In this document: piece by piece, positions 1-64,000 of the stretch
Layout of the letters: the number at the start of each line of letters is the position of its first letter
How positions within the stretch are numbered: the stretch's first letter is position 1
Assembly: GCA_043770095.1 (NCBI GenBank)
Contig: JAYVIR010000026.1
Coordinates: forward strand, 44,678-108,677
Direction: 5' to 3'
Origin: Eubacteriales bacterium
GTDB lineage: Bacteria; Bacillota; Clostridia; Peptostreptococcales; Acidaminobacteraceae
DNA length: 64,000 nt
The notes under the pieces: generated by a model
What the model was told of the DNA's origin: nothing
Databases searched by the model: none
What the model saw: only the letters and a program-made list of their open reading frames with translations
Made by a program: the position numbers and the translations under genes

Positions 1-342
1 ATGCTCCAAGCGGTCAAAGAAGGGTTTTTAAATGCAACCGATCTGGCCGATTATCTGGTAGGACTGGGCATTCCTTTTAGAACGGCTCACGAAATTTCGG
101 GAAAAGCGGTCAAATTGGCGGAAGGCAGCGGTCGTGACCTTGAAAGTCTTGCGCTTTATGAGTATCAAGCCATTTTGGAGGCAGTTGTCTCAGGTACGGA
201 TCTTCAACTGGGCAGCGAATTGTTTGAATCGATTGACCCATGCCGCAGTGTCAGTCAAAAACTCAGCCCCGGTTCAACCGCTGTGTCAGAGGTCGAAAAA
301 ATGATTTCGGACAACAAAAAACTGATTGAAAAGATGAAATGA
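1..342 (+). CDS. argH: Argininosuccinate lyase, C-terminal fragment (5' end outside the window)
   Basis: Translation ...LQAVKEGFLNATDLADYLV..GIPFRTAHEISGKAV... follows the conserved C-terminal region of ArgH. The ORF starts at the window edge. Confidence 0.8.
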   Translation: MLQAVKEGFLNATDLADYLVGLGIPFRTAHEISGKAVKLAEGSGRDLESLALYEYQAILEAVVSGTDLQLGSELFESIDPCRSVSQKLSPGSTAVSEVEKMISDNKKLIEKMK

Positions 343-360
343 TAAACGGGTAGACCGTTT

Positions 361-388
361 AAACACTAAACACTAAACACTAAACACT
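361..388. repeat. Tandem heptamer (AAACACT)x4 followed by an A-tract
   Basis: Direct reading: aaacact aaacact aaacact aaacact aaaaacg. It lies between argH and the downstream SBP gene. Confidence 0.6.
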
Positions 389-426
389 AAAAACGAAAGG
401 TTGAGGGTTAGAAAGAACCCTCTCAG

Positions 427-1302
427 GTGATGATTATGAAAACAACTCTATTAATGAAGACAATGAAAAGTGCGTTAGCTTTGACGTGTATTATAGCTTT
501 AGGTGTTGCCATGACTGGCTGTTCCACGCAGGCGTCTGTACCAGCGGCACCAGCGGCGACCGAAGCAGTAACAGCACCTGTTACGGAGGGTCAATTGGCG
601 CTTATTAAAGAAAAAGGGAAAATCGTGCTTGGCACTTCGGCCGACTACCCGCCGTATGAGTTCCATAAGACAATCGATGGCAAGGACACGATTGTTGGCT
701 TTGACATTGAAATTGCAAAAGCTGTCGCGAAGGATCTTGGCGTGGAACTTGAAATTGTGGACATGAAATTTGAAGGACTTTTACCAGCACTCATGGGCGG
801 GAAAATTGACTTCATCGTCGCTGGAATGAACCCGACTGAAGAGCGTAAGAAAAGCGTGGCCTTCTCAGTGGAATACTATGAAGCGCACCAAACCATTCTG
901 GTGGCAACCGATCAAAAGGCTGTGCTAAATTCTCTTGAGAGTTTTAATGGCAAAGCCATTGGTGTTCAAAAGGGAACCCTTCAAGAGCAAATTGCAACCG
1001 AGCAGTTTAAAGACTCTCAAGTGAAGGCGATTGGCAAGATTCCTGATCTCATTATGGAACTTAAAACGGGTAAAATCAGCGGCATTTTATTGGCAGATAC
1101 CGTTGCAAAATCTTATGTGACTAACAATGCTGACCTTTCAATCAATGGCATGGATCTTGGTTCTGAAGGTGGCGTATCAATTGCGATGTCTAAAGAAAAC
1201 CCTGAGCTAACGGCTGAGGTGAATAATACGCTCGAAGCATTAATGGCAGCTGGCAAGATTGATCAGTGGATTACGGATGCGAATTTGATGGTGGAGAATT
1301 AG
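427..1302 (+). CDS. Polar amino-acid ABC transporter substrate-binding lipoprotein (SBP family 3)
   Basis: Signal peptide with lipobox (AMTGCS), then a typical family-3 SBP fold (GTSADYPPYEF..., GFDIEIAKAVAKDLG...). An RBS aggtga precedes ATG 436; the ORF track starts at GTG 427. Confidence 0.8.
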   Translation: MMIMKTTLLMKTMKSALALTCIIALGVAMTGCSTQASVPAAPAATEAVTAPVTEGQLALIKEKGKIVLGTSADYPPYEFHKTIDGKDTIVGFDIEIAKAVAKDLGVELEIVDMKFEGLLPALMGGKIDFIVAGMNPTEERKKSVAFSVEYYEAHQTILVATDQKAVLNSLESFNGKAIGVQKGTLQEQIATEQFKDSQVKAIGKIPDLIMELKTGKISGILLADTVAKSYVTNNADLSINGMDLGSEGGVSIAMSKENPELTAEVNNTLEALMAAGKIDQWITDANLMVEN

Positions 1303-1397
1303 CACTGACCGATAAAAAAAGATGACACTAGAGACATCTTTTGAACTTGTTCACAAAATTCACTTGCAAAGCACGGCCGTTTATGGTAAATTGCTTT

Positions 1398-1612
1398 CAA
1401 TATCAAATGTAATAACTGTGATTGAGGGATGAAATATCAAAAGCACTTTGTAGAGAGTCAGTGTAGGTGAAAACTGGCAGGTGCAGATATGGATAAAGAC
1501 TCATGAGTTGCTAGTATAGCCGGTTTACGACCGTTATCCCGTCAAGAGTTATAAACTAGGATGGTACCGCGTTAACACGCTCCTTACAATAAATGTAAGG
1601 GGCTTTTTTGTA
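1398..1612 (+). promoter_or_regulatory. T-box leader (tRNA-sensing riboswitch) upstream of lysS
   Basis: The conserved T-box sequence aactaGGaTGGTACCGCG is at 1559-1576. It is followed directly by an intrinsic terminator (ccttacaataaatgtaagg + T-tract, 1585-1612). AGAGAG stem-I elements are near 1452. A sigma-A-like promoter (TTGCAA ... TGgTAAATT) sits near 1362-1392. Confidence 0.65.
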
Positions 1613-1664
1613 TTTAAAATTAGAACTTTTCTCTTGAAAGGAGGAAGTATGACGAGGTCATGCA

Positions 1665-3167
1665 ATGAATAAAATGAATGAACAGGTGAACGTTGTAAAA
1701 AAATTGAGTGAACAAGAGCAAATCCGCATGGATAAATTAAAAACTTTAGAGAATTTAGGAATCGATCCGTTTGGCGGCAAATTTGAACAAACGCATCATT
1801 CGGAAGAACTAAAGACGACTTATGCAGAGATGACAAAAGAATATTTCGAGGAAAATGAGGTTACTGTCGCCATTGCTGGAAGAATTATGACAAAGAGAAG
1901 CAAAGGTAAAGCGGGCTTTATGCACATTCAAGACAATGTTGGTCAAATTCAAGTTTATTTGAGACAAGATATTTTGTCTGAGCTTGATTACCAAGTGTTT
2001 GATATGTGTGATATTGGTGATATTGTGGGCATCAAAGGCATTGTATTTATAACAAATACAGGTGAAATTAGTGTTAAGGCAAAAGAATATATTCATTTGA
2101 CGAAAGCATTAAAACCCCTTCCTGAAAAATTCCACGGCATTACAGACGAAGATGAAAAATTCCGCAAAAGATACCTTGATATTATTATGAATCAAGAAGT
2201 GAAAGAAATTTTCATGAAAAAGCAAAAATTCTGGAGCAGCATTCGTAATTTCTTAATTGAAAATGACTTTATGGAAGTAGAAACACCACTTCTTGAAACT
2301 TCTTCAGGTGGCGCTGCTGCAACACCTTTTCAAACCCATCACAACGCCTTAGACATTGATGTATTCCTTAGAATTTCTATGGGTGAGCTATGGCAGAAGA
2401 AACTGCTCGTGGCTGGCTATGAGAAAACTTTTGAAATTGGTAGACAGTTTAGAAATGAAGGTATGAGTCCTGAACATCTTCAAGACTATACCCAAATGGA
2501 ATTCTACTGGGCTTATGCAGATTACAAAATGGGGATGGATTTCTGTAAGGAAATGTACCGTCGTGTGACAAAATCGGTTATGGGCACTTCAAAATTCACA
2601 ACGCGTGGCTTTGAAATCGATATGGATGCTGAATGGGAAATCTATGATTTTGAAACGGTGATCGAAGAGAAATTGGGCATTAATATTTACAATACGGATC
2701 TAGAAACCATTATGAAAAAGCTTGATGAAAAAGGTGTGGAGTACGATCGAAAAGCTGGATTCTGGAGATTGGTAGACTCTTTGTGGAAAGTTGTGAGAAA
2801 GGATCTTGCTGGTCCTGGCTTCTTAGTCGGTCAACCGGTACAACTCAATCCACTGCCAAGACGCTTGAAAGAAGATGAAAGAAAAGTGGCACAGATGCAA
2901 ATCGTTCTTGCCGGTTCAGAAATGGGTAATGGATATACTGAGTTAAACAACCCACTCGACCTCGAAGAACGTTTTAAAGAACAACGCACAATGGGCGAGG
3001 AAGGTGACGAAGAAGCACATGATCACGATGAAACGTTCGTTGAAGCACTCCGTTATGGCATGCCGCCAGCATTCGGATTTGGTGTATCAGAGAGATTCTT
3101 CTCAGTGCTGATGAATAGACCAATCAGAGAGTGTGTTATGTTCCCGCTTATGAAACCAAAAGCTTAA
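1665..3167 (+). CDS. lysS: Lysyl-tRNA synthetase, class II
   Basis: 500 aa. An N-terminal OB-fold anticodon-binding region is followed by class II motifs (FRNEG, GLGIDR-like). High similarity pattern to bacterial LysS throughout. Confidence 0.95.
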   Translation: MNKMNEQVNVVKKLSEQEQIRMDKLKTLENLGIDPFGGKFEQTHHSEELKTTYAEMTKEYFEENEVTVAIAGRIMTKRSKGKAGFMHIQDNVGQIQVYLRQDILSELDYQVFDMCDIGDIVGIKGIVFITNTGEISVKAKEYIHLTKALKPLPEKFHGITDEDEKFRKRYLDIIMNQEVKEIFMKKQKFWSSIRNFLIENDFMEVETPLLETSSGGAAATPFQTHHNALDIDVFLRISMGELWQKKLLVAGYEKTFEIGRQFRNEGMSPEHLQDYTQMEFYWAYADYKMGMDFCKEMYRRVTKSVMGTSKFTTRGFEIDMDAEWEIYDFETVIEEKLGINIYNTDLETIMKKLDEKGVEYDRKAGFWRLVDSLWKVVRKDLAGPGFLVGQPVQLNPLPRRLKEDERKVAQMQIVLAGSEMGNGYTELNNPLDLEERFKEQRTMGEEGDEEAHDHDETFVEALRYGMPPAFGFGVSERFFSVLMNRPIRECVMFPLMKPKA

Positions 3168-3282
3168 TTTAAACAGATCGGTAAGCCTTATGACAACAGC
3201 CGCTATGTCTTTGTTTTGTATCTTTAAAATCATTTGATTTTGTTCAAGTTTTGGGTATAATATTGTTATAGAGAAATTCTAT

Positions 3283-3297
3283 TGATAATTATTATCC
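3283..3297. promoter_or_regulatory. Fur-family 7-1-7 box (TGATAATtATTATCc) in the promoter of the selenoprotein gene
   Basis: Near-perfect match to the Bacillus-type Fur box TGATAATnATTATCA. It lies between a TATAAT -10 (about 3255-3260) and the RBS. A second half-site attgataatttt is at 3306-3317. Confidence 0.45.
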
Positions 3298-3332
3298 ATC
3301 TACAATATTGATAATTTTAAGGAGGTAGGCAC

Positions 3333-3647
3333 ATGAAGATTCAAACGAATTCATCCACTATAGATGAAATTAAGAAAATCATGGACACTCAAGCAGAACG
3401 CCCTAAATTTGTAAGAGTATTTGTTGCAGGCTATGGCTGAGGCGGCCCATCATTAGGTTTAGCTCTGGATGAGCTAAAGGATAACGATTTACAAGACGAA
3501 GTAGAAGGCGTTTCATTTGTTATGGACAAAGAAGTTCACGAAACAATGGGCAATGTTAAAGTAGAATTCGTAGGCAATGGTTATCAGGTTGTCCCTGTTG
3601 ATCAAGCGCCAAGCGATTGCAGCAGTTGCACAAGCTGTGGCGACTAA
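3333..3647 (+). CDS. HesB-like selenoprotein (Sec encoded by in-frame TGA at 3438-3440); paralogue of the downstream Cys form
   Basis: ATG 3333 follows RBS ggaggtagg. Translation MKIQTNSSTIDEIKKIMDTQAERPKFVRVFVAGYG-[TGA]-GGPSLGLALDELKDNDLQDEVEGVSFVMDKEVHETMGNVKVEFVGNGYQVVPVDQAPSDCSSCTSCGD stays in frame through the TGA to TAA 3645-3647. The TGA aligns exactly with the Cys of the paralogue motif AGHGCSGPSLGLALDE. The ORF track does not list it because of the internal TGA. Confidence 0.7.
3459..3477 (+). promoter_or_regulatory. Candidate SECIS-like hairpin 18 nt downstream of the UGA
   Basis: ttagctc-tggat-gagctaa forms a perfect 7-bp stem with a 5-nt loop inside the coding sequence just 3' of the TGA. 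This is where bacterial SECIS elements lie. Confidence 0.35.
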
Positions 3648-3697
3648 GCATCAAATAAACTAATAGAAAAACAAATAGCATTCAATATTTAAATAGA

Positions 3698-3735
3698 CAA
3701 ACCCTCAAATATTTATTGTTTGAGGGTTTCTTTTT
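3698..3735 (+). terminator. Rho-independent terminator after the selenoprotein gene
   Basis: aaaccctcaaa ... tttgagggttt stem followed by a T-run. Confidence 0.65.
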
Positions 3736-3743
3736 GGTGTGCC

Positions 3744-3779
3744 TGTGCTATAATTAAACTAGTAAATGTAATCATTACA
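3744..3779 (+). promoter_or_regulatory. Extended -10 promoter (TGcTATAAT) with a Zur/Fur-family-like 6-1-6 palindrome TGTAATcATTACA overlapping the transcription start
   Basis: TGnTATAAT at 3746-3754. Perfect palindrome TGTAAT c ATTACA at 3767-3779 (compare the Zur box TCGTAATnATTACGA). attgataatt follows at 3781-3790. Confidence 0.45.
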
Positions 3780-3788
3780 ATTTGATAA

Positions 3789-4118
3789 TTGGAGGCAATT
3801 AATATGAAAGTTGAAATCAGTCAAGAAACAATAGATGAAATCAAAAGAACCATCGAAACGCAAAGCGACCGTCCAGCAAACGTAAGAATCTTCTTAGCGG
3901 GTCATGGTTGCAGCGGTCCTTCACTTGGTCTTGCACTAGACGAAATCAAGGACACTGACCTCATCGACGAGTCTGGCGAATTAAAATTCATCATGGACAA
4001 AGACGTTTATGAGCAAATGGGCGAAGTAAAAGTTGAGTTCGTAGGCAATGGTTATCATGTTGCGTCAGTAAACGAAGTTGAATCTGGTTGCAGTAGCTGC
4101 GGCGGCGGATGTCACTAG
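3789..4118 (+). CDS. HesB-like protein, Cys-containing paralogue of the selenoprotein
   Basis: 109 aa. MKVEISQETIDEIKRTIETQSDRPANVRIFLAGHGCSGPSLGLALDE...VEFVGNGYHV...SGCSSCGGGCH is colinear with the upstream gene (about 55% identity by eye). It has Cys where the upstream gene has TGA. Confidence 0.75.
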   Translation: MEAINMKVEISQETIDEIKRTIETQSDRPANVRIFLAGHGCSGPSLGLALDEIKDTDLIDESGELKFIMDKDVYEQMGEVKVEFVGNGYHVASVNEVESGCSSCGGGCH

Positions 4119-4296
4119 TTTTTTGACGCGGCAAACAATTTAAACAAATGCAAAGGCCTCTATTCCTGAGATTGTTCTTGGGGGTAGGGGTCTTTTTTTG
4201 TATTCTCGTCACCGCGAAGACACAAATATTTGATATACTGTGCAAGGAGAATCAAAATTGCAACTTATTTCCTTAATGTAAAGGAGCTATTTATAG

Positions 4297-5013
4297 ATGC
4301 GAACATATATATGCCCCAACTGTTATAAATTAAATCCAGCAAGCCAGTTAACATGTAAGCGATGCAAAACTTTATTGGGAGAAGTTCCCGAAACCATTGT
4401 GACTCGAAAAGAAGCCAAGGAACTACAAGAAACGCTTTACAATCGGCATAAGTATGAGATTGTTGAGTTTCTAAAAAAGCAGTACGATACCTCAGAAATC
4501 TATTATCACGACGAAGAAGTTGACGCCAAGCCAGTTAGATTGCCTTATAAAATTCATTATTTAAGACGGCGTATCATTGGAATTTCAATTCTTTGCTTAG
4601 TTGCAATAGGAATTATTCTAACTGGAGCGGTTGATTCCAATGATCTGTTGAATGAGGATAAAATGTTTAATCTATCAAAGTATTTATTAATAGGATTGAA
4701 GTTCTTTGTTCCGCTAATTTTCATTTGGGGTGGTGCGGGAAGTTTAGGTTTACGCCCTAAGAACCTTCAAATTCATGAGTCACATTTTAAAATCGGCTCA
4801 AAAGAAATTCCATGGCATAAAATTCACAGAATTGGATTTGTGCAGGACGAGTCAAGCGGAAAAGAACGCGTCATTCTTGAAATATGGTATGACCAACACC
4901 CGGAAGTCTATCGACTCAAAATCAATGAAAATAAAGAGGCGTTAAAATTAAGAAAGGTATTAGAGGGTATGGCGATTAAAAATGACTGTGCCTATTACTT
5001 GGATTTAATTTAA
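4297..5013 (+). CDS. Membrane protein with N-terminal zinc-ribbon (CPNC...CKRC), two TM helices and a C-terminal PH-like (bPH/YdbT-like) domain
   Basis: CxxC...CxxC at the N-terminus and two hydrophobic segments. C-terminal ...HFKIGSKEIPWHKIHRIGF...RVILEIWYDQHPEVYRLKI... resembles bacterial PH domains. Confidence 0.45.
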   Translation: MRTYICPNCYKLNPASQLTCKRCKTLLGEVPETIVTRKEAKELQETLYNRHKYEIVEFLKKQYDTSEIYYHDEEVDAKPVRLPYKIHYLRRRIIGISILCLVAIGIILTGAVDSNDLLNEDKMFNLSKYLLIGLKFFVPLIFIWGGAGSLGLRPKNLQIHESHFKIGSKEIPWHKIHRIGFVQDESSGKERVILEIWYDQHPEVYRLKINENKEALKLRKVLEGMAIKNDCAYYLDLI

Positions 5014-5042
5014 GCGGATTTGCAAAATCAGGAGGGGAAGAA

Positions 5043-5246
5043 ATGAAAAACAAACTCAACCTAAAATATAAAGTCATCATTATCATTTCAAGTTCAGTGT
5101 TATTCTTCATTTTATTATCCATTACAAATCTTTCGAGCTCTGACGTAATGGGTGGAAATGTGAACCGGTCCATAATAGTCGCTTTGACGCTGACACTTAC
5201 GATGACTATTTTCTCATTGATCCAGTATTTTAGGAGGCGTAGTTGA
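5043..5246 (+). CDS. Small two-TM membrane protein (hypothetical)
   Basis: 67 aa with two hydrophobic helices. RBS ggagggga lies 6 nt upstream. Confidence 0.3.
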   Translation: MKNKLNLKYKVIIIISSSVLFFILLSITNLSSSDVMGGNVNRSIIVALTLTLTMTIFSLIQYFRRRS

Positions 5247-5346
5247 AATACAAGAAAATCTTCAAAAAAACGATTAAATCTGCCGACAAAGGTTATAAAT
5301 ACCTAAATAAGACCATGCAATTATCAACGATGGAGGGTTTTCAAAT

Positions 5347-7191
5347 ATGCTCAAAAAAACAATTGCACTTTCAACAGCGCTCTTAATAATCGTCAGCGGA
5401 CTCTCGGTAAGCAACCAATCAAACTTTACCAGCTACGCAGAAAGCCTTAAAACTGTCACGACAAAACTGGAAAAAGTAAAATACTCAGGTGGAACAGCAA
5501 CGTTCACAAGCATCCGAGTGCCTCTAAACGATCCTAAAATTCAAATAGTGACCACAACTGCCGCAAAGAAAATTGGACAGGTAGACACTTTGTCAAACCT
5601 TGTGCTTCAAGAAAATGATGAGATGGGCAAGGCAATTGCTGGCATCAATGGCACTTTTTTTAACGCTTACACAGATTTCCAGCCTGCGGGCACGATCATC
5701 AAACAAGGACAAGTTGGGCATATTTCCAATACGGGTAGTGTCATCGGCTTTGGAACGGGTGGGCAGCTTAGTGTTGAACCTTTGGACATTAAGATAGAAG
5801 GCAGTTCGCAGGGACAGTGGGTGTGGCCTTATAATTGGTATGCATGGAATTTGAATCATTTCTACAATGACCCAAAAGCGGTTATGATTTTTGATAAACA
5901 ATATGTTGGTGTTAAACCTAAACACGATTTTGCCGCTATTTCAGTGGTGAAGGGTGTGGTCACTAGCATTCAAGTGGGCGCTTTTAACATCCCTTCAGAA
6001 GGGTTTTTAGTGCTGACAAAAGATGCTGATATTCTTAAGAAGTTAACGCTTAAATCGACTGCGGATTACCGTTTTGTTTATGGCGTCAAAACATATGACG
6101 CAAAGAAAACCATTACCCCATATGATGCCAGTCAGATTCAGTTTGCGGTTGGCGCGGGGCCAATATTGGTGAAAAACGGGCAAGTGGTTGCTGACCCAAT
6201 AAAGGAAGGGTTTACAGAGCTAAAAATTCTGACGAATAAAGGACAGCGCAGTTTTATTGGGGTGACACAGGACAAGCAGTTAATTTTTGCTTCAGTGCCA
6301 AGTGTGACGGTTAAGGAATTGGCAGAGATTGCAAAGCTTTTAAAATGCCAAGAAGCGATTAATTTGGACGGCGGCGCATCGTCAGGCACCTATGCAAATG
6401 GAAAATCGGTGGTCACACCTGGGCGCAAAATCAGCAATGCCTTGGTGGTAAAAGTATTAAATGAATTGCCAATTGGGATTAGCCTCAATGGAAAATCGGT
6501 ATTTTTGAGCTTGCCAGCAGTCTATAATCAGAAGGATGAGCAGGTTTATGTGCCTGAAAAAGAATGGCTGAATCGATTGGGATTTGCAAATAAAGCACAG
6601 ACCTTGAGCAGTGTGACGACCCTTAAAATCAAAGGGGTTGATTATGTCGCCCTTAAAGAACTCATAGACGATCTGATGGGGAAATATGATTATAATAAAG
6701 ACACGCGCAGTCTGGAAGTGGTCATAACCCTTGTATCGGATATTTTGAGAGAGGCAAGTTCGCTTGAAACTCAGGGGCAATTGCCACTCGCTGCGGCGCG
6801 TTATAAAGTGGCTCTTGCGAAAGATACCAATAATATTGTCGCCCTAAAGGCGCTCGCGAACCTATACCATTTGAAGTTGAATGAGCCATTAACAGCGGTG
6901 CCCTATTATCAAAAAATCATTCAATTGGAGCCGAAAAACGTCTCAGTAATATCAAGTTTGGGGTGGGTATTATATGCTCAAACTCAGTTAAACGATGCAA
7001 AAGTTCTTTTTGAAAAAATAGTTTCCTTGTCACCAGATTCGGCGGTGGGCTATTACGGCTTGGCGATGGTGCTTTCGCATAACCAAATTAACGACACCAG
7101 CGGTGCTAAAGCAAATTTTGAAGCCGTCTTAAAACGTTCGCCAACCAAAGAGCAGAAGGCAATTTGCACGACATATATTAATAGTCATTGA
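5347..7191 (+). CDS. Secreted phosphodiester-glycosidase-family protein with copper-amine-oxidase-like N-terminal (stalk) domain and C-terminal TPR repeats
   Basis: Signal peptide. The central region (GINGTFFNAY..., NLDGGASSG) resembles the DUF2233/NAGPA phosphodiester glycosidase family. NGKSVFLSLPAVYNQ...VDYVALKELIDDL is a Cu-amine-oxidase N-domain repeat. The C-terminus has TPR-like repeats. Confidence 0.55.
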   Translation: MLKKTIALSTALLIIVSGLSVSNQSNFTSYAESLKTVTTKLEKVKYSGGTATFTSIRVPLNDPKIQIVTTTAAKKIGQVDTLSNLVLQENDEMGKAIAGINGTFFNAYTDFQPAGTIIKQGQVGHISNTGSVIGFGTGGQLSVEPLDIKIEGSSQGQWVWPYNWYAWNLNHFYNDPKAVMIFDKQYVGVKPKHDFAAISVVKGVVTSIQVGAFNIPSEGFLVLTKDADILKKLTLKSTADYRFVYGVKTYDAKKTITPYDASQIQFAVGAGPILVKNGQVVADPIKEGFTELKILTNKGQRSFIGVTQDKQLIFASVPSVTVKELAEIAKLLKCQEAINLDGGASSGTYANGKSVVTPGRKISNALVVKVLNELPIGISLNGKSVFLSLPAVYNQKDEQVYVPEKEWLNRLGFANKAQTLSSVTTLKIKGVDYVALKELIDDLMGKYDYNKDTRSLEVVITLVSDILREASSLETQGQLPLAAARYKVALAKDTNNIVALKALANLYHLKLNEPLTAVPYYQKIIQLEPKNVSVISSLGWVLYAQTQLNDAKVLFEKIVSLSPDSAVGYYGLAMVLSHNQINDTSGAKANFEAVLKRSPTKEQKAICTTYINSH

Positions 7192-7221
7192 CGCCACTTC
7201 TTAATGAAGGGATGCTGATAA

Positions 7222-7272
7222 AAAACACCCTATAAGCCAGGCTTTGATAGTCTATGCTCATAGGGTGTTTTG
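7222..7272 (+). terminator. Terminator hairpin (aacaccctat ... atagggtgtt + T-run)
   Basis: 10-bp stem with a long loop, then tttgc. Downstream of the 5347 gene. Confidence 0.45.
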
Positions 7273-7432
7273 CATAAGCGATAGTTAATAATGAAGCTGT
7301 ATTATTTTTTTAATTTGACCTTCAAAACTTAAAATAATAAAATAGAAACCGTGCGTAAGCATAATTTGGTATAATTAAGGTAATGAACTTTTCTGGAATC
7401 ATTTACTGGCAATAATGCTAAGGGAGTTGTTT

Positions 7433-8323
7433 ATGAAAAAGTGCATTCGAAAAGGATTCATCTTGACTTTATCGCTCGTGTTGATTGCAAGTAGCATGAT
7501 GGGCAGCTTTGCAGCTGTGACAACAGATCAGTTGCCATTGTCATCGGCCTTTAAATACTTCGAAAAATTACCAAAGGATCAAGTGAGTCTCTACGTAAAA
7601 GACCTGACATCGGGTAAAAGCTACGGCCTCAATGAAAATTTTATTAACAAAGAAAAGGAAGCGGGCATGATGGGCGCATCTGTCATAAAGCTTCATTTGG
7701 CCTATTATGGCGTCAAAAGTATTGAAAAAGGCACCTATAAATGGGATCAAACCTACAAAGATCCTGTGAGTGGGCGAAAATTTACCATCAGAAATGAAAT
7801 GTCTAAAATGATTACGGTTTCGGACAATGGCTCGTTCAATACATTGCTTCGATTTTTCAAGCCTGAAGCTATTAATGCAGGCTTTGCAGATCTGTTAATG
7901 CCAAATACAAAAGTGCACGCGGAACTAGGTCCTGCAGGCGATGGTTGGTCTGCTGCGAATAACAGAAAGCGCTATGGCACGACAAAGGGCGGTCGGATTA
8001 ACGCTTACGAAACCGCTGTGATGCTTGAGGATATTTTTAAAAATAAAGAAAAGGCAGATATGAAAGTGCTTCACAATTTCATGCTTAAAGTCAGCAATAA
8101 AGATAGAATTCCATCCGCGGTGGGCAAGGCAACTATGGTGGCTCATAAGACGGGAACGATGTCGGATAAAGATGGTGTTTTTGACGATGTAGGTATTGTT
8201 TATGGAAAAAATGGCAATTATATTATCTGTGTACTCGTCCAAAAACAAAAGGCTAGCATCGATAAAGAGACTCGCAAAGCGCTTAAATTGGCATTTGATT
8301 ATATGGAAAAATCCATCCGATGA
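7433..8323 (+). CDS. Class A beta-lactamase-related secreted serine hydrolase
   Basis: Signal peptide. SxxK (GASVIK), SDN (VSDNGS) and KTG (HKTGT) motifs are in class-A order. The Omega-loop ExxLN is not canonical (AELGP). ATG 7433 follows RBS agggag. The ORF track begins at 7415. Confidence 0.65.
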   Translation: MKKCIRKGFILTLSLVLIASSMMGSFAAVTTDQLPLSSAFKYFEKLPKDQVSLYVKDLTSGKSYGLNENFINKEKEAGMMGASVIKLHLAYYGVKSIEKGTYKWDQTYKDPVSGRKFTIRNEMSKMITVSDNGSFNTLLRFFKPEAINAGFADLLMPNTKVHAELGPAGDGWSAANNRKRYGTTKGGRINAYETAVMLEDIFKNKEKADMKVLHNFMLKVSNKDRIPSAVGKATMVAHKTGTMSDKDGVFDDVGIVYGKNGNYIICVLVQKQKASIDKETRKALKLAFDYMEKSIR

Positions 8324-8373
8324 TTTACGCCGACTAACAGTGGTTTTGCGAGCTAATTTTGCTGCATATATGA

Positions 8374-9654
8374 ATGAAGGGAATGATAACGGTGAAACAG
8401 AAAACAATTATACATATTGCGCTCTGCTTATTGGTATTGATGAGTGCGATTGTGCTAAGTGACAGCGCTTTTGCGGCTGAAAACACTTCTAATTACGACA
8501 AGATTCCTTTAAAGGTTTTAACGAGAACGACTACGGGTACTGCAGTCTATTTAAACGAAACGTTTCAGCCTGCTCATGATGGGTTTGTTCTGTTTAAGGC
8601 TTCGGATCTCTTTAAAGAGGCTTTGGACAAACATCAAATCAATTTAAAATCATTTGTAAAAGGCAAGGGCAGTTTTTATGCATTTGATAAAGGCGTGTTC
8701 GCAAATGGAAAACCGCTGATACAATCGGATGGTGAACTTTACTGCATGGTGGCAAATGACTATCAAGGCAGTTTGGGTCAGTTAATTGTACATGATGCTA
8801 AGGGCGTCTTTGTGTATGAGTATTTGCAGCGCATTGGCATAGATGGACACTATTTAATCGAATTGGCAAAAGGGTTGCCTAAATTGAGTGGGTTGGCTTA
8901 TGAAGACAACTTGATTTGGGTGAGTCGACAAAGTCCATATCCTGTAAACAATGTACTCGATTTAGGAAGTCTCGATAAAAATGGCATTCGAAGCACAAAA
9001 GCAATGAATGCTCAAAAAGAGGTTATTGCTCCACTTAAAGCACTTTTTGAGAAAGCAAAATCTTCGGCTCAAATCAACCTGCTTGTGGTAAGCGCGCAAA
9101 GAAGCGTCGCTTTGCAACAAGTGTTATTCACCAATAAAAGCAATACTTTACGCAAGCAAGGGGTCAAAGACCCAGATTCAATCGCACAAAAGAGTGTGAA
9201 TCCACCAGGATTTAGCGAGCATCATACTGGATTTGCGGTGGATGTGCTCTCGACTACCATCACAACTACCCAGGGTTTTTATAATTCAAAGCCTGCCAAT
9301 TGGTTGGAAAAAAATGCGCATTTGTATGGGTTTGTGGTGCGTTATCCAGAAGGGAAGACACCTGTAACGGGCATTATTCATGAACCGTGGCATTTGAGAT
9401 ATGTCGGCAAAACGCTTGCATCTGTTCTGGTACAAGAAAAATTGACCTTAGATGAGTGGATGATTCAGTCGCAAAAAGGGAAAATCTATCAAGATCAAAA
9501 AGGCCAGTGGCACTATTTTTTAGTGTATCCTAAAAAGAATCCAGTCGCGATGTTTTTACAACCAGAGAAGTTTAAATCTGTTGTTAGATATATGATAAAC
9601 GCTGATTTAGAAGGTTTAGACTTTATCCTAAATGTGGAAGAAGGCGCAAAATGA
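8374..9654 (+). CDS. VanY-type D-alanyl-D-alanine carboxypeptidase (M15B) with extra N- and C-terminal domains
   Basis: Signal peptide. Zn ligand motifs SEHHTGFAVDV and HEPWHLRYVG are typical of the VanY/M15 family. Confidence 0.7.
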   Translation: MKGMITVKQKTIIHIALCLLVLMSAIVLSDSAFAAENTSNYDKIPLKVLTRTTTGTAVYLNETFQPAHDGFVLFKASDLFKEALDKHQINLKSFVKGKGSFYAFDKGVFANGKPLIQSDGELYCMVANDYQGSLGQLIVHDAKGVFVYEYLQRIGIDGHYLIELAKGLPKLSGLAYEDNLIWVSRQSPYPVNNVLDLGSLDKNGIRSTKAMNAQKEVIAPLKALFEKAKSSAQINLLVVSAQRSVALQQVLFTNKSNTLRKQGVKDPDSIAQKSVNPPGFSEHHTGFAVDVLSTTITTTQGFYNSKPANWLEKNAHLYGFVVRYPEGKTPVTGIIHEPWHLRYVGKTLASVLVQEKLTLDEWMIQSQKGKIYQDQKGQWHYFLVYPKKNPVAMFLQPEKFKSVVRYMINADLEGLDFILNVEEGAK

Positions 9655-12155
9655 GCATTATAATAAGAACTAAAAAAGTAGTGGCGTGGACGTTGCTCAT
9701 CGCTATGAGTATGGCGGTTGTGCCAAGTCAGGGGTTTGCAGAAACCACGCTCACATCTCCTTCAAGTATTACAATCGAAGATCAGCAGAAAAAAAGGGTA
9801 GAAGTATTGCCACTTCAAAATGCGGGACAATATATTTTGAAAGATGCCGATCAAAAACTCTACTGGATGGATGCAAATGAACAAGTTTTTAAAATTTGGG
9901 ATGAGCCCATACTAGGACTTCAAATTGTTCAAGGTCAAGTATATTGGCTAAATCAAAAGGATAAAAAACTGTATGAGTGGAATGGGCGTTTGGCATCTGC
10001 AAAGTTGCTTAAACAGTTGCCTGAGCAAACCATTCATTTCTTTGTAGGTGATAAAATAACCTATTCTACTGTAGATGGCATATATGCGATTGATGGTTCA
10101 AATCAACCACAGGTGATCTTTGCAGGAGAAGCGCATCAAATTCAAGTGTTTAATAAAACTATTTACTTTATAAACGGAGCGGGTGGCATTTTTGAAATGA
10201 AAGAGAATTTGCCGGCAAAACTGCTTGCAAGTGGCCCGTATACGCAGTACCAATTGGGATCAGACGCCATGTTTGCTTTTAATCAAGCCACTGGGAAATT
10301 GGACAAAATTTCACTGGCAGATGGGAAGACGACAACCATTTATCATAGTGGCATACGATTCTTTGACATCGACCAAGATCATATTTACTTCATATTAGAC
10401 AACAATACGGAAGCTTTAAACCTGATACAAAAAGATTTAAAAGGGTCATATACATTTGTTCAAATTGATAAATTAATGGACATCAATGTCTCACAAGGCC
10501 AAGTAACCTTACTGACTCAAAGCGGACATTTTATTGAGGGTAAAGCTGATTTAGGTGGGCTGCTTGTAAAGGAAAGTCTAAAAAGCAGAAAACTTCTTAT
10601 TTCTGGCGTATTTGAAGAAACGGTCAAAGAGCCTCCTGTAATAGTGCCGCCAGTCGCACCTATAACACCACCAGTCGTTACACCAGTAACGCCGCCAGTC
10701 GTTACACCGGTAACGCCGCCAGTCGTTACGCCAGTAGTGCCAACCAAACCAAGCGCGCTTCTTTGGAATTTTGGCGATAAATATACCGATATTGAAGGCG
10801 TTTTGACGTTCAGAGGTGGCAATTACAGACAAAATGCGGCTTACGGCAACGTGAAAACACCTATCACGGGGATTCAAAAAATGTGGCAGGCCAGTATTCC
10901 TTCAACAGGCTCTATGTGGGGCGGCGGAAGTGGTTGGACGGGTCAGCCGTTGCTAATTAAGTGGCCAAGAGACACGAAGAAATTCATGAACATTTCTCAA
11001 AACTATAGAAATGATGATTCTTTTGTAGAAGTCATTCAAGCATCGCTTAATGGAACGGTCAACTTTTTTGATTTAAAAACAGGCAAGCGGACAAGACCGG
11101 TGATTAAAATTGGCAACTCCATTAAAGGAACGCCTTCTTTAGACAGCACAGGGCTTCCAATCCTCTATGTAGGCGATGGCATCAAAGAAAGTGATCGCAT
11201 CGGCTTTAGACTCTTCAACTTAATCAATCAAAAGGAAATTCATTTTGAAAATGGATTCAATTCAAAAGCGCCTAGACGTTGGCCTGCCTTTGATGGTTCG
11301 GCCTTGTTTACGCCAGATGGTAAATGCCTGTTGGCGGGCGGAGAGAACGGGTTGCTGTATCAAATGAAATTGAACGCCGTGTTTAACGCAAAAAATGGTG
11401 CTTTAAGCATTGCGCCTAAAGTTACGACCGTAAGTTCTGCGTACAGCAAAGGGAAATATGTTGCTCAACCAAGACTTGGCATGGAAAATTCTGCGGCTGC
11501 TTATAAAGACTTGCTCTTTATCTCAGACAACAGCGGCTATATTAGATGTTATAATTCCAAAATGACTGAAGTGTGGCGGTATAAGAATTTAGATGACACG
11601 GATGCCAGTATTGGTATAGAAGTAGAAAATGGAAGACCAATGCTTTATAGTGGATGTGAAGTCGATCATCAAGGCAAAGAAGGTAATTCAAGAATTATCA
11701 AATTGGATGGACTGACAGGGAAAGTTGTTTGGTCTAGAACCTTTAAATGCTATTCACTCTTTGGAGAAAGCCCATCAAACGGTGGCATGGTTTCTTCACC
11801 AATTGTCGGCAAAGGCCAAATGTCGGATCGTATAGTTCTTACGCTGTGCAGAACGCCAAAGCTTACATCTGGGCTCATGATGGCACTTGATAAAAAAACA
11901 GGCAAGACGATTTGGCAATACCAAATGCCAACATATGCATGGCCTTCTCCTGTTGCGGTGTACGATGAACACGGTAAGGCGTATATTTTCCAAAATGATC
12001 GACTTGGGAACCTCAGAATTGTAGATGGCGCTAGTGGGAAACTTATTTCGGCTCAAAAGATAGACAGCTATCTTGAGGCATCACCAGTGGTATATAACAA
12101 TTTGATGGTCTTTACATCTCGTACAGGAAAAATGTATTGTTTTAAATTGATTTAA
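9651..12155 (+). CDS. Large secreted repeat protein: N-terminal propeller-like repeats, Pro-rich PPVVTPVT linker, C-terminal PQQ/BamB-like beta-propeller
   Basis: The start ATGA overlaps the VanY stop (translational coupling). Recurrent YW/YF/YEW repeat units (QKLYWMD, KKLYEWNG, TIYFINGAG). The linker is PPVIVPPVAPITPPVVTPVTPPVVTPVTPPVVTPVVP. The C-terminal third has PQQ-like repeat spacing (KVVWS..., KTIWQYQ...). Confidence 0.55.
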   Translation: MSIIIRTKKVVAWTLLIAMSMAVVPSQGFAETTLTSPSSITIEDQQKKRVEVLPLQNAGQYILKDADQKLYWMDANEQVFKIWDEPILGLQIVQGQVYWLNQKDKKLYEWNGRLASAKLLKQLPEQTIHFFVGDKITYSTVDGIYAIDGSNQPQVIFAGEAHQIQVFNKTIYFINGAGGIFEMKENLPAKLLASGPYTQYQLGSDAMFAFNQATGKLDKISLADGKTTTIYHSGIRFFDIDQDHIYFILDNNTEALNLIQKDLKGSYTFVQIDKLMDINVSQGQVTLLTQSGHFIEGKADLGGLLVKESLKSRKLLISGVFEETVKEPPVIVPPVAPITPPVVTPVTPPVVTPVTPPVVTPVVPTKPSALLWNFGDKYTDIEGVLTFRGGNYRQNAAYGNVKTPITGIQKMWQASIPSTGSMWGGGSGWTGQPLLIKWPRDTKKFMNISQNYRNDDSFVEVIQASLNGTVNFFDLKTGKRTRPVIKIGNSIKGTPSLDSTGLPILYVGDGIKESDRIGFRLFNLINQKEIHFENGFNSKAPRRWPAFDGSALFTPDGKCLLAGGENGLLYQMKLNAVFNAKNGALSIAPKVTTVSSAYSKGKYVAQPRLGMENSAAAYKDLLFISDNSGYIRCYNSKMTEVWRYKNLDDTDASIGIEVENGRPMLYSGCEVDHQGKEGNSRIIKLDGLTGKVVWSRTFKCYSLFGESPSNGGMVSSPIVGKGQMSDRIVLTLCRTPKLTSGLMMALDKKTGKTIWQYQMPTYAWPSPVAVYDEHGKAYIFQNDRLGNLRIVDGASGKLISAQKIDSYLEASPVVYNNLMVFTSRTGKMYCFKLI
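10671..10741 (+). repeat. Three tandem about 24-bp DNA repeats (ccagtcgttacaccagtaacgccg) encoding the PPVVTPVT linker
   Basis: Direct reading. Three near-identical tandem copies lie inside the 9651..12155 CDS. Confidence 0.8.
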
Positions 12156-12193
12156 CGTATGGGTTACGTTTACTTGATTCAACTGGAAAAAAG

Positions 12194-12221
12194 GTAACGT
12201 TAAAAAAGTAACGTTAAAAAA
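12194..12221. repeat. Tandem 14-bp direct repeat (gtaacgttaaaaaa)x2, each containing an AACGTT palindrome
   Basis: Direct reading of the intergenic region upstream of the M23/LysM peptidase gene. Confidence 0.6.
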
Positions 12222-12269
12222 GAGGACAATAATAAACAAAGTATGATATACTCTATTAAGTAATATTAC

Positions 12270-12286
12270 TGTAACATTACTGTAAT
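12270..12286 (+). promoter_or_regulatory. WalR (YycF)-type direct repeat TGTAAC-N5-TGTAAT upstream of the M23/LysM peptidase gene
   Basis: Exact fit to TGTWAH-N5-TGTWAH. It lies about 45 nt upstream of a TTGCAC-16-TAAAAAT promoter and 84 nt upstream of the start codon. It also contains the 6-1-6 palindrome CATTACtGTAATG. Confidence 0.45.
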
Positions 12287-12369
12287 GTTTCAAAGTGATT
12301 TCTTAATGAAGACATTCGAGCGTTTCCATTGCACAATGCTTCAAAGACACTAAAAATAGGAGAACAACT

Positions 12370-13731
12370 ATGTATTTTGGAGCTCAGCAGAAAATGAAAA
12401 CGCAGAAAGCGATCAAGTCATTTTTCCAAAAAGCAACAAGAGATCATAAATATATATCATCTTTGTCAGTCGCAACTCTTGTACTTGTTACATCGGGAAT
12501 AATCGTTTTTAGTAAAATACCAGGACTTGAAGTAGAACAAACGGTTGTCGGATTAGACCAGTCTCAGTGGGTATTAAGCCAAGAAAACATGCACGCTGTA
12601 CCAAGTGAGTCAATCATTGCAAATGTGAAGAATGATTCAGGACTTAAGCCGTTTAGCCTTGAAACTGCAATTGAAGATGTGGCAACCTATGCACAGGTGG
12701 CGCTTAATGGTTACACCATTAGCATAGATCACCGAGAAATTGGTTTTTTTAAAAGTGAAATGGACACTCAAAAGGTGCTTGAAAGTTTCAAAACGCCTTA
12801 TGTCAAACCAAGTGTGACGGATATTTACTTTAAAGAGCAAGTGGAGAGTAAGTTTTTAAGAAGACTGGCGATTAACTTCTCGGGGTACTCGGATCAAGCA
12901 AGTGCCATTAACTACTTAAAAAAAGGTTCAGAGGTAATAAAAACGCATAAAGTACTTGAAGGTGAAAGTTTCTGGGCAATTGCAGAGGCAAATCAAATCT
13001 CAGTCGATAAGTTGATCAGTGCTAACCCTAATTTGGTGCCAGAACGTATCAAAGCAGGAGATGTTCTCAATTTAGTCGCACCAAAATCATTTTTAACGGT
13101 TTGCACAGTGGAACAACTCAAATATACGGAGAACATTCCGTTTGATATTCGTTTTAAAGACGATTCGAAAATGTTTAAAGGTCAAACGAAAGTTGTTGTT
13201 GCAGGTGTTACAGGAACAAAAGCCATTGAAGTAAAATTGATTAGCGAAAATGGGAAATTGCTTAATAAGCAAATACTCAATGAGAAAGTTGTCGCTCAGG
13301 CGTCAACTCAATTTGTAAATAAAGGCATCAAAGCATTACCTTCTACAGCACCAACAGGTAAATTCGCAAAACCTTTCAGCCGTGGCGCATTTTCATCTCC
13401 ATTTGGAAGAAGATGGGGCAGAATGCATAAAGGTGTTGACTTCAACATGCCAACGGGTTCAAATATTTTTGCTGCCGATGGCGGTAAAATTGAAAAAATA
13501 AGCTTTGAGAAAGATGGATATGGACTTCATGTCATTGTCAACCATGGCAATGGTTATAAAACCGTCTATGCCCACACAAGCAAGATTCTTGTGAAGGTAG
13601 GCGACAAAGTGTCCAAAGGACAGCAAATTGCTTTAAGCGGCAGTACCGGCAGAAGCTATAGCCCGCATTTGCACTTTGAAGTTTATAAAAATGGGACGCC
13701 TGTTAACCCACTTGGCTATATCAGCAAATAA
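12370..13731 (+). CDS. M23-family peptidoglycan endopeptidase with LysM domain
   Basis: N-terminal TM anchor. LysM (GESFWAIAEANQISVDKLISANPNL). The M23 catalytic motifs HKGVDF and SPHLHFEV are at the C-terminus. Confidence 0.8.
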   Translation: MYFGAQQKMKTQKAIKSFFQKATRDHKYISSLSVATLVLVTSGIIVFSKIPGLEVEQTVVGLDQSQWVLSQENMHAVPSESIIANVKNDSGLKPFSLETAIEDVATYAQVALNGYTISIDHREIGFFKSEMDTQKVLESFKTPYVKPSVTDIYFKEQVESKFLRRLAINFSGYSDQASAINYLKKGSEVIKTHKVLEGESFWAIAEANQISVDKLISANPNLVPERIKAGDVLNLVAPKSFLTVCTVEQLKYTENIPFDIRFKDDSKMFKGQTKVVVAGVTGTKAIEVKLISENGKLLNKQILNEKVVAQASTQFVNKGIKALPSTAPTGKFAKPFSRGAFSSPFGRRWGRMHKGVDFNMPTGSNIFAADGGKIEKISFEKDGYGLHVIVNHGNGYKTVYAHTSKILVKVGDKVSKGQQIALSGSTGRSYSPHLHFEVYKNGTPVNPLGYISK

Positions 13732-13768
13732 TGCGTGCGCCAATAAAGGGTAAATCAAATAGAAAGTT

Positions 13769-13807
13769 AGACCTCTTACAACTGTTAAAAGTAAGAGGTC
13801 TTTTTTA
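13769..13807 (+). terminator. Strong Rho-independent terminator (agacctcttac ... gtaagaggtct + TTTTTT)
   Basis: Perfect 11-bp stem followed by a T-run. Confidence 0.8.
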
Positions 13808-13875
13808 TTGTGTTTTTATTAGCGACAACAGTTGAATTAAAGACTCAACTCTTAATAGAAGCTATTTTAACGGCG

Positions 13876-14793
13876 TTAGTCATTAGAACCTGTGCTGTAA
13901 AATAACCGAAGCGCCTCTATCGCTGAAGCGGTCGCAGGGGTTAGCGGCATTTGCGAATGCTTGACGATATAAACGGACGTGGTCGGGATTTTCTCAGGTA
14001 TGGGGATGACCTTGAGGTTTTGGTCAGCCCATTTACTCAGCGCCATCTTAGGCACAAACCCTACCCCAATGCCAATGCTCGCCATTTCTAAGATTAGTTC
14101 CACGCTGCCCCCTTCAAACTCGGGCAGCCAAGGGACTTTTTTTTCTGCCAAAAATCGATCGAGCAGCCTGCGCGTGGTCGATTTTGGTTCTAAGGTGATG
14201 AGGGTGCAACGGCTGAGTTTTTTGAGCGTAACCTTCTCACGCTTAAGTCCATATGCTTCTAGCACAGCATCCGTTGCCACGAAGACATTCTCGGTTTCCG
14301 TTAGGGGATAGACGGTTAGGCGCTGAGTCTCGAGTGTTGCCTCGTAGTTTACCACGGCAAAATCAATCTCGCCCTTTTGAACAAGCTCAGAAGAAATGGG
14401 CGATGGGCGGTTGTTGATGGTAATGCGAATGAGTGGGTGTTTTTCATGGAAGCTTTTGATATAGGGCAGCAGTAAAAATCGGCTGATGGTGTCGCTCGCA
14501 CCGAGGCGTATACTGCCAGAGTGGAGCTGGTTCATGTCTCTGAGAGTCGCTGCGCCTTTGTCTAGCAGTCGGATGGCGGGTTCAACGTGCTCAAGCAGAA
14601 TTTCACCCTCTCTGGTGAGCTTGACCCGTCGTCCGTCTTTATAGAAAAGTTTGACTTCTAAAGCGTCTTCGAGTAGACGGATGGTTTGACTCACGGCAGA
14701 TTGGGTAACGAATAACTCAGCGGCTGCTTTTGTATAACTTAAATGAATGGCCGCGGCGTAGAATACTTTGTACCACTCATATTGCAAATTCAT
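13876..14793 (-). CDS. LysR-family transcriptional regulator, divergent from purL
   Basis: N-terminal HTH (YTKAAAELFVTQSAVSQTIRLLE) and a LysR substrate-binding domain. 305 aa. Confidence 0.85.
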   Translation of the reverse strand: MNLQYEWYKVFYAAAIHLSYTKAAAELFVTQSAVSQTIRLLEDALEVKLFYKDGRRVKLTREGEILLEHVEPAIRLLDKGAATLRDMNQLHSGSIRLGASDTISRFLLLPYIKSFHEKHPLIRITINNRPSPISSELVQKGEIDFAVVNYEATLETQRLTVYPLTETENVFVATDAVLEAYGLKREKVTLKKLSRCTLITLEPKSTTRRLLDRFLAEKKVPWLPEFEGGSVELILEMASIGIGVGFVPKMALSKWADQNLKVIPIPEKIPTTSVYIVKHSQMPLTPATASAIEALRLFYSTGSND

Positions 14794-14900
14794 ACATTAG
14801 TTCTCCTTATAGAATACATTAGAATGATTAATTATGATTATATAAGAACGGGTGTTAAAATGATAGTAGGAAATCACAAAATGATGGAGGTAAGGGAATC

Positions 14901-17900
14901 ATGGTGAAAAGAATATTGGTGACAAAGCGTCCTGAGCTCGATGTAGAAGGGACTTCACTTTACAAGCAAATACGTGAATTTTTACAAATAGACAGCATTG
15001 AAAAAGTGACCGTTTATAACGGCTACGACGTAGAAGGATTAAATGACTTAGAAATTGATAAGGCAATCGAATGTGTCTTCTCAGAGCCAAATGCAGATTT
15101 TGTGTCAGAGCAAATTACACTTGAAGCAGGAGAGCAGGTTGTCTTTTTCAAACTCCTTCCGGGTCAATATGACCAAAGAGCGGATTCGGCAAAGCAGTGC
15201 ATCGCCATTCTTGGACTTGGTCAAAATGTTGGACTTCAGTGTTTTAGAGCGGTTGTGTTAAAAGGAAATCCTACGCCAGAAGCGTTAAACAGCATTAAAA
15301 AGTTCTTGATCAACCCAGTGGAAGCGCTCGAAATTCCTGCTCAGGCACCTCTTTCAACGGCGGTTATTTTGCCAGTTCCAAGTGACATCCATCGCTACGA
15401 CGGCTTCAATCAAATGGACGAAGCGGCGCTGGAAGCTTTCATCAAAGGGGAAGGCCTTGCAATGAACGCAGAAGACTTAAAAATGGTTCAAGCGTATTTC
15501 CAATCAGAAAAAAGAGAACCTTCAAATACAGAGATCAAAGTACTGGACACTTATTGGTCGGATCATTGCCGTCACACGACTTTCACAACCGAGATTACTG
15601 AGGTGACGTATGGTGAAACGGGTGAAACTTCTGCCTATAGCGCGCTTCTTGCAAAAGCAGAAAAAGAATACCATGACATGCGCCAGTTGGTTTACGGTGA
15701 GCGTGCGAAGACTAGACCAGTTACTTTAATGGATCTTGCCACCATCAACGCAAAGTATTTAAAGAAGCAAGGTAAACTCTCAGACGTGTTGGAATCTGAA
15801 GAAATCAATGCGGCGACCTTTGAAACTGAGGTTACTTTTGAAGACGGCAGCAAAGCGCCTTACTGGATCTTGTTCAAAAATGAAACGCACAACCATCCAA
15901 CGGAAATTGAGCCTTTCGGCGGTGCGGCGACGTGTCTTGGCGGTGCGATTAGAGACCCACTTTCAGGCAGAGCACTGGTTTACCAAGGGATGCGTATTAC
16001 AGGCGCAGCGGATCCGAGAGCTTCTTTGGAAGAAACTTTGGCTGGAAAATTGCCGCAGCGTGTCATTACGAGAGGCGCGGCAAAAGGCTTTAGCAGTTAC
16101 GGCAATCAGATCGGCCTTGCAACGGGCTTGGTTAGAGAATATTACCACGACGGTTTCCTCGCTAAGCGCATGGAAGTCGGCGCAGTGGTTGGCGCAGTTC
16201 CGAAAGATCAAGTGCGCAGAGAAAGTCCGGTTTCAGGCGATGTCATTCTTCTCATCGGCGGAAAAACAGGCATTGACGGCTGCGGCGGTGCAACAGGTTC
16301 ATCGAAAGAACATGATGAAGCGTCACTTGCTACTTGCGCATCAGAAGTGCAAAGAGGCAATGCGCCTGAAGAGCGAAAACTTCAAAGACTCTACAGCAGA
16401 GCAGACTTTGCGGCTCTTGTGAAAAAGTCCAACGACTTTGGTGCAGGTGGCGTATCGGTTGCTGTTGGAGAACTTGCAGACAGCTTGATCATCAATTTAG
16501 ACGCAGTCAGATCAAAATATGAAGGCCTTGATGGCACTCAGCTTGCCATTTCAGAGAGCCAAGAGAGAATGGCAGTCGTGGTGTCTCCAAAAGATGCGGC
16601 GGCGGTAATCGCTTTATCGGCTTCAGAAAACTTGGAAGCTTATCAAGTGGCAGAAGTGACGGACAGTGGCTATTTGACAATGACTTGGAAAGGCGACACC
16701 ATTCTTCATTTAAAGAGAGCCTTTGTGGAAACCAATGGTGCAAAGCGTGAGCAAAGCGTTGTGGTTAAAACCGAGACGCCAGATGTGGACGCTGCCCTTA
16801 AAAATACGTTAAAAGAGAAAAAATCCTTAAAAGCAGTGGTAGACAATTTGGCTCAGAGCCTTAACTTCTGTTCGCAAGAAGGTTTGGTTGAAATGTTCGA
16901 CAACAGCGTGGGTGCACTTTCAGTACACATGCCATTTGGCGGCAGAAGACAAAAGACGCCAACGCAGGCAATGGTCAGCAGAATTCCTGCCTATGAAGTA
17001 CACGGCAAAAATGTTACGACGGCAACGGTTATGGCAGCCGGATATGACCCAGAAGTTCTCAGCGCAGACCCATTCAGCGGCGGCGCAAAATGCACCGTAG
17101 AAGCCTTGGCAAAAGTGATTGCTGTCGGTGGCGAGCTTGGCAAGGTGAAATTCTCTATGCAAGAGTATTTTGAGAAACTCGCAGACGATCCTAAAAAATG
17201 GGGCAACCCTTACAAAGCTCTTCTTGGAAGCGCTTATGCCTTAAAAGGACTTGAACTATGTGCCATTGGTGGTAAAGATTCCATGTCAGGGACGTTCAAA
17301 GAAAAAACAGTGCCGCCCACTTTGATTGCGTTTGCGGCAACGGTAGCTGAATCGGAACATGTGGTTTCGCCAGAATTCAAGGCTGAAAATGAAGCTCTTT
17401 ATTTAATCGATGTCGACAAAGACGCTTTTGGCATTCCAAACTTTGAAAATTTGAAAACGGTGTATGCGCTCTACGGCAAACTCATCGCGGCAGATGTCAT
17501 CGGTTCGGCAATGGCGCTTGAACAAGGCGGCCTCCTTGGCGCACTCATCAAAATGAGCTTTGGCAATCAAATTGGTGTCCAAATGGCACCAGGCTTTGCT
17601 CTAATGACAAACGAATGGCTGCAGGCACGTTATGGTGCCCTTGTGTTTACCATCAAAACAGAAACATCGATTAGCCCTGAGGCACAAGCCTTGGTCAGTG
17701 AAACTTTAGGCTTATTAATAGATATGGGACTTGCAAACAAATTTGGTAAGACGATAGCGACTTGGAGCCTTGAGACTGGAAAAGAGTCCATTGCTTTAGG
17801 CGATGTAGAGAAAATATGGGAAGCACCGCTTTCTGAAATATTCCCAAGAGTCAAAGACGCTACAGGTGAAGCGCTCGTTAGCGGACTTGTTGGAACGTAT

Positions 17901-18713
17901 GATTTAAGAAAACTTTCGGTAAATGTTCTAACAGGCGCAAAGCCAAAAGTCTTCATTCCAGCTTTTCCAGGCACCAACTGCGAAATGGACACGATGAGAG
18001 CCTTCGAACTTGCGGGCGCCGAGGCACACGTTGAAGTCTTTAGAAACAAGACGGCTTCAGACGTTTCATACAGCATCGAAAGTTATATAAAAGCGGTTAG
18101 ATCTTCCCAAATGATCGCACTTCCAGGTGGTTTCAGCGCAGGCGACGAACCGGATGGTTCAGGCAAATTCATCTGCAGCGTTCTTAGAAATCCAGAACTT
18201 GCTGAGGAAGTCATGAAGCTTCTTAGAGAAAGAGACGGCCTAATGATCGGTATTTGCAACGGCTTCCAAGCACTTGTAAAACTTGGTTTGGTCACTTACG
18301 GCGAAATCCGAACGTTAGAAGACGATGCGCCTACGCTCACCTACAATACTTGTGGCAAGCACATCTCTAAAATTGTCAGCATCTCAAGCGTTAAAAACGA
18401 TTCTCCTTGGCTTAAAAATGCGGAAGTCGGTGCTGAGTATCAAGTGGCGATGTCTCACGGCGAAGGCAGATTCTTCTGTAATGAGACATGGTATGAGCAG
18501 TTAAAGGCGAACGGCCAACTCGCAACACACTATGCGCCGGGGAGTAACTTAAATGGCTCAATGTTCGACATTGAAGGCATTACAAGCCCTGACGGCAGAA
18601 TATTCGGTAAAATGGGCCATGCAGAGCGCATTGGTCATAATACCTACAAGAATATTCCAGGTCGCTATGATATGGGCATTTTTAAAGCTGGAGTTGCCTA
18701 TTTTAAACGATAG
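14901..18713 (+). CDS. purL: Phosphoribosylformylglycinamidine synthase, single-chain large form
   Basis: 1270 aa. The FGAM synthetase domain is followed by a C-terminal glutamine amidotransferase domain (GICNGFQAL). Confidence 0.95.
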   Translation: MVKRILVTKRPELDVEGTSLYKQIREFLQIDSIEKVTVYNGYDVEGLNDLEIDKAIECVFSEPNADFVSEQITLEAGEQVVFFKLLPGQYDQRADSAKQCIAILGLGQNVGLQCFRAVVLKGNPTPEALNSIKKFLINPVEALEIPAQAPLSTAVILPVPSDIHRYDGFNQMDEAALEAFIKGEGLAMNAEDLKMVQAYFQSEKREPSNTEIKVLDTYWSDHCRHTTFTTEITEVTYGETGETSAYSALLAKAEKEYHDMRQLVYGERAKTRPVTLMDLATINAKYLKKQGKLSDVLESEEINAATFETEVTFEDGSKAPYWILFKNETHNHPTEIEPFGGAATCLGGAIRDPLSGRALVYQGMRITGAADPRASLEETLAGKLPQRVITRGAAKGFSSYGNQIGLATGLVREYYHDGFLAKRMEVGAVVGAVPKDQVRRESPVSGDVILLIGGKTGIDGCGGATGSSKEHDEASLATCASEVQRGNAPEERKLQRLYSRADFAALVKKSNDFGAGGVSVAVGELADSLIINLDAVRSKYEGLDGTQLAISESQERMAVVVSPKDAAAVIALSASENLEAYQVAEVTDSGYLTMTWKGDTILHLKRAFVETNGAKREQSVVVKTETPDVDAALKNTLKEKKSLKAVVDNLAQSLNFCSQEGLVEMFDNSVGALSVHMPFGGRRQKTPTQAMVSRIPAYEVHGKNVTTATVMAAGYDPEVLSADPFSGGAKCTVEALAKVIAVGGELGKVKFSMQEYFEKLADDPKKWGNPYKALLGSAYALKGLELCAIGGKDSMSGTFKEKTVPPTLIAFAATVAESEHVVSPEFKAENEALYLIDVDKDAFGIPNFENLKTVYALYGKLIAADVIGSAMALEQGGLLGALIKMSFGNQIGVQMAPGFALMTNEWLQARYGALVFTIKTETSISPEAQALVSETLGLLIDMGLANKFGKTIATWSLETGKESIALGDVEKIWEAPLSEIFPRVKDATGEALVSGLVGTYDLRKLSVNVLTGAKPKVFIPAFPGTNCEMDTMRAFELAGAEAHVEVFRNKTASDVSYSIESYIKAVRSSQMIALPGGFSAGDEPDGSGKFICSVLRNPELAEEVMKLLRERDGLMIGICNGFQALVKLGLVTYGEIRTLEDDAPTLTYNTCGKHISKIVSISSVKNDSPWLKNAEVGAEYQVAMSHGEGRFFCNETWYEQLKANGQLATHYAPGSNLNGSMFDIEGITSPDGRIFGKMGHAERIGHNTYKNIPGRYDMGIFKAGVAYFKR

Positions 18714-18869
18714 AATATTCATTGAACAAATTTTAAGAAAATGACATTAAATATTCTTTTAAAAGTAGTTGAAGGTTTGCTTAAGAATTGGTAAGATAAG
18801 AGCAAGAGAAAAACACGAAGTATCATACGAGTTAAAAACATAAATGTTCGTACTATTAGGAGGGACTTC

Positions 18870-19355
18870 ATGAAAGTTGCTATATTGATGGGAAGCCATT
18901 CAGATCTTGAAATCGTTTCAAAAACAGAAGCAATCTTAACGCAGTTTGGCATTGCAGTGGAAATGCACATTTTATCTGCTCACAGAACACCAGAAGAAGT
19001 TAAGGCATTCGTTAGCCGTGCAGAAGAGAATGGTTTTGAAGTGGTCATTGGGGCGGCAGGCAAAGCAGCACATTTGCCGGGTGTCATCGCATCGTATACG
19101 ACGCTTCCTGTTATTGGATTGCCGCTTAAAGGTGGCATTATGGACGGACTCGACGCTCTTCTTGCGGTCGTGCAAATGCCTGCTGGCATTCCAGTTGCGA
19201 CAGTGGCAGTCAATGGGGCTGAAAATGCAGGATTATTGGCAGTTCATATTCTCAGCATCAAATATCCTGAAATCAATCAAAAGTTAAAAGCTTATAGAGA
19301 GCAAATGAGAACAGACGTGCTTGATAAAGATCATACTTATGGGAGGGTTTTATAA
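18870..19355 (+). CDS. purE: N5-carboxyaminoimidazole ribonucleotide mutase / AIR carboxylase catalytic subunit
   Basis: 161 aa. The SAHRTP motif and typical PurE sequence. Confidence 0.9.
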   Translation: MKVAILMGSHSDLEIVSKTEAILTQFGIAVEMHILSAHRTPEEVKAFVSRAEENGFEVVIGAAGKAAHLPGVIASYTTLPVIGLPLKGGIMDGLDALLAVVQMPAGIPVATVAVNGAENAGLLAVHILSIKYPEINQKLKAYREQMRTDVLDKDHTYGRVL

Positions 19356-20071
19356 TGAATAAAGTGACCATGCTCTACGAAGGAAAAGCGAAACGCGTTT
19401 ATACTACAGAGGATCAAGACCTTTACATTATGGAATTCAAAGACGATGCAACTGCTTTTAACGGCGAAAAAAAAGGCACGATTGACAATAAAGGCGTTAT
19501 GAACAATGCCATCAGCGAAAGCCTTTACAAAATTCTCATGGAAAATGGCATTCCAACTCACTTTGTTGAGAAACTTAACGACAGAGATACGTTGGTAAAA
19601 GCGGTTAAAATCATTCCAATCGAAGTGCTTGTCAGAAACGTGGCGGCAGGATCGCTTACAAACCGTCTTGGCATCGCTGAAGGGACTGAACTTCCAATGA
19701 CTGTCCTTGAATTCTGTTTCAAGAATGACGAACTCGGCGATCCGCAAATCAACGAGTATCACATCGAAGCGATGGAACTTGCAACGAAAGCACAAGTAGA
19801 AACCATTAAAATAGATGCGCTTAGAATCAATGAAATCTTAAAGAAAATCTTCATCGAAAAAGGCATTCGCTTAATCGATTTCAAATTGGAATTTGGCGTT
19901 CATAAAGGGGAAGTGATTCTTGCAGACGAAATTTCGCCTGACACTTGCCGTCTTTGGGACCTTGCGACAAACGAAAAACTCGACAAAGACCGTTTCAGAA
20001 GAAACCTTGGCAACATTGAAGAGGCTTACAAAGAAATTTTGAGCCGTTTAGGCGGAGGCGCTAATGAATAA
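19355..20071 (+). CDS. purC: SAICAR synthetase
   Basis: 238 aa. LYEGKAKRVY... is the canonical PurC N-terminus. Confidence 0.95.
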   Translation: MNKVTMLYEGKAKRVYTTEDQDLYIMEFKDDATAFNGEKKGTIDNKGVMNNAISESLYKILMENGIPTHFVEKLNDRDTLVKAVKIIPIEVLVRNVAAGSLTNRLGIAEGTELPMTVLEFCFKNDELGDPQINEYHIEAMELATKAQVETIKIDALRINEILKKIFIEKGIRLIDFKLEFGVHKGEVILADEISPDTCRLWDLATNEKLDKDRFRRNLGNIEEAYKEILSRLGGGANE

Positions 20072-21509
20072 TATGCGCAAAATGGGCTTTGACCCATTTG
20101 AAGGCGGACTCGAAGACGATAAATTAAAAGAAGAATGCGGCGTCATCGGACTTTACATCAATGACCCTGAGCGCATTGCCTACATGGCTTGTTATGGGCT
20201 CATTGCGTTACAGCACAGAGGTCAAGAAAGTGCCGGCATTGCGGTTAAAAATGAACATGGCGTGAAATATTATAAAGACATGGGTTTGGTTCAAGAAGTC
20301 TTTAACGACGAAAAACTCAATCAATTAAAAGGCAATATGGCAATTGGCCATGTCAGATACTCGACGACGGGTGACTCACATGTGTCAAATGCTCAGCCGT
20401 TGGTGGTTCAATACAGAGGCGGCGCCATTGCGCTTGCTCATAACGGAAATCTTGTCAATGCCAATGTCATTCGCGACGAACTTGAAGATGGCGGCGCCAT
20501 TTTCCAAACATCCATTGACAGTGAAGCCATTGCGGCGCTTATTGCTAAGAACTATAAAGATGGCCTTGAACTCAGTTTGATCCGTTCGCTCAAGAAACTC
20601 AAAGGCTCTTTTGCCCTTGTTATTCTCAGCGAAGACAAACTCATCGGCGTGAGAGATGCTTACGGCCTTAGACCTTTATGTCTTGGAAGATTGGATGGCG
20701 GCTATGTGCTTGCATCTGAAACTTGTGCGCTCGACGTACTTGGCGCAACTTTTGAAAGAGACATTGAGCCAGGTGAAATCGTCATCATAGATGAAACGGG
20801 CGTCAATTCTTTAAAATTTACAGAACCTCAGCGCAAAGCCGTTTGTAGCTTTGAATACGTTTACTTTGCTAGACCAGATTCGAATATTGACGGCGTCAAT
20901 GTTTACCTGACTCGCAAAAATGCAGGTCGGATTTTGGCTCAGGAACACCCTGCCGAGGCGGATATGGTCATGGCTGTACCGGATTCAGGCATCGCCGGTG
21001 CGATTGGATTCTCTGAAGAGAGCGGCATTCCAATGGGTATTGGTCTGATCAAGAACAAATATATGGGCAGAACATTCATTCAACCCGATCAAAAACTTCG
21101 CGAATTGTCAGTGGGTCTCAAACTCAACGTGCTTAAAGAAAACGTGGTTGGCAAGCGCGTGGTACTCGTGGACGACTCAATTGTTCGCGGCACGACGAGC
21201 AAGAAAATCGTTGAAATGCTTCTAAAAGCAGGCGCCAAGGAAGTGCACATGCGGATCACTTCACCGCCAGTATGCCATTCTTGTTACTTTGGCATCGATA
21301 CTGGAACGCAGTCGCAGCTCATTGGCTCTGTGTTGTCGGTTGAAGAAATCAACCAAAGCATTGGCTCAAACAGTTTAGGCTACATTTCCAACAAGGGCCT
21401 TGTTGAGAGCATCGGCTGTTCAAAGAATCAACTTTGCACCGCCTGTTTCGATGGTGATTATCCGATGGATGTCCCAAAATCCGCTAATAAATTCTTATTT
21501 GAAAAATAA
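20064..21509 (+). CDS. purF: Amidophosphoribosyltransferase (with propeptide and Fe-S cysteines)
   Basis: CGVIGL N-terminal nucleophile after a short propeptide. PRTase motif VVLVDDSIVRGTT. C-terminal Cys cluster. Confidence 0.95.
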   Translation: MNNMRKMGFDPFEGGLEDDKLKEECGVIGLYINDPERIAYMACYGLIALQHRGQESAGIAVKNEHGVKYYKDMGLVQEVFNDEKLNQLKGNMAIGHVRYSTTGDSHVSNAQPLVVQYRGGAIALAHNGNLVNANVIRDELEDGGAIFQTSIDSEAIAALIAKNYKDGLELSLIRSLKKLKGSFALVILSEDKLIGVRDAYGLRPLCLGRLDGGYVLASETCALDVLGATFERDIEPGEIVIIDETGVNSLKFTEPQRKAVCSFEYVYFARPDSNIDGVNVYLTRKNAGRILAQEHPAEADMVMAVPDSGIAGAIGFSEESGIPMGIGLIKNKYMGRTFIQPDQKLRELSVGLKLNVLKENVVGKRVVLVDDSIVRGTTSKKIVEMLLKAGAKEVHMRITSPPVCHSCYFGIDTGTQSQLIGSVLSVEEINQSIGSNSLGYISNKGLVESIGCSKNQLCTACFDGDYPMDVPKSANKFLFEK

Positions 21510-21576
21510 TATTAATGAAACGAAATTCATATAAACGGGAACGAACCAATTCCCCCACAGGTCAGGGAGGGTACTT

Positions 21577-22644
21577 ATGAGCCATAGCAGAGAAGCTTAC
21601 AAACAGAGCGGTGTCAACGTAGAAGAAGGTTATAAAGCCGTTGAGATGATGAAGCACTTCGTCAATAGAACGCATAATGACAAAGTCATCGGCGGCCTTG
21701 GCAACTTTTCGGGCATGATGCGTCTTGGTCAATATAAAGACCCAGTGCTTTGCTCTGGAACAGACGGCGTCGGCACAAAACTCAAAGTGGCGTTTCTCAT
21801 GGACAGACACGATACTGTAGGCATTGATCTTGTCGCTATGTGCGTCAACGACATTCTCTGCCAAGGCGCAGAACCACTTTTCTTCCTCGACTACATTGCA
21901 ACCGGAAGACTTGAAGCTGAAAAAGCGGCAATGCTCGTGAAGGGCGTTTCGGAAGGTTGCTTGGAATCTGGAATGGCACTTCTTGGCGGCGAAACGGCTG
22001 AAATGCCTGGTTTCTACCCAGAAGGCGAATATGACATGGCTGGTTTTGCAGTCGGCGTTGTGGAAAAAGAAGACCTCATTGACGGCCTTAAAATCAGCGT
22101 AGGCGATGTCGTGATTGGCCTCCCATCGACTGGTTTCCATTCAAACGGCTATTCGCTTGTTAGAAAAACACTCATCGAGAGCGGCAGCGATTCTTCAACG
22201 GAAGGCACTAAGAGCGAATCTGAAGAGGAAGATCGTCTCAATGCGTTTGTTCCAGAACTGGGAGAAACACTTGGAGAAGCGCTCCTTAGATCGACTAAAA
22301 TATATGTTAAAGAAGTAGCGGCACTTAAAACGAAAGTGGAACTGCTTGGTATGTGTCACATCACAGGCGGCGGCTTCTACGAAAACGTGCCAAGAATGCT
22401 TAAAAATGGCATGGGCGTGACCTTCGACGACAGCAAATGGGAAGTTCCGGCTGTGGTTAAATACCTTCAAGACAAAGCAGGTCTTTCAAAAGAAGAAATG
22501 TATGGCACGTTTAACATGGGTATTGGTTTCATGATCGTGGTTAAACCCGAACAAGCAGCATTAGCCCTTTCTACACTACATGAACAGGGCTTTAAAGGCC
22601 AAGTAATTGGCGCTATAAACGGTGACGGGCAGGTTACGGTATGA
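21577..22644 (+). CDS. purM: Phosphoribosylformylglycinamidine cyclo-ligase (AIR synthetase)
   Basis: 355 aa. Canonical PurM sequence (GVNVEEGYKAV..., DYIATG). Confidence 0.95.
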   Translation: MSHSREAYKQSGVNVEEGYKAVEMMKHFVNRTHNDKVIGGLGNFSGMMRLGQYKDPVLCSGTDGVGTKLKVAFLMDRHDTVGIDLVAMCVNDILCQGAEPLFFLDYIATGRLEAEKAAMLVKGVSEGCLESGMALLGGETAEMPGFYPEGEYDMAGFAVGVVEKEDLIDGLKISVGDVVIGLPSTGFHSNGYSLVRKTLIESGSDSSTEGTKSESEEEDRLNAFVPELGETLGEALLRSTKIYVKEVAALKTKVELLGMCHITGGGFYENVPRMLKNGMGVTFDDSKWEVPAVVKYLQDKAGLSKEEMYGTFNMGIGFMIVVKPEQAALALSTLHEQGFKGQVIGAINGDGQVTV

Positions 22645-23261
22645 TGTCTTTAGACAAAAGTTCTGGCAGAAAAAATCTGGCGGTATTTGTCTCAGGCAGC
22701 GGTACCAACTTGCAAGCCATTATGGATGCATGTGACAGTGGCGAGCTTTTCGCCACTGTTTCCCTAGTTGTGGCGGACAATGACAGCTGTTTTGCTCTAA
22801 AACGAGCAGAATCGGCGGGCACTCAGACATTTATTCAAGACAAAAAACAGATGCGACTATTAGACGCAGAGGGCAAAAAAGAGGCACATCAGGCGCTTTT
22901 ACAAGCGCTAAAGAGCCACCAAATTGACTTGGTAGTACTCGCAGGGTATTTGAGTCTGATTGACCAAAGCCTTGTAACGGCGTATCCCAAAGGCATCATC
23001 AATCTGCACCCAGCCCTCATTCCGCTTTACTGCGGTAAAGGCTATTACGGCGACAAAGTTCATAGAGAAGTGCTTGCAAACGGCGAAACAGAGAGTGGCA
23101 TTACCATTCATTTTGTCGATGGCGGCTTTGATACAGGCGAGATCATTTTACAAAAGAAAGTGCCTGTTTATAAGGATGACACGGTGGAAACCTTATCCGC
23201 GCGGATTCACGCCCTTGAGCATGAAGAATTAAAACAGGTGATTAAGAAGTTGCTTCTATAG
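22641..23261 (+). CDS. purN: Phosphoribosylglycinamide formyltransferase
   Basis: 206 aa. GSGTNLQAI and INLHPALIP motifs. Overlaps the purM stop. Confidence 0.9.
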   Translation: MMSLDKSSGRKNLAVFVSGSGTNLQAIMDACDSGELFATVSLVVADNDSCFALKRAESAGTQTFIQDKKQMRLLDAEGKKEAHQALLQALKSHQIDLVVLAGYLSLIDQSLVTAYPKGIINLHPALIPLYCGKGYYGDKVHREVLANGETESGITIHFVDGGFDTGEIILQKKVPVYKDDTVETLSARIHALEHEELKQVIKKLLL

Positions 23262-23320
23262 TTAGGAAGATTAATAAATTAGACAATCGGTTGAAATTTA
23301 TATAAATTGGAGAGTGGATC

Positions 23321-24850
23321 ATGAAGAGCGCATTGATCAGTGTAAGCGATAAAACGGGCATTGTCGATTTAGGCAAACGCCTCACAGCCTTAGGTTGGAG
23401 AATTCTTTCGACAGGTGGCACTTCTAAGACGTTAAACGATAGCGGCATTAAAACCACAGATGTTTCTGATATCACAGGTTTTCCAGAATGTATGGATGGA
23501 AGGGTTAAAACCTTGCACCCGAAGGTTCATGGCGGTTTACTCGCAAGAAGAAGCCTCGAAAAGCACATGCAGCAAGCGGAGAGCCTTGGCATTGAAATGA
23601 TCGATATGGTCGTGGTCAATTTATATCCGTTTAAAGAAACCCTTCAAAAAGCTGGCTCAACGCATGAAGATATTATTGAAAACATTGATATAGGCGGTCC
23701 AAGCATGCTTCGCTCTGCGGCAAAGAATTATCAAGACGTGGTGGTGCTCTGTGATCCAAACGATTACGAAGCCGTTCTTGAAAAAATGGAAGCAGGCGAA
23801 AAGTTTGAAGAGTCTGAACGTGCATTGTTCGCGCTTAAAGTCTTTGAACACACCTCTCACTACGACACCCTCATCGCTGCCTACCTTCAAAAACACACAG
23901 GAAGAGTTGAGCCGGGCAAAACAGTGACCTTGACGTATGAGCTCGCTCAAAGCTTACGTTACGGCGAAAATCCACACCAAAAAGCATGGTTTTTAAAAGA
24001 CGCTTTGGTGACAGATGAGGCGATGTCTTCGTTTAAACAGCTTCACGGCAAAGAACTTTCCTTCAATAATTTAAACGATCTGTCTTCTGCCATTCAAATG
24101 GTCAGAGAATTTAAAGAACCTGCGGCCATTGCCGTTAAACATACAAACCCTTGCGGCGCAGCTGTTGGACATGATATTGCTACTGCTTATCAGTTGGCGC
24201 ACGATGCAGACCCAACGTCTATCTTTGGAGGCATTATTGCCCTCAACAGACAAGTCGACCGAGAAACAGCGGAGAAAATGAGCAAAATATTCCTTGAAAT
24301 CATTGCCGCTCCAAGTTACACAGAAGAGGCGCTTGAAGTCCTCACCAAAAAGAAAAACCTCAGACTCCTTGAGATTCCAACGGACAAGCCGTTTGAAGAT
24401 TCATTGGATATGAAGAAAATAGAAGGCGGCCTCTTGATCCAAGAAGCCGATCACAGCACAGAAGTGCCTTACAGAGTCGTTACAGAACGCATTCCGACTG
24501 ACTCGGAAATCGCAGACCTTCTCTTCGGTTGGAAAATTGTGAAACACGTCAAATCTAATGCGATTGTGCTTTCAAAAAATGACGTGACCGTTTCCGTCAG
24601 CCCAGGCCAAACAAGCCGAATCCTTGCAACAGAAAACGCCATCAGACAAGCTGGCGAAAACGTAAAAGGGACTGTATTAGCATCAGACGCCTTCTTCCCA
24701 TTCGCAGACGTCATCGACGCAGCCTCAGCAGCAGGCATTTCAGCCATCGTCCAACCAGGCGGCTCAGTAAACGACCCCGAAGTCATCGCCGCAGCGAATA
24801 AACACGGGATAGCGATGATCTTTACGGATAGACGGCATTTCAAGCATTAA
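23321..24850 (+). CDS. purH: Bifunctional AICAR transformylase / IMP cyclohydrolase
   Basis: 509 aa. MGS-like N-terminal domain (ALISVSDKTG) plus the AICARFT domain. Confidence 0.95.
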   Translation: MKSALISVSDKTGIVDLGKRLTALGWRILSTGGTSKTLNDSGIKTTDVSDITGFPECMDGRVKTLHPKVHGGLLARRSLEKHMQQAESLGIEMIDMVVVNLYPFKETLQKAGSTHEDIIENIDIGGPSMLRSAAKNYQDVVVLCDPNDYEAVLEKMEAGEKFEESERALFALKVFEHTSHYDTLIAAYLQKHTGRVEPGKTVTLTYELAQSLRYGENPHQKAWFLKDALVTDEAMSSFKQLHGKELSFNNLNDLSSAIQMVREFKEPAAIAVKHTNPCGAAVGHDIATAYQLAHDADPTSIFGGIIALNRQVDRETAEKMSKIFLEIIAAPSYTEEALEVLTKKKNLRLLEIPTDKPFEDSLDMKKIEGGLLIQEADHSTEVPYRVVTERIPTDSEIADLLFGWKIVKHVKSNAIVLSKNDVTVSVSPGQTSRILATENAIRQAGENVKGTVLASDAFFPFADVIDAASAAGISAIVQPGGSVNDPEVIAAANKHGIAMIFTDRRHFKH

Positions 24851-24854
24851 GAGA

Positions 24855-24898
24855 ATTCGCGAAGCGAATACTCGCGGCAGGACATTCGCAAAGCGAAT
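24855..24898. repeat. Two copies of a 15-bp palindrome ATTCGC-nAA-GCGAAT in the purH-purD intergenic spacer
   Basis: attcgcgaagcgaat (24855-24869) and attcgcaaagcgaat (24884-24898). Each arm pair is exactly reverse-complementary. Confidence 0.6.
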
Positions 24899-24941
24899 TA
24901 CCGAGAGCAGGAGCGTTTAAGTTGAAAGGATGTGTCCATAA

Positions 24942-26201
24942 ATGAAGGTTTTAATCATTGGTAACGGCGCGAGGGAGCATGCCATCGCTTGGAAGCTTCG
25001 CATGAGTCCCTTGGTAGAAGAACTTTATATTGCACCGGGTAATTATGGCACGGAGAAAATTGGTAAAAACGTCAACATCGACGTGGAAGACCTAGAAGGG
25101 CTTAAGGCGTTTGCCATTTCACAGAGGATTGACCTGACGGTTGTCGGGCCCGAAATGCCACTTGTACTCGGCATCGTAGACCTTTTTAGAGCGGCGGGAC
25201 TTAAAATTATTGGGCCTGACAAACGCGGCGCCCAGCTTGAAGGCAGCAAAGACTATGCCAAAGAATTTATGGTCAGACATAACATTCCGACGGCGGCCTA
25301 TGCGACTTACATCGATTACGATAGCTCGGTTAGCGGACTTGAAGCTTTTAAATACCCAATGGTTATCAAGGCGGACGGATTGGCGGCAGGAAAAGGCGTG
25401 ATCATTGCACTTACCAAAGAAGAGGCGCTTGACGCGCTGAAACTTATTTTTATAGATCAGAAATTTGGCAGTTCGGGCAACAAAGTTGTGCTGGAGGAAT
25501 TCCTTGAAGGCGTTGAAGTGTCGGTACTTTGCCTCGTAGACGGCGAGACGATTCTTCCGCTTGAAACGGCGCAGGACTACAAACGCGCATTCAATGACGA
25601 TGAAGGCCCGAATACAGGCGGCATGGGCACGTATTCACCGAGCCGCTATTTGGTAGGCGACCTGTATCAAGAGGCGCTCGACTTGGTGGTTCAGCCAACC
25701 CTAAAAGGCATTCAAGCCGATGGTTACGACTTTAGAGGCATTGTCTTTATTGGCATCATGATGACCAGTGACGGCCCTAAAGTACTCGAATACAACTGTC
25801 GTTTCGGCGATCCAGAAACCCAGTCCATACTGGCAAGACTGGAAAGTGATTTGATGGAAGTCTTTGTGAAATTGTCACGAAAAGAATTGTCAAAAGTGTC
25901 GCTCAAGTGGTCAAGTCAAGTGGCGGTGTCCGTGGTACTCGCTTCTGGCGGTTACCCCGACGACTATGCATCGGGCGTTGAAGTGAAGTCGCCAGAGCGT
26001 TTCTCTGGTCTAACCGATGCAGGGATTCTATTTGCAGCAGGCCTTAAGACCCATACCAATGGCCCCGTGACTGCTGGTGGCAGGGTTATGACCGCAACCG
26101 CTCTTGGAGAAACCTTCGAAGTGGCTAGGGCGAAGGCTTACAACTTAGCGAAATTGGTCAGTTTTGATGGCATGTTTTATAGGACGGATATTGGAAAGTA
26201 A
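24942..26201 (+). CDS. purD: Phosphoribosylamine-glycine ligase (GAR synthetase)
   Basis: 419 aa. The ATP-grasp fold and canonical PurD N-terminus MKVLIIGNGAREHA. Confidence 0.95.
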   Translation: MKVLIIGNGAREHAIAWKLRMSPLVEELYIAPGNYGTEKIGKNVNIDVEDLEGLKAFAISQRIDLTVVGPEMPLVLGIVDLFRAAGLKIIGPDKRGAQLEGSKDYAKEFMVRHNIPTAAYATYIDYDSSVSGLEAFKYPMVIKADGLAAGKGVIIALTKEEALDALKLIFIDQKFGSSGNKVVLEEFLEGVEVSVLCLVDGETILPLETAQDYKRAFNDDEGPNTGGMGTYSPSRYLVGDLYQEALDLVVQPTLKGIQADGYDFRGIVFIGIMMTSDGPKVLEYNCRFGDPETQSILARLESDLMEVFVKLSRKELSKVSLKWSSQVAVSVVLASGGYPDDYASGVEVKSPERFSGLTDAGILFAAGLKTHTNGPVTAGGRVMTATALGETFEVARAKAYNLAKLVSFDGMFYRTDIGK

Positions 26202-26212
26202 ATGGATTTAGA

Positions 26213-26264
26213 ATAAAAAAATAACGCCTCTAAGTGGTAAAAAACTTAGAGGCGTTATTTTTTA
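26213..26264. terminator. Bidirectional Rho-independent terminator between purD and the convergent flavodoxin gene
   Basis: aaataacgcctctaag ... cttagaggcgttattt, flanked by an A-run and a T-run. Confidence 0.85.
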
Positions 26265-26304
26265 TGTGAAAAATTCATAATTCGATTCATAACCAAAACA
26301 AGCA

Positions 26305-27153
26305 CTACTCTTTCTTCAAAGTACTTCTAAAATGAGGTTCGACATATGCCTTGCGTTTGCTGCCATGCCCAATGAATTCGAGCTGCTCAATGGAGCGAGT
26401 TGGACAGAGGTTCATGCAGCGTAGACATTGTTCGCAGTTCTTGTGCCATTTAGGACGATCATTTACCATGGTTAGCGCTTTAGTGGGGCAATGATTTGCG
26501 CAGTAACCGCAACCAGTGCAGCTTTTCGTCACTTTAAAATGCTTCCAAAGGCGCTTGATTCCTAAGTCCCAAAAACCGATATGAACCAGTTTAGAGCCGA
26601 TTTTGCCATAATTATTGAAGTTGACGGGCTTTTCATATTTTAAGCCACCAATGAGGGCAGTGGTCTTTTCAGCAACAAAAGCTTCACCTCTTAGGCGAAT
26701 CTGCTCAGCGACATCGCCTTGCGGCGCATCCATCATAGGAATCCAATTATTTGGCATCATGACAACATCGCCATAAACCACGTCATAGCCTTTGTTTCTA
26801 AGGGCTTCACAGGTGCTGAAAACACCCCAGCCGACGTCGTCCCAATCACCGCCATTGATAAAGACAAAGGCCTTCTGTCCGCGGACAGCCTCAGGGAGTT
26901 TTCTTAGAAAAGCTTTCATAAGCCTTGGAATATCGAGTGCGTAAACGGGTGCTAAAATGCCGATCCAATCGGCAGAAATTGTTTTTAGGGCAGTCACTTC
27001 TAAATCACTCATTGCAGGGATGGGTTCAAAATCGGTTAAAATGCCTAGATTTTCTAGAGTTTCTTTCACGAGAGTCGTTAGCCTAAGCGTATTTCCAGTG
27101 CCTGTGAAGTAATAAAGCTTGGCGCTTTGTGAGTTTGAATTGCTGCTCGTCAT
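26305..27153 (-). CDS. Flavodoxin-like domain fused to a 2x[4Fe-4S] ferredoxin domain protein
   Basis: N-terminal flavodoxin fold (YYFTGTGNT). C-terminal CTGCGYCANHCP and CEQCLRCMNLCP ferredoxin motifs. Confidence 0.7.
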   Translation of the reverse strand: MTSSNSNSQSAKLYYFTGTGNTLRLTTLVKETLENLGILTDFEPIPAMSDLEVTALKTISADWIGILAPVYALDIPRLMKAFLRKLPEAVRGQKAFVFINGGDWDDVGWGVFSTCEALRNKGYDVVYGDVVMMPNNWIPMMDAPQGDVAEQIRLRGEAFVAEKTTALIGGLKYEKPVNFNNYGKIGSKLVHIGFWDLGIKRLWKHFKVTKSCTGCGYCANHCPTKALTMVNDRPKWHKNCEQCLRCMNLCPTRSIEQLEFIGHGSKRKAYVEPHFRSTLKKE

Positions 27154-27210
27154 GGATGTGCCTCCTTGTTTGGATACACTTTTAGTATACTATATTTTGC
27201 TCAGGACGGT

Positions 27211-28194
27211 TCAACAGGTAAATAAGTCGTGAAAAAATGGATCGGTTCGGATATCAATGTCATATTTTTCTTTTGTGACAGAAATGTAAATATCCATCAA
27301 TTTTTCAACGCCAAGTAATTGCATGATTAGAATGCATTTTCGTAAGGAATGCAGATAACAAGGTTTATTGAGGCGCAGTTCAGCGGTAAATTTTCTGTAG
27401 TAAAGTGCGTGTAATTCATTAAAAATATGTTTGCTTTTTCCAATATTAATGCCTAATTCAGCGTAAGTTAATGATTCTTCATATAAGTCTAATCGGTGAT
27501 AGTGATAGGAAATGTTGAAATAGATATTCATGAGATATTTTGAGGTTAAAGTATCATTTGGAAATAAAAATGCTAACCAATCTATGGTAAATAGTAAAAT
27601 TTGATTACTGAGTTCAAATCGTTCTAAAGCAGCCCATATAAGTGCATAAGATATTAATATTCTGAGTTCAAAGGCATTATAAGTGTGTTTATCATAGCTG
27701 CTTATTGAAAAATCTGGAATCGTTAATTGGAGAGCATCTTTAAGTTTATCAACTGAGTTTTCAATTGTAATAGGCAAATTTAACAAATGAAGAAGAGTGG
27801 TATCAATATAGCACTTCAATTGCAGTAATTCATTGCGGTTTATTAAATTTTGAGAAATTAATTTTGAAATATCATCCGTCAATAAATAATCACGAATTTC
27901 TTTTATGCCATCAGTATCATAACTGTGCAAACACTCATCAAAACTAGAATATAAAGAGAGTATTGTTGTCTCCGTTCGATATTCTGTAAACTTTTTTACT
28001 AAATCTACCTTGTATACTTGTGAGAGTATAGCCAAAGTCTCATATTTTGGAATAACTTGCCCTATTTCAATTCTTCGAATGGTGTCCGCATTAATGCCTG
28101 TTGAATCACTAATTGAGGCTTGTGTAAGGTTTAATTTGATTCGCAAAGTTTTTAAATATTGCCCAAAAGCGGTGCTATTTATACTGTCAAACAT
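27211..28194 (-). CDS. XRE-family HTH regulator with long helical TPR-like C-terminal domain (Rgg/RNPP-like quorum-sensing regulator architecture)
   Basis: N-terminal HTH (LKTLRIKLNLTQASISDSTGINADTIRRIE). About 260 aa of predicted helical repeats follow. 327 aa. Confidence 0.55.
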   Translation of the reverse strand: MFDSINSTAFGQYLKTLRIKLNLTQASISDSTGINADTIRRIEIGQVIPKYETLAILSQVYKVDLVKKFTEYRTETTILSLYSSFDECLHSYDTDGIKEIRDYLLTDDISKLISQNLINRNELLQLKCYIDTTLLHLLNLPITIENSVDKLKDALQLTIPDFSISSYDKHTYNAFELRILISYALIWAALERFELSNQILLFTIDWLAFLFPNDTLTSKYLMNIYFNISYHYHRLDLYEESLTYAELGINIGKSKHIFNELHALYYRKFTAELRLNKPCYLHSLRKCILIMQLLGVEKLMDIYISVTKEKYDIDIRTDPFFHDLFTC

Positions 28195-28286
28195 AGTGCC
28201 TCCATGAAGCCCGAATTGATGCGGGATTATTTGATGATGAATTATGTTACAATTTTACCATAACTACCAGAGGAGGTAAAATAAGA

Positions 28287-29537
28287 ATGATAATGATCTT
28301 AAATGCTAAAAGAGTAAAGACGGCCATCGTTTTGACTGTTGCATCGTGTATGATGCTAACGGGGTGCTCATTTGACAAGGCAAACTCAAAAATAAATGAA
28401 GATGCAATGAAGAATGCCTATGCTTATGAAGTCCCAATAACACCCGATCAAATACCAAACAGTATGGTTGAGCTTTTAGGGCAATATAAGGTTGTCGTTT
28501 CGGGAGAAATACATTATGCAAAACAACACCAAAAAATGACAAGTCTACTATTAGAGAGATTGCACGAGAAGGGCTTTCGTTACTATGTTCAAGAAGCAGG
28601 CACAAGTGAAGGCTATATGATAGATAAGTATATTAAAGGCAAGATTAAAACACTTGAAGATGAATACTTGAAAAATGATGAAATAATGATTGAGTCGTTA
28701 CAACAGTTTAATGAAAAGCTGAGAGCTAGTAATAGAGTGGATCAGCAAATTACATACGTTGGCTTTGATATGAATCATAGGGGGACAATATATTTACAAG
28801 TGATGAAACAGTTGGGTGAGTACTATGAAATAGATGCAATGAAGGTCTATGCAAAATCACTTCAAAATGAAGGGGCAAAAGGTTCTAAATATAGTGACTT
28901 GATTAAGACGTACATTAAAGTGCTAGAGGCATCTGAAGAAGAAGGTAATCCTTATAAAAAACTGTCAGGTGCTCAAAGAGCACAGCTTATTGAGCTAAGT
29001 ACGACAGAATTGACTTCTAGTGCCATCAGATTAAACTGGAGTGACATTGAACGTGAAGACTTTATTTATACGCAAGTTCATAAAGTAATTGCCGGATTAA
29101 AAAACGATGAAAAAATGCTTGTTAATTGTGGAATGTGGCATGCGCAGTACGTTAATAAATGGAAGGTTTCTAAGGATAAAAAATTTGCATGGTTGGGAAT
29201 GCGACTAAAAAAAGATTTTGAAAATGACCCATTTGGTGTGTATAGTTATTCAACGGCTACATACAAAGCAAATTTAAAGAAAAATTTGTATACGAAAGAA
29301 AGGTTTGACTACACTATTAATATGAATAGAAACGGCAATTTTGTAAAGCAATTACATGATGCGTTTGGCAAGAAAAATATTTTTGTAGATTTTACACCTC
29401 TAAATGGACGTAAAGAGAAAATTTTAATTGACTATGTTGGCGAAGCATCTAAAATAAAGCCAAATGTCCAGTTCAATGGTCTACTGGTGTATCCTGAGTT
29501 AAGCGTTGCAGAAGGCAGTCTGTTTTACGAAAATTAA
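28287..29537 (+). CDS. Lipoprotein of unknown function, possibly ChaN/Tiki/erythromycin-esterase-like fold
   Basis: Lipobox LTGCSF. A GEIHY motif follows a beta-strand (VVVSGEIHYAKQH), reminiscent of the GExH of the TraB/ChaN superfamily. No other recognisable motif. Confidence 0.35.
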   Translation: MIMILNAKRVKTAIVLTVASCMMLTGCSFDKANSKINEDAMKNAYAYEVPITPDQIPNSMVELLGQYKVVVSGEIHYAKQHQKMTSLLLERLHEKGFRYYVQEAGTSEGYMIDKYIKGKIKTLEDEYLKNDEIMIESLQQFNEKLRASNRVDQQITYVGFDMNHRGTIYLQVMKQLGEYYEIDAMKVYAKSLQNEGAKGSKYSDLIKTYIKVLEASEEEGNPYKKLSGAQRAQLIELSTTELTSSAIRLNWSDIEREDFIYTQVHKVIAGLKNDEKMLVNCGMWHAQYVNKWKVSKDKKFAWLGMRLKKDFENDPFGVYSYSTATYKANLKKNLYTKERFDYTINMNRNGNFVKQLHDAFGKKNIFVDFTPLNGRKEKILIDYVGEASKIKPNVQFNGLLVYPELSVAEGSLFYEN

Positions 29538-29617
29538 TCACAATAAAACTTTGTATAAGTTAGCAAAAGCATTGAACGGATATAATTCAATTGCTTTTGC
29601 TTATTTTTTGTATCCAC

Positions 29618-29650
29618 TTGACTCTCCCGCTAACTGGAGGGTATATACTC
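29618..29650 (+). promoter_or_regulatory. MerR-type promoter with over-long (18-20 bp) -35/-10 spacer containing a short inverted repeat
   Basis: TTGACT (29618-29623), then 18-20 bp, then TATATACT. The spacer holds CTCC...GGAG. It lies immediately upstream of the MerR gene RBS aaggaggtg. Confidence 0.4.
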
Positions 29651-29676
29651 AAAGTAAGTCAAGGAGGTGGTACCCC

Positions 29677-30474
29677 ATGTATAGAATTGGCGAGTTTTCA
29701 AAATTGGTGAGCCTTTCGGTCAAAACGCTTAGGTACTATCAGGAAATAGGGCTATTAGAGCCAGTTTCAATCGATGAAGAGACTGGTTATAGATACTATG
29801 ACACCCATAGTTACGAGCGCGCAAAGAAAATTAATCAGCTAAAGGCGTTTCATTTCAGCTTGATGGAAATTAAAGAAATGATTGATCAGATTCAAGAACC
29901 AGAGGATTTGCAAGCGTATTTAAAAGAAAAGCACCATCAAATGGAAACGCAAATTGTCAATTTGAAAAAAGAGCAGGAAAAATTGCTCCAAGCCATGGTT
30001 CAAAAGGAGGGAAAAAGCATGTCAAAAAATTATGAAATTAAGGAAAAAACAGTAGAAAATCTTCTGGTTGCCTCTATAAGGTATAAAGGTAGATATGACG
30101 AAATGGGGCACTATATCGCTGAGCTGTTCAAAGTAGTCAAAGGTGCAGCATCAGGGCCCGTCATGGCACTTTATCACGATGACAGTTACCAAGAAGAGGA
30201 TGCGGATATTGAAGTTTGTGTCCCTGTTAAAAAAATGGTCGCGGGCAAAGATGTGACGACTATTACTCTTGAAGGTGGCAAGTATTTGAGCACCATTCAC
30301 ATTGGCGCCTACGAAGACTTATCGGATGCCTATAAGGCGATGACCGACTATGTTAACGAAAAAGGCATTATCTCATGCGTGCCAAGTCGTGAGATTTACT
30401 TAAAAGGACCGGGCATGCTTCTTAAAGGGAATCCTCAGAAATATGAGACTGAAATTATGATGAAGGTGTTATAA
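29677..30474 (+). CDS. MerR-family transcriptional regulator with GyrI-like effector-binding domain (BmrR-like)
   Basis: MYRIGEFSKLVSLSVKTLRYYQEIGLL HTH, a coiled-coil linker, and a C-terminal GyrI-like domain. The ORF-track N-terminal extension from 29506 overlaps the upstream gene and lacks an RBS. Confidence 0.8.
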   Translation: MYRIGEFSKLVSLSVKTLRYYQEIGLLEPVSIDEETGYRYYDTHSYERAKKINQLKAFHFSLMEIKEMIDQIQEPEDLQAYLKEKHHQMETQIVNLKKEQEKLLQAMVQKEGKSMSKNYEIKEKTVENLLVASIRYKGRYDEMGHYIAELFKVVKGAASGPVMALYHDDSYQEEDADIEVCVPVKKMVAGKDVTTITLEGGKYLSTIHIGAYEDLSDAYKAMTDYVNEKGIISCVPSREIYLKGPGMLLKGNPQKYETEIMMKVL

Positions 30475-30765
30475 TAGGCTTGCTTTTTGGCAGAATATTG
30501 TCTATAATTATAATAGTAAACTTCGATATTTACTTATCGCAAGCGTAGGCGCCCTAATATTATGGTTTTTCCTTTGTACATATTCCGCCAAAGTAGTGCA
30601 CAGTTGAGTTGATTATGGGCGTCATCTTTAATTTTTGAAAAAAAATGAATCATGCATCAAAAGCCCTTGAAATTTAATGCGTTCAGGGTTTTTTTTCTGG
30701 GTAAAAGTATGTCATATGTATCATTAATAAAAATTCCCAATAACACCAATAGTGAGGGCAAAAAA

Positions 30766-31467
30766 ATGAGTATTATTTCAGCCAATCAAATCAGCAAAAG
30801 CTATTTAATGGGCGAAGTGACCGTAGACGCGCTGAGTTCAGTGAGTTTTGGCATTGAGCCAGGAGAATTTGTGGTTATTTTAGGACCCAGCGGCTCAGGC
30901 AAGAGCACGCTTCTCAATATCATCGGTGGCATGGATCAGGCATCTGTAGGAGACGTGATTTACAGAGATCGCAATTTGAGCGCATTTACAGAAAAGGAAA
31001 TGACGCTTTACAGAAGAAATTCAGTCGGATTCGTGTTTCAATTTTATAACTTAATGGGCAATTTGACCGCGCGCGAAAATATTGAACTTGCGACGGAGAT
31101 TATAGACGAACATTTATCCGTAGACGATGTTCTTAGAGATGTAGGACTGACAGATCGTGCCAATCATTTTCCAGCACAGCTTAGCGGCGGAGAACAGCAA
31201 CGGGTTGCTATTGCAAGAGCGGTATGCAAGAACCCAGATCTGCTTCTATGCGATGAACCCACTGGCGCCCTAGATTTTAAGACAGGCGTACAGATTTTAA
31301 AACTGCTGACTGAGATCAATCAAAAGTATCATAAAACCGTTATTGTCATCACCCATAATGCTTCAATTGCAGGCATTGCCAATAGGGTCATCAAAATGCG
31401 AAGCGGCGAAATCATTGAAAATTACATCAACCTTGAACCAGAGGATCCCGAAAAGGTGGGCTGGTAA
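30766..31467 (+). CDS. ABC transporter ATP-binding protein (MacB/LolD-type)
   Basis: Walker A GPSGSGKST, signature LSGGEQQRVAIARA, Walker B LLLCDEPTGALD. ATG 30766 follows RBS gagggc. Confidence 0.85.
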   Translation: MSIISANQISKSYLMGEVTVDALSSVSFGIEPGEFVVILGPSGSGKSTLLNIIGGMDQASVGDVIYRDRNLSAFTEKEMTLYRRNSVGFVFQFYNLMGNLTARENIELATEIIDEHLSVDDVLRDVGLTDRANHFPAQLSGGEQQRVAIARAVCKNPDLLLCDEPTGALDFKTGVQILKLLTEINQKYHKTVIVITHNASIAGIANRVIKMRSGEIIENYINLEPEDPEKVGW

Positions 31468-33818
31468 TGTCAAAACTCAATAAACGGGTGCTTCGGATGC
31501 TCGTTCAATCAAAAGGTCAAAATATTGCCGTAGCACTGGTTATTGGCATCGGGTTAATGTTCTATATTGCCATGAGTTCAGCGATTGTCAATTTAGACAC
31601 AACCGTAAACGCCTATTATAATATGACGAATGCTGCAGACCTATATGTGGACATTCCCAAGATAAACAGCAGTGAAATCAAGAATTTGGAAGGCCTTGCA
31701 GGGGTAGAATACGCCGAGGGGCGCATCGTCAAGGACGTTCGGTTTATAGGCGATGAAAACGAAAAAGTGACGCTTAGAATGATTTCTGTTCCTAGCACAA
31801 AAAAGGCAATCAATGCGCTCTATCATCACGATGTGAGCAGCAATCTCAGCGGAAATAATGAAGCCTTTCTCTTTAAAAGCTTTTCAAAGGCAAGAAACAT
31901 TGGAAAGGGTGAAAGTCTTAAAATACAAACGCAGGGGCAAAATTACCAGTTCGACATAAAAGGCATCGTTTCCAGTTCGGAATTTATATATCTCATGGAA
32001 AGCGATCAGTCTCTGCTCCCAGATTTTAAGAACTTCGGCGTACTCTATGTGACGGAAGAATTTGCGCTGAAGTCGCTGAATACGGCGGGCACTTACAATC
32101 AGGTATTGGTGAAAATAAAACCCAATTACAGCGGCGAAGCGGTCAAGAAAGCCATTGAAAAGCGATTGGAGTCCAAGGGGGTTCAGCGTGTTTTTCTCAG
32201 AAAAGATCAGCTGAGCAGCCGCATGGTACAAGAAGAAATCAATGGCAATAAAAAAACCACGACCGTCGTGCCCATTTTCTTTCTAGGCATTGCGGCGGCC
32301 ATCATGTACGTCATGGTGTCCAGAATGGTGAAAAATGATAAAATGACCATCGGGATTCTTAAGGCGATGGGCTTTGATAATAAGAAAATTATTGGGCACT
32401 ACTGCCTGTATGCGGTTGGCATTGGCATTTTTGGTGCCATCATTGGGGTTGTGTGCGGCAGTCTGGTCTCTGTTTATGTGACTATCCTGTATTCGACTGA
32501 AACCTTTAATATTCCCATTTTAAAAACTATTTTTAACCCTTGGACGTTTGTGAGCGCTTTACTTTTATCAGTTGGCTTTTCAGTGGTGGCAGGCGGAATC
32601 GGCGCCTATGGGGTGGTTCAAATTGACCCCGCTGTGGCCATGCGTCCTGAAGAACCCAAATCGGGCAAGCGTATTTGGCTAGAACAGACGTTTTTGTGGA
32701 AGCACATTAGTTTTACCGAAAAAATGGTCATTCGAAATGTGCTGAGAAATAAGCTTAGAATGCTCATACTTTCCGTTGGGATCGCCATGACCTATGTGGT
32801 CATTATCATGCCGGTTTTCTTTGTGGATGCCTTTGTCAATATGTTTGAGTTTCAATATGGTCAGATGCAAAAAATGGACTATAACGTGGTCTTCACAAAA
32901 TTTGTAGATGAAAACATTGTTAAAAATCTAAAGGAGTATCCATCTGTTAAAAGCACAGAAGGTAAGATTGAATTTCCCTTTGAGGCCGCAAATGGTCATT
33001 ATGTGAAAACCATTAACGTGATTGGGCTAAAAAAAGACACTCAAATGATTGCCTTTTACGACGCGCAGACAAAACAGCCTTTAAAGGGCGGCGTTGATGG
33101 GCTAATCATTAACGATGGGCTCGCAAAAATCCTCCACGTCAAGGTGGGAGACGAATTGACGCTGAGGCCTTTTATTCCTGACAAAGACAGCCACCATTAC
33201 AAAGTGGGCAAAATCGTGATTCAAAATTTAGGCGCCAACATTTATATGCCCCTTGAAATATTGCAAAGAGACTATTTTGATCCATTGTCTATCAATGGTG
33301 TGTATGTAAAAGGCGGCAATGACCTCAAACAGGTGTTAAACAAGGGTAAGAACATTGCGACTCTCTTATCCGTGAGTGACATGAAAAATGCCTATAAAGA
33401 ATTTATGGACTTGACCAATACGTCCATTGGCATGATGATGTTTTTTGGCGTCATTTTGGGCGTGGCAATTGTCTACAACACCGTGGTGCTGATGATGAAC
33501 GAACGCTCCATTGAAATCGCTTCCATGCGCGTGCTTGGTGTCACCCACAATGAAATTTTCTCTATTTTCGTCAGGGAGATTTTCATAATGAGCGTCCTTG
33601 GCATTATCATGGGGATCCCACTCGGAAAGTACTCCCTTCAGGCGATGTCAGGTCTTTTTACGACAGAACTCTATTCGTTTGAAGCCAATGTGCTGTTGTC
33701 ACATTATATAACGGCGATTGTTGTGACGATCTTTACCATATTATTGTCACTGTTTTTGTCTTATGAAAAAATTCTTAAATCAAACTTTATAGAGGCTTTA
33801 AAGAGCCGTGTGACATAG
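31467..33818 (+). CDS. ABC transporter permease, FtsX family (duplicated FtsX domains, MacB-like)
   Basis: 783 aa. Two FtsX-type 4-TM modules, each preceded by a large extracytoplasmic domain. Overlaps the ATPase stop. Confidence 0.85.
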   Translation: MSKLNKRVLRMLVQSKGQNIAVALVIGIGLMFYIAMSSAIVNLDTTVNAYYNMTNAADLYVDIPKINSSEIKNLEGLAGVEYAEGRIVKDVRFIGDENEKVTLRMISVPSTKKAINALYHHDVSSNLSGNNEAFLFKSFSKARNIGKGESLKIQTQGQNYQFDIKGIVSSSEFIYLMESDQSLLPDFKNFGVLYVTEEFALKSLNTAGTYNQVLVKIKPNYSGEAVKKAIEKRLESKGVQRVFLRKDQLSSRMVQEEINGNKKTTTVVPIFFLGIAAAIMYVMVSRMVKNDKMTIGILKAMGFDNKKIIGHYCLYAVGIGIFGAIIGVVCGSLVSVYVTILYSTETFNIPILKTIFNPWTFVSALLLSVGFSVVAGGIGAYGVVQIDPAVAMRPEEPKSGKRIWLEQTFLWKHISFTEKMVIRNVLRNKLRMLILSVGIAMTYVVIIMPVFFVDAFVNMFEFQYGQMQKMDYNVVFTKFVDENIVKNLKEYPSVKSTEGKIEFPFEAANGHYVKTINVIGLKKDTQMIAFYDAQTKQPLKGGVDGLIINDGLAKILHVKVGDELTLRPFIPDKDSHHYKVGKIVIQNLGANIYMPLEILQRDYFDPLSINGVYVKGGNDLKQVLNKGKNIATLLSVSDMKNAYKEFMDLTNTSIGMMMFFGVILGVAIVYNTVVLMMNERSIEIASMRVLGVTHNEIFSIFVREIFIMSVLGIIMGIPLGKYSLQAMSGLFTTELYSFEANVLLSHYITAIVVTIFTILLSLFLSYEKILKSNFIEALKSRVT

Positions 33819-33830
33819 GAGGGGTTTCTC

Positions 33831-35075
33831 ATGAAAAAAAACTTGAAAAAAAAATTGAAGAAAAGGAATATGGCAATCGCTGGAGTCATCATATTGCTTG
33901 TTGCAGGCGGTTCATATGTAAAATTTGCAAACAGCTCAGTGGCAGTTGAATCGGTTAAAATTGAAAATGGGCCTATCGAGGAAATTGTGAATTCAACAGG
34001 GACGGTGGTTTCCGACAATACGGCAGGCGTTTACAATCGTCAAGGCGGGTTTTTGACACAGCTTAATGTCAATATAGGAGACTCGGTTAAGGTAGGGCAA
34101 TTGGTGGCGGAGATTACCTCTGAGGATTTGTACTATACGAAAACGTCTGCAAACAGCAGACTTGCGGTAGCGCAGGCGGAGTATAAAAAGGCGCTTGAAA
34201 AAAGCGATCCCAATCAAATTAAAATTGCTGAGACGGCAGTGGTAGCGGCATCTTTAACACTAGGCGATGCAAAAAAAACCTATGAGGAAACAAAGGTTTT
34301 GTTGGGACAGGGCGCAGTGAGCAGTGAAACTCTGAGTCAAGCCAAATTGAGACTAGACAGTGCCGAAAATTCTAAAAAATCTGCTGAAAGCGCTTTGCAA
34401 CTCCTTAAAAAAGGCGTTTCTCAGAATATCATCAACGGACTCAAAGCAAATATTAAAAGCGCGCAAAATGAAGTGGATCGCATGAGTGCTGTGGATAAGG
34501 GACTAAAAGTCTATGCGCCAATTTCAGGTGTCGTGACGGAAAAAATCTCAGAAAAAGGTGCTTATTTAGCACCAGGAAGTAAACTGTTTACCATTTCTGA
34601 CATGCAAAAGTTAAAAATATATTCAGATGTCATTGACCAAGACCTTCAAAAAATCGTCCTTGGATTAAAGGTGCGTTTGGAAATGAACAGCGAGGATGCG
34701 GCAATAGGCAAAGTGGCTAAAATTCACCCTAGCGTCTTTGAGAAAACGTCAGATCTTGGCATTGTTCAAAAGCGTGTGAGGGTCGAGATTCAACTGTCAA
34801 ATGTCATAAAACCACTGCTTTTAGGACAGGATTTGGATGTGAAATACATTGTTAAGGAAAAAGACGATGTGATTTTGGTGGATAAAGATTTTGTTTATGA
34901 AGACGGAGATTTATATTACGTACTGGTAAATGAAAGTGGTCAGTTGGCTAAAAAAACAGTGAGCATCGGCATTAAAGGTGAAGACTTCGATGAGGTCTTA
35001 ACTGGACTTGCTGCAAACGAGCTTATTGTAGGAGAGGTGGATCAGAGTTTGAAAATTGGCGATCGTATTAAATGA
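33831..35075 (+). CDS. Efflux transporter periplasmic adaptor subunit (HlyD/MacA family)
   Basis: N-terminal TM, coiled-coil hairpin, lipoyl and beta-barrel regions. 414 aa. Confidence 0.8.
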   Translation: MKKNLKKKLKKRNMAIAGVIILLVAGGSYVKFANSSVAVESVKIENGPIEEIVNSTGTVVSDNTAGVYNRQGGFLTQLNVNIGDSVKVGQLVAEITSEDLYYTKTSANSRLAVAQAEYKKALEKSDPNQIKIAETAVVAASLTLGDAKKTYEETKVLLGQGAVSSETLSQAKLRLDSAENSKKSAESALQLLKKGVSQNIINGLKANIKSAQNEVDRMSAVDKGLKVYAPISGVVTEKISEKGAYLAPGSKLFTISDMQKLKIYSDVIDQDLQKIVLGLKVRLEMNSEDAAIGKVAKIHPSVFEKTSDLGIVQKRVRVEIQLSNVIKPLLLGQDLDVKYIVKEKDDVILVDKDFVYEDGDLYYVLVNESGQLAKKTVSIGIKGEDFDEVLTGLAANELIVGEVDQSLKIGDRIK

Positions 35076-35117
35076 CTTTATAAATAGAAATAGGTGATAA
35101 ACGCCAAGAATAGATTG

Positions 35118-35165
35118 TAAAAAAAGCAGCCTCTCATGATGTCATGTTGAGGCTGCCTTATTATA
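35118..35165. terminator. Bidirectional terminator between the efflux operon and the convergent SLH gene
   Basis: aaagcagcctc ... gaggctgcctt, flanked by A- and T-runs. Confidence 0.8.
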
Positions 35166-35203
35166 TTTGCCAGTTTTGTTTTAAGAGATCGGGAGGATCA
35201 TTC

Positions 35204-37150
35204 TTATTGATTGACTGGCGGAGCATATTTTATTATTTTTGTAACTTCAGTCGTAATGCCAGAGCGATTGGTCGCTTGGATCAAAATGACATTATCGCCT
35301 GGAAGGAGCGTCAATGTTTTTGTAAAGTTGCCAGATGGTGTAATGGCAACAACTTCACCTTTGATTTTGAGAACGACAGCAGATGTATCTTCGCCACCAT
35401 AGAGGTTTCCGCTAATGGTCACTGCTGCGCCGGATGTGTTTGTTTGGATATCAGAGAATGTGATTGGAGGGGCACTTGGTGTGTAAGTGACTGTGAAATC
35501 AGTTTTTGTCACTTTACCATCAGGATTACTCACTTCAACCGTTATAATGTTTTTATCAGCAATAAGCGTCACTGGGTAGCTAACGGTACCGTCGGAATTA
35601 ACAAGTGCACTCTTTCCGTTGACCTTAACCGCTAAATATTGTGATTTGTAGAGAGCATCTGTCACTTTCAATTCTACCGAGTATGCTGCTTTTGTGCTTG
35701 TTACAGGGCTAGTAAAAGTAATTGCAGGTGCTACCGTTTGGTAAACAACTGTTTTAGTCACTGAGCTCATTTTGTTCTGGCTATTTACAACTTTAAAGGT
35801 AATCACGTTATCGCCTTTGATCAATTTATAAGGGATTGTGACTGCTTTGCCATTGGTCATTTTGTATTTTAGCTCATTCACGTAAAGGTAAAGCGTTGAA
35901 TCGACAGGATCAGTTACTTTCAAATCGATGTCAATAATTGCTTTGTTAGAAGTAGCAGGGATATTGATGATAGAAATGGTTGGCGTGCCTACTTCATAAA
36001 GAACGCGAATCAATTTTGTAGTGACGAGGCCAACTTGATTCTTAACTTCAATAAGAATATCGTTAGAACCTTCTTTTAATTGCAAAGTAGTAGAGTAATA
36101 ATCATTGAAGTAGCCTTTTGTAACAGCTGTCCCATTCACATTTACAATTGAAAGGGCACTGCCATTAGGATCTTTTGCATTAAATTTTACAAGCAATTTT
36201 GATTGATTGACTTTTTCAGGAATAGAATCGATCAGCGTAATCACTGGTGCGCCTGCTGTAAAGATAACTTGTCTTGTAATGGTTTCAATTTTAGAGTTTG
36301 GATACTGAAGGCTAATTTTGAAGGTATAAGTACCTGGACCGTCAGAAATTTTCCAATTGCCAGTATAGTTTGTGCCAGTGTATTCTATTGTTTTTTCATT
36401 GATCACGAGTTTTGTATTTGCAGGAAGTTTGATGTTAATTGGAACAATATTGCTAGAAACTTGTTCCGGCATTTTAACTTCTGCGCTATAATTAACATTT
36501 GCTTTGCTGAAGGTAGATTTGATTACCTTATAAACCATTGCAGATGCTTGTGCTCTAGTAATAGAAGCAGAAGGTTGCAAAGTGCCATTTGGGAAACCAG
36601 AAATTAAGTGGTTATTGACTGCTAAAGCCACTTCGTCTCTTAAATTAGGAGAGATATCGGCAATATCACTGAATTCGAGATCGTCAAAAGAAGTGGAACT
36701 TCCAATAGCATCTAAATTTAATGCCCTAACAAGTGCGACAGCAACATCTTCACGAGAGGCTTGGCCTTCAGGGTCAAAAGTTGGTTTTCCGTTAGGTGGA
36801 AAATAGCCTGTTAAGTAAGGTTTTGCTGCTTCTATGTAGCCATATGACCAACGGGAAGCGTCTACGTCTTTAAAACTTGGCGTTGAAGGTTTTGCTTCGT
36901 CTAATCCAAAAGTCTTAAATAAAACAACGGCAAATTCTTCTCTTGTGATCCCTTTCTCAGGAGCAAAATTACCATTGGTGTAGCCCGATAGGATTCCACT
37001 GTTTACAAGGACCTGAATGTACTCATTTGCCCAGTAGGTAGATTGAACATCTTTAAACTTTTTGTTTTCCGTAGCAAATGCCATGCTTGGAAGGCTGCTG
37101 ACAAAGAGTACGATGATCAGCAACAGGGTGGATAATTTTCTCGATTTCAT
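35204..37150 (-). CDS. S-layer homology (SLH) domain cell-surface protein with tandem Ig-like domains
   Basis: Signal peptide. Three SLH repeats (FKDVQSTYWANEYIQVL..., FKDVDASRWSYGYIEAA..., FDDLEFSDIADISPNLRDEVALAVN). Repeated about 90-aa beta-rich modules follow. Confidence 0.7.
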   Translation of the reverse strand: MKSRKLSTLLLIIVLFVSSLPSMAFATENKKFKDVQSTYWANEYIQVLVNSGILSGYTNGNFAPEKGITREEFAVVLFKTFGLDEAKPSTPSFKDVDASRWSYGYIEAAKPYLTGYFPPNGKPTFDPEGQASREDVAVALVRALNLDAIGSSTSFDDLEFSDIADISPNLRDEVALAVNNHLISGFPNGTLQPSASITRAQASAMVYKVIKSTFSKANVNYSAEVKMPEQVSSNIVPINIKLPANTKLVINEKTIEYTGTNYTGNWKISDGPGTYTFKISLQYPNSKIETITRQVIFTAGAPVITLIDSIPEKVNQSKLLVKFNAKDPNGSALSIVNVNGTAVTKGYFNDYYSTTLQLKEGSNDILIEVKNQVGLVTTKLIRVLYEVGTPTISIINIPATSNKAIIDIDLKVTDPVDSTLYLYVNELKYKMTNGKAVTIPYKLIKGDNVITFKVVNSQNKMSSVTKTVVYQTVAPAITFTSPVTSTKAAYSVELKVTDALYKSQYLAVKVNGKSALVNSDGTVSYPVTLIADKNIITVEVSNPDGKVTKTDFTVTYTPSAPPITFSDIQTNTSGAAVTISGNLYGGEDTSAVVLKIKGEVVAITPSGNFTKTLTLLPGDNVILIQATNRSGITTEVTKIIKYAPPVNQ

Positions 37151-37313
37151 AAGAACCTCCTCTTTAATAAACTAAATAATCTATAATACCATTATAGCGG
37201 TTCTAGTATTTCATGCCGTTTCATTCTTATGTTTTTTTCGTGACAGATAAGTCATTTGCATTACAATTCGAAAAAACGTGGAACTTTTATTAAAAGGTAA
37301 TATTACAGCTTTT

Positions 37314-37355
37314 ATCCATTAAATTTTATACTCTGATGTATCAAATTTAATGGAT
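37314..37355. promoter_or_regulatory. Perfect 13-bp inverted repeat (atccattaaattt / aaatttaatggat) bracketing a TATACT element in the divergent promoter region
   Basis: Direct reading. The arms are exact reverse complements separated by a 16-nt spacer, tatactctgatgtatc. Confidence 0.5.
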
Positions 37356-37469
37356 AAATAAGACTTTTTTAAGAAATGATATGGTAAAATTGTAAGAGTA
37401 GGAATGTAAAATTTATTTTATACCTTTTGCTATACAAAGTATTTCTTTAAAAATCGGAGGTGGCAAGTT

Positions 37470-37928
37470 TTGGTCATTGGTTTTAATAATTCTGGCGTTA
37501 TGGTTAGCATTCTCTGTGTAAGCTTGTTGGCAACTGGCTGTTCAACGCCTAAAAAAGAGCAGGGAAATGGTGTGAGCGTGGGAACAGAAGTATCTCACGA
37601 GCAATCAATTGTGAGTCATAAAGAATCCGAGCAAGATAAAAAAGCACCCAATTACACGATTGATCAGTTTACAGATGCGGTCTTAAACAACGATCAAGCA
37701 CTCGTAAAAAAGATGCTAAAGAGTGGATACATAGACATTAACACAAAAAATTCAGATGGCGATTACCCTCTTGAAGTGTCGCTCATTCTTGAAAATATTG
37801 AAATGGCAGATTTGCTCTTGCAAAATGGCGCAGATGCAAATTTGAAAACGAACTGCGGCAAATCGGTTAAGGAATTGGTGCTCAAAAATGGCTCTCGGGC
37901 TATGAAAGATTTATTCACGGCAAGTTAG
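37470..37928 (+). CDS. Ankyrin-repeat lipoprotein
   Basis: Lipobox LATGCS. Ankyrin-like repeats (DGDYPLEVSLILENIEMADLLLQNGADANLKTNCG). Confidence 0.65.
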   Translation: MVIGFNNSGVMVSILCVSLLATGCSTPKKEQGNGVSVGTEVSHEQSIVSHKESEQDKKAPNYTIDQFTDAVLNNDQALVKKMLKSGYIDINTKNSDGDYPLEVSLILENIEMADLLLQNGADANLKTNCGKSVKELVLKNGSRAMKDLFTAS

Positions 37929-38016
37929 AGGTTCAAAAACCTCAACTGTATAGGTTGACATAAACAGTTGACTTATAACATATAGCAATTCAACCTACTA
38001 TTTATTAAAAGGGGGA

Positions 38017-40140
38017 ATGAAGGTGAGTTTAATCAGTATTTCGATTATCGCAGTTGTAGGGTTAATACTTTTTGTTATCCTACTCAAACTCATTGGTATC
38101 ATTGTTATCGGATCAAACGAAGTCGGTATTATTGAGAAATGGTGGTCTACGCGTGGATCAGTCAAATCGGGCTTCATCGCTTTAAATGGCGAAGCGGGTT
38201 ATCAGCCAGATATGATCAGAGCCGGGATTCATATCAAACCGCTATTCATTTATAAAGTCAGCAAACAGCCACTCATCACCATTCCAAGAGGTCAAATGGC
38301 GTATGTGTTCTCGCGCGATGGTAAGACTTTGGCAGCCTCCCAGCTACTTGGTTTTGACGTAGAATCAAACAGTTTCCAAGATGCAAGAGCTTTCCTCACC
38401 AATGGTGGTTTCAAAGGGCCGCAGGTTGGCTATTTAAAAGATGGTACTTATGCCATCAATACGGCACTGTTTATCGTATTAACAGCAGATCGCACTTACG
38501 GCATTAGACTGGGTTCTTCAAAAGAAGAACTTCAAATGTTAGAAGCGATGAAAAAAGACATTGAAACACGTAATGGATTTTCACCAGTGGTAATTGCCGC
38601 TGAAAACGATGTCCTTGCAATCGTCAATACAAACATGGGTAAACCGCTCTCAAATGGCGACATCATAGCGCCGATTATCGGAAACAACCCAGATGAACCG
38701 AATAATTTCCACAATAACTTCCAAAATGTTAATAACTTTATTGTTTCTGGCGGTTATATGGGTAAGCAATTGCAAGTACTAACAGATGGGACGTACTTTA
38801 TCAACAGGTTGTTCGCAACCATTAAATTTGTGCCTAAAGTTCAGATTCCAATTGGGACAGTAGGTGTTGTGACATCGTTTGCAGGAGATAAAGGGTTAGA
38901 CGTTTCTGGAGATGACTATAAACATGGTGAACTGGTTGAAACGGGCAAAAGAGGGGTTTGGAAAGACGCCCTTGGCGTTGGTAAATACGCAGTCAATACG
39001 GATGCGTGTGCAGTTGCGCTCGTGCCGACTGCCAATACAATGCTCAAATGGTCGGCTCAAGAGTCGGGCACGCACTATGATGAAAATTTAAAAGAAATTT
39101 CATTCCTTACCAAAGATGGTTTTGAAGTTCAGTCTACATTAACCGTGGTTGTCCACGTTGACCGTTTAAAAGCGTCTAGAATCATTCAAAGATTTGGTGA
39201 CATGGTCAAATTATTCGAGCAATCCATTGACCCGCTCATCTCAGCGTATTTCAAAAATGTAGGTCAGACAAAAACGCTTATTGAGCTCAACCAATTCAGA
39301 GACGCCATTCAAAAAGAAGCGACAGACGCGATGAGAATTCAATTCAGAGAATACGATTTGGAACTTGTGTCTATCTTGATTGGTAATCCTGAATCCGCCA
39401 ATAAGGGCGATAACAGCGTTGAAACGATGTATGAACAGCTCAGAAGCCGACAATTGGCTAAAGAGCAAATCATCACTTATCAGTCTCAACAAGAATCCAA
39501 AGAAAAAGAAAAAGAACTCAATGAGGCAGCAGCAGTTGCTCTTCAGCAAAAGTCACTTACAGAGTCTAAGATTAATATTGAAATTGAGAAGAATAAAGGT
39601 CAGGCAGACGCGACAAGAGCAACACAAGAAGCGGCTAAAATTGAGACAATCGCTACTGCAAACGCAAATGCGACAAAACTCACGGCAGCGGCTCAAGCGT
39701 TCAAAATTACACAAGAAGGTTTGGCGCAGTCTATTGCGACAGAAGCCAATGTTGCCGCTTATGGCGGGCCTCAACTCCTGCTTACCAAAGAAGTTATGGG
39801 CATTATTGGAGACGCAATTGCCAAATCTGGATCTCCTATTGTACCAAGTCAAATGGTTGTTTTCGGTGGCGGCGGACATGATGGGGATGAGCAATCGAGT
39901 TTCCCAAATGCGATTGAAAGCCTTGTAAAAACAGCACTTGTTAAGAATCTTGGCATTGACATGGGTATGGTCAAAGATCACTCTAAGCACTCCGAGAACA
40001 TTGAAAACATGAAAAAAGAAATTTTGAATAAGATGACGGCTGAAGCTAAGGCAGAAGCAGGCGCAGATGCGAAAGTGGTTGCTAAACCAGAGCCTTTAGT
40101 AGAACCAAAAATAGAACCAAAAGTAGAGACGCAAGCATAA
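38017..40140 (+). CDS. Flotillin-family (SPFH/band-7) membrane scaffold protein
   Basis: N-terminal TM, SPFH domain, and a C-terminal Ala/Glu/Gln-rich coiled coil typical of FloT/YqiK. 707 aa. Confidence 0.85.
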   Translation: MKVSLISISIIAVVGLILFVILLKLIGIIVIGSNEVGIIEKWWSTRGSVKSGFIALNGEAGYQPDMIRAGIHIKPLFIYKVSKQPLITIPRGQMAYVFSRDGKTLAASQLLGFDVESNSFQDARAFLTNGGFKGPQVGYLKDGTYAINTALFIVLTADRTYGIRLGSSKEELQMLEAMKKDIETRNGFSPVVIAAENDVLAIVNTNMGKPLSNGDIIAPIIGNNPDEPNNFHNNFQNVNNFIVSGGYMGKQLQVLTDGTYFINRLFATIKFVPKVQIPIGTVGVVTSFAGDKGLDVSGDDYKHGELVETGKRGVWKDALGVGKYAVNTDACAVALVPTANTMLKWSAQESGTHYDENLKEISFLTKDGFEVQSTLTVVVHVDRLKASRIIQRFGDMVKLFEQSIDPLISAYFKNVGQTKTLIELNQFRDAIQKEATDAMRIQFREYDLELVSILIGNPESANKGDNSVETMYEQLRSRQLAKEQIITYQSQQESKEKEKELNEAAAVALQQKSLTESKINIEIEKNKGQADATRATQEAAKIETIATANANATKLTAAAQAFKITQEGLAQSIATEANVAAYGGPQLLLTKEVMGIIGDAIAKSGSPIVPSQMVVFGGGGHDGDEQSSFPNAIESLVKTALVKNLGIDMGMVKDHSKHSENIENMKKEILNKMTAEAKAEAGADAKVVAKPEPLVEPKIEPKVETQA

Positions 40141-40142
40141 TA

Positions 40143-40192
40143 AAAAACGAAACCCCAATGATGCCTTTAACATCGTTGGGGTTTCGTTTTTT
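40143..40192. terminator. Strong bidirectional terminator after the flotillin gene
   Basis: aaaacgaaaccccaatgatg ... catcgttggggtttcgtttttt. Confidence 0.85.
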
Positions 40193-40194
40193 GC

Positions 40195-40728
40195 TTAGCG
40201 AATAAAAAAACCGCCAAAAGCCAGTGCGGCTAAAATAATCAGCGAAGGGTGCACCTTAAAGTAGAATAAGAGAACGGCAGAGACGAGCCCAATAATCCCC
40301 GTCGTGACATTTACGTAAGACTGAGGTGTCATTCGGTAAACCGTCTCAAATAGAATGAGCACGACGACTGGTCTAACAGCCACCATCATGCCATTCATCC
40401 AAGGGGCTGATTTAAACTGGTCATAGATCCTAAAAAGAAACACAATGGCAATGGTCGTTGGCAAAACGCTAGAAGCTAAGCCAACGACAACGCCTGTCCA
40501 ACCTGCAACTTTGTAGCCAATGACAGAGGCAAGTTTGGTTGCAATTGGCCCAGGAAGGCTATTGGCAAGGGCGACAGCGTCGGTAAATTCGGGAATCGTC
40601 ATCCAATGATAATTTTCGACGACTTCTTTTTGAACGAGCGAAATGGCTGCTGGACCTCCGCCAAACGTAAAATTACTGGCTCTAAAAAAGGCGACAAATA
40701 GGTCAATATAAGTGTGAAAACTGGTCAT
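40195..40728 (-). CDS. Chromate-transporter-family (CHR) short-chain protein
   Basis: 177 aa. FGGGPAAISLVQKEVVEN...LPGPIATK motifs of the ChrA family. No paired second half-transporter lies adjacent. Confidence 0.7.
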   Translation of the reverse strand: MTSFHTYIDLFVAFFRASNFTFGGGPAAISLVQKEVVENYHWMTIPEFTDAVALANSLPGPIATKLASVIGYKVAGWTGVVVGLASSVLPTTIAIVFLFRIYDQFKSAPWMNGMMVAVRPVVVLILFETVYRMTPQSYVNVTTGIIGLVSAVLLFYFKVHPSLIILAALAFGGFFIR

Positions 40729-40757
40729 ATTTTAGCTCCTTGTGATCATACGATTTC

Positions 40758-41753
40758 TTAATCTGTAAAGTATTTTGGCACGAAGCCCATCAGGCCACCC
40801 GTGTGAATAAATAAAATATTTTGAGACGCATTAAACTGTCCCTTTTCAATTTCGCGGATCAGACCACGAAAAGCTTTTCCTGTGTAAACAGGGTCTAAAA
40901 TCAAGCCTTCGCTTTGAGCAATTTCCATAATGAACGCCATTTCTTCTTTTGTGGAGAGGGCATATCCGAGGCCAGCGTAGCCATCGATTATGGCAATGTC
41001 AGAGGTTTTAGCCGTTTCAGGCAGTTCCAAACGACGGAGGGACTCGTTAACAATTTTAGAAATATCATCCTTGAACGCTTCTGCGGTGCTGCTAATATTA
41101 AAGCCGATGATTTGGCGATTGCTTTCACTCAGGTAATTGCCAAGAAAAAGACCGCCGTAAGTGCCACCAGAACCAACCGTACAAACAATGGTGTCAAATG
41201 TTAGCCCAAGCGCTTTTTCCTGATCCAGAATTTCCTCAAAAGCATGGTAATAGCCAAAGTTGCCTATGCCATTAGAAGCCCCAATTGGCAGGATATAAGC
41301 AGGCGTGCCAAGTGCGTCGTACTCGGATTTGAGCTTTTCCATGACTTGTTCGTATTCAGAGGCAAAGACATCGGCTGGAAGAAGGGTGATCTTGGCACCC
41401 ATGAGTTGGTTCATTAAATAATTGCCTTCTATTAAAGGATTCGGTTCGCTTCTTAGCACCAAATGGACGCCGAGCCCCAGTTTTCTAGCTGCGGCAACCG
41501 TCGCTCTGGCATGATTAGACTGAATGCCACCGCAAGTGATGAGTGTCTTTGCCCCCAATGAAAGCGCTTCACAGATAGCATATTCAAGTTTGCGAATTTT
41601 ATTGCCGGAAACTTCGCTGCCGGTATAGTCATCTCGTTTTAGATAGAGGTTGGTTTTGAGCGTAGCAGACAATCGCTCCATTTTTTCGATGGGCGTCGGT
41701 AGGTGGGCAAGTGGTACTCTGTTTGGGATGTTTTTGATGGGCGTAATGGTCAT
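40758..41753 (-). CDS. PLP-dependent D-cysteine desulfhydrase / ACC-deaminase-family enzyme
   Basis: LTPIEKMERLS..., GSEVSGNKIRKLEY (Lys of the PLP site), and TCGGIQSNHARA motifs of the ACC deaminase/DcyD family. Start ATG at 41753 follows RBS aattaggagg. The ORF-track 5' extension lacks an RBS. Confidence 0.8.
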   Translation of the reverse strand: MTITPIKNIPNRVPLAHLPTPIEKMERLSATLKTNLYLKRDDYTGSEVSGNKIRKLEYAICEALSLGAKTLITCGGIQSNHARATVAAARKLGLGVHLVLRSEPNPLIEGNYLMNQLMGAKITLLPADVFASEYEQVMEKLKSEYDALGTPAYILPIGASNGIGNFGYYHAFEEILDQEKALGLTFDTIVCTVGSGGTYGGLFLGNYLSESNRQIIGFNISSTAEAFKDDISKIVNESLRRLELPETAKTSDIAIIDGYAGLGYALSTKEEMAFIMEIAQSEGLILDPVYTGKAFRGLIREIEKGQFNASQNILFIHTGGLMGFVPKYFTD

Positions 41754-42147
41754 ATTGGAACCTCCTAATTGGATTAGTGGCACACAGTCTATGGTCGGTT
41801 TTGCATAAAAAGTTTTGTGTATTTGTTCCTTAAGTTTATCATAAAAGATGACACTTTGGGTTAAGGCAATTATAAATCGGTTTTTAAGGTCAAAATTATG
41901 GTATAATACCGATATGTCTTTTAATGGATGTCGACCGATGTGAAGGTTCGATAAATACATTAAAAATTAGAAGGTTATGAGCTATATTATGTAAATTTGA
42001 AATAAGTTGATTTTTCAGTTCAACTTATGTAGTCATTTTTAGGGCTTATGTCGTGCAGTTTACCGTTTGTCTGACCCACACGTTGGATCACAAGCCACCA
42101 AACGCAGAAGACGAATCACGGGGCATTTACCCCAGGGAGACCCAAAA

Positions 42148-42426
42148 ATGAACAATTTAATTTTAAAAGCAATTGCAAGACCTGAGCAAGCAGGCAATTT
42201 CAAAGAAGCTGGTTTTGTACAAGGCGTTATTTACGGAAAAGGCATTGACTCTTCAGCTGTCAAGTTGGACGAAGCAATGTTAAATAAAATTATTGCAACT
42301 GGTGGCAGAAAATCAGCTGTAACAGTTGACTTTGCAGGCGTAACAATGACTGGCGTACTCAAAGAAGTTCAAATCGCTGTTATGGACCAAACAGTTTCAC
42401 ATGTAGATATCCACATCCTCGGTTAG
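42148..42426 (+). CDS. Ribosomal protein L25/Ctc-like beta-barrel protein lacking the basic rRNA-binding residues
   Basis: 92 aa. LKAIARPEQAGNFKEAGFVQGVIYGKG...VKLDEAML...VSHVDIHILG is colinear with L25 (L-A-x-R...G-x-V-P-A-I-I-Y-G...L-Q-H-I-D-F). The Arg/Lys cluster is replaced by neutral or acidic residues. Confidence 0.4.
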   Translation: MNNLILKAIARPEQAGNFKEAGFVQGVIYGKGIDSSAVKLDEAMLNKIIATGGRKSAVTVDFAGVTMTGVLKEVQIAVMDQTVSHVDIHILG

Positions 42427-42524
42427 TGGATTGGAACTCATGAGCAAAGGGGCACCTAGCGTTTAGTCGGGGGCTCTTTTGTTTTTTTTTTTGTTTTAAA
42501 ATAATGAATTGAAAATATAATTGT

Positions 42525-42552
42525 GGGGCTCTTATAAAAGAGCCCTTTTTTA
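42525..42552 (+). terminator. Terminator hairpin (ggggctcttataaaagagccc + T-run)
   Basis: Direct reading. 8-bp GC-rich stem. Confidence 0.7.
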
Positions 42553-42616
42553 TTGGGGAAATTGGGGTTATAATGGGTTGAAAACAAACAATTAAGACAA
42601 TTCTAACGAATAGGCG

Positions 42617-44785
42617 GTGTACTTTATGAATAAATCAGAGCAAAATAGCCTCTTAAAAACAAACCCAAAGCGAATTGCGGTAATCACCGGAAGCGATTCC
42701 ACAAAAAATCGACTGGTGCTTCAACTTGAAAAATTACTGGAAGGACATGCCACGATTGAGGGGTATGCTGTCAATTTAGGACTGGTGGGAAAAATAAAAG
42801 CGGATCTGATTGTCTTTTCAAGCGTGTCTCTTCAAAAAGAAGCCACTGCGTGGATTGATCCTAAATGCCCGCAAATCATTGCACGTCGAGCAATTGATAT
42901 CATTCACCTTGATCAGTTATTTTCAATCAGACGAGGTGAGATGGTACTATTAGTCAACGACTCAATGGAGGCGACCTTTGAATCCATTGAGCTTTTGCAA
43001 CTACTGGGGATTGATAATATCAACCTTTTGCCGTGGTGTCCTGAAATGTTTGAAACCGAGCGCAACCACAATATTAATCAATGCCACGTGGCAATCACGC
43101 TTGGAGAATTAGAACTTGTACCGGAATCGATGCTGCATGTGGTCGATTTAGGCCCAAGAATCATCGATTTAAGCACCATTGTAGAAATTTTGCATGAACT
43201 TGATCTACTAGATGAAAAATCTCACTACCTCTCTGCAACCTATCTGGCGACGGTGGTCAAAATGGGCAAAACCATTCATAAAGCGATGGCAGAGCAAGAG
43301 TTGCTCAATGATCGTTTAAAGCAAGTGCTCCATCAAATTCACGATGGCCTATTGGCATATGACGAGCTCGGCATCATTCGCGTGTTTAGTCAAAAGTGTG
43401 AACTGATTTTTGGAAAACGCTCTGAGCGCGTAATTGGCAAGCCGTTGGTGCAAATCATAAAAAATGAGAATCTGATTCAATTTCTCAAAATGTCCATTGA
43501 ATCGGATGAATCCCAAGAACAACTCATTATGATTGAGGCAGGCAATTATCAAGTTCAGCGCTTTACATCGGGTAGAGGAGATTGGACGGTTTGCACCCTC
43601 AGAAGTCTAACAGAGAGTGGTGCCTTAGAGCAGCAAAATCGAAGGCTGCACTTACAAAAGGGGCACATTGCCAAATATGACTTTGAAGACATTCGACATG
43701 AATCAGAAGTCATGAAGGCCGTTGTTCGCACGGCTCAGAAAATTGCCAGAACACCTCTTTCAATTCTTATTTATGGGGAAAGTGGGACTGGAAAAGAGCT
43801 GTTTGCCAGCGCGATTCACAAGGCGTCCAATGTATCGAAGGGTCCCTTTTTAGGGGTCAATTTTAGCGCTCTGCCAGAAGACTTAGTGGAAAGTGAGCTC
43901 TTCGGCTATGAAGAGGGCGCTTTCACAGGGGCAAAAAAAGGCGGCAGACCTGGCCTTTTTGAACAGGCTCACGGCGGGACTCTGTTCCTAGACGAAATTG
44001 GAGATGTTTCTTTGAAAATCCAAGCAAGACTCCTCAGAGTGTTGCAGGAAAAAGAAGTCATGCGCGTTGGCGGGAGCGAAATCATTCCAGTGGATGTGAG
44101 GATCATTGCAGCGACCAATAAGCCACTTATGACACTTTGCGAACAGGGGCAATTTAGAGAGGATTTGTATTACAGACTCAAACGATTGTCGCTTAACACT
44201 CCACCATTAAGGGAACGTCGAGAAGACATTCCGATGCTGTTAAAATTCTTTTTATTGAAAAATGGGTGGCGCCATCCCTTGGAAACTTCAATCAGCGAAG
44301 CCTTGATTCAGGAGCTTCAATCGGCTAATTGGAAGGGCAATGTGAGAGAACTGGAAAGTGTCGTGGAGTACTTGGTAGCGGTTGCAGATGGGGCGATACT
44401 AAATCTGAGTGACTTGCCAACGGATTTTATAGGGGGTGTAAAGGGGTTAAACAAGTTCGCTTCGAAAGTGTTAAATGGGGATGTGCCTATTGAAACCCCC
44501 ATTAAAATAGACAGAGCAGCAGATCTCTTTCACCGCATGTCTGGTAGAGACTATCGGTTTTTGCTCAAACAAATCGATGCTCATAATAAAAAAGGCATTA
44601 GCATCGGCAGAGAAAAACTTTCGCTTGAGGCAAATGAGGCTGGACTTTTACTCACGCAAGATATGGTCAGAGGCAGATTGAAAACCCTTGAACAGCTTGG
44701 CGTTATTGAGGTGACAAAAGGACGAAAAGGACCTGTGCTGACACTTTTGGGGCTTGAACTGCTTACAAAATTGGATAAGAGTTAA
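42617..44785 (+). CDS. Sigma-54-dependent transcriptional activator (PrpR-N-like sensory domain, PAS, AAA+, HTH)
   Basis: AAA+ Walker A GESGTGKE, GAFTGA sigma-54 contact motif (EEGAFTGAKKG), Walker B LFLDEIGD. The N-terminal 200 aa resembles the PrpR N-domain. A PAS-like segment lies around LHQIHDGLLAYDE. The C-terminus has an HTH. Confidence 0.85.
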   Translation: MYFMNKSEQNSLLKTNPKRIAVITGSDSTKNRLVLQLEKLLEGHATIEGYAVNLGLVGKIKADLIVFSSVSLQKEATAWIDPKCPQIIARRAIDIIHLDQLFSIRRGEMVLLVNDSMEATFESIELLQLLGIDNINLLPWCPEMFETERNHNINQCHVAITLGELELVPESMLHVVDLGPRIIDLSTIVEILHELDLLDEKSHYLSATYLATVVKMGKTIHKAMAEQELLNDRLKQVLHQIHDGLLAYDELGIIRVFSQKCELIFGKRSERVIGKPLVQIIKNENLIQFLKMSIESDESQEQLIMIEAGNYQVQRFTSGRGDWTVCTLRSLTESGALEQQNRRLHLQKGHIAKYDFEDIRHESEVMKAVVRTAQKIARTPLSILIYGESGTGKELFASAIHKASNVSKGPFLGVNFSALPEDLVESELFGYEEGAFTGAKKGGRPGLFEQAHGGTLFLDEIGDVSLKIQARLLRVLQEKEVMRVGGSEIIPVDVRIIAATNKPLMTLCEQGQFREDLYYRLKRLSLNTPPLRERREDIPMLLKFFLLKNGWRHPLETSISEALIQELQSANWKGNVRELESVVEYLVAVADGAILNLSDLPTDFIGGVKGLNKFASKVLNGDVPIETPIKIDRAADLFHRMSGRDYRFLLKQIDAHNKKGISIGREKLSLEANEAGLLLTQDMVRGRLKTLEQLGVIEVTKGRKGPVLTLLGLELLTKLDKS

Positions 44786-44865
44786 CGCATAAAGCAACCT
44801 ATATGCGTTGAAATTTTGATTAAGAGCGACCGAAAACTAAAATTTTGTTTTGGTTAAAATGATTT

Positions 44866-44881
44866 TGGCATAAACCTTGCT
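44866..44881 (+). promoter_or_regulatory. Sigma-54 (-24/-12) promoter TGGCAT-aaacc-TTGCT upstream of the yfcC-type gene
   Basis: GG and GC dinucleotides are exactly 12 nt apart (tGGcataaaccttGCtt). It lies 40 nt upstream of the RBS and 80 nt downstream of the activator gene. Confidence 0.55.
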
Positions 44882-44921
44882 TTTAACAACTAGCAGTTCT
44901 TAAAAAGGGGGAATTAGCAAA

Positions 44922-46643
44922 ATGTCAGACCAAAAAAAGAAGCAAGATGAAAAACGGTTCCAAATGCCACACACCTACGTCATTATATTTTTCGTTGTAA
45001 TGTTCTGTTGGGCACTCACATTCATGGTTCCAGTCGGTAAATTCGATACGCATGACGTGACGTATACCAACGCTGACGGCAAAGAGAAAACAAAAACAGT
45101 CCTCTTGCCTGAAACCTTCCGTCTTCAATACCCGCTCGACAACCAAAAGTTGGCTGAAGCGCTTAAAACGACAGATGCTGCCAAACTCACGGAAAGCGGC
45201 GTAGACGCAGAGGCGCTTACCGCACTGATGGCAACAGATCCTGCAACGTGGGAATCTGGCGCATTAGACGAAATGGGTCTTTCAGAATCTACCATTCATC
45301 AACTTTATGACACAAAAGTTTACGACACGACAAGCCCTATCAAAAAACAGGCTAAAATATGGGGCACAGATGACTTCTATGGATTCGGCGTATTTAACTA
45401 CATGTTTGAGGGTCTTGTCACAGGTGACAAATGGGGCTCAGCAGTAGGAATCGTTGCCTTCATTCTCGTTATTGGCGGTGCTTTCGGAATCATTATGAGA
45501 ACTGGCGCAATTGACGCCGGCATTTATGAATTCATTACGCGTGTCAAAGGGGCTCAGTTTTTAGTCATACCGGCACTCTTCATCGTATTCTCACTTGGCG
45601 GCGCTATTTTCGGCATGTCGGAGGAATCCATACCGTTTGCGATGATTGTCATACCGTTTGTGATCGCTATGGGCTATGACTCCCTTGTCGGGGTTGCCAT
45701 TACGTTCGTTGCAACACAAGTGGGCAATGCGACTTCTTGGATGAATCCATTTGGGGTTGCCATCGCTCAAGGTATTGCAGGCGTTCCGGTACTTTCAGGG
45801 GCTACTTTTAGAATTATTATGTGGGTTGTTCTCACAACGGCATCTGTTATTTACATCACCATGTATGCCAATAAAATTAAAAAAGACCCAACAAAATCAA
45901 TTGTTTATGATACAGATCAATATTTCAGAGATCACTTAGCTTCTCAAGATCCAGAACACAGAGCGTTTAAATTAGGCCACGGCTTAGTGCTTCTTTGGAT
46001 GCTGTTTGGCGTCATCTGGATCGTATGGGGCGTTACGAGCGAGGGTTATTATATTCCTGAAATTGCTTCTCAGTTCTTTGTTATGGGTCTTGGCGCAGGT
46101 GTGCTTGCGGTCGTATTCAAACTCAACAATATGAGAATCAACGACATTGCCTCTTCATTCCAAAGCGGTGCCGGTGACCTTGTCGGAGCGGCAATGGTAG
46201 TGGGTATGGCAAAAGGCATTTTGTTGGTACTTGGCGGTTCAAGTGCCACAACGCCAACCGTTTTAAATACAATTTTAAGCTCAGTCGGCAGTTCGCTTGC
46301 AGGTCTTCCAAGCGCTGTAACCGCTGTGCTCATGTACACTTTCCAAACTATTTTCAACTTCTTTGTCACTTCTAATTCAGGTCAAGCGGCTCTAACGATG
46401 CCAATCCTTGCCCCTTTATCTGACATCGTAGGCATCAGCAGACAAGTTGCCGTTCTTTGCTACCAATTGGGATCTGGTTTTGCAGATGCGATTGTACCAA
46501 CATCGGCTTCCCTCATGGGCGTTCTCGGTGTGGCAAGAATGGACTGGACGAAATGGGCAAAATTCCAAATCAAAATGCAAGGGTTCTTCTTTGTATTCGG
46601 CAGCGTGTTCATTGTCATAGCGATTATGATTGGCTATAACTAA
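44922..46643 (+). CDS. YfcC/DcuC-type (ion-transporter superfamily) membrane transporter, candidate dipeptide/basic amino-acid carrier
   Basis: 573 aa with 12 or more hydrophobic segments. Two hairpin-like Gly-rich re-entrant motifs (GGAFGIIMRTGA, GGAIFGMSEESIPFAMIV) resemble the YfcC (putative basic amino acid antiporter) family. Confidence 0.5.
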   Translation: MSDQKKKQDEKRFQMPHTYVIIFFVVMFCWALTFMVPVGKFDTHDVTYTNADGKEKTKTVLLPETFRLQYPLDNQKLAEALKTTDAAKLTESGVDAEALTALMATDPATWESGALDEMGLSESTIHQLYDTKVYDTTSPIKKQAKIWGTDDFYGFGVFNYMFEGLVTGDKWGSAVGIVAFILVIGGAFGIIMRTGAIDAGIYEFITRVKGAQFLVIPALFIVFSLGGAIFGMSEESIPFAMIVIPFVIAMGYDSLVGVAITFVATQVGNATSWMNPFGVAIAQGIAGVPVLSGATFRIIMWVVLTTASVIYITMYANKIKKDPTKSIVYDTDQYFRDHLASQDPEHRAFKLGHGLVLLWMLFGVIWIVWGVTSEGYYIPEIASQFFVMGLGAGVLAVVFKLNNMRINDIASSFQSGAGDLVGAAMVVGMAKGILLVLGGSSATTPTVLNTILSSVGSSLAGLPSAVTAVLMYTFQTIFNFFVTSNSGQAALTMPILAPLSDIVGISRQVAVLCYQLGSGFADAIVPTSASLMGVLGVARMDWTKWAKFQIKMQGFFFVFGSVFIVIAIMIGYN

Positions 46644-46683
46644 CTAAATGACTTACAAACTTGAAACTCTGGAGGTGCATTAA

Positions 46684-47856
46684 GTGATTTTATTAAAACA
46701 AGTGGAAGTATATGCCCCAGAGAAGATTGGGTGCAGAGATGTTCTGATAGGCGCAGAAAAAATACTGCAAATATCAGAAAATGAGATAGATACTGGTGAC
46801 ATGCCCGTAACGGTAATAGATGGAAAAGGCATGGTATTGGTGCCGGGACTCATTGACGCACACGTTCACATCTGTGGTGGCGGAGGTGAAGGTGGTTACA
46901 AAACGCGTACGCCAGAGCTCAAAATGACGGAAATGATTCAAGCGGGCGTAACGACAGTAGTGGGTTGCCTCGGGACGGACGGGATTACCAGAACCATGGA
47001 AAATCTTGTGGCCAAAGTGTACAGCCTGCGTGAAGAAGGGGTTTCTGCTTGGTGCTACAGCGGTTCTTATCAGGTGCCTGTGAGGACTTTGACGGGAGAC
47101 ATCATGAAAGACATTATGCTCATTGACCCAATCATCGGCATTGGAGAAATTGCGCTTAATGATCACAGATCTTCTTCGGTAACGGTTCAGGAACTGGCTC
47201 GAATCACGTCGGAGGCGAGAGTGGCGGGTATTTTGTCAGGCAAAGCGGGCGTTATCAACTGCCATTTAGGCGATGGCCCCTTTGACTTGGATCAAATTGA
47301 TCAAGCGGTAGAACAGTTTGTCCTGCCAATTGCACAATTTTATCCGACCCATATCAACCGAAATGCAGGTCTTTTTGAAAAAGGGATTGCTCATGCTTTA
47401 AAAGGTGGCATGGTGGATATGACCACATCGACAACCCCTCAGTTTATTGAAGAAGGGGAAGTGCCTGCAGCAGAAGCGCTGTTTCTGATGAGGGCTGCGG
47501 GTGTGCCGTCAAATCGCATCACGTTTACATCGGATGGGCATGGCAGTCTTCCAATGTTCGGCCCGACAGGTGAATTTGAAGGCCTTGGCGTTGGACGACT
47601 CGACAGTCTTCTAGAATCGGTCAGAGAAGCGGTAAAAAGACATAACATGCCGCTAGAAGAAGCCTTAGAACCTGTAACGTCAACGCCTGCCAAGTATTTA
47701 AAACTTCACGGCAAAGGGCAGATTCAGGTAAACAAAGATGCCGATTTGGTGCTTCTTGATGCAAGTAGCCTCAACGTTAAAGGGGTTATTGCCAGAGGAA
47801 AACTCTGTATGCTAGACGGTGTGCTTTGTGTAAGGAATACGGTAGAACTTAACTAA
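46684..47856 (+). CDS. iadA: Isoaspartyl dipeptidase (beta-aspartyl peptidase)
   Basis: Closely colinear with E. coli IadA: LVPGLIDAHVHICGGGGEGGYKTRTPEL, VTTVVGCLGTDGITR, GVSAWCYSGSYQVPVRTLTGD, PTHINRN. Confidence 0.85.
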   Translation: MILLKQVEVYAPEKIGCRDVLIGAEKILQISENEIDTGDMPVTVIDGKGMVLVPGLIDAHVHICGGGGEGGYKTRTPELKMTEMIQAGVTTVVGCLGTDGITRTMENLVAKVYSLREEGVSAWCYSGSYQVPVRTLTGDIMKDIMLIDPIIGIGEIALNDHRSSSVTVQELARITSEARVAGILSGKAGVINCHLGDGPFDLDQIDQAVEQFVLPIAQFYPTHINRNAGLFEKGIAHALKGGMVDMTTSTTPQFIEEGEVPAAEALFLMRAAGVPSNRITFTSDGHGSLPMFGPTGEFEGLGVGRLDSLLESVREAVKRHNMPLEEALEPVTSTPAKYLKLHGKGQIQVNKDADLVLLDASSLNVKGVIARGKLCMLDGVLCVRNTVELN

Positions 47857-47902
47857 GGAAATCTAACTATAAAGCTATCTATAAAACAAAGAGCGGTGAC
47901 AT

Positions 47903-49582
47903 ATGATGTTTAAATGCTTTTTGAATGTCAGAGAGGAGAAGGGTTCTTATGACCCTTCTTTTTCTTTTGAGAAATTGGAAGAGACGACGGCAAAATTGTT
48001 AAATGTGGTGGGCGAATATGTAACTTCTACAGATGAAATTGATATGGCGATGAAGGAAATGAGCACTTCCGGTATTCAATTGTCGTGCTCGGCAGAAGAA
48101 CAACTCCACAATATACAAAAGATTAAATCGTTTACAGGAAAAATTTACGAAAGTGCGGAGGAAAACCATCAGTCGGTAAGTGCCATTTTAGAAAATTCAG
48201 AAGCGGTTTATCACGGCGCAGTGAGCAAACAAGCTGCCATAAATGATGCCGTCACTGCTTTTGATAAAGTTCAAGAACAGATGGGTGAGGCTTGTCAAAC
48301 GGTAGAAATTCTTAGAACAAATGCCTCTGAAATTTTAAGCATGATGGGAGCGGTTCGAAACATTGCCTCTCAGACAAATTTACTAGCACTTAATGCGTCA
48401 ATTGAAGCGGCAAGGGCAGGGGATAGCGGCCGAGGTTTCGCGGTCGTCGCCTCTGAAGTTCGAAAGTTGTCAGAGGAAACGGAACTTGTGGTAAAGCAAA
48501 TGTCTGCGCTGATCCAACTGGTAGATCAAAGAGCTGGGCAGACGCAATCGACAATGATGCAAACCATCAGCGGTATCAAACATCAGTCGGGACAACTCGA
48601 ACATATCAGCGAAGACGTCAGCGAAATGGTCACTCAAATTGGCGCGACGCTCTTGTCCGTAAAAGATTTAGATCAAAATAACCAAGACCTTGTGGTTTCG
48701 TGCGATGAAGTGGATCGGCTGACAGAGGCCATTACGCAGAGTGTCTCAGGCAATGTGGCGTCTACCAAACAACTCAGTCAAACCATTAAAGAAGAAGCAG
48801 AGTCTTTGAAGCGGCTGGTTCATATTGGCGGACGTTTTGAGCATTTGACAGAGCAGTTTTATGAAATTCTTGAAACGGAAGTAACGCATGATTCTCAAAA
48901 GGGGTTGGTGCTCGTGACTTCTGCCTACCCACCGTATATTATTGCGCAAAAAGATGGTGTGGTTAGCGGCATTGACATCGACTTGGTCAGAGAGGCTTTT
49001 AAAAGAGCAGGCATTGATGTTCGAGTGCATTTGAGCTCTTTTGATCAGTCGCTTCGATTGGTTCAAAAAGGGTTTGCAGATTTGGTGCCAACGTTGTCTA
49101 GAAATGAAGAACGCTCCAAAACCATGAATTTTACGGAGAATTACAGAGAGCCAACTCGGTATGTGTTTGTTGCGTTGAAGCAGTCAAATCTGGAAATAAG
49201 TCGATTTGAAGCATTAAGAACTTGGAGAGTCGGCGTTATGAGGGGTTATGGCTACTGGGAACAATTTGTTAAAGACAACCAGATTCAAAAAGACATCAGC
49301 GAAAAAGAAGAAATCATGTTCAAAAAGCTTTTCAAAGGCCAAATCAATTGTTTGATTATGAATGAATACGCAGCGCGTTATTTTATTGTTTCAAATGGGC
49401 TACAAGAGCAAGTTAAAATGCTGGCATACAGTCACAGCGAGCAAGCGGGTTCAGATACGCGCATTGCCTTTACGAAAAAACGTGACACAGAGGCGCTTTG
49501 CAAACTATTCGATGAAAAAATGGCTCAGATGAGAACGGATGGGACTTTGAAACAGATTGAGGAACGGTATTTGAAGATTTAA
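47903..49582 (+). CDS. Soluble chemoreceptor-like protein: MCP signalling domain fused to a C-terminal family-3 solute-binding domain
   Basis: No TM segment. Canonical MCP hairpin-tip sequence ASQTNLLALNASIEAARAGDSGRGFAVVASEVRKLSEET. The C-terminal about 230 aa is SBP_bac_3-like (LVTSAYPPYIIAQKDGVVSGIDIDLVREAFKRAGIDV...). Confidence 0.7.
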   Translation: MMFKCFLNVREEKGSYDPSFSFEKLEETTAKLLNVVGEYVTSTDEIDMAMKEMSTSGIQLSCSAEEQLHNIQKIKSFTGKIYESAEENHQSVSAILENSEAVYHGAVSKQAAINDAVTAFDKVQEQMGEACQTVEILRTNASEILSMMGAVRNIASQTNLLALNASIEAARAGDSGRGFAVVASEVRKLSEETELVVKQMSALIQLVDQRAGQTQSTMMQTISGIKHQSGQLEHISEDVSEMVTQIGATLLSVKDLDQNNQDLVVSCDEVDRLTEAITQSVSGNVASTKQLSQTIKEEAESLKRLVHIGGRFEHLTEQFYEILETEVTHDSQKGLVLVTSAYPPYIIAQKDGVVSGIDIDLVREAFKRAGIDVRVHLSSFDQSLRLVQKGFADLVPTLSRNEERSKTMNFTENYREPTRYVFVALKQSNLEISRFEALRTWRVGVMRGYGYWEQFVKDNQIQKDISEKEEIMFKKLFKGQINCLIMNEYAARYFIVSNGLQEQVKMLAYSHSEQAGSDTRIAFTKKRDTEALCKLFDEKMAQMRTDGTLKQIEERYLKI

Positions 49583-49596
49583 GGAGGGCGAACAGT

Positions 49597-50970
49597 TTGA
49601 AACCAGTAAAAGTGACGGAAACAGCGTTAAGAGATGGGCACCAATCACTGATTGCGACCCGCCTTCGGACGGATGAAATACTACCCATCTTAGAAAAAAT
49701 GGATCAGGCGGGGTATTATGCCTTAGAAGTTTGGGGTGGCGCTACATTTGACGCCTGCCTGCGCTTTTTAAATGAAGACCCTTGGGAGAGACTGAGAGCC
49801 ATTCGTGGCATTGTAAAAAACACCAAACTGCAAATGCTTCTCAGAGGGCAAAATTTATTAGGCTACAAACATTATGCAGACGATGTGGTGGAAGCCTTTA
49901 TCTTAAAATCGGTTGAAAATGGCATTGACATTATTCGTGTATTTGACGCGCTCAATGACTTAAGAAATTTGGAAGTCTCTATGAAGGCCATTAAAAAATC
50001 TGGGGCTCACTGCCAATGTGCGATCAGCTATACAACCAGTCCTGTGCATACCAAGGACTACTATATAGAACTCTCTAAACAAATGGTGCTCATAGGTGCA
50101 GATTCAATATGCATAAAAGACATGGCTGGAATTTTGACGCCAAACGGGGCTTTTGAATTGGTAAAAGAACTGAAAGAAGCTGTTTTGGTGCCAATTGAAA
50201 TACACACGCACTGCACAAGCGGCATTGCTTCCATGACTTATTTAAAGGCAGTAGAAGCCGGTGTGGACATTATTGACACTGCGATTTCACCATTTTCTGA
50301 GGGCACTTCTCAACCGCCAACGGAGTCGATGGCAATGGTTTTGGACGAAACGGACCGTGGCCCAAGGCTCAATATGGCAATTTTAAGCGAAGTTGCGGAT
50401 TACTTTAAACCCATCAGAGACAAGTATAGAGTCGAAGGCATTTTAAACGCCAAAGTGATGGATGTCGAACCCAACACGCTCACGTATCAAGTGCCGGGCG
50501 GCATGCTCTCAAATTTACTTTCGCAACTTGAGGCTCAAGGCGCAAGCCATCATTATGAAGCGGTTCTAAGGGAAATTCCAAGGGTTAGGGCAGACTTAGG
50601 CTATCCGCCACTGGTCACGCCGCTGAGTCAAATGGTCGGCACGCAAGCGGTTTTTAATATTTTAACTGGCGAGCGTTACAAAATGGTGCCTAAAGAAATC
50701 AAAGAATATGTCAAAGGCCTATATGGGGCATTCCCAGCACCTCTAAATGAAAGCGTCAAGCAGTTCATTCTTGGAGATGAGGCAATCATAACGGTAAGAC
50801 CAGCAGACTTGCTCGAGCCAGAACTTGATAAATACACCCTAGAAATAGGCGACTTGGCAACGTCTTTAGAAGATGTGCTCTCTTATAGTTTGTTCCCACA
50901 GGTGGCTAGAAAGTTCTTTGAGGCGCGTTTAAAAATGTCGGATGTTCACTATATTACTGTAACGATGTAA
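49597..50970 (+). CDS. Oxaloacetate decarboxylase alpha-type carboxyltransferase subunit (no biotinyl domain)
   Basis: TIM-barrel carboxyltransferase: VTETALRDGHQSL, metal ligands in HTHCTSG. 457 aa, so it lacks the C-terminal biotin carrier domain of full-length OadA. TTG start with RBS ggaggg. Confidence 0.8.
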   Translation: MKPVKVTETALRDGHQSLIATRLRTDEILPILEKMDQAGYYALEVWGGATFDACLRFLNEDPWERLRAIRGIVKNTKLQMLLRGQNLLGYKHYADDVVEAFILKSVENGIDIIRVFDALNDLRNLEVSMKAIKKSGAHCQCAISYTTSPVHTKDYYIELSKQMVLIGADSICIKDMAGILTPNGAFELVKELKEAVLVPIEIHTHCTSGIASMTYLKAVEAGVDIIDTAISPFSEGTSQPPTESMAMVLDETDRGPRLNMAILSEVADYFKPIRDKYRVEGILNAKVMDVEPNTLTYQVPGGMLSNLLSQLEAQGASHHYEAVLREIPRVRADLGYPPLVTPLSQMVGTQAVFNILTGERYKMVPKEIKEYVKGLYGAFPAPLNESVKQFILGDEAIITVRPADLLEPELDKYTLEIGDLATSLEDVLSYSLFPQVARKFFEARLKMSDVHYITVTM

Positions 50971-51017
50971 GTTGAATGAGTAGGTCAACTTATAGAGATC
51001 ATAAAGGAAGTGGATAT

Positions 51018-51227
51018 ATGGAAATTTTAAAATGGATTAAGGGGTTATTAGGAAGTAAGGCTGAAGCCGCTACGGTTACAGCGACCACGCCAGAAGTCGC
51101 TGAAAAGTGCTCACTGCCAATGGACGACGAAGAAAAAAATCTGGTTGCGGTCATCACCTCATGCATTGCAGGAAAAGACACGCCAGACGCTCAACTGCAC
51201 ATTCAGCGCATAACGCGTATTGACTAA
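51018..51227 (+). CDS. Small soluble protein resembling the Ala/Thr-rich linker and C-terminal region of OadG-type gamma subunits
   Basis: 69 aa from ATG 51018 (RBS aaggaag). AEAATVTATTPEV linker, then EEKNLVAVITSCIAG, similar to the C-terminal conserved segment of Na+-decarboxylase gamma subunits. Confidence 0.3.
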   Translation: MEILKWIKGLLGSKAEAATVTATTPEVAEKCSLPMDDEEKNLVAVITSCIAGKDTPDAQLHIQRITRID

Positions 51228-51250
51228 AGAAAAAAGGAGTAAAACATAAA

Positions 51251-51625
51251 ATGGAAATGAAAAAATATGTCCTTAAATTGAATGGAAAGGTTTACGAGGT
51301 TGAAATGGGAGAAGTCGGCACGGTTTCAAATACAGGCGCGGTGGATCCTTCTAAAAACGAAATAGTGACACTTTCTCCACTCAAAGCAGTGGAAAGCCCT
51401 GTCGGGGCATACAGAGAGACGGTCATTTCGCCAATGCCGGGGACAATCATCAGTGTGCTTGTCAAAGCGGGTGACATTGTCAAACGCAATCAGGTGTTGG
51501 TTGTCCTTGAAGCCATGAAAATGGAAAATGAAATTGTATCACCAATAGATGGCACGATCCTTTCAATCTCTGCAACCAAAGGGGTTGCCGTTAATGTCAG
51601 CGAAGAACTCGTGAGAATCGGATAG
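51251..51625 (+). CDS. Biotin carboxyl carrier protein (biotinyl domain)
   Basis: EAMKMEN biotinylation motif. 124 aa. Confidence 0.85.
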   Translation: MEMKKYVLKLNGKVYEVEMGEVGTVSNTGAVDPSKNEIVTLSPLKAVESPVGAYRETVISPMPGTIISVLVKAGDIVKRNQVLVVLEAMKMENEIVSPIDGTILSISATKGVAVNVSEELVRIG

Positions 51626-51635
51626 GAGGTAGCTC

Positions 51636-52760
51636 GTGGATATATTAATCAGTGGTATTCTCTCGGTTACCTTTAAGCAAATATTCATGTGGGGTGTCGG
51701 CGGACTGCTCATATACTTAGCCATAAAAAAAGAATACGAACCAGCGCTTCTTCTCCCGATGGGTTTTGGCGCAATTATCGTCAATTTTCCAATGACAGGC
51801 GTACTGACTCAAAACATCGGCGGAAAAGAGATTGAAGGTATTTTAGATTTCCTGTTCACAGGGGGTATAGCAACAGAACTCTTTCCACTGCTGATTTTCA
51901 TTGGTATTGGCGCCATGATTGACTTTGGGCCTTTGCTTCAAAATCCGTTCATGCTTTTATTTGGCGCGGCGGCGCAGTTTGGGATTTTCTTCACAATTTG
52001 CGTGGCAACGCTCATTGGCGGATTTGATATTAGAGAAGCGGCTTCCATTGGCATTATAGGCGCGGCAGATGGTCCGACGTCCATTTTCGTTACCAGTCAG
52101 TTGGCTTACCATCTACTGGGCCCCGTCACAATCGCGGCATATTCTTACATGGCCTTAGTGCCAATCATTCAACCAATTGCCATTAAAATGGTGACGACAA
52201 AAGCAGAACGTCAAATTAGAATGACTTATAAAGCAGAGCGTATTTCCAAGACGACTAAAATTCTATTCCCAATTGTCATCACGGTCATTGCGGGTCTCAT
52301 TGCGCCTGTATCCCTTCCACTCATTGGATTTTTAATGTTTGGAAATTTACTCAGGGAGTGCACTGTATTAGACCGATTGTCAAATGCCGCACAAAATGAG
52401 TTGGTCAACATTGTCACTATTTTGCTTGGCATAACAATTGCCACTAAAATGACAGCAGATGAATTCTTGCAAATGGACACGCTGCTCATTATTTCTTTTG
52501 GCCTTGTAGCGTTTGTATTTGATACGATTGGCGGCGTTTTATTTGCCAAATTCATCAATTTATTCAGAAAAGAAAAATTCAATCCGATGATTGGCGCAGC
52601 CGGTATTTCAGCCTTTCCAATGTCGGCGCGTGTCATTCAGAAGATGGCTCAAAAAGAAGATCCGCAAAACTTTGTACTTATGTATGCGGTAGGTGCGAAT
52701 GTCGCAGGACAGATTGCATCGGTAATCGCGGGCGGATTGGTTTTGGCATTCTTTGCTTAA
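51636..52760 (+). CDS. oadB: Na+-translocating decarboxylase beta subunit
   Basis: 374 aa polytopic membrane protein with the conserved OadB/GcdB/MmdB pattern (GFGAIIVNFPM..., IGAADGPTSIFV..., IGAAGISAFPMSARV). Confidence 0.9.
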   Translation: MDILISGILSVTFKQIFMWGVGGLLIYLAIKKEYEPALLLPMGFGAIIVNFPMTGVLTQNIGGKEIEGILDFLFTGGIATELFPLLIFIGIGAMIDFGPLLQNPFMLLFGAAAQFGIFFTICVATLIGGFDIREAASIGIIGAADGPTSIFVTSQLAYHLLGPVTIAAYSYMALVPIIQPIAIKMVTTKAERQIRMTYKAERISKTTKILFPIVITVIAGLIAPVSLPLIGFLMFGNLLRECTVLDRLSNAAQNELVNIVTILLGITIATKMTADEFLQMDTLLIISFGLVAFVFDTIGGVLFAKFINLFRKEKFNPMIGAAGISAFPMSARVIQKMAQKEDPQNFVLMYAVGANVAGQIASVIAGGLVLAFFA

Positions 52761-52796
52761 GGCTGAAGGTATAAAAGATGAAAGGAAGAAAATAAG

Positions 52797-52955
52797 ATGA
52801 ATTTTATGGACAACATTAGCCAGAACGTGCCAGATTTCTTAATTGCACTACAGATTATGAGCTTCGGCATGGTAGGCATATTCATAGTGCTAGGTCTGTT
52901 ATTTGTATCGGTCAAAGTACTCATAAAGCTATTCCCAGAAAAAACAGTTCAATAA
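52797..52955 (+). CDS. Unannotated 52-aa single-TM peptide resembling the N-terminal membrane anchor of OadG (gamma subunit)
   Basis: ATG 52797 after aaggaag. MNFMDNISQNVPDFLIALQIMSFGMVGIFIVLGLLFVSVKVLIKLFPEKTVQ. It lies 36 nt after oadB and is followed by a terminator. It is below the 60-aa ORF-track cutoff. Confidence 0.45.
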   Translation: MNFMDNISQNVPDFLIALQIMSFGMVGIFIVLGLLFVSVKVLIKLFPEKTVQ

Positions 52956-52997
52956 ATGTCCCAAGCCTCGCAAAACCCTATGCGAGACACCCTCTAA

Positions 52998-53060
52998 AAA
53001 ACAGCCGCGTTGTAGATGCACCCAACTCTACAGCTGTTAAAGCGGCTGTTTTTTTGTTTT
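52998..53060 (+). terminator. Compound Rho-independent terminator at the end of the sigma-54 operon
   Basis: aaacagccgc ... gcggctgttttttt with an inner hairpin, then a long T-run. Confidence 0.7.
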
Positions 53061-53222
53061 TTGTGGGGGGTTATTTGTATATGATAATCCAACGGAGCAA
53101 GCGGCGAAGTTACAAGTGGTAATGCGATGGATACAATCACAAAAGCAGGCGTTGTTGAACTTGCAACAGAACCAATCAGAGTATCATACAAGCTGACTTA
53201 AGTCTAACATTCTAAACACGAG

Positions 53223-53600
53223 GTGATTATTATCAGCAAAGAGTTTGAAATACAAGGGTGTGTTGAAGTACCAATGAAGTTGTCTGAAGAAGAATTTTGG
53301 GGCAAATTTATTGGGTTTATTGAAGCCAACGAGTGGTCGTTTGGTGGTGGCATTAATGAAATTATTGATGGATATTATATCAAAGCGGATAGTACAAAAG
53401 GCAAATCTGTGATTGCGGATTTACCCCAAAATATGTATGACGGTGTAATAAATGAATTGTTTCAGCATCATTCCTTAGCGGCCTTAATTTTTTTAATAAA
53501 CAATGGTCGCGAACTGGAATTTTCTATTAATGATCAAAAATATTTTATATCTCACAGCGGTTCTAGCAAGGTCGTTTCGCTATGGTATAGAAGAAAATGA
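53223..53600 (+). CDS. Hypothetical cytoplasmic protein (125 aa)
   Basis: ORF only. No recognisable motifs. A weak RBS-like aggtga lies immediately 5' of the start. Confidence 0.3.
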   Translation: MIIISKEFEIQGCVEVPMKLSEEEFWGKFIGFIEANEWSFGGGINEIIDGYYIKADSTKGKSVIADLPQNMYDGVINELFQHHSLAALIFLINNGRELEFSINDQKYFISHSGSSKVVSLWYRRK

Positions 53601-53849
53601 ACAGGCTTTTGATGGCATAGAAGAATTGATTGATAATGCAGTAGCGTGCAATCAAAAATTTGTACATATTTTCCGAGAAGCTACTTTGGAAATGCTTTTT
53701 TAGCAGCAATAATTTCAAGGTGAATGTGAAAATAAAGTACAGCATTCTTAAGCACAAACAAAAGGACATCGCCAAAACAACCGGCAATGTCCTTTTCTAA
53801 TTAAATTTTCAAAACTAACTTTACTAAAGTACCTTTTTAAAAACACCCA

Positions 53850-54455
53850 CTAGAACGTCGCAGCAACCAAACCAGCCTTTTCCTTCGCACTGGCAAGAAT
53901 CTGAGCATAGTCGAGACCTTGAACACTCATGTTTTCTGTTGCAACAGCCTGAACATCGCTAACGCCAAAGAACCCAAGAATGGTTCTAAGGTAACGCTCG
54001 CCCATTTCAAAGTCAGAACGAGGCGCTTCTCCATAACTGCCGCCTCTTGACGTTAAAAGAAAGGCTTTTTTATTTTCAAGAAGGCCTATTGGGCCGTGCT
54101 CAGTATAAGCGAATGAAATGCCGGGAACGCTGACATAGTCCACGTAAGCCTTCACAATAGCAGGAAGTCCCAAGTTCCACATAGGGGCTGAGAAAATATA
54201 TTTGTCCGCTTCAGCAAATTGATAAGCGTGCTTTAAGATGGGGTGGTTTCTGCTGTCCTCTGTTTTCGGCCCGAAAGTCACAGCGAGGTCAGCCCCTTGC
54301 AAAAATGAAATCCCTGCATCGTATAAGTCAAGTGTCACAATTTCGTCTTGCGGGTTTTGACGTTTATACTGCTCTACAAAGTGGTCTGAAAGTTGAAATG
54401 AATTAGACTCGCCTTCTGGTTTAATATTGGCTTTAATGTACAATACTTTTTTCAT
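53850..54455 (-). CDS. azoR: FMN-dependent NADH azoreductase / quinone reductase (flavodoxin-like)
   Basis: MKKVLYIKANIKPEGESNSFQLSDHFVEQYKRQNPQDEIVTLDLY... is the canonical AzoR/AcpD N-terminus. 201 aa. Confidence 0.8.
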   Translation of the reverse strand: MKKVLYIKANIKPEGESNSFQLSDHFVEQYKRQNPQDEIVTLDLYDAGISFLQGADLAVTFGPKTEDSRNHPILKHAYQFAEADKYIFSAPMWNLGLPAIVKAYVDYVSVPGISFAYTEHGPIGLLENKKAFLLTSRGGSYGEAPRSDFEMGERYLRTILGFFGVSDVQAVATENMSVQGLDYAQILASAKEKAGLVAATF

Positions 54456-54633
54456 GTGTGTTCTCCTTTTTAAATGAACGTCTATAGATACAAGTGGATC
54501 ACGTTTGATAACGTTGTTAAATCTTAATGTGGGATGTGGATTATATCTGTTATAGTAGTATCATACCCTATGTAAAAGAAAAAGAAAGTACGCACTTTTT
54601 TGATACATACTATACAAAAGGAGAGTGTTATTA

Positions 54634-54954
54634 ATGGATCAAAATCTCATGAACGTGGACGAATGTCCTGTGAAATATACGCTATCAGTCATTGGCGGCA
54701 AGTGGAAACCGATTATTGTCTATCATTTGTCTGCGGCTGGCGTCATGCGCTACGGCGAAATTAGAAAATCCATGCCAACCATTACGCATAAAATGCTCAG
54801 CACACAGTTAAAAGAGCTTGAAGCCGATGGTTTGGTTCTTAGAACGGAATATCCTCAGGTGCCGCCTAAGGTGGAATATCAGCTAAAAGAAAAGGGCCTT
54901 TCTCTAATGCCTGTGTTCACAGCGATGGGAGCGTGGGGCACGGCCAATAGATGA
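54634..54954 (+). CDS. HxlR-family (DUF24/MarR-like) redox-responsive transcriptional regulator, divergent from azoR
   Basis: CPVKYTLSVIGGKWKPIIVYHL...MRYGEIRKSMPTITHKMLSTQLKELEADGLV is the HxlR signature with an N-terminal conserved Cys. ATG 54634 follows RBS aaaggagag. Confidence 0.8.
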   Translation: MDQNLMNVDECPVKYTLSVIGGKWKPIIVYHLSAAGVMRYGEIRKSMPTITHKMLSTQLKELEADGLVLRTEYPQVPPKVEYQLKEKGLSLMPVFTAMGAWGTANR

Positions 54955-56372
54955 GAATGAGAATTTTGTTAACGGTGCTGTTTTTGAGCTTTTTTCTTGA
55001 AAATACGCTTGTTGCAAATGCAAATGAGCAATCAATGATGTTAAATATCAATGAGAATGCTTCGTCATTTAAGAATGTGTCGACTTTGCAAAAGACGGTT
55101 ACCTACGAAGACAACAGCTTCTTTTTTGTCCGAGAGGTCGATTTCAAAACAACGAATCTTTATACGACAAGTTTTAAAGTGAAGGGAACGAAAGGCACCT
55201 ATTCTTATTTTGATAAAAATAAGAAAATGATAACAAAACCATTGACAAATGGCACTTTGCCTATGACAGACATGATAGTCATTGATACGGATCAATATCA
55301 TATGTTTTTAGGGCAGCCCTACATGTATAAATCTTTAGGTCAGGGCGTCATTCAAGCAACCAATAGCCCGGCGACAATGAAAATTTCAAAACAAAGTGAC
55401 GCATGGGTGGTTACCTATTCTTTCAAACCTCAGAAAACAATTGAAAACGGTCTCCTGTACGGCGTGGGGTCAAGCAAGCTTCTAATCGATGTAAAGAATC
55501 CGAGTACAATCAATGTATGGAAAAATTACGACTTCACTCAAAAAGCAAAGTTAGGCATAGATGGTTATTACTATGAATGTCCTCCAACCTACACACCCTG
55601 CGCAAAGGGTGCCTATTGGAATAGTCCGTCCATGTATTTGATCAATGCAATGGTCAAAAATGGCGGATCGCCTCTTTCAGACATACTCGCAACCTCATAC
55701 TTATCAATAGCGGAAAATAATATCAATCAAGAAGGCTTTATACCATCGCAACCAGAAAGCAAATGGTTAAAAGAGACCTACGACATAGGCAGTGGTTTCT
55801 TTGACACGAGGTTTAATGCGGATATGATTGAAATCTATATGTTAGCCTATCAAAAGTTTGGCATTGAAAGTTACCAAATTGCCTACTTGGAACTTGCCAA
55901 TTATTATTTAAAGCATGGAGAAAATAACCATGTTGAAATGTATCTTTCAAGCGAAAATGCAGACTCAGAGGAGAACTTACCTGGGTGGTTGATCGAAGAT
56001 TATGGAAAAGGTGACAGTCTAATCAATACGCACACTGCGCTCAATCATCAGCTGCAGGCAATTCATGTGTTTTTGAATCTATATCAACTTGAAGGCGAAG
56101 ACCTGTATTTGGATTACGCTTATAAAATGATTCGCGGGATTGAATACACACAGAACCAATGGATTATGCCAGACAGAAACCTTGAATATGCCTACATGCC
56201 AGACGGGCAAATGGGCTATGTGGATTACGAGTACCTCACCTACAATGACTTCTATAAAGTGCAAAAGGATCTTGTTGGCATAACGGGAACGCGCAATGTC
56301 ATTTTTGATATTCTAATGGACAGTAAACGGGAATGGATGAACGCAAACAATATAAGCAATTACAATCAGTAG
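54951..56372 (+). CDS. Secreted protein of unknown function
   Basis: Signal peptide (LLTVLFLSFFLENTLVANA). 473 aa with no recognisable catalytic motif. Overlaps the hxlR stop. Confidence 0.4.
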   Translation: MRMRILLTVLFLSFFLENTLVANANEQSMMLNINENASSFKNVSTLQKTVTYEDNSFFFVREVDFKTTNLYTTSFKVKGTKGTYSYFDKNKKMITKPLTNGTLPMTDMIVIDTDQYHMFLGQPYMYKSLGQGVIQATNSPATMKISKQSDAWVVTYSFKPQKTIENGLLYGVGSSKLLIDVKNPSTINVWKNYDFTQKAKLGIDGYYYECPPTYTPCAKGAYWNSPSMYLINAMVKNGGSPLSDILATSYLSIAENNINQEGFIPSQPESKWLKETYDIGSGFFDTRFNADMIEIYMLAYQKFGIESYQIAYLELANYYLKHGENNHVEMYLSSENADSEENLPGWLIEDYGKGDSLINTHTALNHQLQAIHVFLNLYQLEGEDLYLDYAYKMIRGIEYTQNQWIMPDRNLEYAYMPDGQMGYVDYEYLTYNDFYKVQKDLVGITGTRNVIFDILMDSKREWMNANNISNYNQ

Positions 56373-56383
56373 AAAGCAAGGAC

Positions 56384-57583
56384 ATGCAGGGGGAAAAAGT
56401 TGTGAATTCAAACGTTGTAACGGGTAAACCGGCGCTGATGAAGCGCATCAACCGAAATCTGATTATCAAACTGATCATCAAGCAGGGCGAAATTTCAAGG
56501 TCGCAATTGGCTAAAATGACGGGACTCGCACTGCCGAGCGTCATGCGAATTGTGGACAGTCTTGTTGAAGAGGGACTTGTCGAAGAAACGAGGAAGGGTG
56601 ACTCAACAGGTGGTCGAAAACCGAATCTCATTCGCCTCAATAGAGACTATAAGGTGATCGTAGGCATTGAAATTGCCATCCAAAGCAGCATTGTGATTAC
56701 GGATTTTGGTGGTGCGCCACTCGCACGTTGGTCGTCGGGGCAAATGGCTTATATGACGCCAGAGGTTATGCTTGAGATGCTTTTAGAGCAAATGCAGGAC
56801 ATGCTTTCTGAGCGAAATATTGAACCTGAACAGGTTGCCGGCATTGGTATTGGAACGCCAGGCATGAATTTCAAATATCAAAATGAAGTCAAACGTTCCA
56901 TTTTAAAAGGATGGGAGCAAATTGACGTCAAAAGCTGGTTTGCATCGCGTACGCCTTATTCAATTGTCGTAGACAACGTTGCCAGAACACGCACCTTAAG
57001 CGAACAGTGGTTTGGGCTTGGGCGCGAGTACAAGAGTTTTCTGTATATATTTGTCGATCAGGGCGTTGGCGTGGGCATCATGAACAACGGTGTCATTTAT
57101 GAAGGCGCAATGGGGGCTGCAGGTGAGTTTGGGCATATGTCGATTGACATAAATGGAAGGCCTTGCTACTGCGGGAAGAAGGGTTGCATCGAAATGTACG
57201 TTTCAGCAGGGGCGCTGACCAATGAGGCGGATCAGTTGGGCATTTGTGCTGGTGCGTCCGAGGCAATTTCGTTTGAAGCGATTATTAAAAGGGAAAATGA
57301 ACCTGAAGTCCGTGATATTTTTGTGCGCGGCGGTCAGGTATTAGCCTTTGGGATTGCGAATCTCATAAATTTATACAACCCGCCAGTGGTTATTCTTGGT
57401 GGCATTGTGCCAAAGTTGAGCAAAGCGTTGGTTGAAGAGGTCAATTTAGCCTTAGAGTCTTTTATTTTTCATAACGATGCGTGCAAAACGCCTGTTCTTC
57501 TCAGCTCGCTCGACAATGAACAGTTTTGTCTTGGCAGTATTGCCTTGGTGATTGATGATTGTTTTAAAACGGTGGAATTATAG
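56384..57583 (+). CDS. ROK-family transcriptional regulator (N-terminal wHTH + ROK sugar-kinase-like domain)
   Basis: wHTH (EISRSQLAKMTGLALPSVMRIVDSLVEEGLV). ROK glycine-rich motifs and the Zn cysteines CYCGKKGC. The alternative GTG 56402 has a better RBS. Confidence 0.75.
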   Translation: MQGEKVVNSNVVTGKPALMKRINRNLIIKLIIKQGEISRSQLAKMTGLALPSVMRIVDSLVEEGLVEETRKGDSTGGRKPNLIRLNRDYKVIVGIEIAIQSSIVITDFGGAPLARWSSGQMAYMTPEVMLEMLLEQMQDMLSERNIEPEQVAGIGIGTPGMNFKYQNEVKRSILKGWEQIDVKSWFASRTPYSIVVDNVARTRTLSEQWFGLGREYKSFLYIFVDQGVGVGIMNNGVIYEGAMGAAGEFGHMSIDINGRPCYCGKKGCIEMYVSAGALTNEADQLGICAGASEAISFEAIIKRENEPEVRDIFVRGGQVLAFGIANLINLYNPPVVILGGIVPKLSKALVEEVNLALESFIFHNDACKTPVLLSSLDNEQFCLGSIALVIDDCFKTVEL

Positions 57584-57676
57584 CAAAGTCTATGGTAGAA
57601 TCAACTTAGTAACAAATTGTAAGTAAGTTGACGAAACGTCAGTAACCTAATAGTTGCTCTCATGGAGGATGGTAAA

Positions 57677-58375
57677 ATGAAACGTTCTGAAATCAATATA
57701 AACCTAAGCTGGGCAGTGTCGCTCCTTGAAAAACACCAAATCACGTTGCCTCCTTTTGGGTACTGGACACTGGAAGATTGGCAGGCAAAACGTGAGGAAA
57801 CCAAGGTCATTCGGGAGATTATGCTCGGTTGGGACATTACGGATTTTGGCAACAATCGCTTCGACGAATTTGGGGCTGTTCTTTTTACGCTCAGAAATGG
57901 CTCTCTTAAAGATTCAAGTCTCGGGACGCCATATGCGGAAAAACTGATTTTGCTCAAAGACGGGCAACGACTGCCACTTCATTATCATGCCAGCAAAACG
58001 GAAGACATTATCAACCGGGGGGGCGGCGTCCTTGCCATCAAGCTCTACAATGCCTTGCCAAGTGGTGAAGTGGATTATGAAGCGCCTGTAAGCGCTGACC
58101 TTGACGGCGTTAGGAAAATCTTTAAACCGGGGGAAGAAATTCACATCGCGTCGGGCGCTTCCATTACGCTTAGGCCTTTTCAGTACCATCTGTTTTGGGC
58201 AAAAGAAGGAAAAGGCGACTTGGTTTGCGGCGAAGTGTCTTCGATCAACGACGATCAGACGGACAATTACAACGCAGAACCCGTCAGCCGATTTTCAACC
58301 GTTCAGGAAGATGAGAAAATCATTTACCCATTATGCAATGAATATGACCGTGTCCTAGGAGGTCTGTCAATATGA
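57677..58375 (+). CDS. Cupin-fold D-lyxose/D-mannose ketol-isomerase family protein
   Basis: RLPLHYHASKTEDIINRGGGVLAIKLY and HLFWAKEGKGDLVCGEVSSINDD resemble the D-lyxose isomerase cupin family. ATG 57677 follows RBS ggaggatgg. Confidence 0.5.
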   Translation: MKRSEININLSWAVSLLEKHQITLPPFGYWTLEDWQAKREETKVIREIMLGWDITDFGNNRFDEFGAVLFTLRNGSLKDSSLGTPYAEKLILLKDGQRLPLHYHASKTEDIINRGGGVLAIKLYNALPSGEVDYEAPVSADLDGVRKIFKPGEEIHIASGASITLRPFQYHLFWAKEGKGDLVCGEVSSINDDQTDNYNAEPVSRFSTVQEDEKIIYPLCNEYDRVLGGLSI

Positions 58376-59331
58376 AGTCGTTTGATATCATAGCCGTGGG
58401 CGAATTGCTGATAGATATGACCCCCGTGAAAGTAGACGGACATTTGCATTTTAGGGCTAATCCAGGCGGTGCGCCGTGCAATTTCCTAGCGATGGCACAG
58501 CTGATGGGCGCTAAGACGGCCTTTATTGGAAAAGTGGGCGATGACGCTTTTGGAAAACAACTTAAAGAGACGGTCGAAAACGTGGGAATAGACACTTCTA
58601 ATCTTATGATGGACGCTTCAAAGGCAACGACGCTTGCCATTGTCAATTTAGATGAATTTGGGAATCGTAGTTTTGGTTTTTACCGAAAAGGCTGCGCCGA
58701 CGTCTCTCTTAGAACGGATGAAATTAATTTTGAACTCTTGGATCAGACGAATGCCGTTTATTTTGGATCGCTTGCCTTTACGGATGAGCCTATACGATCT
58801 GCTGTAGTGGCACTTCTGTCGAAGGCTGTCGAAAAGAAACGTTTGATTTGCTATGATCCGAACTACCGACCACTGCTTTGGGATTCTCAGGAGCAAGCGG
58901 TAAAAGCCATGATTGGTGGTTTAAAATATGCAGACATCTTAAAGGTGTCTGATGAAGAAGCACTCCTACTAAGTGGCGCTTCTACTTTGGAAGATGCTGC
59001 TACAATCCTTGTGGCAGAGGGCATTCAATTGGTCTGCATCACCATGGGAGAAATGGGCACATTGGTTGCCTTTAAAACAGACGTTTTCCATGTCCCTGCC
59101 ATTGAAACCAAGGTTGTGGACACGACGGGTGCAGGCGATGCCTTTTTCGGAGCGCTCGTCCAGCAAATTACGTGTTGTGGGCGTCTTTTACAGGACATTT
59201 CAGTTGAAGCTATGAGACAGATGGTGCTTACTGCAAACGTCGCAGGTGGTCTTTGCGTGCAAAATTACGGCGCTATCCCAGCGCTTCCAAATCGGGAGAA
59301 AATACTTGCGGTATTAGCAGAACAAGTTTAG
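58372..59331 (+). CDS. PfkB-family carbohydrate kinase (fructokinase-like)
   Basis: N-terminal GG motif region (GELLIDM...GGAPCN) and the C-terminal DTTGAGDAF anion-hole motif. Overlaps the isomerase stop (ATGA). Confidence 0.85.
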   Translation: MKSFDIIAVGELLIDMTPVKVDGHLHFRANPGGAPCNFLAMAQLMGAKTAFIGKVGDDAFGKQLKETVENVGIDTSNLMMDASKATTLAIVNLDEFGNRSFGFYRKGCADVSLRTDEINFELLDQTNAVYFGSLAFTDEPIRSAVVALLSKAVEKKRLICYDPNYRPLLWDSQEQAVKAMIGGLKYADILKVSDEEALLLSGASTLEDAATILVAEGIQLVCITMGEMGTLVAFKTDVFHVPAIETKVVDTTGAGDAFFGALVQQITCCGRLLQDISVEAMRQMVLTANVAGGLCVQNYGAIPALPNREKILAVLAEQV

Positions 59332-59513
59332 AATATCAAACCATATAGAATCAATCTAAACGGAGCATCCTTTTTAAATGAAGGGTGCTTTTTTCATATG
59401 GAGAAGTGTAAATATCCATAAAGGTGCCCGTTTTGATTGATTGCAAACAGGGTAAAATAGTAATATAAAAAATATTTGAAATAGCAGGTAAATAAATATT
59501 GGGGGTTATTTCT

Positions 59514-60824
59514 ATGAGGATTAGCCAAAAAAATAAATATTATGTTTTTGTTTTTGCCATTGCCCTCATGATGACTGTCCTAATAGGCTGTCAATCAACG
59601 CCAAAACCTCTGGTATCTGAGAAGAAACCTGTTGCAGTCATTGCAAAACAGCTTTCTTTTCAACATTATTTTTCGGGATCGATCAGTGGTGGCATCGATC
59701 AGATGGTTCAAAAAATGAATGAGCAGTCGGATCAATTTAAAATTACAGCAGTACCACTAGATCATGAAGCTTTTAAAGTGAGAATCAAAGAGGCAATCGA
59801 TTCAGTCGATGCGGCAGATTTATATTCTTACTGGGCAGGTGCGAAGACCCAAAATCTTTCAGCGTCACTTGAACCTTTAAATGATGTTTGGGACGCTCAA
59901 AAATTGGACGATAAATTTCCAAAATCCATTATGGAATCGGCAGTGACTTATGACGGCAAGAAGTTGCTACTGCCTATTACGCAGCACTATGTCGGCATTG
60001 TCATCAATCAAAAAATCTTTGATGAGAATGGTCTTAAACCACCAAAGGATTGGACTGCGTATTTGAAAACATGTGAAACACTTAAATCAAAAGGCATTAT
60101 ACCCATCGCGCTAGGCTCAAAAAGCAAATGGCCGGCGCAATTTTGGTTTGATTATATTTTACTCAGGACGAGCGGCTATGATTATAGACAAACCTTGATG
60201 GCGGGTAAAGCGAGTTACACCGACCCTCAGGTCATGAAGAGTTTTGAACTATGGAAAATCCTATTGGACCGAGAGTATATCAATAAAGATGCGAATGCGC
60301 TGGAATGGGATACGGGCGCCGCAGAAATGGTTTATAGCGGAAAAGCGGCTATGACGCTCATGGGAACGTGGGTGATTGGCTATTATGAAGATTCAGCACA
60401 TCAGTGGAAACTAGGAACGGACTATAACATCATCGACTTTCCAGTGATGGATAGTTCTATTTCAAGTTGTGCCTTAGGGCCAATTGACGGCATTGTTATT
60501 CCGAAGGCTTCGATCAATAAGGAGCAGGCTAAGAGCATTATTGTGAATTTTGCGAGCGTAGAAAATCAAAAGGTGATGAGTCATGATTCGGGCGCCTTTG
60601 CACCAAGTTTGGAAGTTGAAGATGCCTTTTATTCACCTGAGCGCAGCGCGCTGCTTAAGCGAATAAGGCAAATGGAGCGCTGGGCATTTAATTATGATTT
60701 GGCGACACCCCCAGAACGTGCAGAGATTGGCTTAGATGCTTTCCAAGATTTTATTCAGTATCCTCAGGAATACAAATCAATTCTTGAAGTCGTTCAAAGG
60801 AAAATAGAAAAATTAGGCCATTAG
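59514..60824 (+). CDS. Sugar ABC-type solute-binding lipoprotein (family 1)
   Basis: Lipobox LIGCQS. Family-1 carbohydrate SBP fold. No cognate permease or ATPase genes are adjacent. Confidence 0.75.
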   Translation: MRISQKNKYYVFVFAIALMMTVLIGCQSTPKPLVSEKKPVAVIAKQLSFQHYFSGSISGGIDQMVQKMNEQSDQFKITAVPLDHEAFKVRIKEAIDSVDAADLYSYWAGAKTQNLSASLEPLNDVWDAQKLDDKFPKSIMESAVTYDGKKLLLPITQHYVGIVINQKIFDENGLKPPKDWTAYLKTCETLKSKGIIPIALGSKSKWPAQFWFDYILLRTSGYDYRQTLMAGKASYTDPQVMKSFELWKILLDREYINKDANALEWDTGAAEMVYSGKAAMTLMGTWVIGYYEDSAHQWKLGTDYNIIDFPVMDSSISSCALGPIDGIVIPKASINKEQAKSIIVNFASVENQKVMSHDSGAFAPSLEVEDAFYSPERSALLKRIRQMERWAFNYDLATPPERAEIGLDAFQDFIQYPQEYKSILEVVQRKIEKLGH

Positions 60825-60866
60825 CACATCCTATGGGTCCATTATAGAAGGAAAGGAGTGAAACTG

Positions 60867-63029
60867 ATGAGAAATTCACTAAAGCTTAAACTCAGAACAA
60901 AAGTAATCATCATTTTCACATTTGCCTTGCTCATTCTCATTTTAAACGCCCTGTTTTTTTCATCAAGCATTCAAAGCATTGCCAACCTTTCGCAGACCAT
61001 TCGCCAAATCGATGGACTGACTCCTAGTATTCAAGCGGTTAATCTTAATAAATTAACCTTTATACAAAGTCGTCAAAGAGCTGAATCCGAAGCGGTACTG
61101 GAAGGCCTGAACGGACTTCGCCGAGAAATTCAACTGTTATACAAAAACAAATGGCATTCAGAAATAAGCATACAAAACTTAGAAAAATTATATGGCATAT
61201 TGGATCAGTATGAAGCGACTTTTCAGGAATTTGTTGTTATGGAAGATCAAAAGCTAGCGCTTGAGGGCGATTGGAAGTCAACAACGGTCAAATTTTTTGA
61301 TCAATTGGCGGATTTAAGAAATCAATTGGATCAAGGCAAGATACAATTGACTAAAGTGCAAGACATCAAAGTATTAATGAACCAAATGAGTGAGATCGTT
61401 ATTCATGAGTCACTAGCAGAGACGCTTAAAGGCATTGACGTCAAAATGCTAAACACAGCTAAAGAGACTTCGTTAAAAGCAAAGGGCGCTGAACTGTTAA
61501 AACTGTTTACAGAAAACGGGAATGCTGTTATTGGCTATAAATTTATTAAGCTCTCAGAGTCGTATGACGAAACTCTCTCGCAATATCGAATTTTTCAATC
61601 TTCTCAAAACCAGAGATTAATCATACTCAACCAATCAACGATATCTTTACTGGACACTTCCAATAAATTGGTTGAAACATTGCAGACACAAATGAATCAG
61701 CAGACTAAAATGTTAATGAACAGATTGCTATTGACGGTTATAACGTCGATAATACTTGCTGGTCTATTGACCTGGTTTTTCGCTGCAGATTTGTTTAAAC
61801 GCTTAAAAAGTGTGGTAAGCGCTACTGAACTGATAGCGGAAGGGATTTATCACTTGCCATTAGAACTTTCTAGCAACCAAGACGAACTGGATCACTTGTC
61901 CAATAGCGTTAATCATATGGCGTTAAAATTACAGGCAGCTCAAGCTGAACTGGTAGAGAATAATAAAGATCTTGAAGAAAAAATTGTTGCAAGAACCTCT
62001 CAATTATCGAAGACTCTTGAAGATTTAAAACGCATCCAATTTCAAATTATTCAGTCTGAAAAAATGGCTGCCGTGGGACAACTCATTTCTGGAATTGCCC
62101 ACGAAATAAACACTCCGCTAGGTGCGATTAATTCCTCTATCGGAAACACCAAACATGCCATTGAACAGTTGCTACAATTGTATCCTGTAACCTACTGCAA
62201 TTGGTCTGATCAAGAAAAACGTGCTATGAAAAGAACCTTAGAATTGATGGAGAAAAAAACACAGCACCTGACAACGCGCGAAGAACGTCAACTTAAAAAA
62301 CAATTAACGACCTTGATGGCTGACTTTGAACTCGACTCACAGTCGGATATAAAAGAATCGTTGATTAATATTTTGTCAGATCTCCGAATTTACAATCCTA
62401 AAGAAGTTATTTTTCTTTTTAAGGAACCAAGAATTTTGGAAATTCTAGACCTTGCCAAAAAGAACAATCAGGTAACAAGAAGTCTTGAAACCATTACGAT
62501 TTCAAGCGAACGCGCTTCAAAAGTGGTAACGGCGCTCAAGAATTTTGCGCACTATAGTCCAGATGGCAAAATGGAATTGGCAGATTTAGTAGATGGCATT
62601 GAGCTTATACTGACGCTCTTTCATAGTAAAATTAAGCAAGGTGTTGAGCTTATCAGGGAATATCAGCCCTTGCCCCTTGTTTTATGCAATCCAGATGAAC
62701 TCAATCAGGTTTGGACGAACATACTATCAAATGCCTTTCAAGCCATCACCTATCAAGGACGCGTTGTCATTCGAACCAGAATTGAAGGTGCATTTGTAAA
62801 AATCGAGTTTGAAGATGATGGCCCTGGCATTCCGCTTGAAAGCCAAGACCATATTTTTGAACCGTTTTATACAACGAAAGTGACCGGCGAGGGCACTGGA
62901 CTTGGGCTCGATATTTCTAAAAAAATCATACAAAAACACCACGGTCAGATTACCTATACAAGCCAACCAGGAAAAACAATTTTTACTATTGAACTTCCTG
63001 TCAATATAAAGGAGGATCGCAATGCCTAA
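60867..63029 (+). CDS. Sensor histidine kinase with large extracytoplasmic domain, HAMP, HisKA (HEINTPL) and HATPase domains
   Basis: TM1, about 270-aa extracytoplasmic region, TM2, HAMP, H-box HEINTPLGAI, and G-boxes (GTGLGL). ATG 60867 follows RBS aaggag. Confidence 0.85.
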   Translation: MRNSLKLKLRTKVIIIFTFALLILILNALFFSSSIQSIANLSQTIRQIDGLTPSIQAVNLNKLTFIQSRQRAESEAVLEGLNGLRREIQLLYKNKWHSEISIQNLEKLYGILDQYEATFQEFVVMEDQKLALEGDWKSTTVKFFDQLADLRNQLDQGKIQLTKVQDIKVLMNQMSEIVIHESLAETLKGIDVKMLNTAKETSLKAKGAELLKLFTENGNAVIGYKFIKLSESYDETLSQYRIFQSSQNQRLIILNQSTISLLDTSNKLVETLQTQMNQQTKMLMNRLLLTVITSIILAGLLTWFFAADLFKRLKSVVSATELIAEGIYHLPLELSSNQDELDHLSNSVNHMALKLQAAQAELVENNKDLEEKIVARTSQLSKTLEDLKRIQFQIIQSEKMAAVGQLISGIAHEINTPLGAINSSIGNTKHAIEQLLQLYPVTYCNWSDQEKRAMKRTLELMEKKTQHLTTREERQLKKQLTTLMADFELDSQSDIKESLINILSDLRIYNPKEVIFLFKEPRILEILDLAKKNNQVTRSLETITISSERASKVVTALKNFAHYSPDGKMELADLVDGIELILTLFHSKIKQGVELIREYQPLPLVLCNPDELNQVWTNILSNAFQAITYQGRVVIRTRIEGAFVKIEFEDDGPGIPLESQDHIFEPFYTTKVTGEGTGLGLDISKKIIQKHHGQITYTSQPGKTIFTIELPVNIKEDRNA

Positions 63030-64000
63030 AAAACCGATTATTCTCTGTGTAGACGATGAAGAGATTATTCTTTCTAGTTTAAAAAATGAATTGCAAAACA
63101 TATTGGGAAATCAGTATGATTTTGAGTTTGCTGAGTCTTCGCAGGAGGCTATAGAATTGGTTGCGGAGCTGTTAGCAGACAATCGTGAATTTGCACTTGT
63201 GATTTCAGATTACTTAATGTCTGGTGGCAATGGTGACACGCTTTTGATAACGTTGCACGAACAAATTCCTAAAGCTGTAAAAATATTATTAACCGGACAA
63301 ACGGCATATGAAGGTATGGTTAATGTTGTCAACCGAGCTCAACTGTATCGCTTCATTGTCAAGCCATGGAATCGGGAAGATTTTATGATGACCATTTTAA
63401 GCGGCTTAAAAAGTTTTGTCACCGACAAAACCATTGAAGAACAAAATGCCAAATTAATGGATCTCAATCGAAATTTAGAAGCATTGGTAGACCAGCGTAC
63501 TCAAGATTTGCTCAATACGCAAAAGGAACTTCAAGAGGCCAATCAAATTCTCAAGGCAGAAAAAGAGCAATTAAGAATCGCTTCGATTACAGATCAATTG
63601 ACGCAACTTTTTAACCGTGCCTATACGCTTCAAAGGCTACAAGATGAAATACACGCATTTGATCGATACTCTGAGCCACTTTGCGTTTTGATGTTAGACA
63701 TAGACAATTTTAAAAGCGTCAACGATCGATTTGGCCATTTGGTGGGTGATCAGGCGCTGATTAAAGTGTCATCGGCGATACAAACGAGCGTTCGTAATAC
63801 AGATGTTGCAGGGCGCTATGGCGGCGAGGAATTTATAGTGATATTCACACATACCGCCCTAGAACAAGCCCTGAAGACCTCTGAGCGGATTTGCATGACC
63901 ATCAAAAACCTTGTTTTTGATACCCTCGACTTAAGTGTAACCATTAGCGGCGGTCTAAAGATGTATGAGGGGACAAGCATAGACGAATTTTTATCAAGTG
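63022..64000 (+). CDS. Response regulator receiver + GGDEF diguanylate cyclase (3' end beyond window)
   Basis: Overlaps the kinase stop. REC domain (LCVDDEE...ISDYLMSGG...KPW), coiled coil, and a GGDEF domain with an intact RYGGEEF active-site motif. No stop codon within the window. Confidence 0.85.
   Translation, partial: MPKKPIILCVDDEEIILSSLKNELQNILGNQYDFEFAESSQEAIELVAELLADNREFALVISDYLMSGGNGDTLLITLHEQIPKAVKILLTGQTAYEGMVNVVNRAQLYRFIVKPWNREDFMMTILSGLKSFVTDKTIEEQNAKLMDLNRNLEALVDQRTQDLLNTQKELQEANQILKAEKEQLRIASITDQLTQLFNRAYTLQRLQDEIHAFDRYSEPLCVLMLDIDNFKSVNDRFGHLVGDQALIKVSSAIQTSVRNTDVAGRYGGEEFIVIFTHTALEQALKTSERICMTIKNLVFDTLDLSVTISGGLKMYEGTSIDEFLSS

What the first reader, a model, noticed from the sequence alone, without database searches (positions are those of the whole stretch)
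47903..49582. Inverted-architecture soluble chemoreceptor: MCP signalling hairpin N-terminal to a family-3 solute-binding domain
Canonical MCPs place ligand-binding domains N-terminal (periplasmic) to the signalling domain. Here a TM-less protein has the conserved MCP tip (EAARAGDSGRGFAVVASEVRKLSEE) followed by a C-terminal amino-acid-type SBP domain. Embedded in the catabolic operon, it may direct chemotaxis toward the substrate, or act as a cytoplasmic sensor of the transported product.
Basis: partly seen in the sequence, partly recalled or inferred. Interest (0 to 1): 0.6.

Follow-up and report, generated by a model that had tools for sequence, protein, structure and literature searches.

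The report
Cytoplasmic chemoreceptor tied to cyanophycin-dipeptide use
This gene encodes a real but rare kind of bacterial chemotaxis receptor whose sensor is an amino-acid-binding domain fused to the receptor's tail inside the cell, and across distant relatives it is switched on together with genes for scavenging cyanophycin-derived aspartyl dipeptides, which gives a specific, testable guess at what it senses.

Summary
ORF 47903-49582 (+, 559 aa) has MCPsignal (res 121-279) followed by SBP_bac_3 (337-558), with no TM segment, no signal peptide and no room for an N-terminal extension. AlphaFold2 gives one ~22-heptad-per-arm hairpin (res 22-326), a 7-residue linker, then an open two-lobe SBP fold.

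It is not a fusion artefact: about 70 clusters at 50% identity share the architecture and the CheA/CheW-binding tip is almost invariant.

(1) The gene lies in a sigma-54 operon: EBP | promoter 44866-44881 | yfcC/dcuC carrier, beta-aspartyl peptidase, receptor, oxaloacetate decarboxylase. (2) In 14 of 24 family loci the receptor sits beside secreted cyanophycinase, IadA, the same EBP or the same carrier, behind sigma-54 promoters. (3) 60% of members carry an N-out/C-in membrane anchor, which this clade has lost.

"Inverted" overstates it, since TlpD/McpA already carry C-terminal sensors.

Best reading: a chemoreceptor that senses imported beta-Asp-Arg/Lys or its products in the cytoplasm. The ligand and the CheA output are inferred, not shown. 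It is a new variant of a known kind, of moderate interest.

The parts
47903..49582 (+). Whole gene: soluble MCP with a C-terminal SBP_bac_3 sensor (559 aa)
   Evidence: ORF; Pfam; identical protein P0001 on public contigs
47966..48415 (+). N-terminal arm of the signalling hairpin (residues 22-171, one continuous helix). It contains the E65-E66 pair at a methylation-like site.
   Evidence: AF2 model; motif analysis
48371..48469 (+). Hairpin tip, the CheA/CheW-binding region (residues 157-189). Almost invariant across the family; the turn is at residue 172.
   Evidence: Alignment A1 invariant columns; conservation profile 0.93; alignment to TM1143 (2CH7)
48419..48880 (+). C-terminal arm of the hairpin (residues 173-326), with E297-E298 (E298 nearly invariant) and invariant E313
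   Evidence: AF2
48881..48901 (+). Seven-residue linker (residues 327-333) joining the end of the C-arm to the first strand of the SBP domain
   Evidence: AF2 secondary structure with a pLDDT dip at 329-331
48902..49579 (+). SBP_bac_3 two-lobe sensor domain (residues 334-559). Pocket residues Y342, F380, S399, R404, Y449, Y451, N487.
   Evidence: Pfam; PDB sequence hits; Foldseek TM 0.85 to GlnPQ-type SBDs; LAO residue mapping
42617..44785 (+). Sigma-54 enhancer-binding protein (PAS + AAA+). Best model is PrdR-like, below its cutoff. 38% identical over full length to the EBP next to the relatives' receptors.
44866..44881 (+). Sigma-54 -24/-12 promoter TGGCATAAACCTTGCT, 41 nt upstream of the carrier gene
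   Evidence: Equivalent elements lie 36-61 nt upstream of the orthologous genes in L004, L005, L006, L091 and L092.
44922..46643 (+). DcuC-family carrier, YfcC type ('putative basic amino acid antiporter'); proposed dipeptide importer
   Evidence: Pfam DcuC; NCBIfam NF008611, 686.6 bits against a cutoff of 500
46684..47856 (+). Beta-aspartyl (isoaspartyl) dipeptidase IadA
   Evidence: TIGR01975, 499.7 bits against a cutoff of 331
49597..50970 (+). Oxaloacetate decarboxylase alpha (carboxyltransferase, no biotin domain). Starts 14 nt after the receptor gene.
   Evidence: NF008985, 792 bits against a cutoff of 718; Pfam
51018..51227 (+). 69-aa ORF called as a gene on the public contig, no family hit; possibly a small decarboxylase subunit (guess)
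51251..51625 (+). Biotin carboxyl carrier protein
51636..52760 (+). Na+-translocating decarboxylase beta subunit
   Evidence: TIGR01109 (subfamily model), 433 bits against a cutoff of 190.6
53030..53049 (+). First terminator-like hairpin downstream of the sigma-54 promoter; likely end of the operon

Best explanation
The gene encodes a genuine chemoreceptor of the long-hairpin (about 44H) type that lives in the cytoplasm. Its only sensor is an SBP_bac_3 (Venus-flytrap) domain, attached by a 7-residue linker to the C-terminal end of the signalling hairpin. It is made from the same sigma-54/EBP-controlled transcript as a YfcC/DcuC-type carrier, a beta-aspartyl dipeptidase and, in this organism, an oxaloacetate decarboxylase Na+ pump. 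Proposed mechanism: beta-Asp-Arg or beta-Asp-Lys is released outside the cell from cyanophycin. In many relatives this is done by a secreted, LysM-anchored cyanophycinase encoded directly upstream of the receptor; here it is presumably done by other organisms or by an unlinked enzyme. The carrier imports the dipeptide. The cytoplasmic SBP domain binds the dipeptide, or less likely its products Arg/Lys/Asp, and closes. That closure displaces the end of the C-terminal helix and shifts the hairpin conformation, changing CheA kinase control at the tip. Swimming is thereby biased toward the source, giving a transport-dependent taxis that exists only when the regulon is induced. SHOWN: the domain architecture, the cytoplasmic location, family conservation, tip invariance, operon and regulon membership, and the recurrent neighbourhood. 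INFERRED: the ligand identity, the carrier's substrate, coupling to CheA/CheW, and the direction of the response.
For: Architecture and location. Family of about 70 clusters at 50% identity with end-to-end matches. Tip Q157-L189 is almost invariant while the rest of the hairpin has diverged to about 30-45% column identity, which implies selection for CheA/CheW binding. The hairpin aligns over residues 45-322 with the T. maritima TM1143 cytoplasmic domain and with Tsr. Arms of about 150 and 154 residues. The tip-to-C-terminus distance is constant across the family (median 383 residues). An N-arm methylation-type motif is strict in 13 of 43 members at the position that aligns with a TM1143 consensus site, and the query keeps E65-E66 there and E297-E298 in the C-arm. 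Operon: sigma-54 promoter 41 nt upstream of the carrier gene, gaps of 40/46/14 nt, no terminator until 53030. Neighbour identities pass curated NCBIfam cutoffs: IadA, YfcC and OadA on equivalog models, OadB on a subfamily model, and the relatives' S51 proteins on the cyanophycinase equivalog. Recurrence: 14 of 24 distinct family loci hold CphE, IadA, the EBP or the YfcC carrier within the available flank, and 9 hold cyanophycinase, which occurs in only about 3% of complete genomes (PMC9974463). Sigma-54 promoters precede the CphE-receptor pair or the receptor itself in L004, L005, L006, L091, L092, L101 and L104. Pocket: the carboxylate clamp R404 (invariant) and S399 and the aromatic sandwich Y342 and F/W380 are kept, while the alpha-ammonium Asp is Asn in 32 of 43 members, including all six with a cyanophycin context. 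That fits a ligand whose alpha-amine is acylated. Precedent for signalling from a C-terminal sensor: TlpD.
Against: The 64-kb window has no cheA, cheW, cheY or flagellar genes, and the rest of the genome could not be inspected. The window itself has no cyanophycinase. In the query the methylation motif is degenerate (SCSAEEQLHN), and the second C-arm site seen in TM1143 is not conserved. Ten of 24 loci show no linked catabolic genes, although several are short contigs. The Asn/Asp pocket position does not cleanly separate contexts: Asp/Glu-type members in L109 and L110 also sit next to IadA/EBP or DcuC carriers. The closest solved SBPs bind free Arg, Gln or Lys, so a free amino acid ligand is not excluded. 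The YfcC-type carrier has no experimentally known substrate; that statement rests on the name of the NCBIfam model ('putative').
Confidence: 0.55

Rival explanations
1. It is a chemoreceptor wired as above, but the SBP domain senses a free amino acid (Arg, Lys, Asp, Gln) or another cytoplasmic metabolite, so it reports general amino-acid status and not the dipeptide.
For: The closest solved homologues bind Arg, Gln, Lys or Orn. The carboxylate-binding Arg and the aromatic sandwich are conserved. IadA would quickly turn the dipeptide into Asp plus Arg/Lys. Asp/Glu-type pocket variants exist in the family.
Against: The canonical alpha-ammonium Asp is replaced by Asn in three-quarters of members. 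The lobe-2 S-T-Q motif is replaced by a conserved Y-x-Y. The Asp that binds the cationic side chain in LAO (D11) has no counterpart. The tight linkage to cyanophycinase, IadA and the carrier, and not to Arg or Asp catabolic genes, points to the pathway-specific intermediate.
Confidence: 0.22
2. It is not a chemotaxis input. The MCP-like hairpin has been recruited as a scaffold that regulates the adjacent sigma-54 activator or the carrier, for example by sequestering the EBP until ligand binds, as the chemoreceptor-like Tls sequesters FlhDC in E. coli.
For: The gene is adjacent to the same EBP family in many loci. There is a published precedent for an MCP-like protein with a transcriptional output (PMC12623472). 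No che genes are seen nearby.
Against: The tip is almost invariant and canonical across a family that has diverged to 26% identity, which is hard to explain without CheA/CheW as partners. The hairpin length is held constant. The EBP has its own conserved N-terminal region of about 330 residues, including a PAS domain, that can act as its sensor. Some family loci have CphE or carriers but no EBP nearby (L091, L110).
Confidence: 0.08
3. The SBP domain does not bind a small molecule. It is a docking module for the cytoplasmic face of the carrier or another protein, so the receptor reports transport flux.
For: In 60% of members an N-terminal anchor places the top of the hairpin, and therefore the SBP domain, directly under the membrane. 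The gene is recurrently adjacent to the carrier gene.
Against: The ligand-clamp residues R404, S399, Y342 and F/W380 are invariant or nearly so, which is typical of a working binding cleft. The soluble members, including the query, keep the same pocket and the same neighbourhood.
Confidence: 0.07
4. The SBP domain is extracytoplasmic (a cryptic export signal), or the ORF is an assembly or fusion artefact.
For: SBP_bac_3 domains are normally exported. Most family members have an N-terminal hydrophobic segment.
Against: The query has no hydrophobic segment and no room for one. In the relatives the segment starts at residues 1-6, has about 0.2 K/R before it and 4.3 K/R after it, and is about 20 residues long. 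That is the signature of an N-out/C-in anchor, the opposite of the true signal peptides on the neighbouring cyanophycinases. The identical protein occurs on independent contigs, and the fusion is kept in about 70 clusters and in 23 of the 24 loci held, with L107 ordered differently.
Confidence: 0.02

Closest known systems
TlpD (Helicobacter pylori) and McpA (Salmonella): soluble chemoreceptors with a C-terminal CZB sensor
   Same: Cytoplasmic MCP. The sensor domain follows the MA hairpin in sequence and so sits at the end of the bundle opposite the kinase-control tip. No HAMP domain. The nearest non-family relatives of the query's hairpin are Clostridia proteins of about 490 aa with MCPsignal plus CZB (PF13682).
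   Different: The sensor here is a bilobed SBP_bac_3 flytrap of about 225 residues, not a small zinc-binding four-helix CZB domain (no PF13682 hit). The hairpin is much longer, about 22 heptads per arm. The gene is operon-linked to a catabolic pathway. Most family members have an N-terminal membrane anchor.
Thermotoga maritima TM1143 and Firmicute 44H-class MCP signalling domains
   Same: Best solved match over residues 45-322 (2CH7/3JA6, E about 2e-16). Near-identical tip. Arm length close to 22 heptads.
   Different: Those receptors are transmembrane with an N-terminal extracellular sensor and a HAMP domain. Here nothing but about 21 disordered residues precedes the hairpin.
Amino-acid ABC-transporter binding proteins (LAO/HisJ, ArtJ/ArgBP, GlnH, GlnPQ SBDs)
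   Same: Same fold (Foldseek TM up to 0.85), 20-26% identity, conserved carboxylate-binding Arg and aromatic sandwich.
   Different: Not exported, not next to ABC permease or ATPase genes, fused to a signalling hairpin. The alpha-ammonium Asp is replaced by Asn, and the lobe-2 S-T-Q motif by Y-x-Y.
BvgS-type sensor kinases with SBP_bac_3 (Venus-flytrap) sensor domains
   Same: An SBP_bac_3 domain is used as the covalently attached sensor of a signal-transduction protein (PMC5829827; PMC12358799).
   Different: There the flytraps are periplasmic and N-terminal to a histidine kinase. Here the flytrap is cytoplasmic and C-terminal to an MCP hairpin.
Cyanophycin utilisation / scavenging clusters (cyanophycinase + isoaspartyl dipeptidase + transporter)
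   Same: The relatives' loci hold secreted cyanophycinase, IadA and a transporter, as described for scavengers (PMC10206079). The window holds IadA and the transporter.
   Different: The papers read do not mention a chemoreceptor or a sigma-54 EBP as part of such clusters. The window's version lacks cyanophycinase and adds an oxaloacetate decarboxylase pump.

Membership tests
Methyl-accepting chemotaxis proteins (PF00015 MCPsignal) | MCPsignal domain above Pfam's gathering threshold | tested here: met
   105.7 bits against a cutoff of 34.6, residues 121-279
Methyl-accepting chemotaxis proteins (PF00015 MCPsignal) | Canonical, conserved hairpin tip (the CheA/CheW interaction region) | tested here: met
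   QTNLLALNASIEAARAGxxGRGFAVVAxEVRKL is invariant or nearly so in 43 family members and nearly identical to TM1143 and Tsr
Methyl-accepting chemotaxis proteins (PF00015 MCPsignal) | Long antiparallel coiled-coil hairpin with arms of equal length (heptad class) | tested here: met
   AF2 gives helices 22-171 and 173-326, about 21.5 and 22 heptads.
Methyl-accepting chemotaxis proteins (PF00015 MCPsignal) | Methylation-site consensus [ASTG][ASTG]xx[EQ][EQ]xx[ASTG][ASTG] | tested here: inconclusive
   Strict motif in 13 of 43 members at reference position 65. The query has SCSAEEQLHN, with the EE pair present and the flanks degenerate. C-arm E297-E298 is conserved, but the TM1143-aligned C-arm site is not.
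Methyl-accepting chemotaxis proteins (PF00015 MCPsignal) | Partner genes cheA/cheW (and cheR/cheB) in the genome; physical coupling to CheA | not testable with these tools
   No che or fla genes in the 64-kb window.
Transport-type solute-binding proteins, family 3 (PF00497) | SBP_bac_3 domain and two-lobe fold | tested here: met
   80.7 bits against a cutoff of 26.4; Foldseek E 2.5e-17, TM 0.85 to 4OEN
Transport-type solute-binding proteins, family 3 (PF00497) | Export signal or lipoprotein signal (extracytoplasmic location) | tested here: not met
   No signal peptide or TM segment. The domain is C-terminal to a cytoplasmic hairpin.
Transport-type solute-binding proteins, family 3 (PF00497) | Encoded with ABC permease and ATPase genes | tested here: not met
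   The operon has a secondary carrier (YfcC/DcuC) and no ABC components
Transport-type solute-binding proteins, family 3 (PF00497) | Canonical alpha-amino-acid clamp (LAO R77 and D161 equivalents) | tested here: inconclusive
   The R77 equivalent R404 is invariant. The D161 equivalent is N487, with Asn in 32, Glu in 6 and Asp in 5 of 43 members.
TlpD-like CZB cytoplasmic chemoreceptors | Soluble MCP with the sensor C-terminal to the MA domain | tested here: met
TlpD-like CZB cytoplasmic chemoreceptors | CZB (PF13682) zinc-binding domain | tested here: not met
   No PF13682 hit at E up to 1. It works like this class but is not a member.
Cyanophycin utilisation locus | Cyanophycinase gene (CphB/CphE/CphI) | tested here: not met
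   tblastn with four relatives' cyanophycinases finds nothing in the window. The feature is met in relatives L004, L005, L006, L091, L092, L095, L101, L102 and L104; the three tested against TIGR02069 (L004, L005, L006) score 159-173 bits against a cutoff of 126.6.
Cyanophycin utilisation locus | Isoaspartyl dipeptidase gene | tested here: met
   TIGR01975, 499.7 bits against a cutoff of 331
Cyanophycin utilisation locus | Linked transporter | tested here: met
   YfcC-type DcuC-family carrier, NF008611, 686.6 bits against a cutoff of 500. Its substrate is unknown.

The most novel reading that the evidence does not exclude
The family is a dedicated, sigma-54-induced cytoplasmic chemoreceptor for beta-Asp-Arg/Lys. 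It would be the first receptor that guides bacteria to cyanophycin, an insoluble storage polymer, by sensing the imported breakdown dipeptide with an internalised solute-binding domain. A more radical version the data do not exclude is that the MCP hairpin does not talk to CheA at all but gates the neighbouring sigma-54 activator or the carrier.
Probability: 0.4. Interest if true: 0.72.

Novelty: new variant of a known kind. Interest (0 to 1): 0.55.

Why it matters
Most chemoreceptors have no known ligand, and cytoplasmic receptors are the least understood. Here comparative genomics gives a narrow, testable ligand hypothesis (beta-Asp-Arg or beta-Asp-Lys) for a whole receptor family. It also gives a physiological rationale: locating insoluble cyanophycin granules, whose degradation needs a cell-bound secreted enzyme. 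It adds a chemotaxis and sigma-54 regulatory layer to cyanophycin-scavenging clusters, which have so far been described as enzyme plus transporter. Mechanistically, a bilobed flytrap attached by 7 residues to the C-terminal helix of a 44H hairpin is a clean system for asking how domain closure is converted into kinase control, and it would complement the recent TlpD structures. Finally, it shows an SBP fold working inside the cell as a sensor, which could be useful for biosensor design.

Tried and rejected
(1) The genome-contig scan with the full-length family alignment was wasted. The tool chose the universal MCP tip as its pattern and returned 80 generic MCPs, so no named genomes carrying the family were obtained. 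I repeated the idea on metagenome contigs with an SBP-only alignment, which worked.

(2) The Foldseek afdb50 library was not available, so no UniProt names or organisms could be obtained for structural neighbours.

(3) The Collins/Lacal/Ottemann review on cytoplasmic chemoreceptors (PMC4248653) is not held. Statements about receptor topology classes therefore rest on my own knowledge and on the TlpD papers.

(4) Literature searches for chemoreceptor plus cyanophycin and for MCPsignal plus SBP_bac_3 found nothing relevant. That shows absence only within the library searched.

(5) I tested whether the Asn-versus-Asp pocket position separates cyanophycin-linked members from unlinked ones. It does not do so cleanly.

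(6) A cryptic TM segment, signal peptide or upstream start in the query is rejected. Export of the relatives through their N-terminal hydrophobic segment is rejected on charge distribution.

(7) HMMER's indels against TM1143 (+7 and +10 residues) suggested a non-44H length. I regard these as unreliable in low-similarity coiled coil and rely on the AF2 helix lengths, so the class assignment is approximate.

(8) Che genes were sought in the window and in the held flanks. None was found, apart from one extra MCP gene in L091.
Full report
**1. The observation.**
The window has an ORF at exactly 47903..49582 (+) encoding 559 residues. Pfam places MCPsignal at residues 121-279 (E 3.2e-30, 105.7 bits, cutoff 34.6) and SBP_bac_3 at 337-558 (E 1e-22, 80.7 bits, cutoff 26.4). 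NCBIfam agrees, with MCP models over 30-319 and Lys/Arg/Orn, cystine and His binding-protein models over about 335-558, none reaching an equivalog cutoff. The quoted tip sequence is present at residues 168-192.

The highest Kyte-Doolittle 19-residue average anywhere in the protein is 0.85, well below TM values. The N-terminus (MMFKCFLNVREEKGSY) is not signal-peptide-like. An in-frame stop lies one codon before the ATG, and only 46 nt separate the gene from the previous one.

**2. Anatomy.**
An AlphaFold2 model built on a 43-member family alignment is confident (mean pLDDT 86). It shows:
- residues 1-19 disordered;
- one continuous helix 22-171, a turn at 172, then a second helix 173-326;
- a 7-residue linker (327-333);
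- an alpha/beta two-lobe domain, 334-559.

The arms are therefore about 150 and 154 residues, or about 22 heptads each. This is the length of the 44H class typical of Firmicutes and Thermotoga (class lengths are from my own knowledge). Consistently, the best solved match is the T. maritima TM1143 cytoplasmic domain, 2CH7/3JA6, over residues 45-322. There is no HAMP domain and no N-terminal sensor.

The C-terminal domain superposes on GlnPQ-type substrate-binding domains, ArgBP, LAO and the ancestral Gln/Arg binder, with TM up to 0.85. It fits open or apo forms best.

Because the hairpin folds back on itself, the C-terminal domain sits at the end of the bundle opposite the kinase-control tip. 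That is where a canonical receptor's HAMP and sensor are. The order is inverted in sequence, not in geometry.

**3. It is a conserved family, not an artefact.**
The identical protein occurs on independent public contigs. A word-indexed search found 48 clusters at 90% identity with both domains and about 90-98% coverage, down to 29% identity. An exhaustive HMMER scan of 1.84 billion 50%-identity representatives found 81 hits at E<=1e-30, of which about 70 match end to end in one stretch.

In the alignment the tip (Q157-L189) is almost invariant (mean column conservation 0.93). The rest of the hairpin is at 0.3-0.45 and the SBP core at 0.5-0.64. The distance from the tip to the C-terminus is nearly constant, with a median of 383 residues. 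Such selection on the tip and on arm length is what is expected if the protein still docks with CheA/CheW in an array.

A methylation-type motif is strictly present in 13 of 43 members (for example TAYSEEQSAG) at the position that aligns with a consensus site of TM1143. The query has SCSAEEQLHN there and a conserved E297-E298 in the other arm. I rate adaptation sites as inconclusive.

**4. A twist on 'TM-less'.**
Sixty of 100 family members begin with a hydrophobic helix of about 20 residues starting at residue 1-6. It has on average 0.2 K/R before it and 4.3 K/R in the 15 residues after it. That is the opposite of a Sec signal peptide. The neighbouring cyanophycinases show the classic pattern of K/R, hydrophobic core, then an A-x-A-like site.

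By the positive-inside rule this segment is an N-out/C-in anchor. Hairpin and SBP are cytoplasmic but tethered, which puts the SBP domain just under the membrane. The spacing between anchor and hairpin (about 20-40 residues) is too short for a HAMP domain.

The query's clade has lost the anchor. Its relatives P0002, P0003 and P0012 still keep the K/R-rich stretch. So the protein is truly soluble, but it is a soluble member of a family that is mostly membrane-anchored. The sensor is cytoplasmic in both forms.

**5. The sensor pocket.**
I mapped the family onto LAO.

| LAO residue | Role in LAO | Query / family equivalent |
|---|---|---|
| R77 | alpha-carboxylate clamp | R404, invariant |
| S72 | alpha-carboxylate clamp | S399, 40 of 43 |
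| Y14 | aromatic sandwich | Y342, invariant |
| F52 | aromatic sandwich | F or W at 380 |
| D161 | alpha-ammonium binder | N487: Asn 32, Glu 6, Asp 5 of 43 |
| S120-T121-Q122 | lobe-2 motif | conserved Y449-x-Y451 |
| D11 | cationic side-chain binder | no counterpart |

The cleft therefore looks functional and amino-acid-like but not canonical. A ligand with a free carboxylate and an acylated (uncharged) alpha-nitrogen, as in the Arg or Lys moiety of beta-Asp-Arg/Lys, would fit. This is an inference, not a result. All six members with a cyanophycin context have Asn, but Asp/Glu-type members also sit next to IadA/EBP or DcuC carriers. The position is not a clean discriminator.

**6. The operon.**
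- Upstream lies a sigma-54 enhancer-binding protein (42617-44785; PAS + AAA+; best model PrdR-like, below cutoff).
- In the intergenic region after it, 41 nt before the next start codon, is TGGCATAAACCTTGCT (44866-44881), a one-mismatch -24/-12 element.
- Then follow, with gaps of 40, 46 and 14 nt:
  - a DcuC-family carrier of the YfcC type (NF008611, 687 bits against a cutoff of 500);
  - beta-aspartyl dipeptidase (TIGR01975, 500 against 331);
  - the receptor;
  - oxaloacetate decarboxylase alpha (NF008985, 792 against 718);
  - a 69-aa ORF;
  - a biotin carrier protein;
  - the Na+-pumping beta subunit (TIGR01109, a subfamily model, 433 against 191).
- The first terminator-like hairpin is at 53030.

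The cluster reads as: import a beta-aspartyl dipeptide, split it, and draw energy from the aspartate branch through oxaloacetate. The transaminase step is not encoded here.

**7. The neighbourhood recurs across the family.**
I examined contexts of homologues only 26-53% identical.

| Locus (protein) | Gene order around the receptor |
|---|---|
| L005 (P0045), L092/93 (P0043) | secreted LysM-cyanophycinase, receptor, IadA, EBP, YfcC |
| L006/7 (P0023, a Clostridia MAG) | cyanophycinase, receptor; EBP, YfcC and M20 divergent |
| L004 (P0025) | receptor, EBP, YfcC, cyanophycinase, M20 |
| L091 (P0013) | MCP, cyanophycinase, receptor |
| L109 (P0034) | receptor, IadA, EBP |
| L110 (P0032) | receptor, two DcuC/YfcC carriers |

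The S51 proteins tested (from L004, L005 and L006) pass the cyanophycinase equivalog model (159-173 bits against a cutoff of 126.6).

A metagenome scan with an SBP-only alignment added 14 loci. Over 24 distinct loci, 14 have at least one of cyanophycinase, IadA, EBP or YfcC within the held flank, and 9 have cyanophycinase. Several of the negatives are contigs of 3-7 kb. Cyanophycinase is present in only about 3% of complete genomes (PMC9974463).

Sigma-54 elements lie 36-61 nt upstream of the carrier gene in the window, L004, L005, L006 and L092. They also lie upstream of the cyanophycinase-receptor pair (L005, L006, L091, L092, L101, L104) or of the receptor itself (L004).

The receptor is thus a regular member of a sigma-54/EBP regulon for cyanophycin or beta-aspartyl-dipeptide scavenging. 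The window's version lacks cyanophycinase and adds the decarboxylase pump.

**8. Organism.**
By lysyl-tRNA synthetase the closest named relatives are Irregularibacter muris (84%) and Fusibacter (78%). The window also carries SLH, LysM and G5 wall proteins and a pur operon. It is an uncultured anaerobic member of the Clostridia. No che or flagellar gene lies in the 64 kb.

**9. Mechanism proposed.**
See Best explanation. The shown steps are architecture, location, conservation and co-regulation. The inferred steps are:
- the carrier's substrate;
- the ligand;
- closure of the flytrap pulling on the C-terminal helix through the 7-residue linker (invariant E313 and nearly invariant E298 lie near this junction);
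- propagation to the tip, as documented for TlpD, where small changes at a C-terminal sensor reach the kinase interface 140 A away (bioRxiv 10.64898/2026.01.16.699579).

Because the sensor is cytoplasmic, the response would depend on uptake. Because the gene is sigma-54-controlled, it would exist only in induced cells.

**10. Rivals.**
- The ligand is a free amino acid (0.22).
- The output is non-chemotactic, acting on the EBP or carrier, with the FlhDC-sequestering Tls as precedent (PMC12623472). I rate this 0.08 because the invariant tip argues against it.
- The SBP is a docking module and not a small-molecule sensor (0.07).
- Export or artefact (0.02).

**11. Comparison and novelty.**
It works like the TlpD/McpA class (soluble, sensor after the MA domain) but fails that family's defining CZB test. 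Its hairpin belongs with 44H-type MCPs. Its sensor belongs structurally to family-3 SBPs but fails the export and ABC-linkage tests, so it is not a transport SBP.

SBP_bac_3 flytraps are known as periplasmic sensors of BvgS-type kinases. I found no description of one as a cytoplasmic chemoreceptor sensor, and no chemoreceptor in published cyanophycin clusters, within the limits of the library.

I classify it as a new variant of a known kind. Interest is moderate (0.55). The architecture alone is a modest surprise given the known diversity of chemoreceptor sensors. The conserved link to cyanophycin scavenging and the sharp ligand hypothesis make it worth an experiment.

Noticed in passing
Relatives P0004-P0034, P0134-P0182 (e.g. 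L004 10001-10060, L006 10001-10063): Sixty of 100 family members begin with a hydrophobic helix of about 20 residues followed by a K/R cluster, which is an N-out/C-in anchor. The query's clade and the P0037-47 clade lack it. P0002, P0003 and P0012 keep only the K/R remnant, which suggests the anchor was lost secondarily.
   Followed up: yes
window 49597-52760: The oxaloacetate decarboxylase in the sigma-54 operon is split. The alpha subunit (457 aa) has the carboxyltransferase but no biotin domain. A separate 124-aa biotin carrier and an unannotated 69-aa ORF (51018-51227, no Pfam hit) lie between alpha and beta. None of the relatives' loci has OadA or OadB next to the receptor.
   Followed up: partly
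L091 7177-8445: A second gene with MCPsignal only (422 aa) lies directly upstream of the cyanophycinase-receptor pair in this relative.
   Followed up: no
one search hits P0053, P0061, P0066, P0070, P0075, P0083, P0091, P0110, P0117: The closest non-family relatives of the hairpin are Clostridia proteins of about 490 aa with MCPsignal plus CZB (PF13682). The family may have arisen from a TlpD-like receptor by swapping the C-terminal sensor.
   Followed up: no
P0164, P0189, P0199, P0254 (653-674 aa): Longer variants have the same MCPsignal plus SBP_bac_3 core but about 100-130 extra N-terminal residues, including hydrophobic segments. No extra Pfam domain was detected.
   Followed up: partly
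L107 10096-11806: In this metagenome locus the SBP-like match (10096-10485) lies upstream of the hairpin match (10967-11806), unlike all other loci. It could be two genes or a rearrangement.
   Followed up: no
window 427-1299: A free SBP_bac_3 protein (291 aa) with an N-terminal extension typical of exported binding proteins. It is only 29% identical to the receptor's SBP domain, so the fused domain is not a recent copy of it.
   Followed up: partly
window 28287-29534, 54951-56369, 4297-5010, 37470-37925, 53223-53597: Five ORFs of 125-473 aa have no Pfam family at E<=1e-5. Of the two that lie within the public locus L001, 54951-56369 (473 aa) is called as a gene of the same length there, overlaps the next gene by 40 nt and sits between an HxlR regulator and a ROK-family gene; 53223-53597 is also called there.
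   Followed up: no
window 35204-37147 (-): A 647-aa surface protein with SLH, Glucodextran_B and cadherin-like domains, consistent with an S-layer-bearing Firmicute.
   Followed up: no
window 38017-40137: An unusually long (707 aa) SPFH/Band 7 protein, followed on the opposite strand by a chromate-transporter half-protein and a PLP-dependent enzyme.
   Followed up: no
L008-L010 (P0031 clade): The most widely sampled family member (43 contigs) has no cyanophycin genes within 10 kb. An Opp-type peptide ABC transporter starts about 2.7 kb downstream, and this member has Ala at the LAO-S72 position. It may have a different ligand.
   Followed up: no

Follow-up and report, generated by a model that had tools for sequence, protein, structure and literature searches.

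Gene organization of the locus

The 64-kb stretch of DNA that we analysed (the window) ends in three genes on the + strand that encode, in this order, a solute-binding protein (SBP), a histidine kinase (HK) and a response regulator (RR) with REC and GGDEF domains. The features of the locus are as follows.

59362..59391, + strand: terminator-like hairpin (pattern scan; 12-bp stem then a T-run, 31 nt past the PfkB stop codon)
59441..59469, + strand: candidate sigma-70-like promoter upstream of the SBP gene (TTGCAA-17 nt-TATAAA; found by eye, weak)
59514..60824, + strand: solute-binding lipoprotein, family-1 (CUT1-type), 436 aa (Pfam, NCBIfam); proposed ligand-binding subunit of the sensor
60867..63029, + strand: sensor histidine kinase, 720 aa (TM1, helical periplasmic domain, TM2, HAMP, signalling helix, DHp, insertion, CA domain)
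60966..61721, + strand: periplasmic sensor domain of the kinase (residues 34-285), predicted all-helical and HBM/4HB-like; proposed SBP docking site
61791..61934, + strand: HAMP domain (residues 309-356; Pfam PF00672, 28.7 bits against a cut-off of 25)
62100..62102, + strand: codon of His412, putative phospho-acceptor in the H-box AHEINTPLG (motif search; invariant in four orthologues)
62688..63005, + strand: HATPase_c catalytic domain (residues 608-713) with N, G1, F and G2 boxes (Pfam, 92 bits)
63022..64000, + strand: REC-GGDEF response regulator (REC, coiled-coil stalk of about 50 aa, GGDEF), cut by the contig end, which is also the window end; about 19 C-terminal residues are missing

The start of the kinase gene fits better at ATG 60867, with a ribosome-binding site (GGAAAGGAG) 8 nt ahead, than at GTG 60858. 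This placement sets the gap from the SBP stop codon at 42 nt, which corrects the 33 nt of an earlier, first-pass annotation of this DNA, and gives the kinase gene a ribosome-binding site of its own. The ATG of the regulator at 63022 overlaps the kinase stop codon by 8 nt (ATGCCTAA). Upstream, the SBP gene has the ribosome-binding site GGGGG at 59501-59505 and is separated from a PfkB gene by a spacer of 182 nt. The hairpin in this spacer is only suggestive of a terminator, because the region as a whole shows no excess of terminator-like sites over shuffled sequence. The candidate promoter is missing from the pattern scan list because its -10 hexamer ends in A.

No CUT1-type permease is encoded anywhere in the 64-kb window, and its sole ABC ATPase is part of a MacB/FtsX/HlyD efflux set. 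By gene order and spacing, the SBP gene is co-operonic with a kinase and a regulator and has no ABC permease or ATPase genes beside it, the arrangement of an SBP-dependent three-component system. We found neither a c-di-GMP riboswitch nor a further c-di-GMP gene in the window.

Predicted functions of the three proteins

By sequence and predicted fold, the SBP is a genuine CUT1-type protein, a type-II periplasmic binding protein of family 1. It matches SBP_bac_1 (PF01547) at 71.4 bits (cut-off 26) and SBP_bac_8 (PF13416) at 70.8 bits, also above cut-off, and it carries the lipobox LIGC with Cys26. A search gave 1,701 homologues; Cys26 is invariant, as are many of the aromatic positions. The AF2 model of the SBP has a pLDDT of 90.3, and its best PDB matches are the galactose binder AcbH (TM 0.81-0.90) and binders of glucose and galactose. 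One CUT1 trait is absent both here and at orthologous loci, namely MalF/MalG-type permeases encoded alongside.

The kinase has predicted TM helices at residues 13-31 and about 286-308, which flank an extracytoplasmic domain of about 250 residues that would be able to receive the SBP. A motif search found its catalytic motifs complete (H412, N618, G1 D650xGxG, F664 and G2 G674). Its HisKA profile score of 19 bits falls below the cut-off of 26.9 because of an insertion of approximately 85-90 aa after the H-box helix. We propose that the periplasmic domain is all-helical and HBM-like, a prediction drawn from sub-threshold HBM matches and a low-confidence model. The domain scores 18.7 bits against Pfam HBM (PF16591; cut-off 29.8), and sub-threshold HBM matches also occur in five of ten related sensors. 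When compared with the PDB, the sensor-domain profile matched 9smy (E = 1e-8), the bimodular 9snn (E = 8e-8) and the HBM domain of McpS (E = 0.08). The AF2 single-sequence model of the domain is all helix at low confidence (pLDDT 64.5), and a Foldseek search with it gave no significant match.

The regulator matches Response_reg (PF00072) at 46 bits and GGDEF (PF00990) at 126 bits. Its REC domain has the residues of a receiver, D11, D12, D63, T91 and K114, all of which are invariant in four orthologues. The GGDEF active site reads RYGGEEF, with GGEEF at 267-271 and with D226/D228, N234 and D243 in place. From PleD and Hypr enzymes, we take D226/D228 to be the metal-binding aspartates and N234 and D243 to be the Asn and Asp that specify guanine; Hypr cGAMP synthases have a Ser at the guanine-specifying position. 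Five residues (VAGRY) ahead of the GGDEF motif lies an RxxD I-site (R258-N-T-D261). The domain is thus catalytically competent by motif and a predicted diguanylate cyclase. Its NCBIfam matches are at the domain level (PleD family, 128 bits; DgcR, 111 bits), with no equivalog cut-off reached. There had been concern that the truncated regulator continues into an extra domain past the window end. The orthologue in another contig, L003, which is 345 aa long and 94% identical, shows that the missing part is just 19 residues and that the regulator ends with its GGDEF domain.

The first-pass annotation therefore describes the parts of the locus well. The three genes that it claimed are present on the + strand with all catalytic motifs intact, the SBP is without permease or ATPase partners, the kinase has a large extracytoplasmic domain, and the GGDEF output retains its active site (GGEEF, I-site R258xxD261 and N234/D243).

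The binding protein and its receptor in other phyla

The order SBP-HK-RR recurs in three other contigs: L003, whose SBP is 88% identical, L084 (57%) and L087 (51%). The flanks of the triad are unrelated among these contigs, and no permease was found within 7 kb downstream of it in L003, nor near the triad in L084 or L087. These comparisons of gene order support the triad as a self-contained conserved unit without a transporter, in line with the initial proposal that the three genes belong together.

The wider SBP family spans Rhodocyclales, Desulfobacterota, Spirochaetes and Firmicutes (41-51% identical). A HAMP-containing receptor is encoded by the next gene in 52 of 61 loci, and some homologues have no adjacent receptor. 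The HAMP-containing receptors comprise 29 kinases, 20 GGDEF proteins (12 of them also with EAL) and one MCP, and the receptor outputs in the family comprise kinase, hybrid kinase, GGDEF, GGDEF-EAL and MCP. Receptor topology is uniform, with a TM helix, about 245 aa and a second TM helix. The junctions between SBP and receptor genes are often 1-20 nt long or overlapping, which suggests co-translation, and the pair persists in five or more phyla, with differing cytoplasmic outputs. A hidden Markov model built from the partner sensors of other phyla matches the window sensor domain (E = 2e-19); judged by this match, the domain is homologous to the receptors partnered with the same SBP family elsewhere. 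Distances among SBPs and among sensor domains co-vary (rho 0.70, Mantel p ≤ 0.001; 0.57 for HAMP), a correlation that may reflect shared descent alone.

Judged by these neighbourhoods, the SBP and its receptor, predicted to be helical and HBM-like, are a widespread and undescribed sensing cassette, and SBP-to-c-di-GMP signalling is the norm in the family, given that membrane proteins with GGDEF or GGDEF-EAL account for 20 of the 61 partners. The clade of the window is distinctive and rare in that a predicted phosphorelay with another kinase core is inserted between receptor and cyclase. The spacing from H to G1 is 234-238 aa in this clade versus 145-161 aa in every other kinase linked to an SBP. 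The alignment of L035, a one-protein receptor from Fusibacter, covers HK residues 7-388 and also RR residues 152-343, at 40% identity. On our evolutionary reading, the conserved cassette, which relatives carry fused directly to a GGDEF, GGDEF-EAL, kinase or MCP output, was combined in the window clade with another kinase core and with a REC-GGDEF regulator encoded as a protein of its own.

A predicted route from ligand to c-di-GMP

We think it fairly likely that the three genes form one operon, encoding a two-component system that depends on a binding protein and has c-di-GMP synthesis as its output. Outside the cell, a small ligand resembling a carbohydrate would be bound by the lipid-anchored SBP, which would dock on the kinase at its extracytoplasmic domain, predicted to be helical and HBM-like. 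From there TM2, HAMP and the signalling helix would relay the signal, altering autophosphorylation of His412. Phosphotransfer to Asp63 of the regulator could drive dimerisation through the stalk, in the manner of WspR and DgcR, and the paired GGDEF domains would make c-di-GMP, subject to feedback inhibition through the RxxD I-site.

Alternatively, the main task of the SBP may be to capture substrate for an ABC importer whose genes lie elsewhere in the genome. The adjacency of the SBP to the kinase would then reflect two roles at once, such as MalE, ChvE and GltB have, or carry no signalling meaning. Its CUT1-type sequence and predicted sugar-binder fold would suit such a role, and a sister clade of the family does sit in operons with two BPD_transp_1 permeases. 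Permease-linked and sensor-linked members have 78 conserved positions in common and only 2 that differ, so no transporter-docking surface has obviously been lost. However, the permease-linked members form that one separate clade, the CUT1 permease is missing from the window and from the surroundings of the triad in the other three contigs, and the neighbour in most family loci is a HAMP receptor gene, often closely spaced or overlapping. We therefore regard a primary transport role as unlikely.

A second possibility concerns the ligand. The first-pass annotation had coupled the triad to an upstream sugar module of ROK (154 bits), lyxose/mannose isomerase (Lyx_isomer, 289 bits) and PfkB kinase (181 bits) genes, with D-mannose, D-lyxose or a related sugar as the signal. 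The module is adjacent to and co-directional with the triad in this contig, and monosaccharides, galactose and glucose among them, are the ligands of the nearest solved SBPs. Yet PfkB is set apart from the SBP gene by the terminator-like hairpin and the 182-nt spacer, and the module is not beside the triad in L003 (where a peptidase M4 gene lies upstream), L084 or L087, which leaves a mannose or lyxose ligand unsupported. Conservation of the SBP binding site also spans phyla with no such module nearby, and we consider this coupling quite improbable. The transporter-linked relatives adjoin genes for IolD-like and IolG-like enzymes, not isomerases.

It is very unlikely that the kinase senses its signal directly and that the SBP stands outside the input: HBM and 4HB domains, to which the sensor profile is related, commonly bind small ligands themselves (McpS-type HBM domains bind organic acids), and some SBP homologues have no adjacent receptor, but the pairing is kept across at least five phyla with changing outputs, its gene junctions suggest co-translation, and the SBP tree is followed more closely by the periplasmic domain than by HAMP.

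Under an SBP-dependent two-component system, the ligand is probably a small sugar or cyclitol. More tentatively, and with somewhat less confidence than an even chance, we suggest that the family-1 SBP and a fast-evolving HBM-like receptor domain make up a phylum-spanning, plug-and-play cassette for one conserved small ligand, attached variously to kinases, hybrid kinases, cyclases, cyclase-phosphodiesterases and a chemoreceptor. That ligand could be a monosaccharide or cyclitol, a guess based on the IolD-like and IolG-like catabolic genes beside the transporter-linked sister clade. The window would then represent a rare case in which a direct SBP-to-cyclase receptor was split by an inserted phosphorelay. 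If so, the family would offer a natural comparison of one-step and two-step c-di-GMP control from the same input.

Comparison with known systems

In the literature that we searched, we found no description of a free-standing SBP combined with a kinase and a REC-GGDEF regulator. The entry of an SBP signal into c-di-GMP metabolism, which the first-pass annotation had implied to be new, has precedents in the 20 GGDEF or GGDEF-EAL partners of the family and in published systems. In NspS-MbaA and ScrB-ScrC of Vibrio, c-di-GMP turnover is under the control of an SBP homologue that plays no part in transport and acts via a membrane receptor encoded by the adjacent gene (PMC8050422). There the receptor itself is a GGDEF-EAL enzyme with a dCache-like sensor, whereas the partner in the window is a kinase, with a predicted kinase-to-REC step and a predicted helical sensor; partners of the NspS-MbaA type (membrane GGDEF and/or EAL) are those of 20 of the 61 homologous cassettes. 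In Hk1-Rrp1 of Borrelia burgdorferi, a kinase with SBP-type domains feeds a REC-GGDEF regulator (PMC4013479). Hk1 differs in that its SBP_3-like domains are fused into the kinase, a hybrid with REC and Hpt, whereas the window encodes a separate family-1 SBP lipoprotein.

The proposed docking resembles that of TorT/TorS and PstS/CtpL, in which an SBP docks on an HBM-like sensor (PMC8050422). As predicted for the window, PstS/CtpL and TorT/TorS/TorR of E. coli and Vibrio have a free periplasmic binding protein, a helical HBM-like domain between two TM helices, and an SBP gene that lies with signalling genes and not with a transporter. TorT, however, is a TMAO binder of the Peripla_BP_1 type, and TorS is a hybrid kinase that acts on an OmpR-type regulator; here we find an SBP_bac_1 (CUT1) protein, a non-hybrid kinase and a diguanylate cyclase regulator.

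CuaD/CuaS/CuaR, XylFII/LytS/YesN and HptA/HptS/HptR are sugar three-component systems of Firmicutes (PMC5663094). Like the window, these systems and GltB/GtrS/GltR have a dedicated, transporter-less sugar SBP in an operon with kinase and regulator, and GltB is likewise an SBP_bac_1 protein. Their regulators are DNA-binding proteins of the AraC or OmpR type that switch on a cognate ABC transporter, whereas the window has a predicted second-messenger output and no linked transporter. The regulator itself shares with WspR-, DgcR- and PleD-type proteins the order of REC, helical stalk and GGDEF domain with GGEEF and an RxxD I-site. It differs in having a single REC domain, where PleD has two, and in taking its input from a putatively SBP-dependent kinase and not from a chemosensory Wsp complex.

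A probable three-gene signalling unit with a REC-GGDEF output

Three co-directional genes together span 59514-64000 on the + strand:

59514-60824, + strand: solute-binding lipoprotein (SBP), 436 aa, with a signal peptide and the lipobox LIGC with Cys26
ATG 60867 (most likely start), + strand: sensor histidine kinase (HK), 720 aa, starting 8 nt downstream of GGAAAGGAG
ATG 63022 to the window end, + strand: response regulator (RR), overlapping the HK stop by 8 nt

The SBP scores above the Pfam cut-offs for both SBP_bac_1 and SBP_bac_8. In the HK, a first transmembrane segment (residues 13-31), about 250 extracytoplasmic residues and a second transmembrane segment (near 286-308) precede a HAMP domain and a kinase core with H412 (AHEINTPLG), N618, G1 at 650, F at 664 and G2 at 674. 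The RR joins a receiver (D11, D12, D63, T91 and K114) to a GGDEF domain through a coiled-coil stalk of about 50 residues. The first-pass annotation had listed an SBP lipoprotein, a kinase with a large extracytoplasmic domain and an overlapping REC-GGDEF regulator, and each of these was confirmed. The SBP-HK spacing of 33 nt given there becomes 42 nt, because we place the HK start at ATG 60867; in a contig look-up this start matched the public gene call exactly, and a version starting at GTG matched nothing.

The RR gene is incomplete in the window because the contig (ena:ERZ27315213:k141_4018172) stops at the window end, so we took its 3' end from the orthologue in L003, another contig with the same triad. 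That protein is 94% identical over the whole 326 residues that the window provides and extends 19 residues further, to 345 aa; the RR of L084, also a triad contig, ends at the same point. An output domain beyond the cut, which the first-pass annotation had named as one outcome that would overturn its reading, is thus ruled out for both the EAL and the DNA-binding type. In the most distant triad orthologue (L087:5955-7421), the RR is a REC-GGDEF-REC protein of 488 aa whose added C-terminal REC retains the KPW motif. The earlier description of the GGDEF active site as intact also holds at the level of residues: D226/D228, N234, D243, GGEEF at 267-271 and the I-site R258-N-T-D261 are all present, as would be expected of an active cyclase. 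We rejected a Hypr-GGDEF (cGAMP synthase) assignment since the specificity position is Asp243, which we take, from PleD and GacA, to be the base-specifying residue of a GTP-using cyclase. An Rfam scan of the window returned nothing, hence no c-di-GMP riboswitch.

The triad is self-contained

The order SBP-HK-(REC-GGDEF) recurs in L003 (SBP 88% identical), L084 (57%) and L087 (51%), with different flanking genes in each and no ABC permease near the triad in any of them. The neighbouring PfkB gene of the window is followed by a terminator-like hairpin (59362-59391), and the SBP gene has a plausible promoter and RBS upstream of it. The first-pass annotation had tied the triad to the adjacent sugar genes, a link that finds no support, as these genes are missing from all three other triad loci and the hairpin separates the two units. 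Because the order recurs with differing flanks, these signals set the triad apart and the sugar module is missing elsewhere, we conclude that the three genes make up a self-contained unit, whose position beside the sugar genes is either incidental or specific to the lineage. The earlier observation that the SBP lacks permease partners was upheld: there is no CUT1 permease within the 64-kb window, where the sole ABC ATPase is part of a MacB/FtsX/HlyD efflux set.

Compact in layout, the sugar module itself (56333-59331, + strand) encodes a ROK regulator that carries a wHTH at its N terminus, a D-lyxose/D-mannose isomerase (289 bits) and, in a gene overlapping that of the isomerase by 4 nt, a PfkB kinase whose top matches, fructokinase and IolC-like, are both under cut-off. 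Its presence in the window and its absence from the close relative L003 make it a sugar island that was either gained or lost recently. The ROK regulator start is overlapped by 40 nt by the 3' end of a gene (54951-56372, + strand; also L003:6101-7522) for a 473-aa protein that has an N-terminal signal-like segment and no Pfam or NCBIfam match, and that adjoins an HxlR-family regulator in both places. Further upstream, at 47903-49582 (+ strand), lies a gene for a 559-aa protein with MCPsignal in its N-terminal half and SBP_bac_3 at its C terminus, an inverted order that is unusual for a chemoreceptor; the domain layout shows no sign of a transmembrane or sensor region at the N terminus. The gene content also includes a Na+-pumping oxaloacetate decarboxylase, and a SASP is encoded on the related contig L085. 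Along with the lipoprotein SBP, these features point to a Clostridia-like Firmicute.

The SBP belongs to a cassette with swappable outputs

The window SBP has 1701 homologues in the database (E<=1e-5). In GTDB species genomes, 478 relatives are 41-51% identical, spanning Rhodocyclales, Desulfobacterota, Spirochaetes, Negativicutes, Fusibacter and others, and a scan of these genomes with SBP motifs that the window itself carries gave no match above 51% identity, so that the window's organism seems to be unrepresented in that collection. About 60 columns, the lipobox Cys included, are invariant in an alignment of 31 SBP sequences. We called genes in 80 SBP loci and inspected the gene immediately 3' of the SBP.

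Domains in the gene immediately 3' of the SBP (n=61 partners)
HAMP: 52/61
HATPase_c kinase: 29/61, with REC also in 24
GGDEF: 20/61, with EAL also in 12
MCP: 1/61
BPD_transp_1 permease: 9/61

The topology is the same in nearly all signalling partners, with transmembrane segments at about 10-35 and 270-300 and about 245 residues outside, and an HMM of the partner N termini, built with the window and L003 left out, matched the periplasmic segment alone of the window HK (E 2e-19). The SBP and its receptor domain are therefore co-inherited, and what changes is the cytoplasmic output. The permease-linked SBPs group in a single clade of a neighbour-joining tree, and within the sensor-linked clades one type of output gives way to another. 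Distances between SBPs correlate with those between periplasmic domains (rho 0.70, Mantel p<=0.001; HAMP 0.57), which is consistent with a co-evolving pair, although shared descent alone would give the same. This conserved cassette of SBP and receptor is a more interesting result than the window triad itself.

The periplasmic loop is shorter, at about 140 aa, in six partners, which suggests about one four-helix module rather than two and hence a receptor domain in mono- and bimodular versions. Kinases with such a loop are found at L043, L055, L057, L075, L078 and L082, in an SBP sub-clade that is sister to the transporter-linked one.

Pfam searches of the sensor domains found nothing above threshold; HBM (PF16591) was sub-threshold in 5/10 members, with the window sensor at 18.7 bits against a cut-off of 29.8 bits. 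A profile of 46 sensors compared with the PDB matched 9smy_A ('HAMP domain-containing protein', E 1e-8), 9snn_A ('ancestral PcpI', E 8e-8) and the McpS HBM domain (E 0.08); the match to 9snn_A comprised two stretches, indicating a bimodular protein. The first two, both recent PDB entries, are the best solved relatives. Our literature search on 'PcpI' found nothing relevant; if it were an SBP-dependent receptor, the parallel with the window sensor would be informative. A single-sequence AF2 model of the sensor was all-helical with low confidence (pLDDT 64.5) and gave only insignificant coiled-coil matches in Foldseek, so we base no claim of fold on it. The sensor evolves fast (mean distance 0.93 vs 0.51 for the SBP), and a phmmer search against 1.84 billion representatives returned 6 matches, one of them a repetitive protein. 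We call it a probable divergent 4HB/HBM-like helical sensor. HBM-like sensors are documented receivers of SBPs in TorS-TorT and CtpL-PstS (PMC8050422).

The window triad is a rare, probable phosphorelay version

In the SBP tree, the window clade lies near a Fusibacter clade whose partner is a TM-sensor-HAMP-GGDEF protein of 534-559 aa. One such one-protein receptor, L035, aligns to HK residues 7-388 (sensor, HAMP and signalling helix) and, from the same junction, to RR residues 152-343 (stalk and GGDEF) with 40% identity. The window system therefore resembles a direct SBP-to-cyclase receptor with DHp/CA and REC interposed as a phosphorelay. Such an arrangement could have arisen either by insertion or by independent assembly of modules; the junction motif, LExxVxxRTxxL, is common among signalling proteins generally.

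The spacing from H-box to G1 is 234-238 aa in window-clade kinases vs 145-161 aa in all other SBP-linked kinases, the additional 85-90 residues lying after the H-box helix and before the CA domain. No Pfam domain covers this region in the window (62150-62690, HK residues ~430-605). A JGI metagenome scan with a kinase alignment keyed on kinase-core motifs returned 80 kinases, showing that the window-type core is common in metagenomes and paired with other sensors and other regulators. None of the 80 had the window SBP upstream or a REC-GGDEF protein downstream, which shows the exact triad to be rare; the scan yielded no new instance of it. The window triad is a rare, probable phosphorelay version of the cassette.

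The ligand

The predicted SBP structure (pLDDT 90.3) and the sequence agree in that the closest solved relatives are all CUT1 sugar binders: the galactose-specific AcbH (TM 0.81-0.90 to the model), the Thermus glucose/galactose-binding and Pseudomonas putida glucose-binding proteins, and several xylo- or chito-oligosaccharide binders. Mannose or lyxose had been proposed as the signal; nothing favours either specifically. Sensor-linked and permease-linked SBPs share 78 conserved positions and are told apart by only 2, which suggests one ligand class across the whole family.

The only transporter-linked SBP clade has a conserved operon:

L066:6825-15588, L067:967-8426, L068:6787-14186, L076, L077, L051, L044/L048, L069: LacI regulator, two permeases, IolD-like TPP enzyme (~625 aa) and IolG-like GFO/IDH/MocA dehydrogenase (~388 aa)

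L066 adds a SauS-like acylating aldehyde dehydrogenase (552 bits vs a 600-bit cut-off), and all enzymes of these operons score far under equivalog cut-offs. The hosts are Spirochaetes, Vecturithrix and Syntrophomonadaceae MAGs. Its gene content suggests a catabolic pathway, so far uncharacterised, that acts on a cyclitol- or sugar-like compound. The operon may show what the SBP family as a whole binds, although such a compound is only a lead.

Significance and comparison with known systems

To our knowledge, few inputs to c-di-GMP control have been identified, and characterised SBP-dependent receptors are likewise few. The SBP family is well conserved, structurally predictable and paired with receptors of interchangeable output. 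If its single ligand were found, hundreds of kinases, cyclases and phosphodiesterases could be annotated together, and the cassette would offer a matched set for studying one extracellular input coupled to different outputs. The window clade and the one-protein receptors of Fusibacter lend themselves naturally to a comparison of phosphorelay-mediated with direct control of a diguanylate cyclase. As for the window itself, the outcome is a reasonable functional annotation and no surprise.

As to the first-pass reading as a whole, a three-component sensor that would produce c-di-GMP stands as a prediction, the sugar-gene link falls away, and the system is less unprecedented than claimed. Activation of receptors by SBPs is a well-reviewed principle, and NspS-MbaA and ScrB-ScrC control c-di-GMP enzymes directly (PMC8050422). 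PBP-clan domains are frequent in c-di-GMP enzymes, SBP_bac_3 alone having been studied (PMC8846402, a review of c-di-GMP sensing). In the literature that we covered, which is incomplete, we found no description of a free SBP_bac_1 protein with an HBM-like kinase and a REC-GGDEF regulator, or of the cassette as such. Firmicute three-component sugar sensors such as CuaDSR (PMC5663094) have DNA-binding regulators, whereas the window regulator is REC-GGDEF. In Borrelia, Hk1 feeds the REC-GGDEF regulator Rrp1 (PMC4013479); both that system and the window's end in REC-GGDEF, but the SBP_3-like domains of Hk1 are fused in the kinase, whereas the window encodes a free SBP_bac_1 protein.
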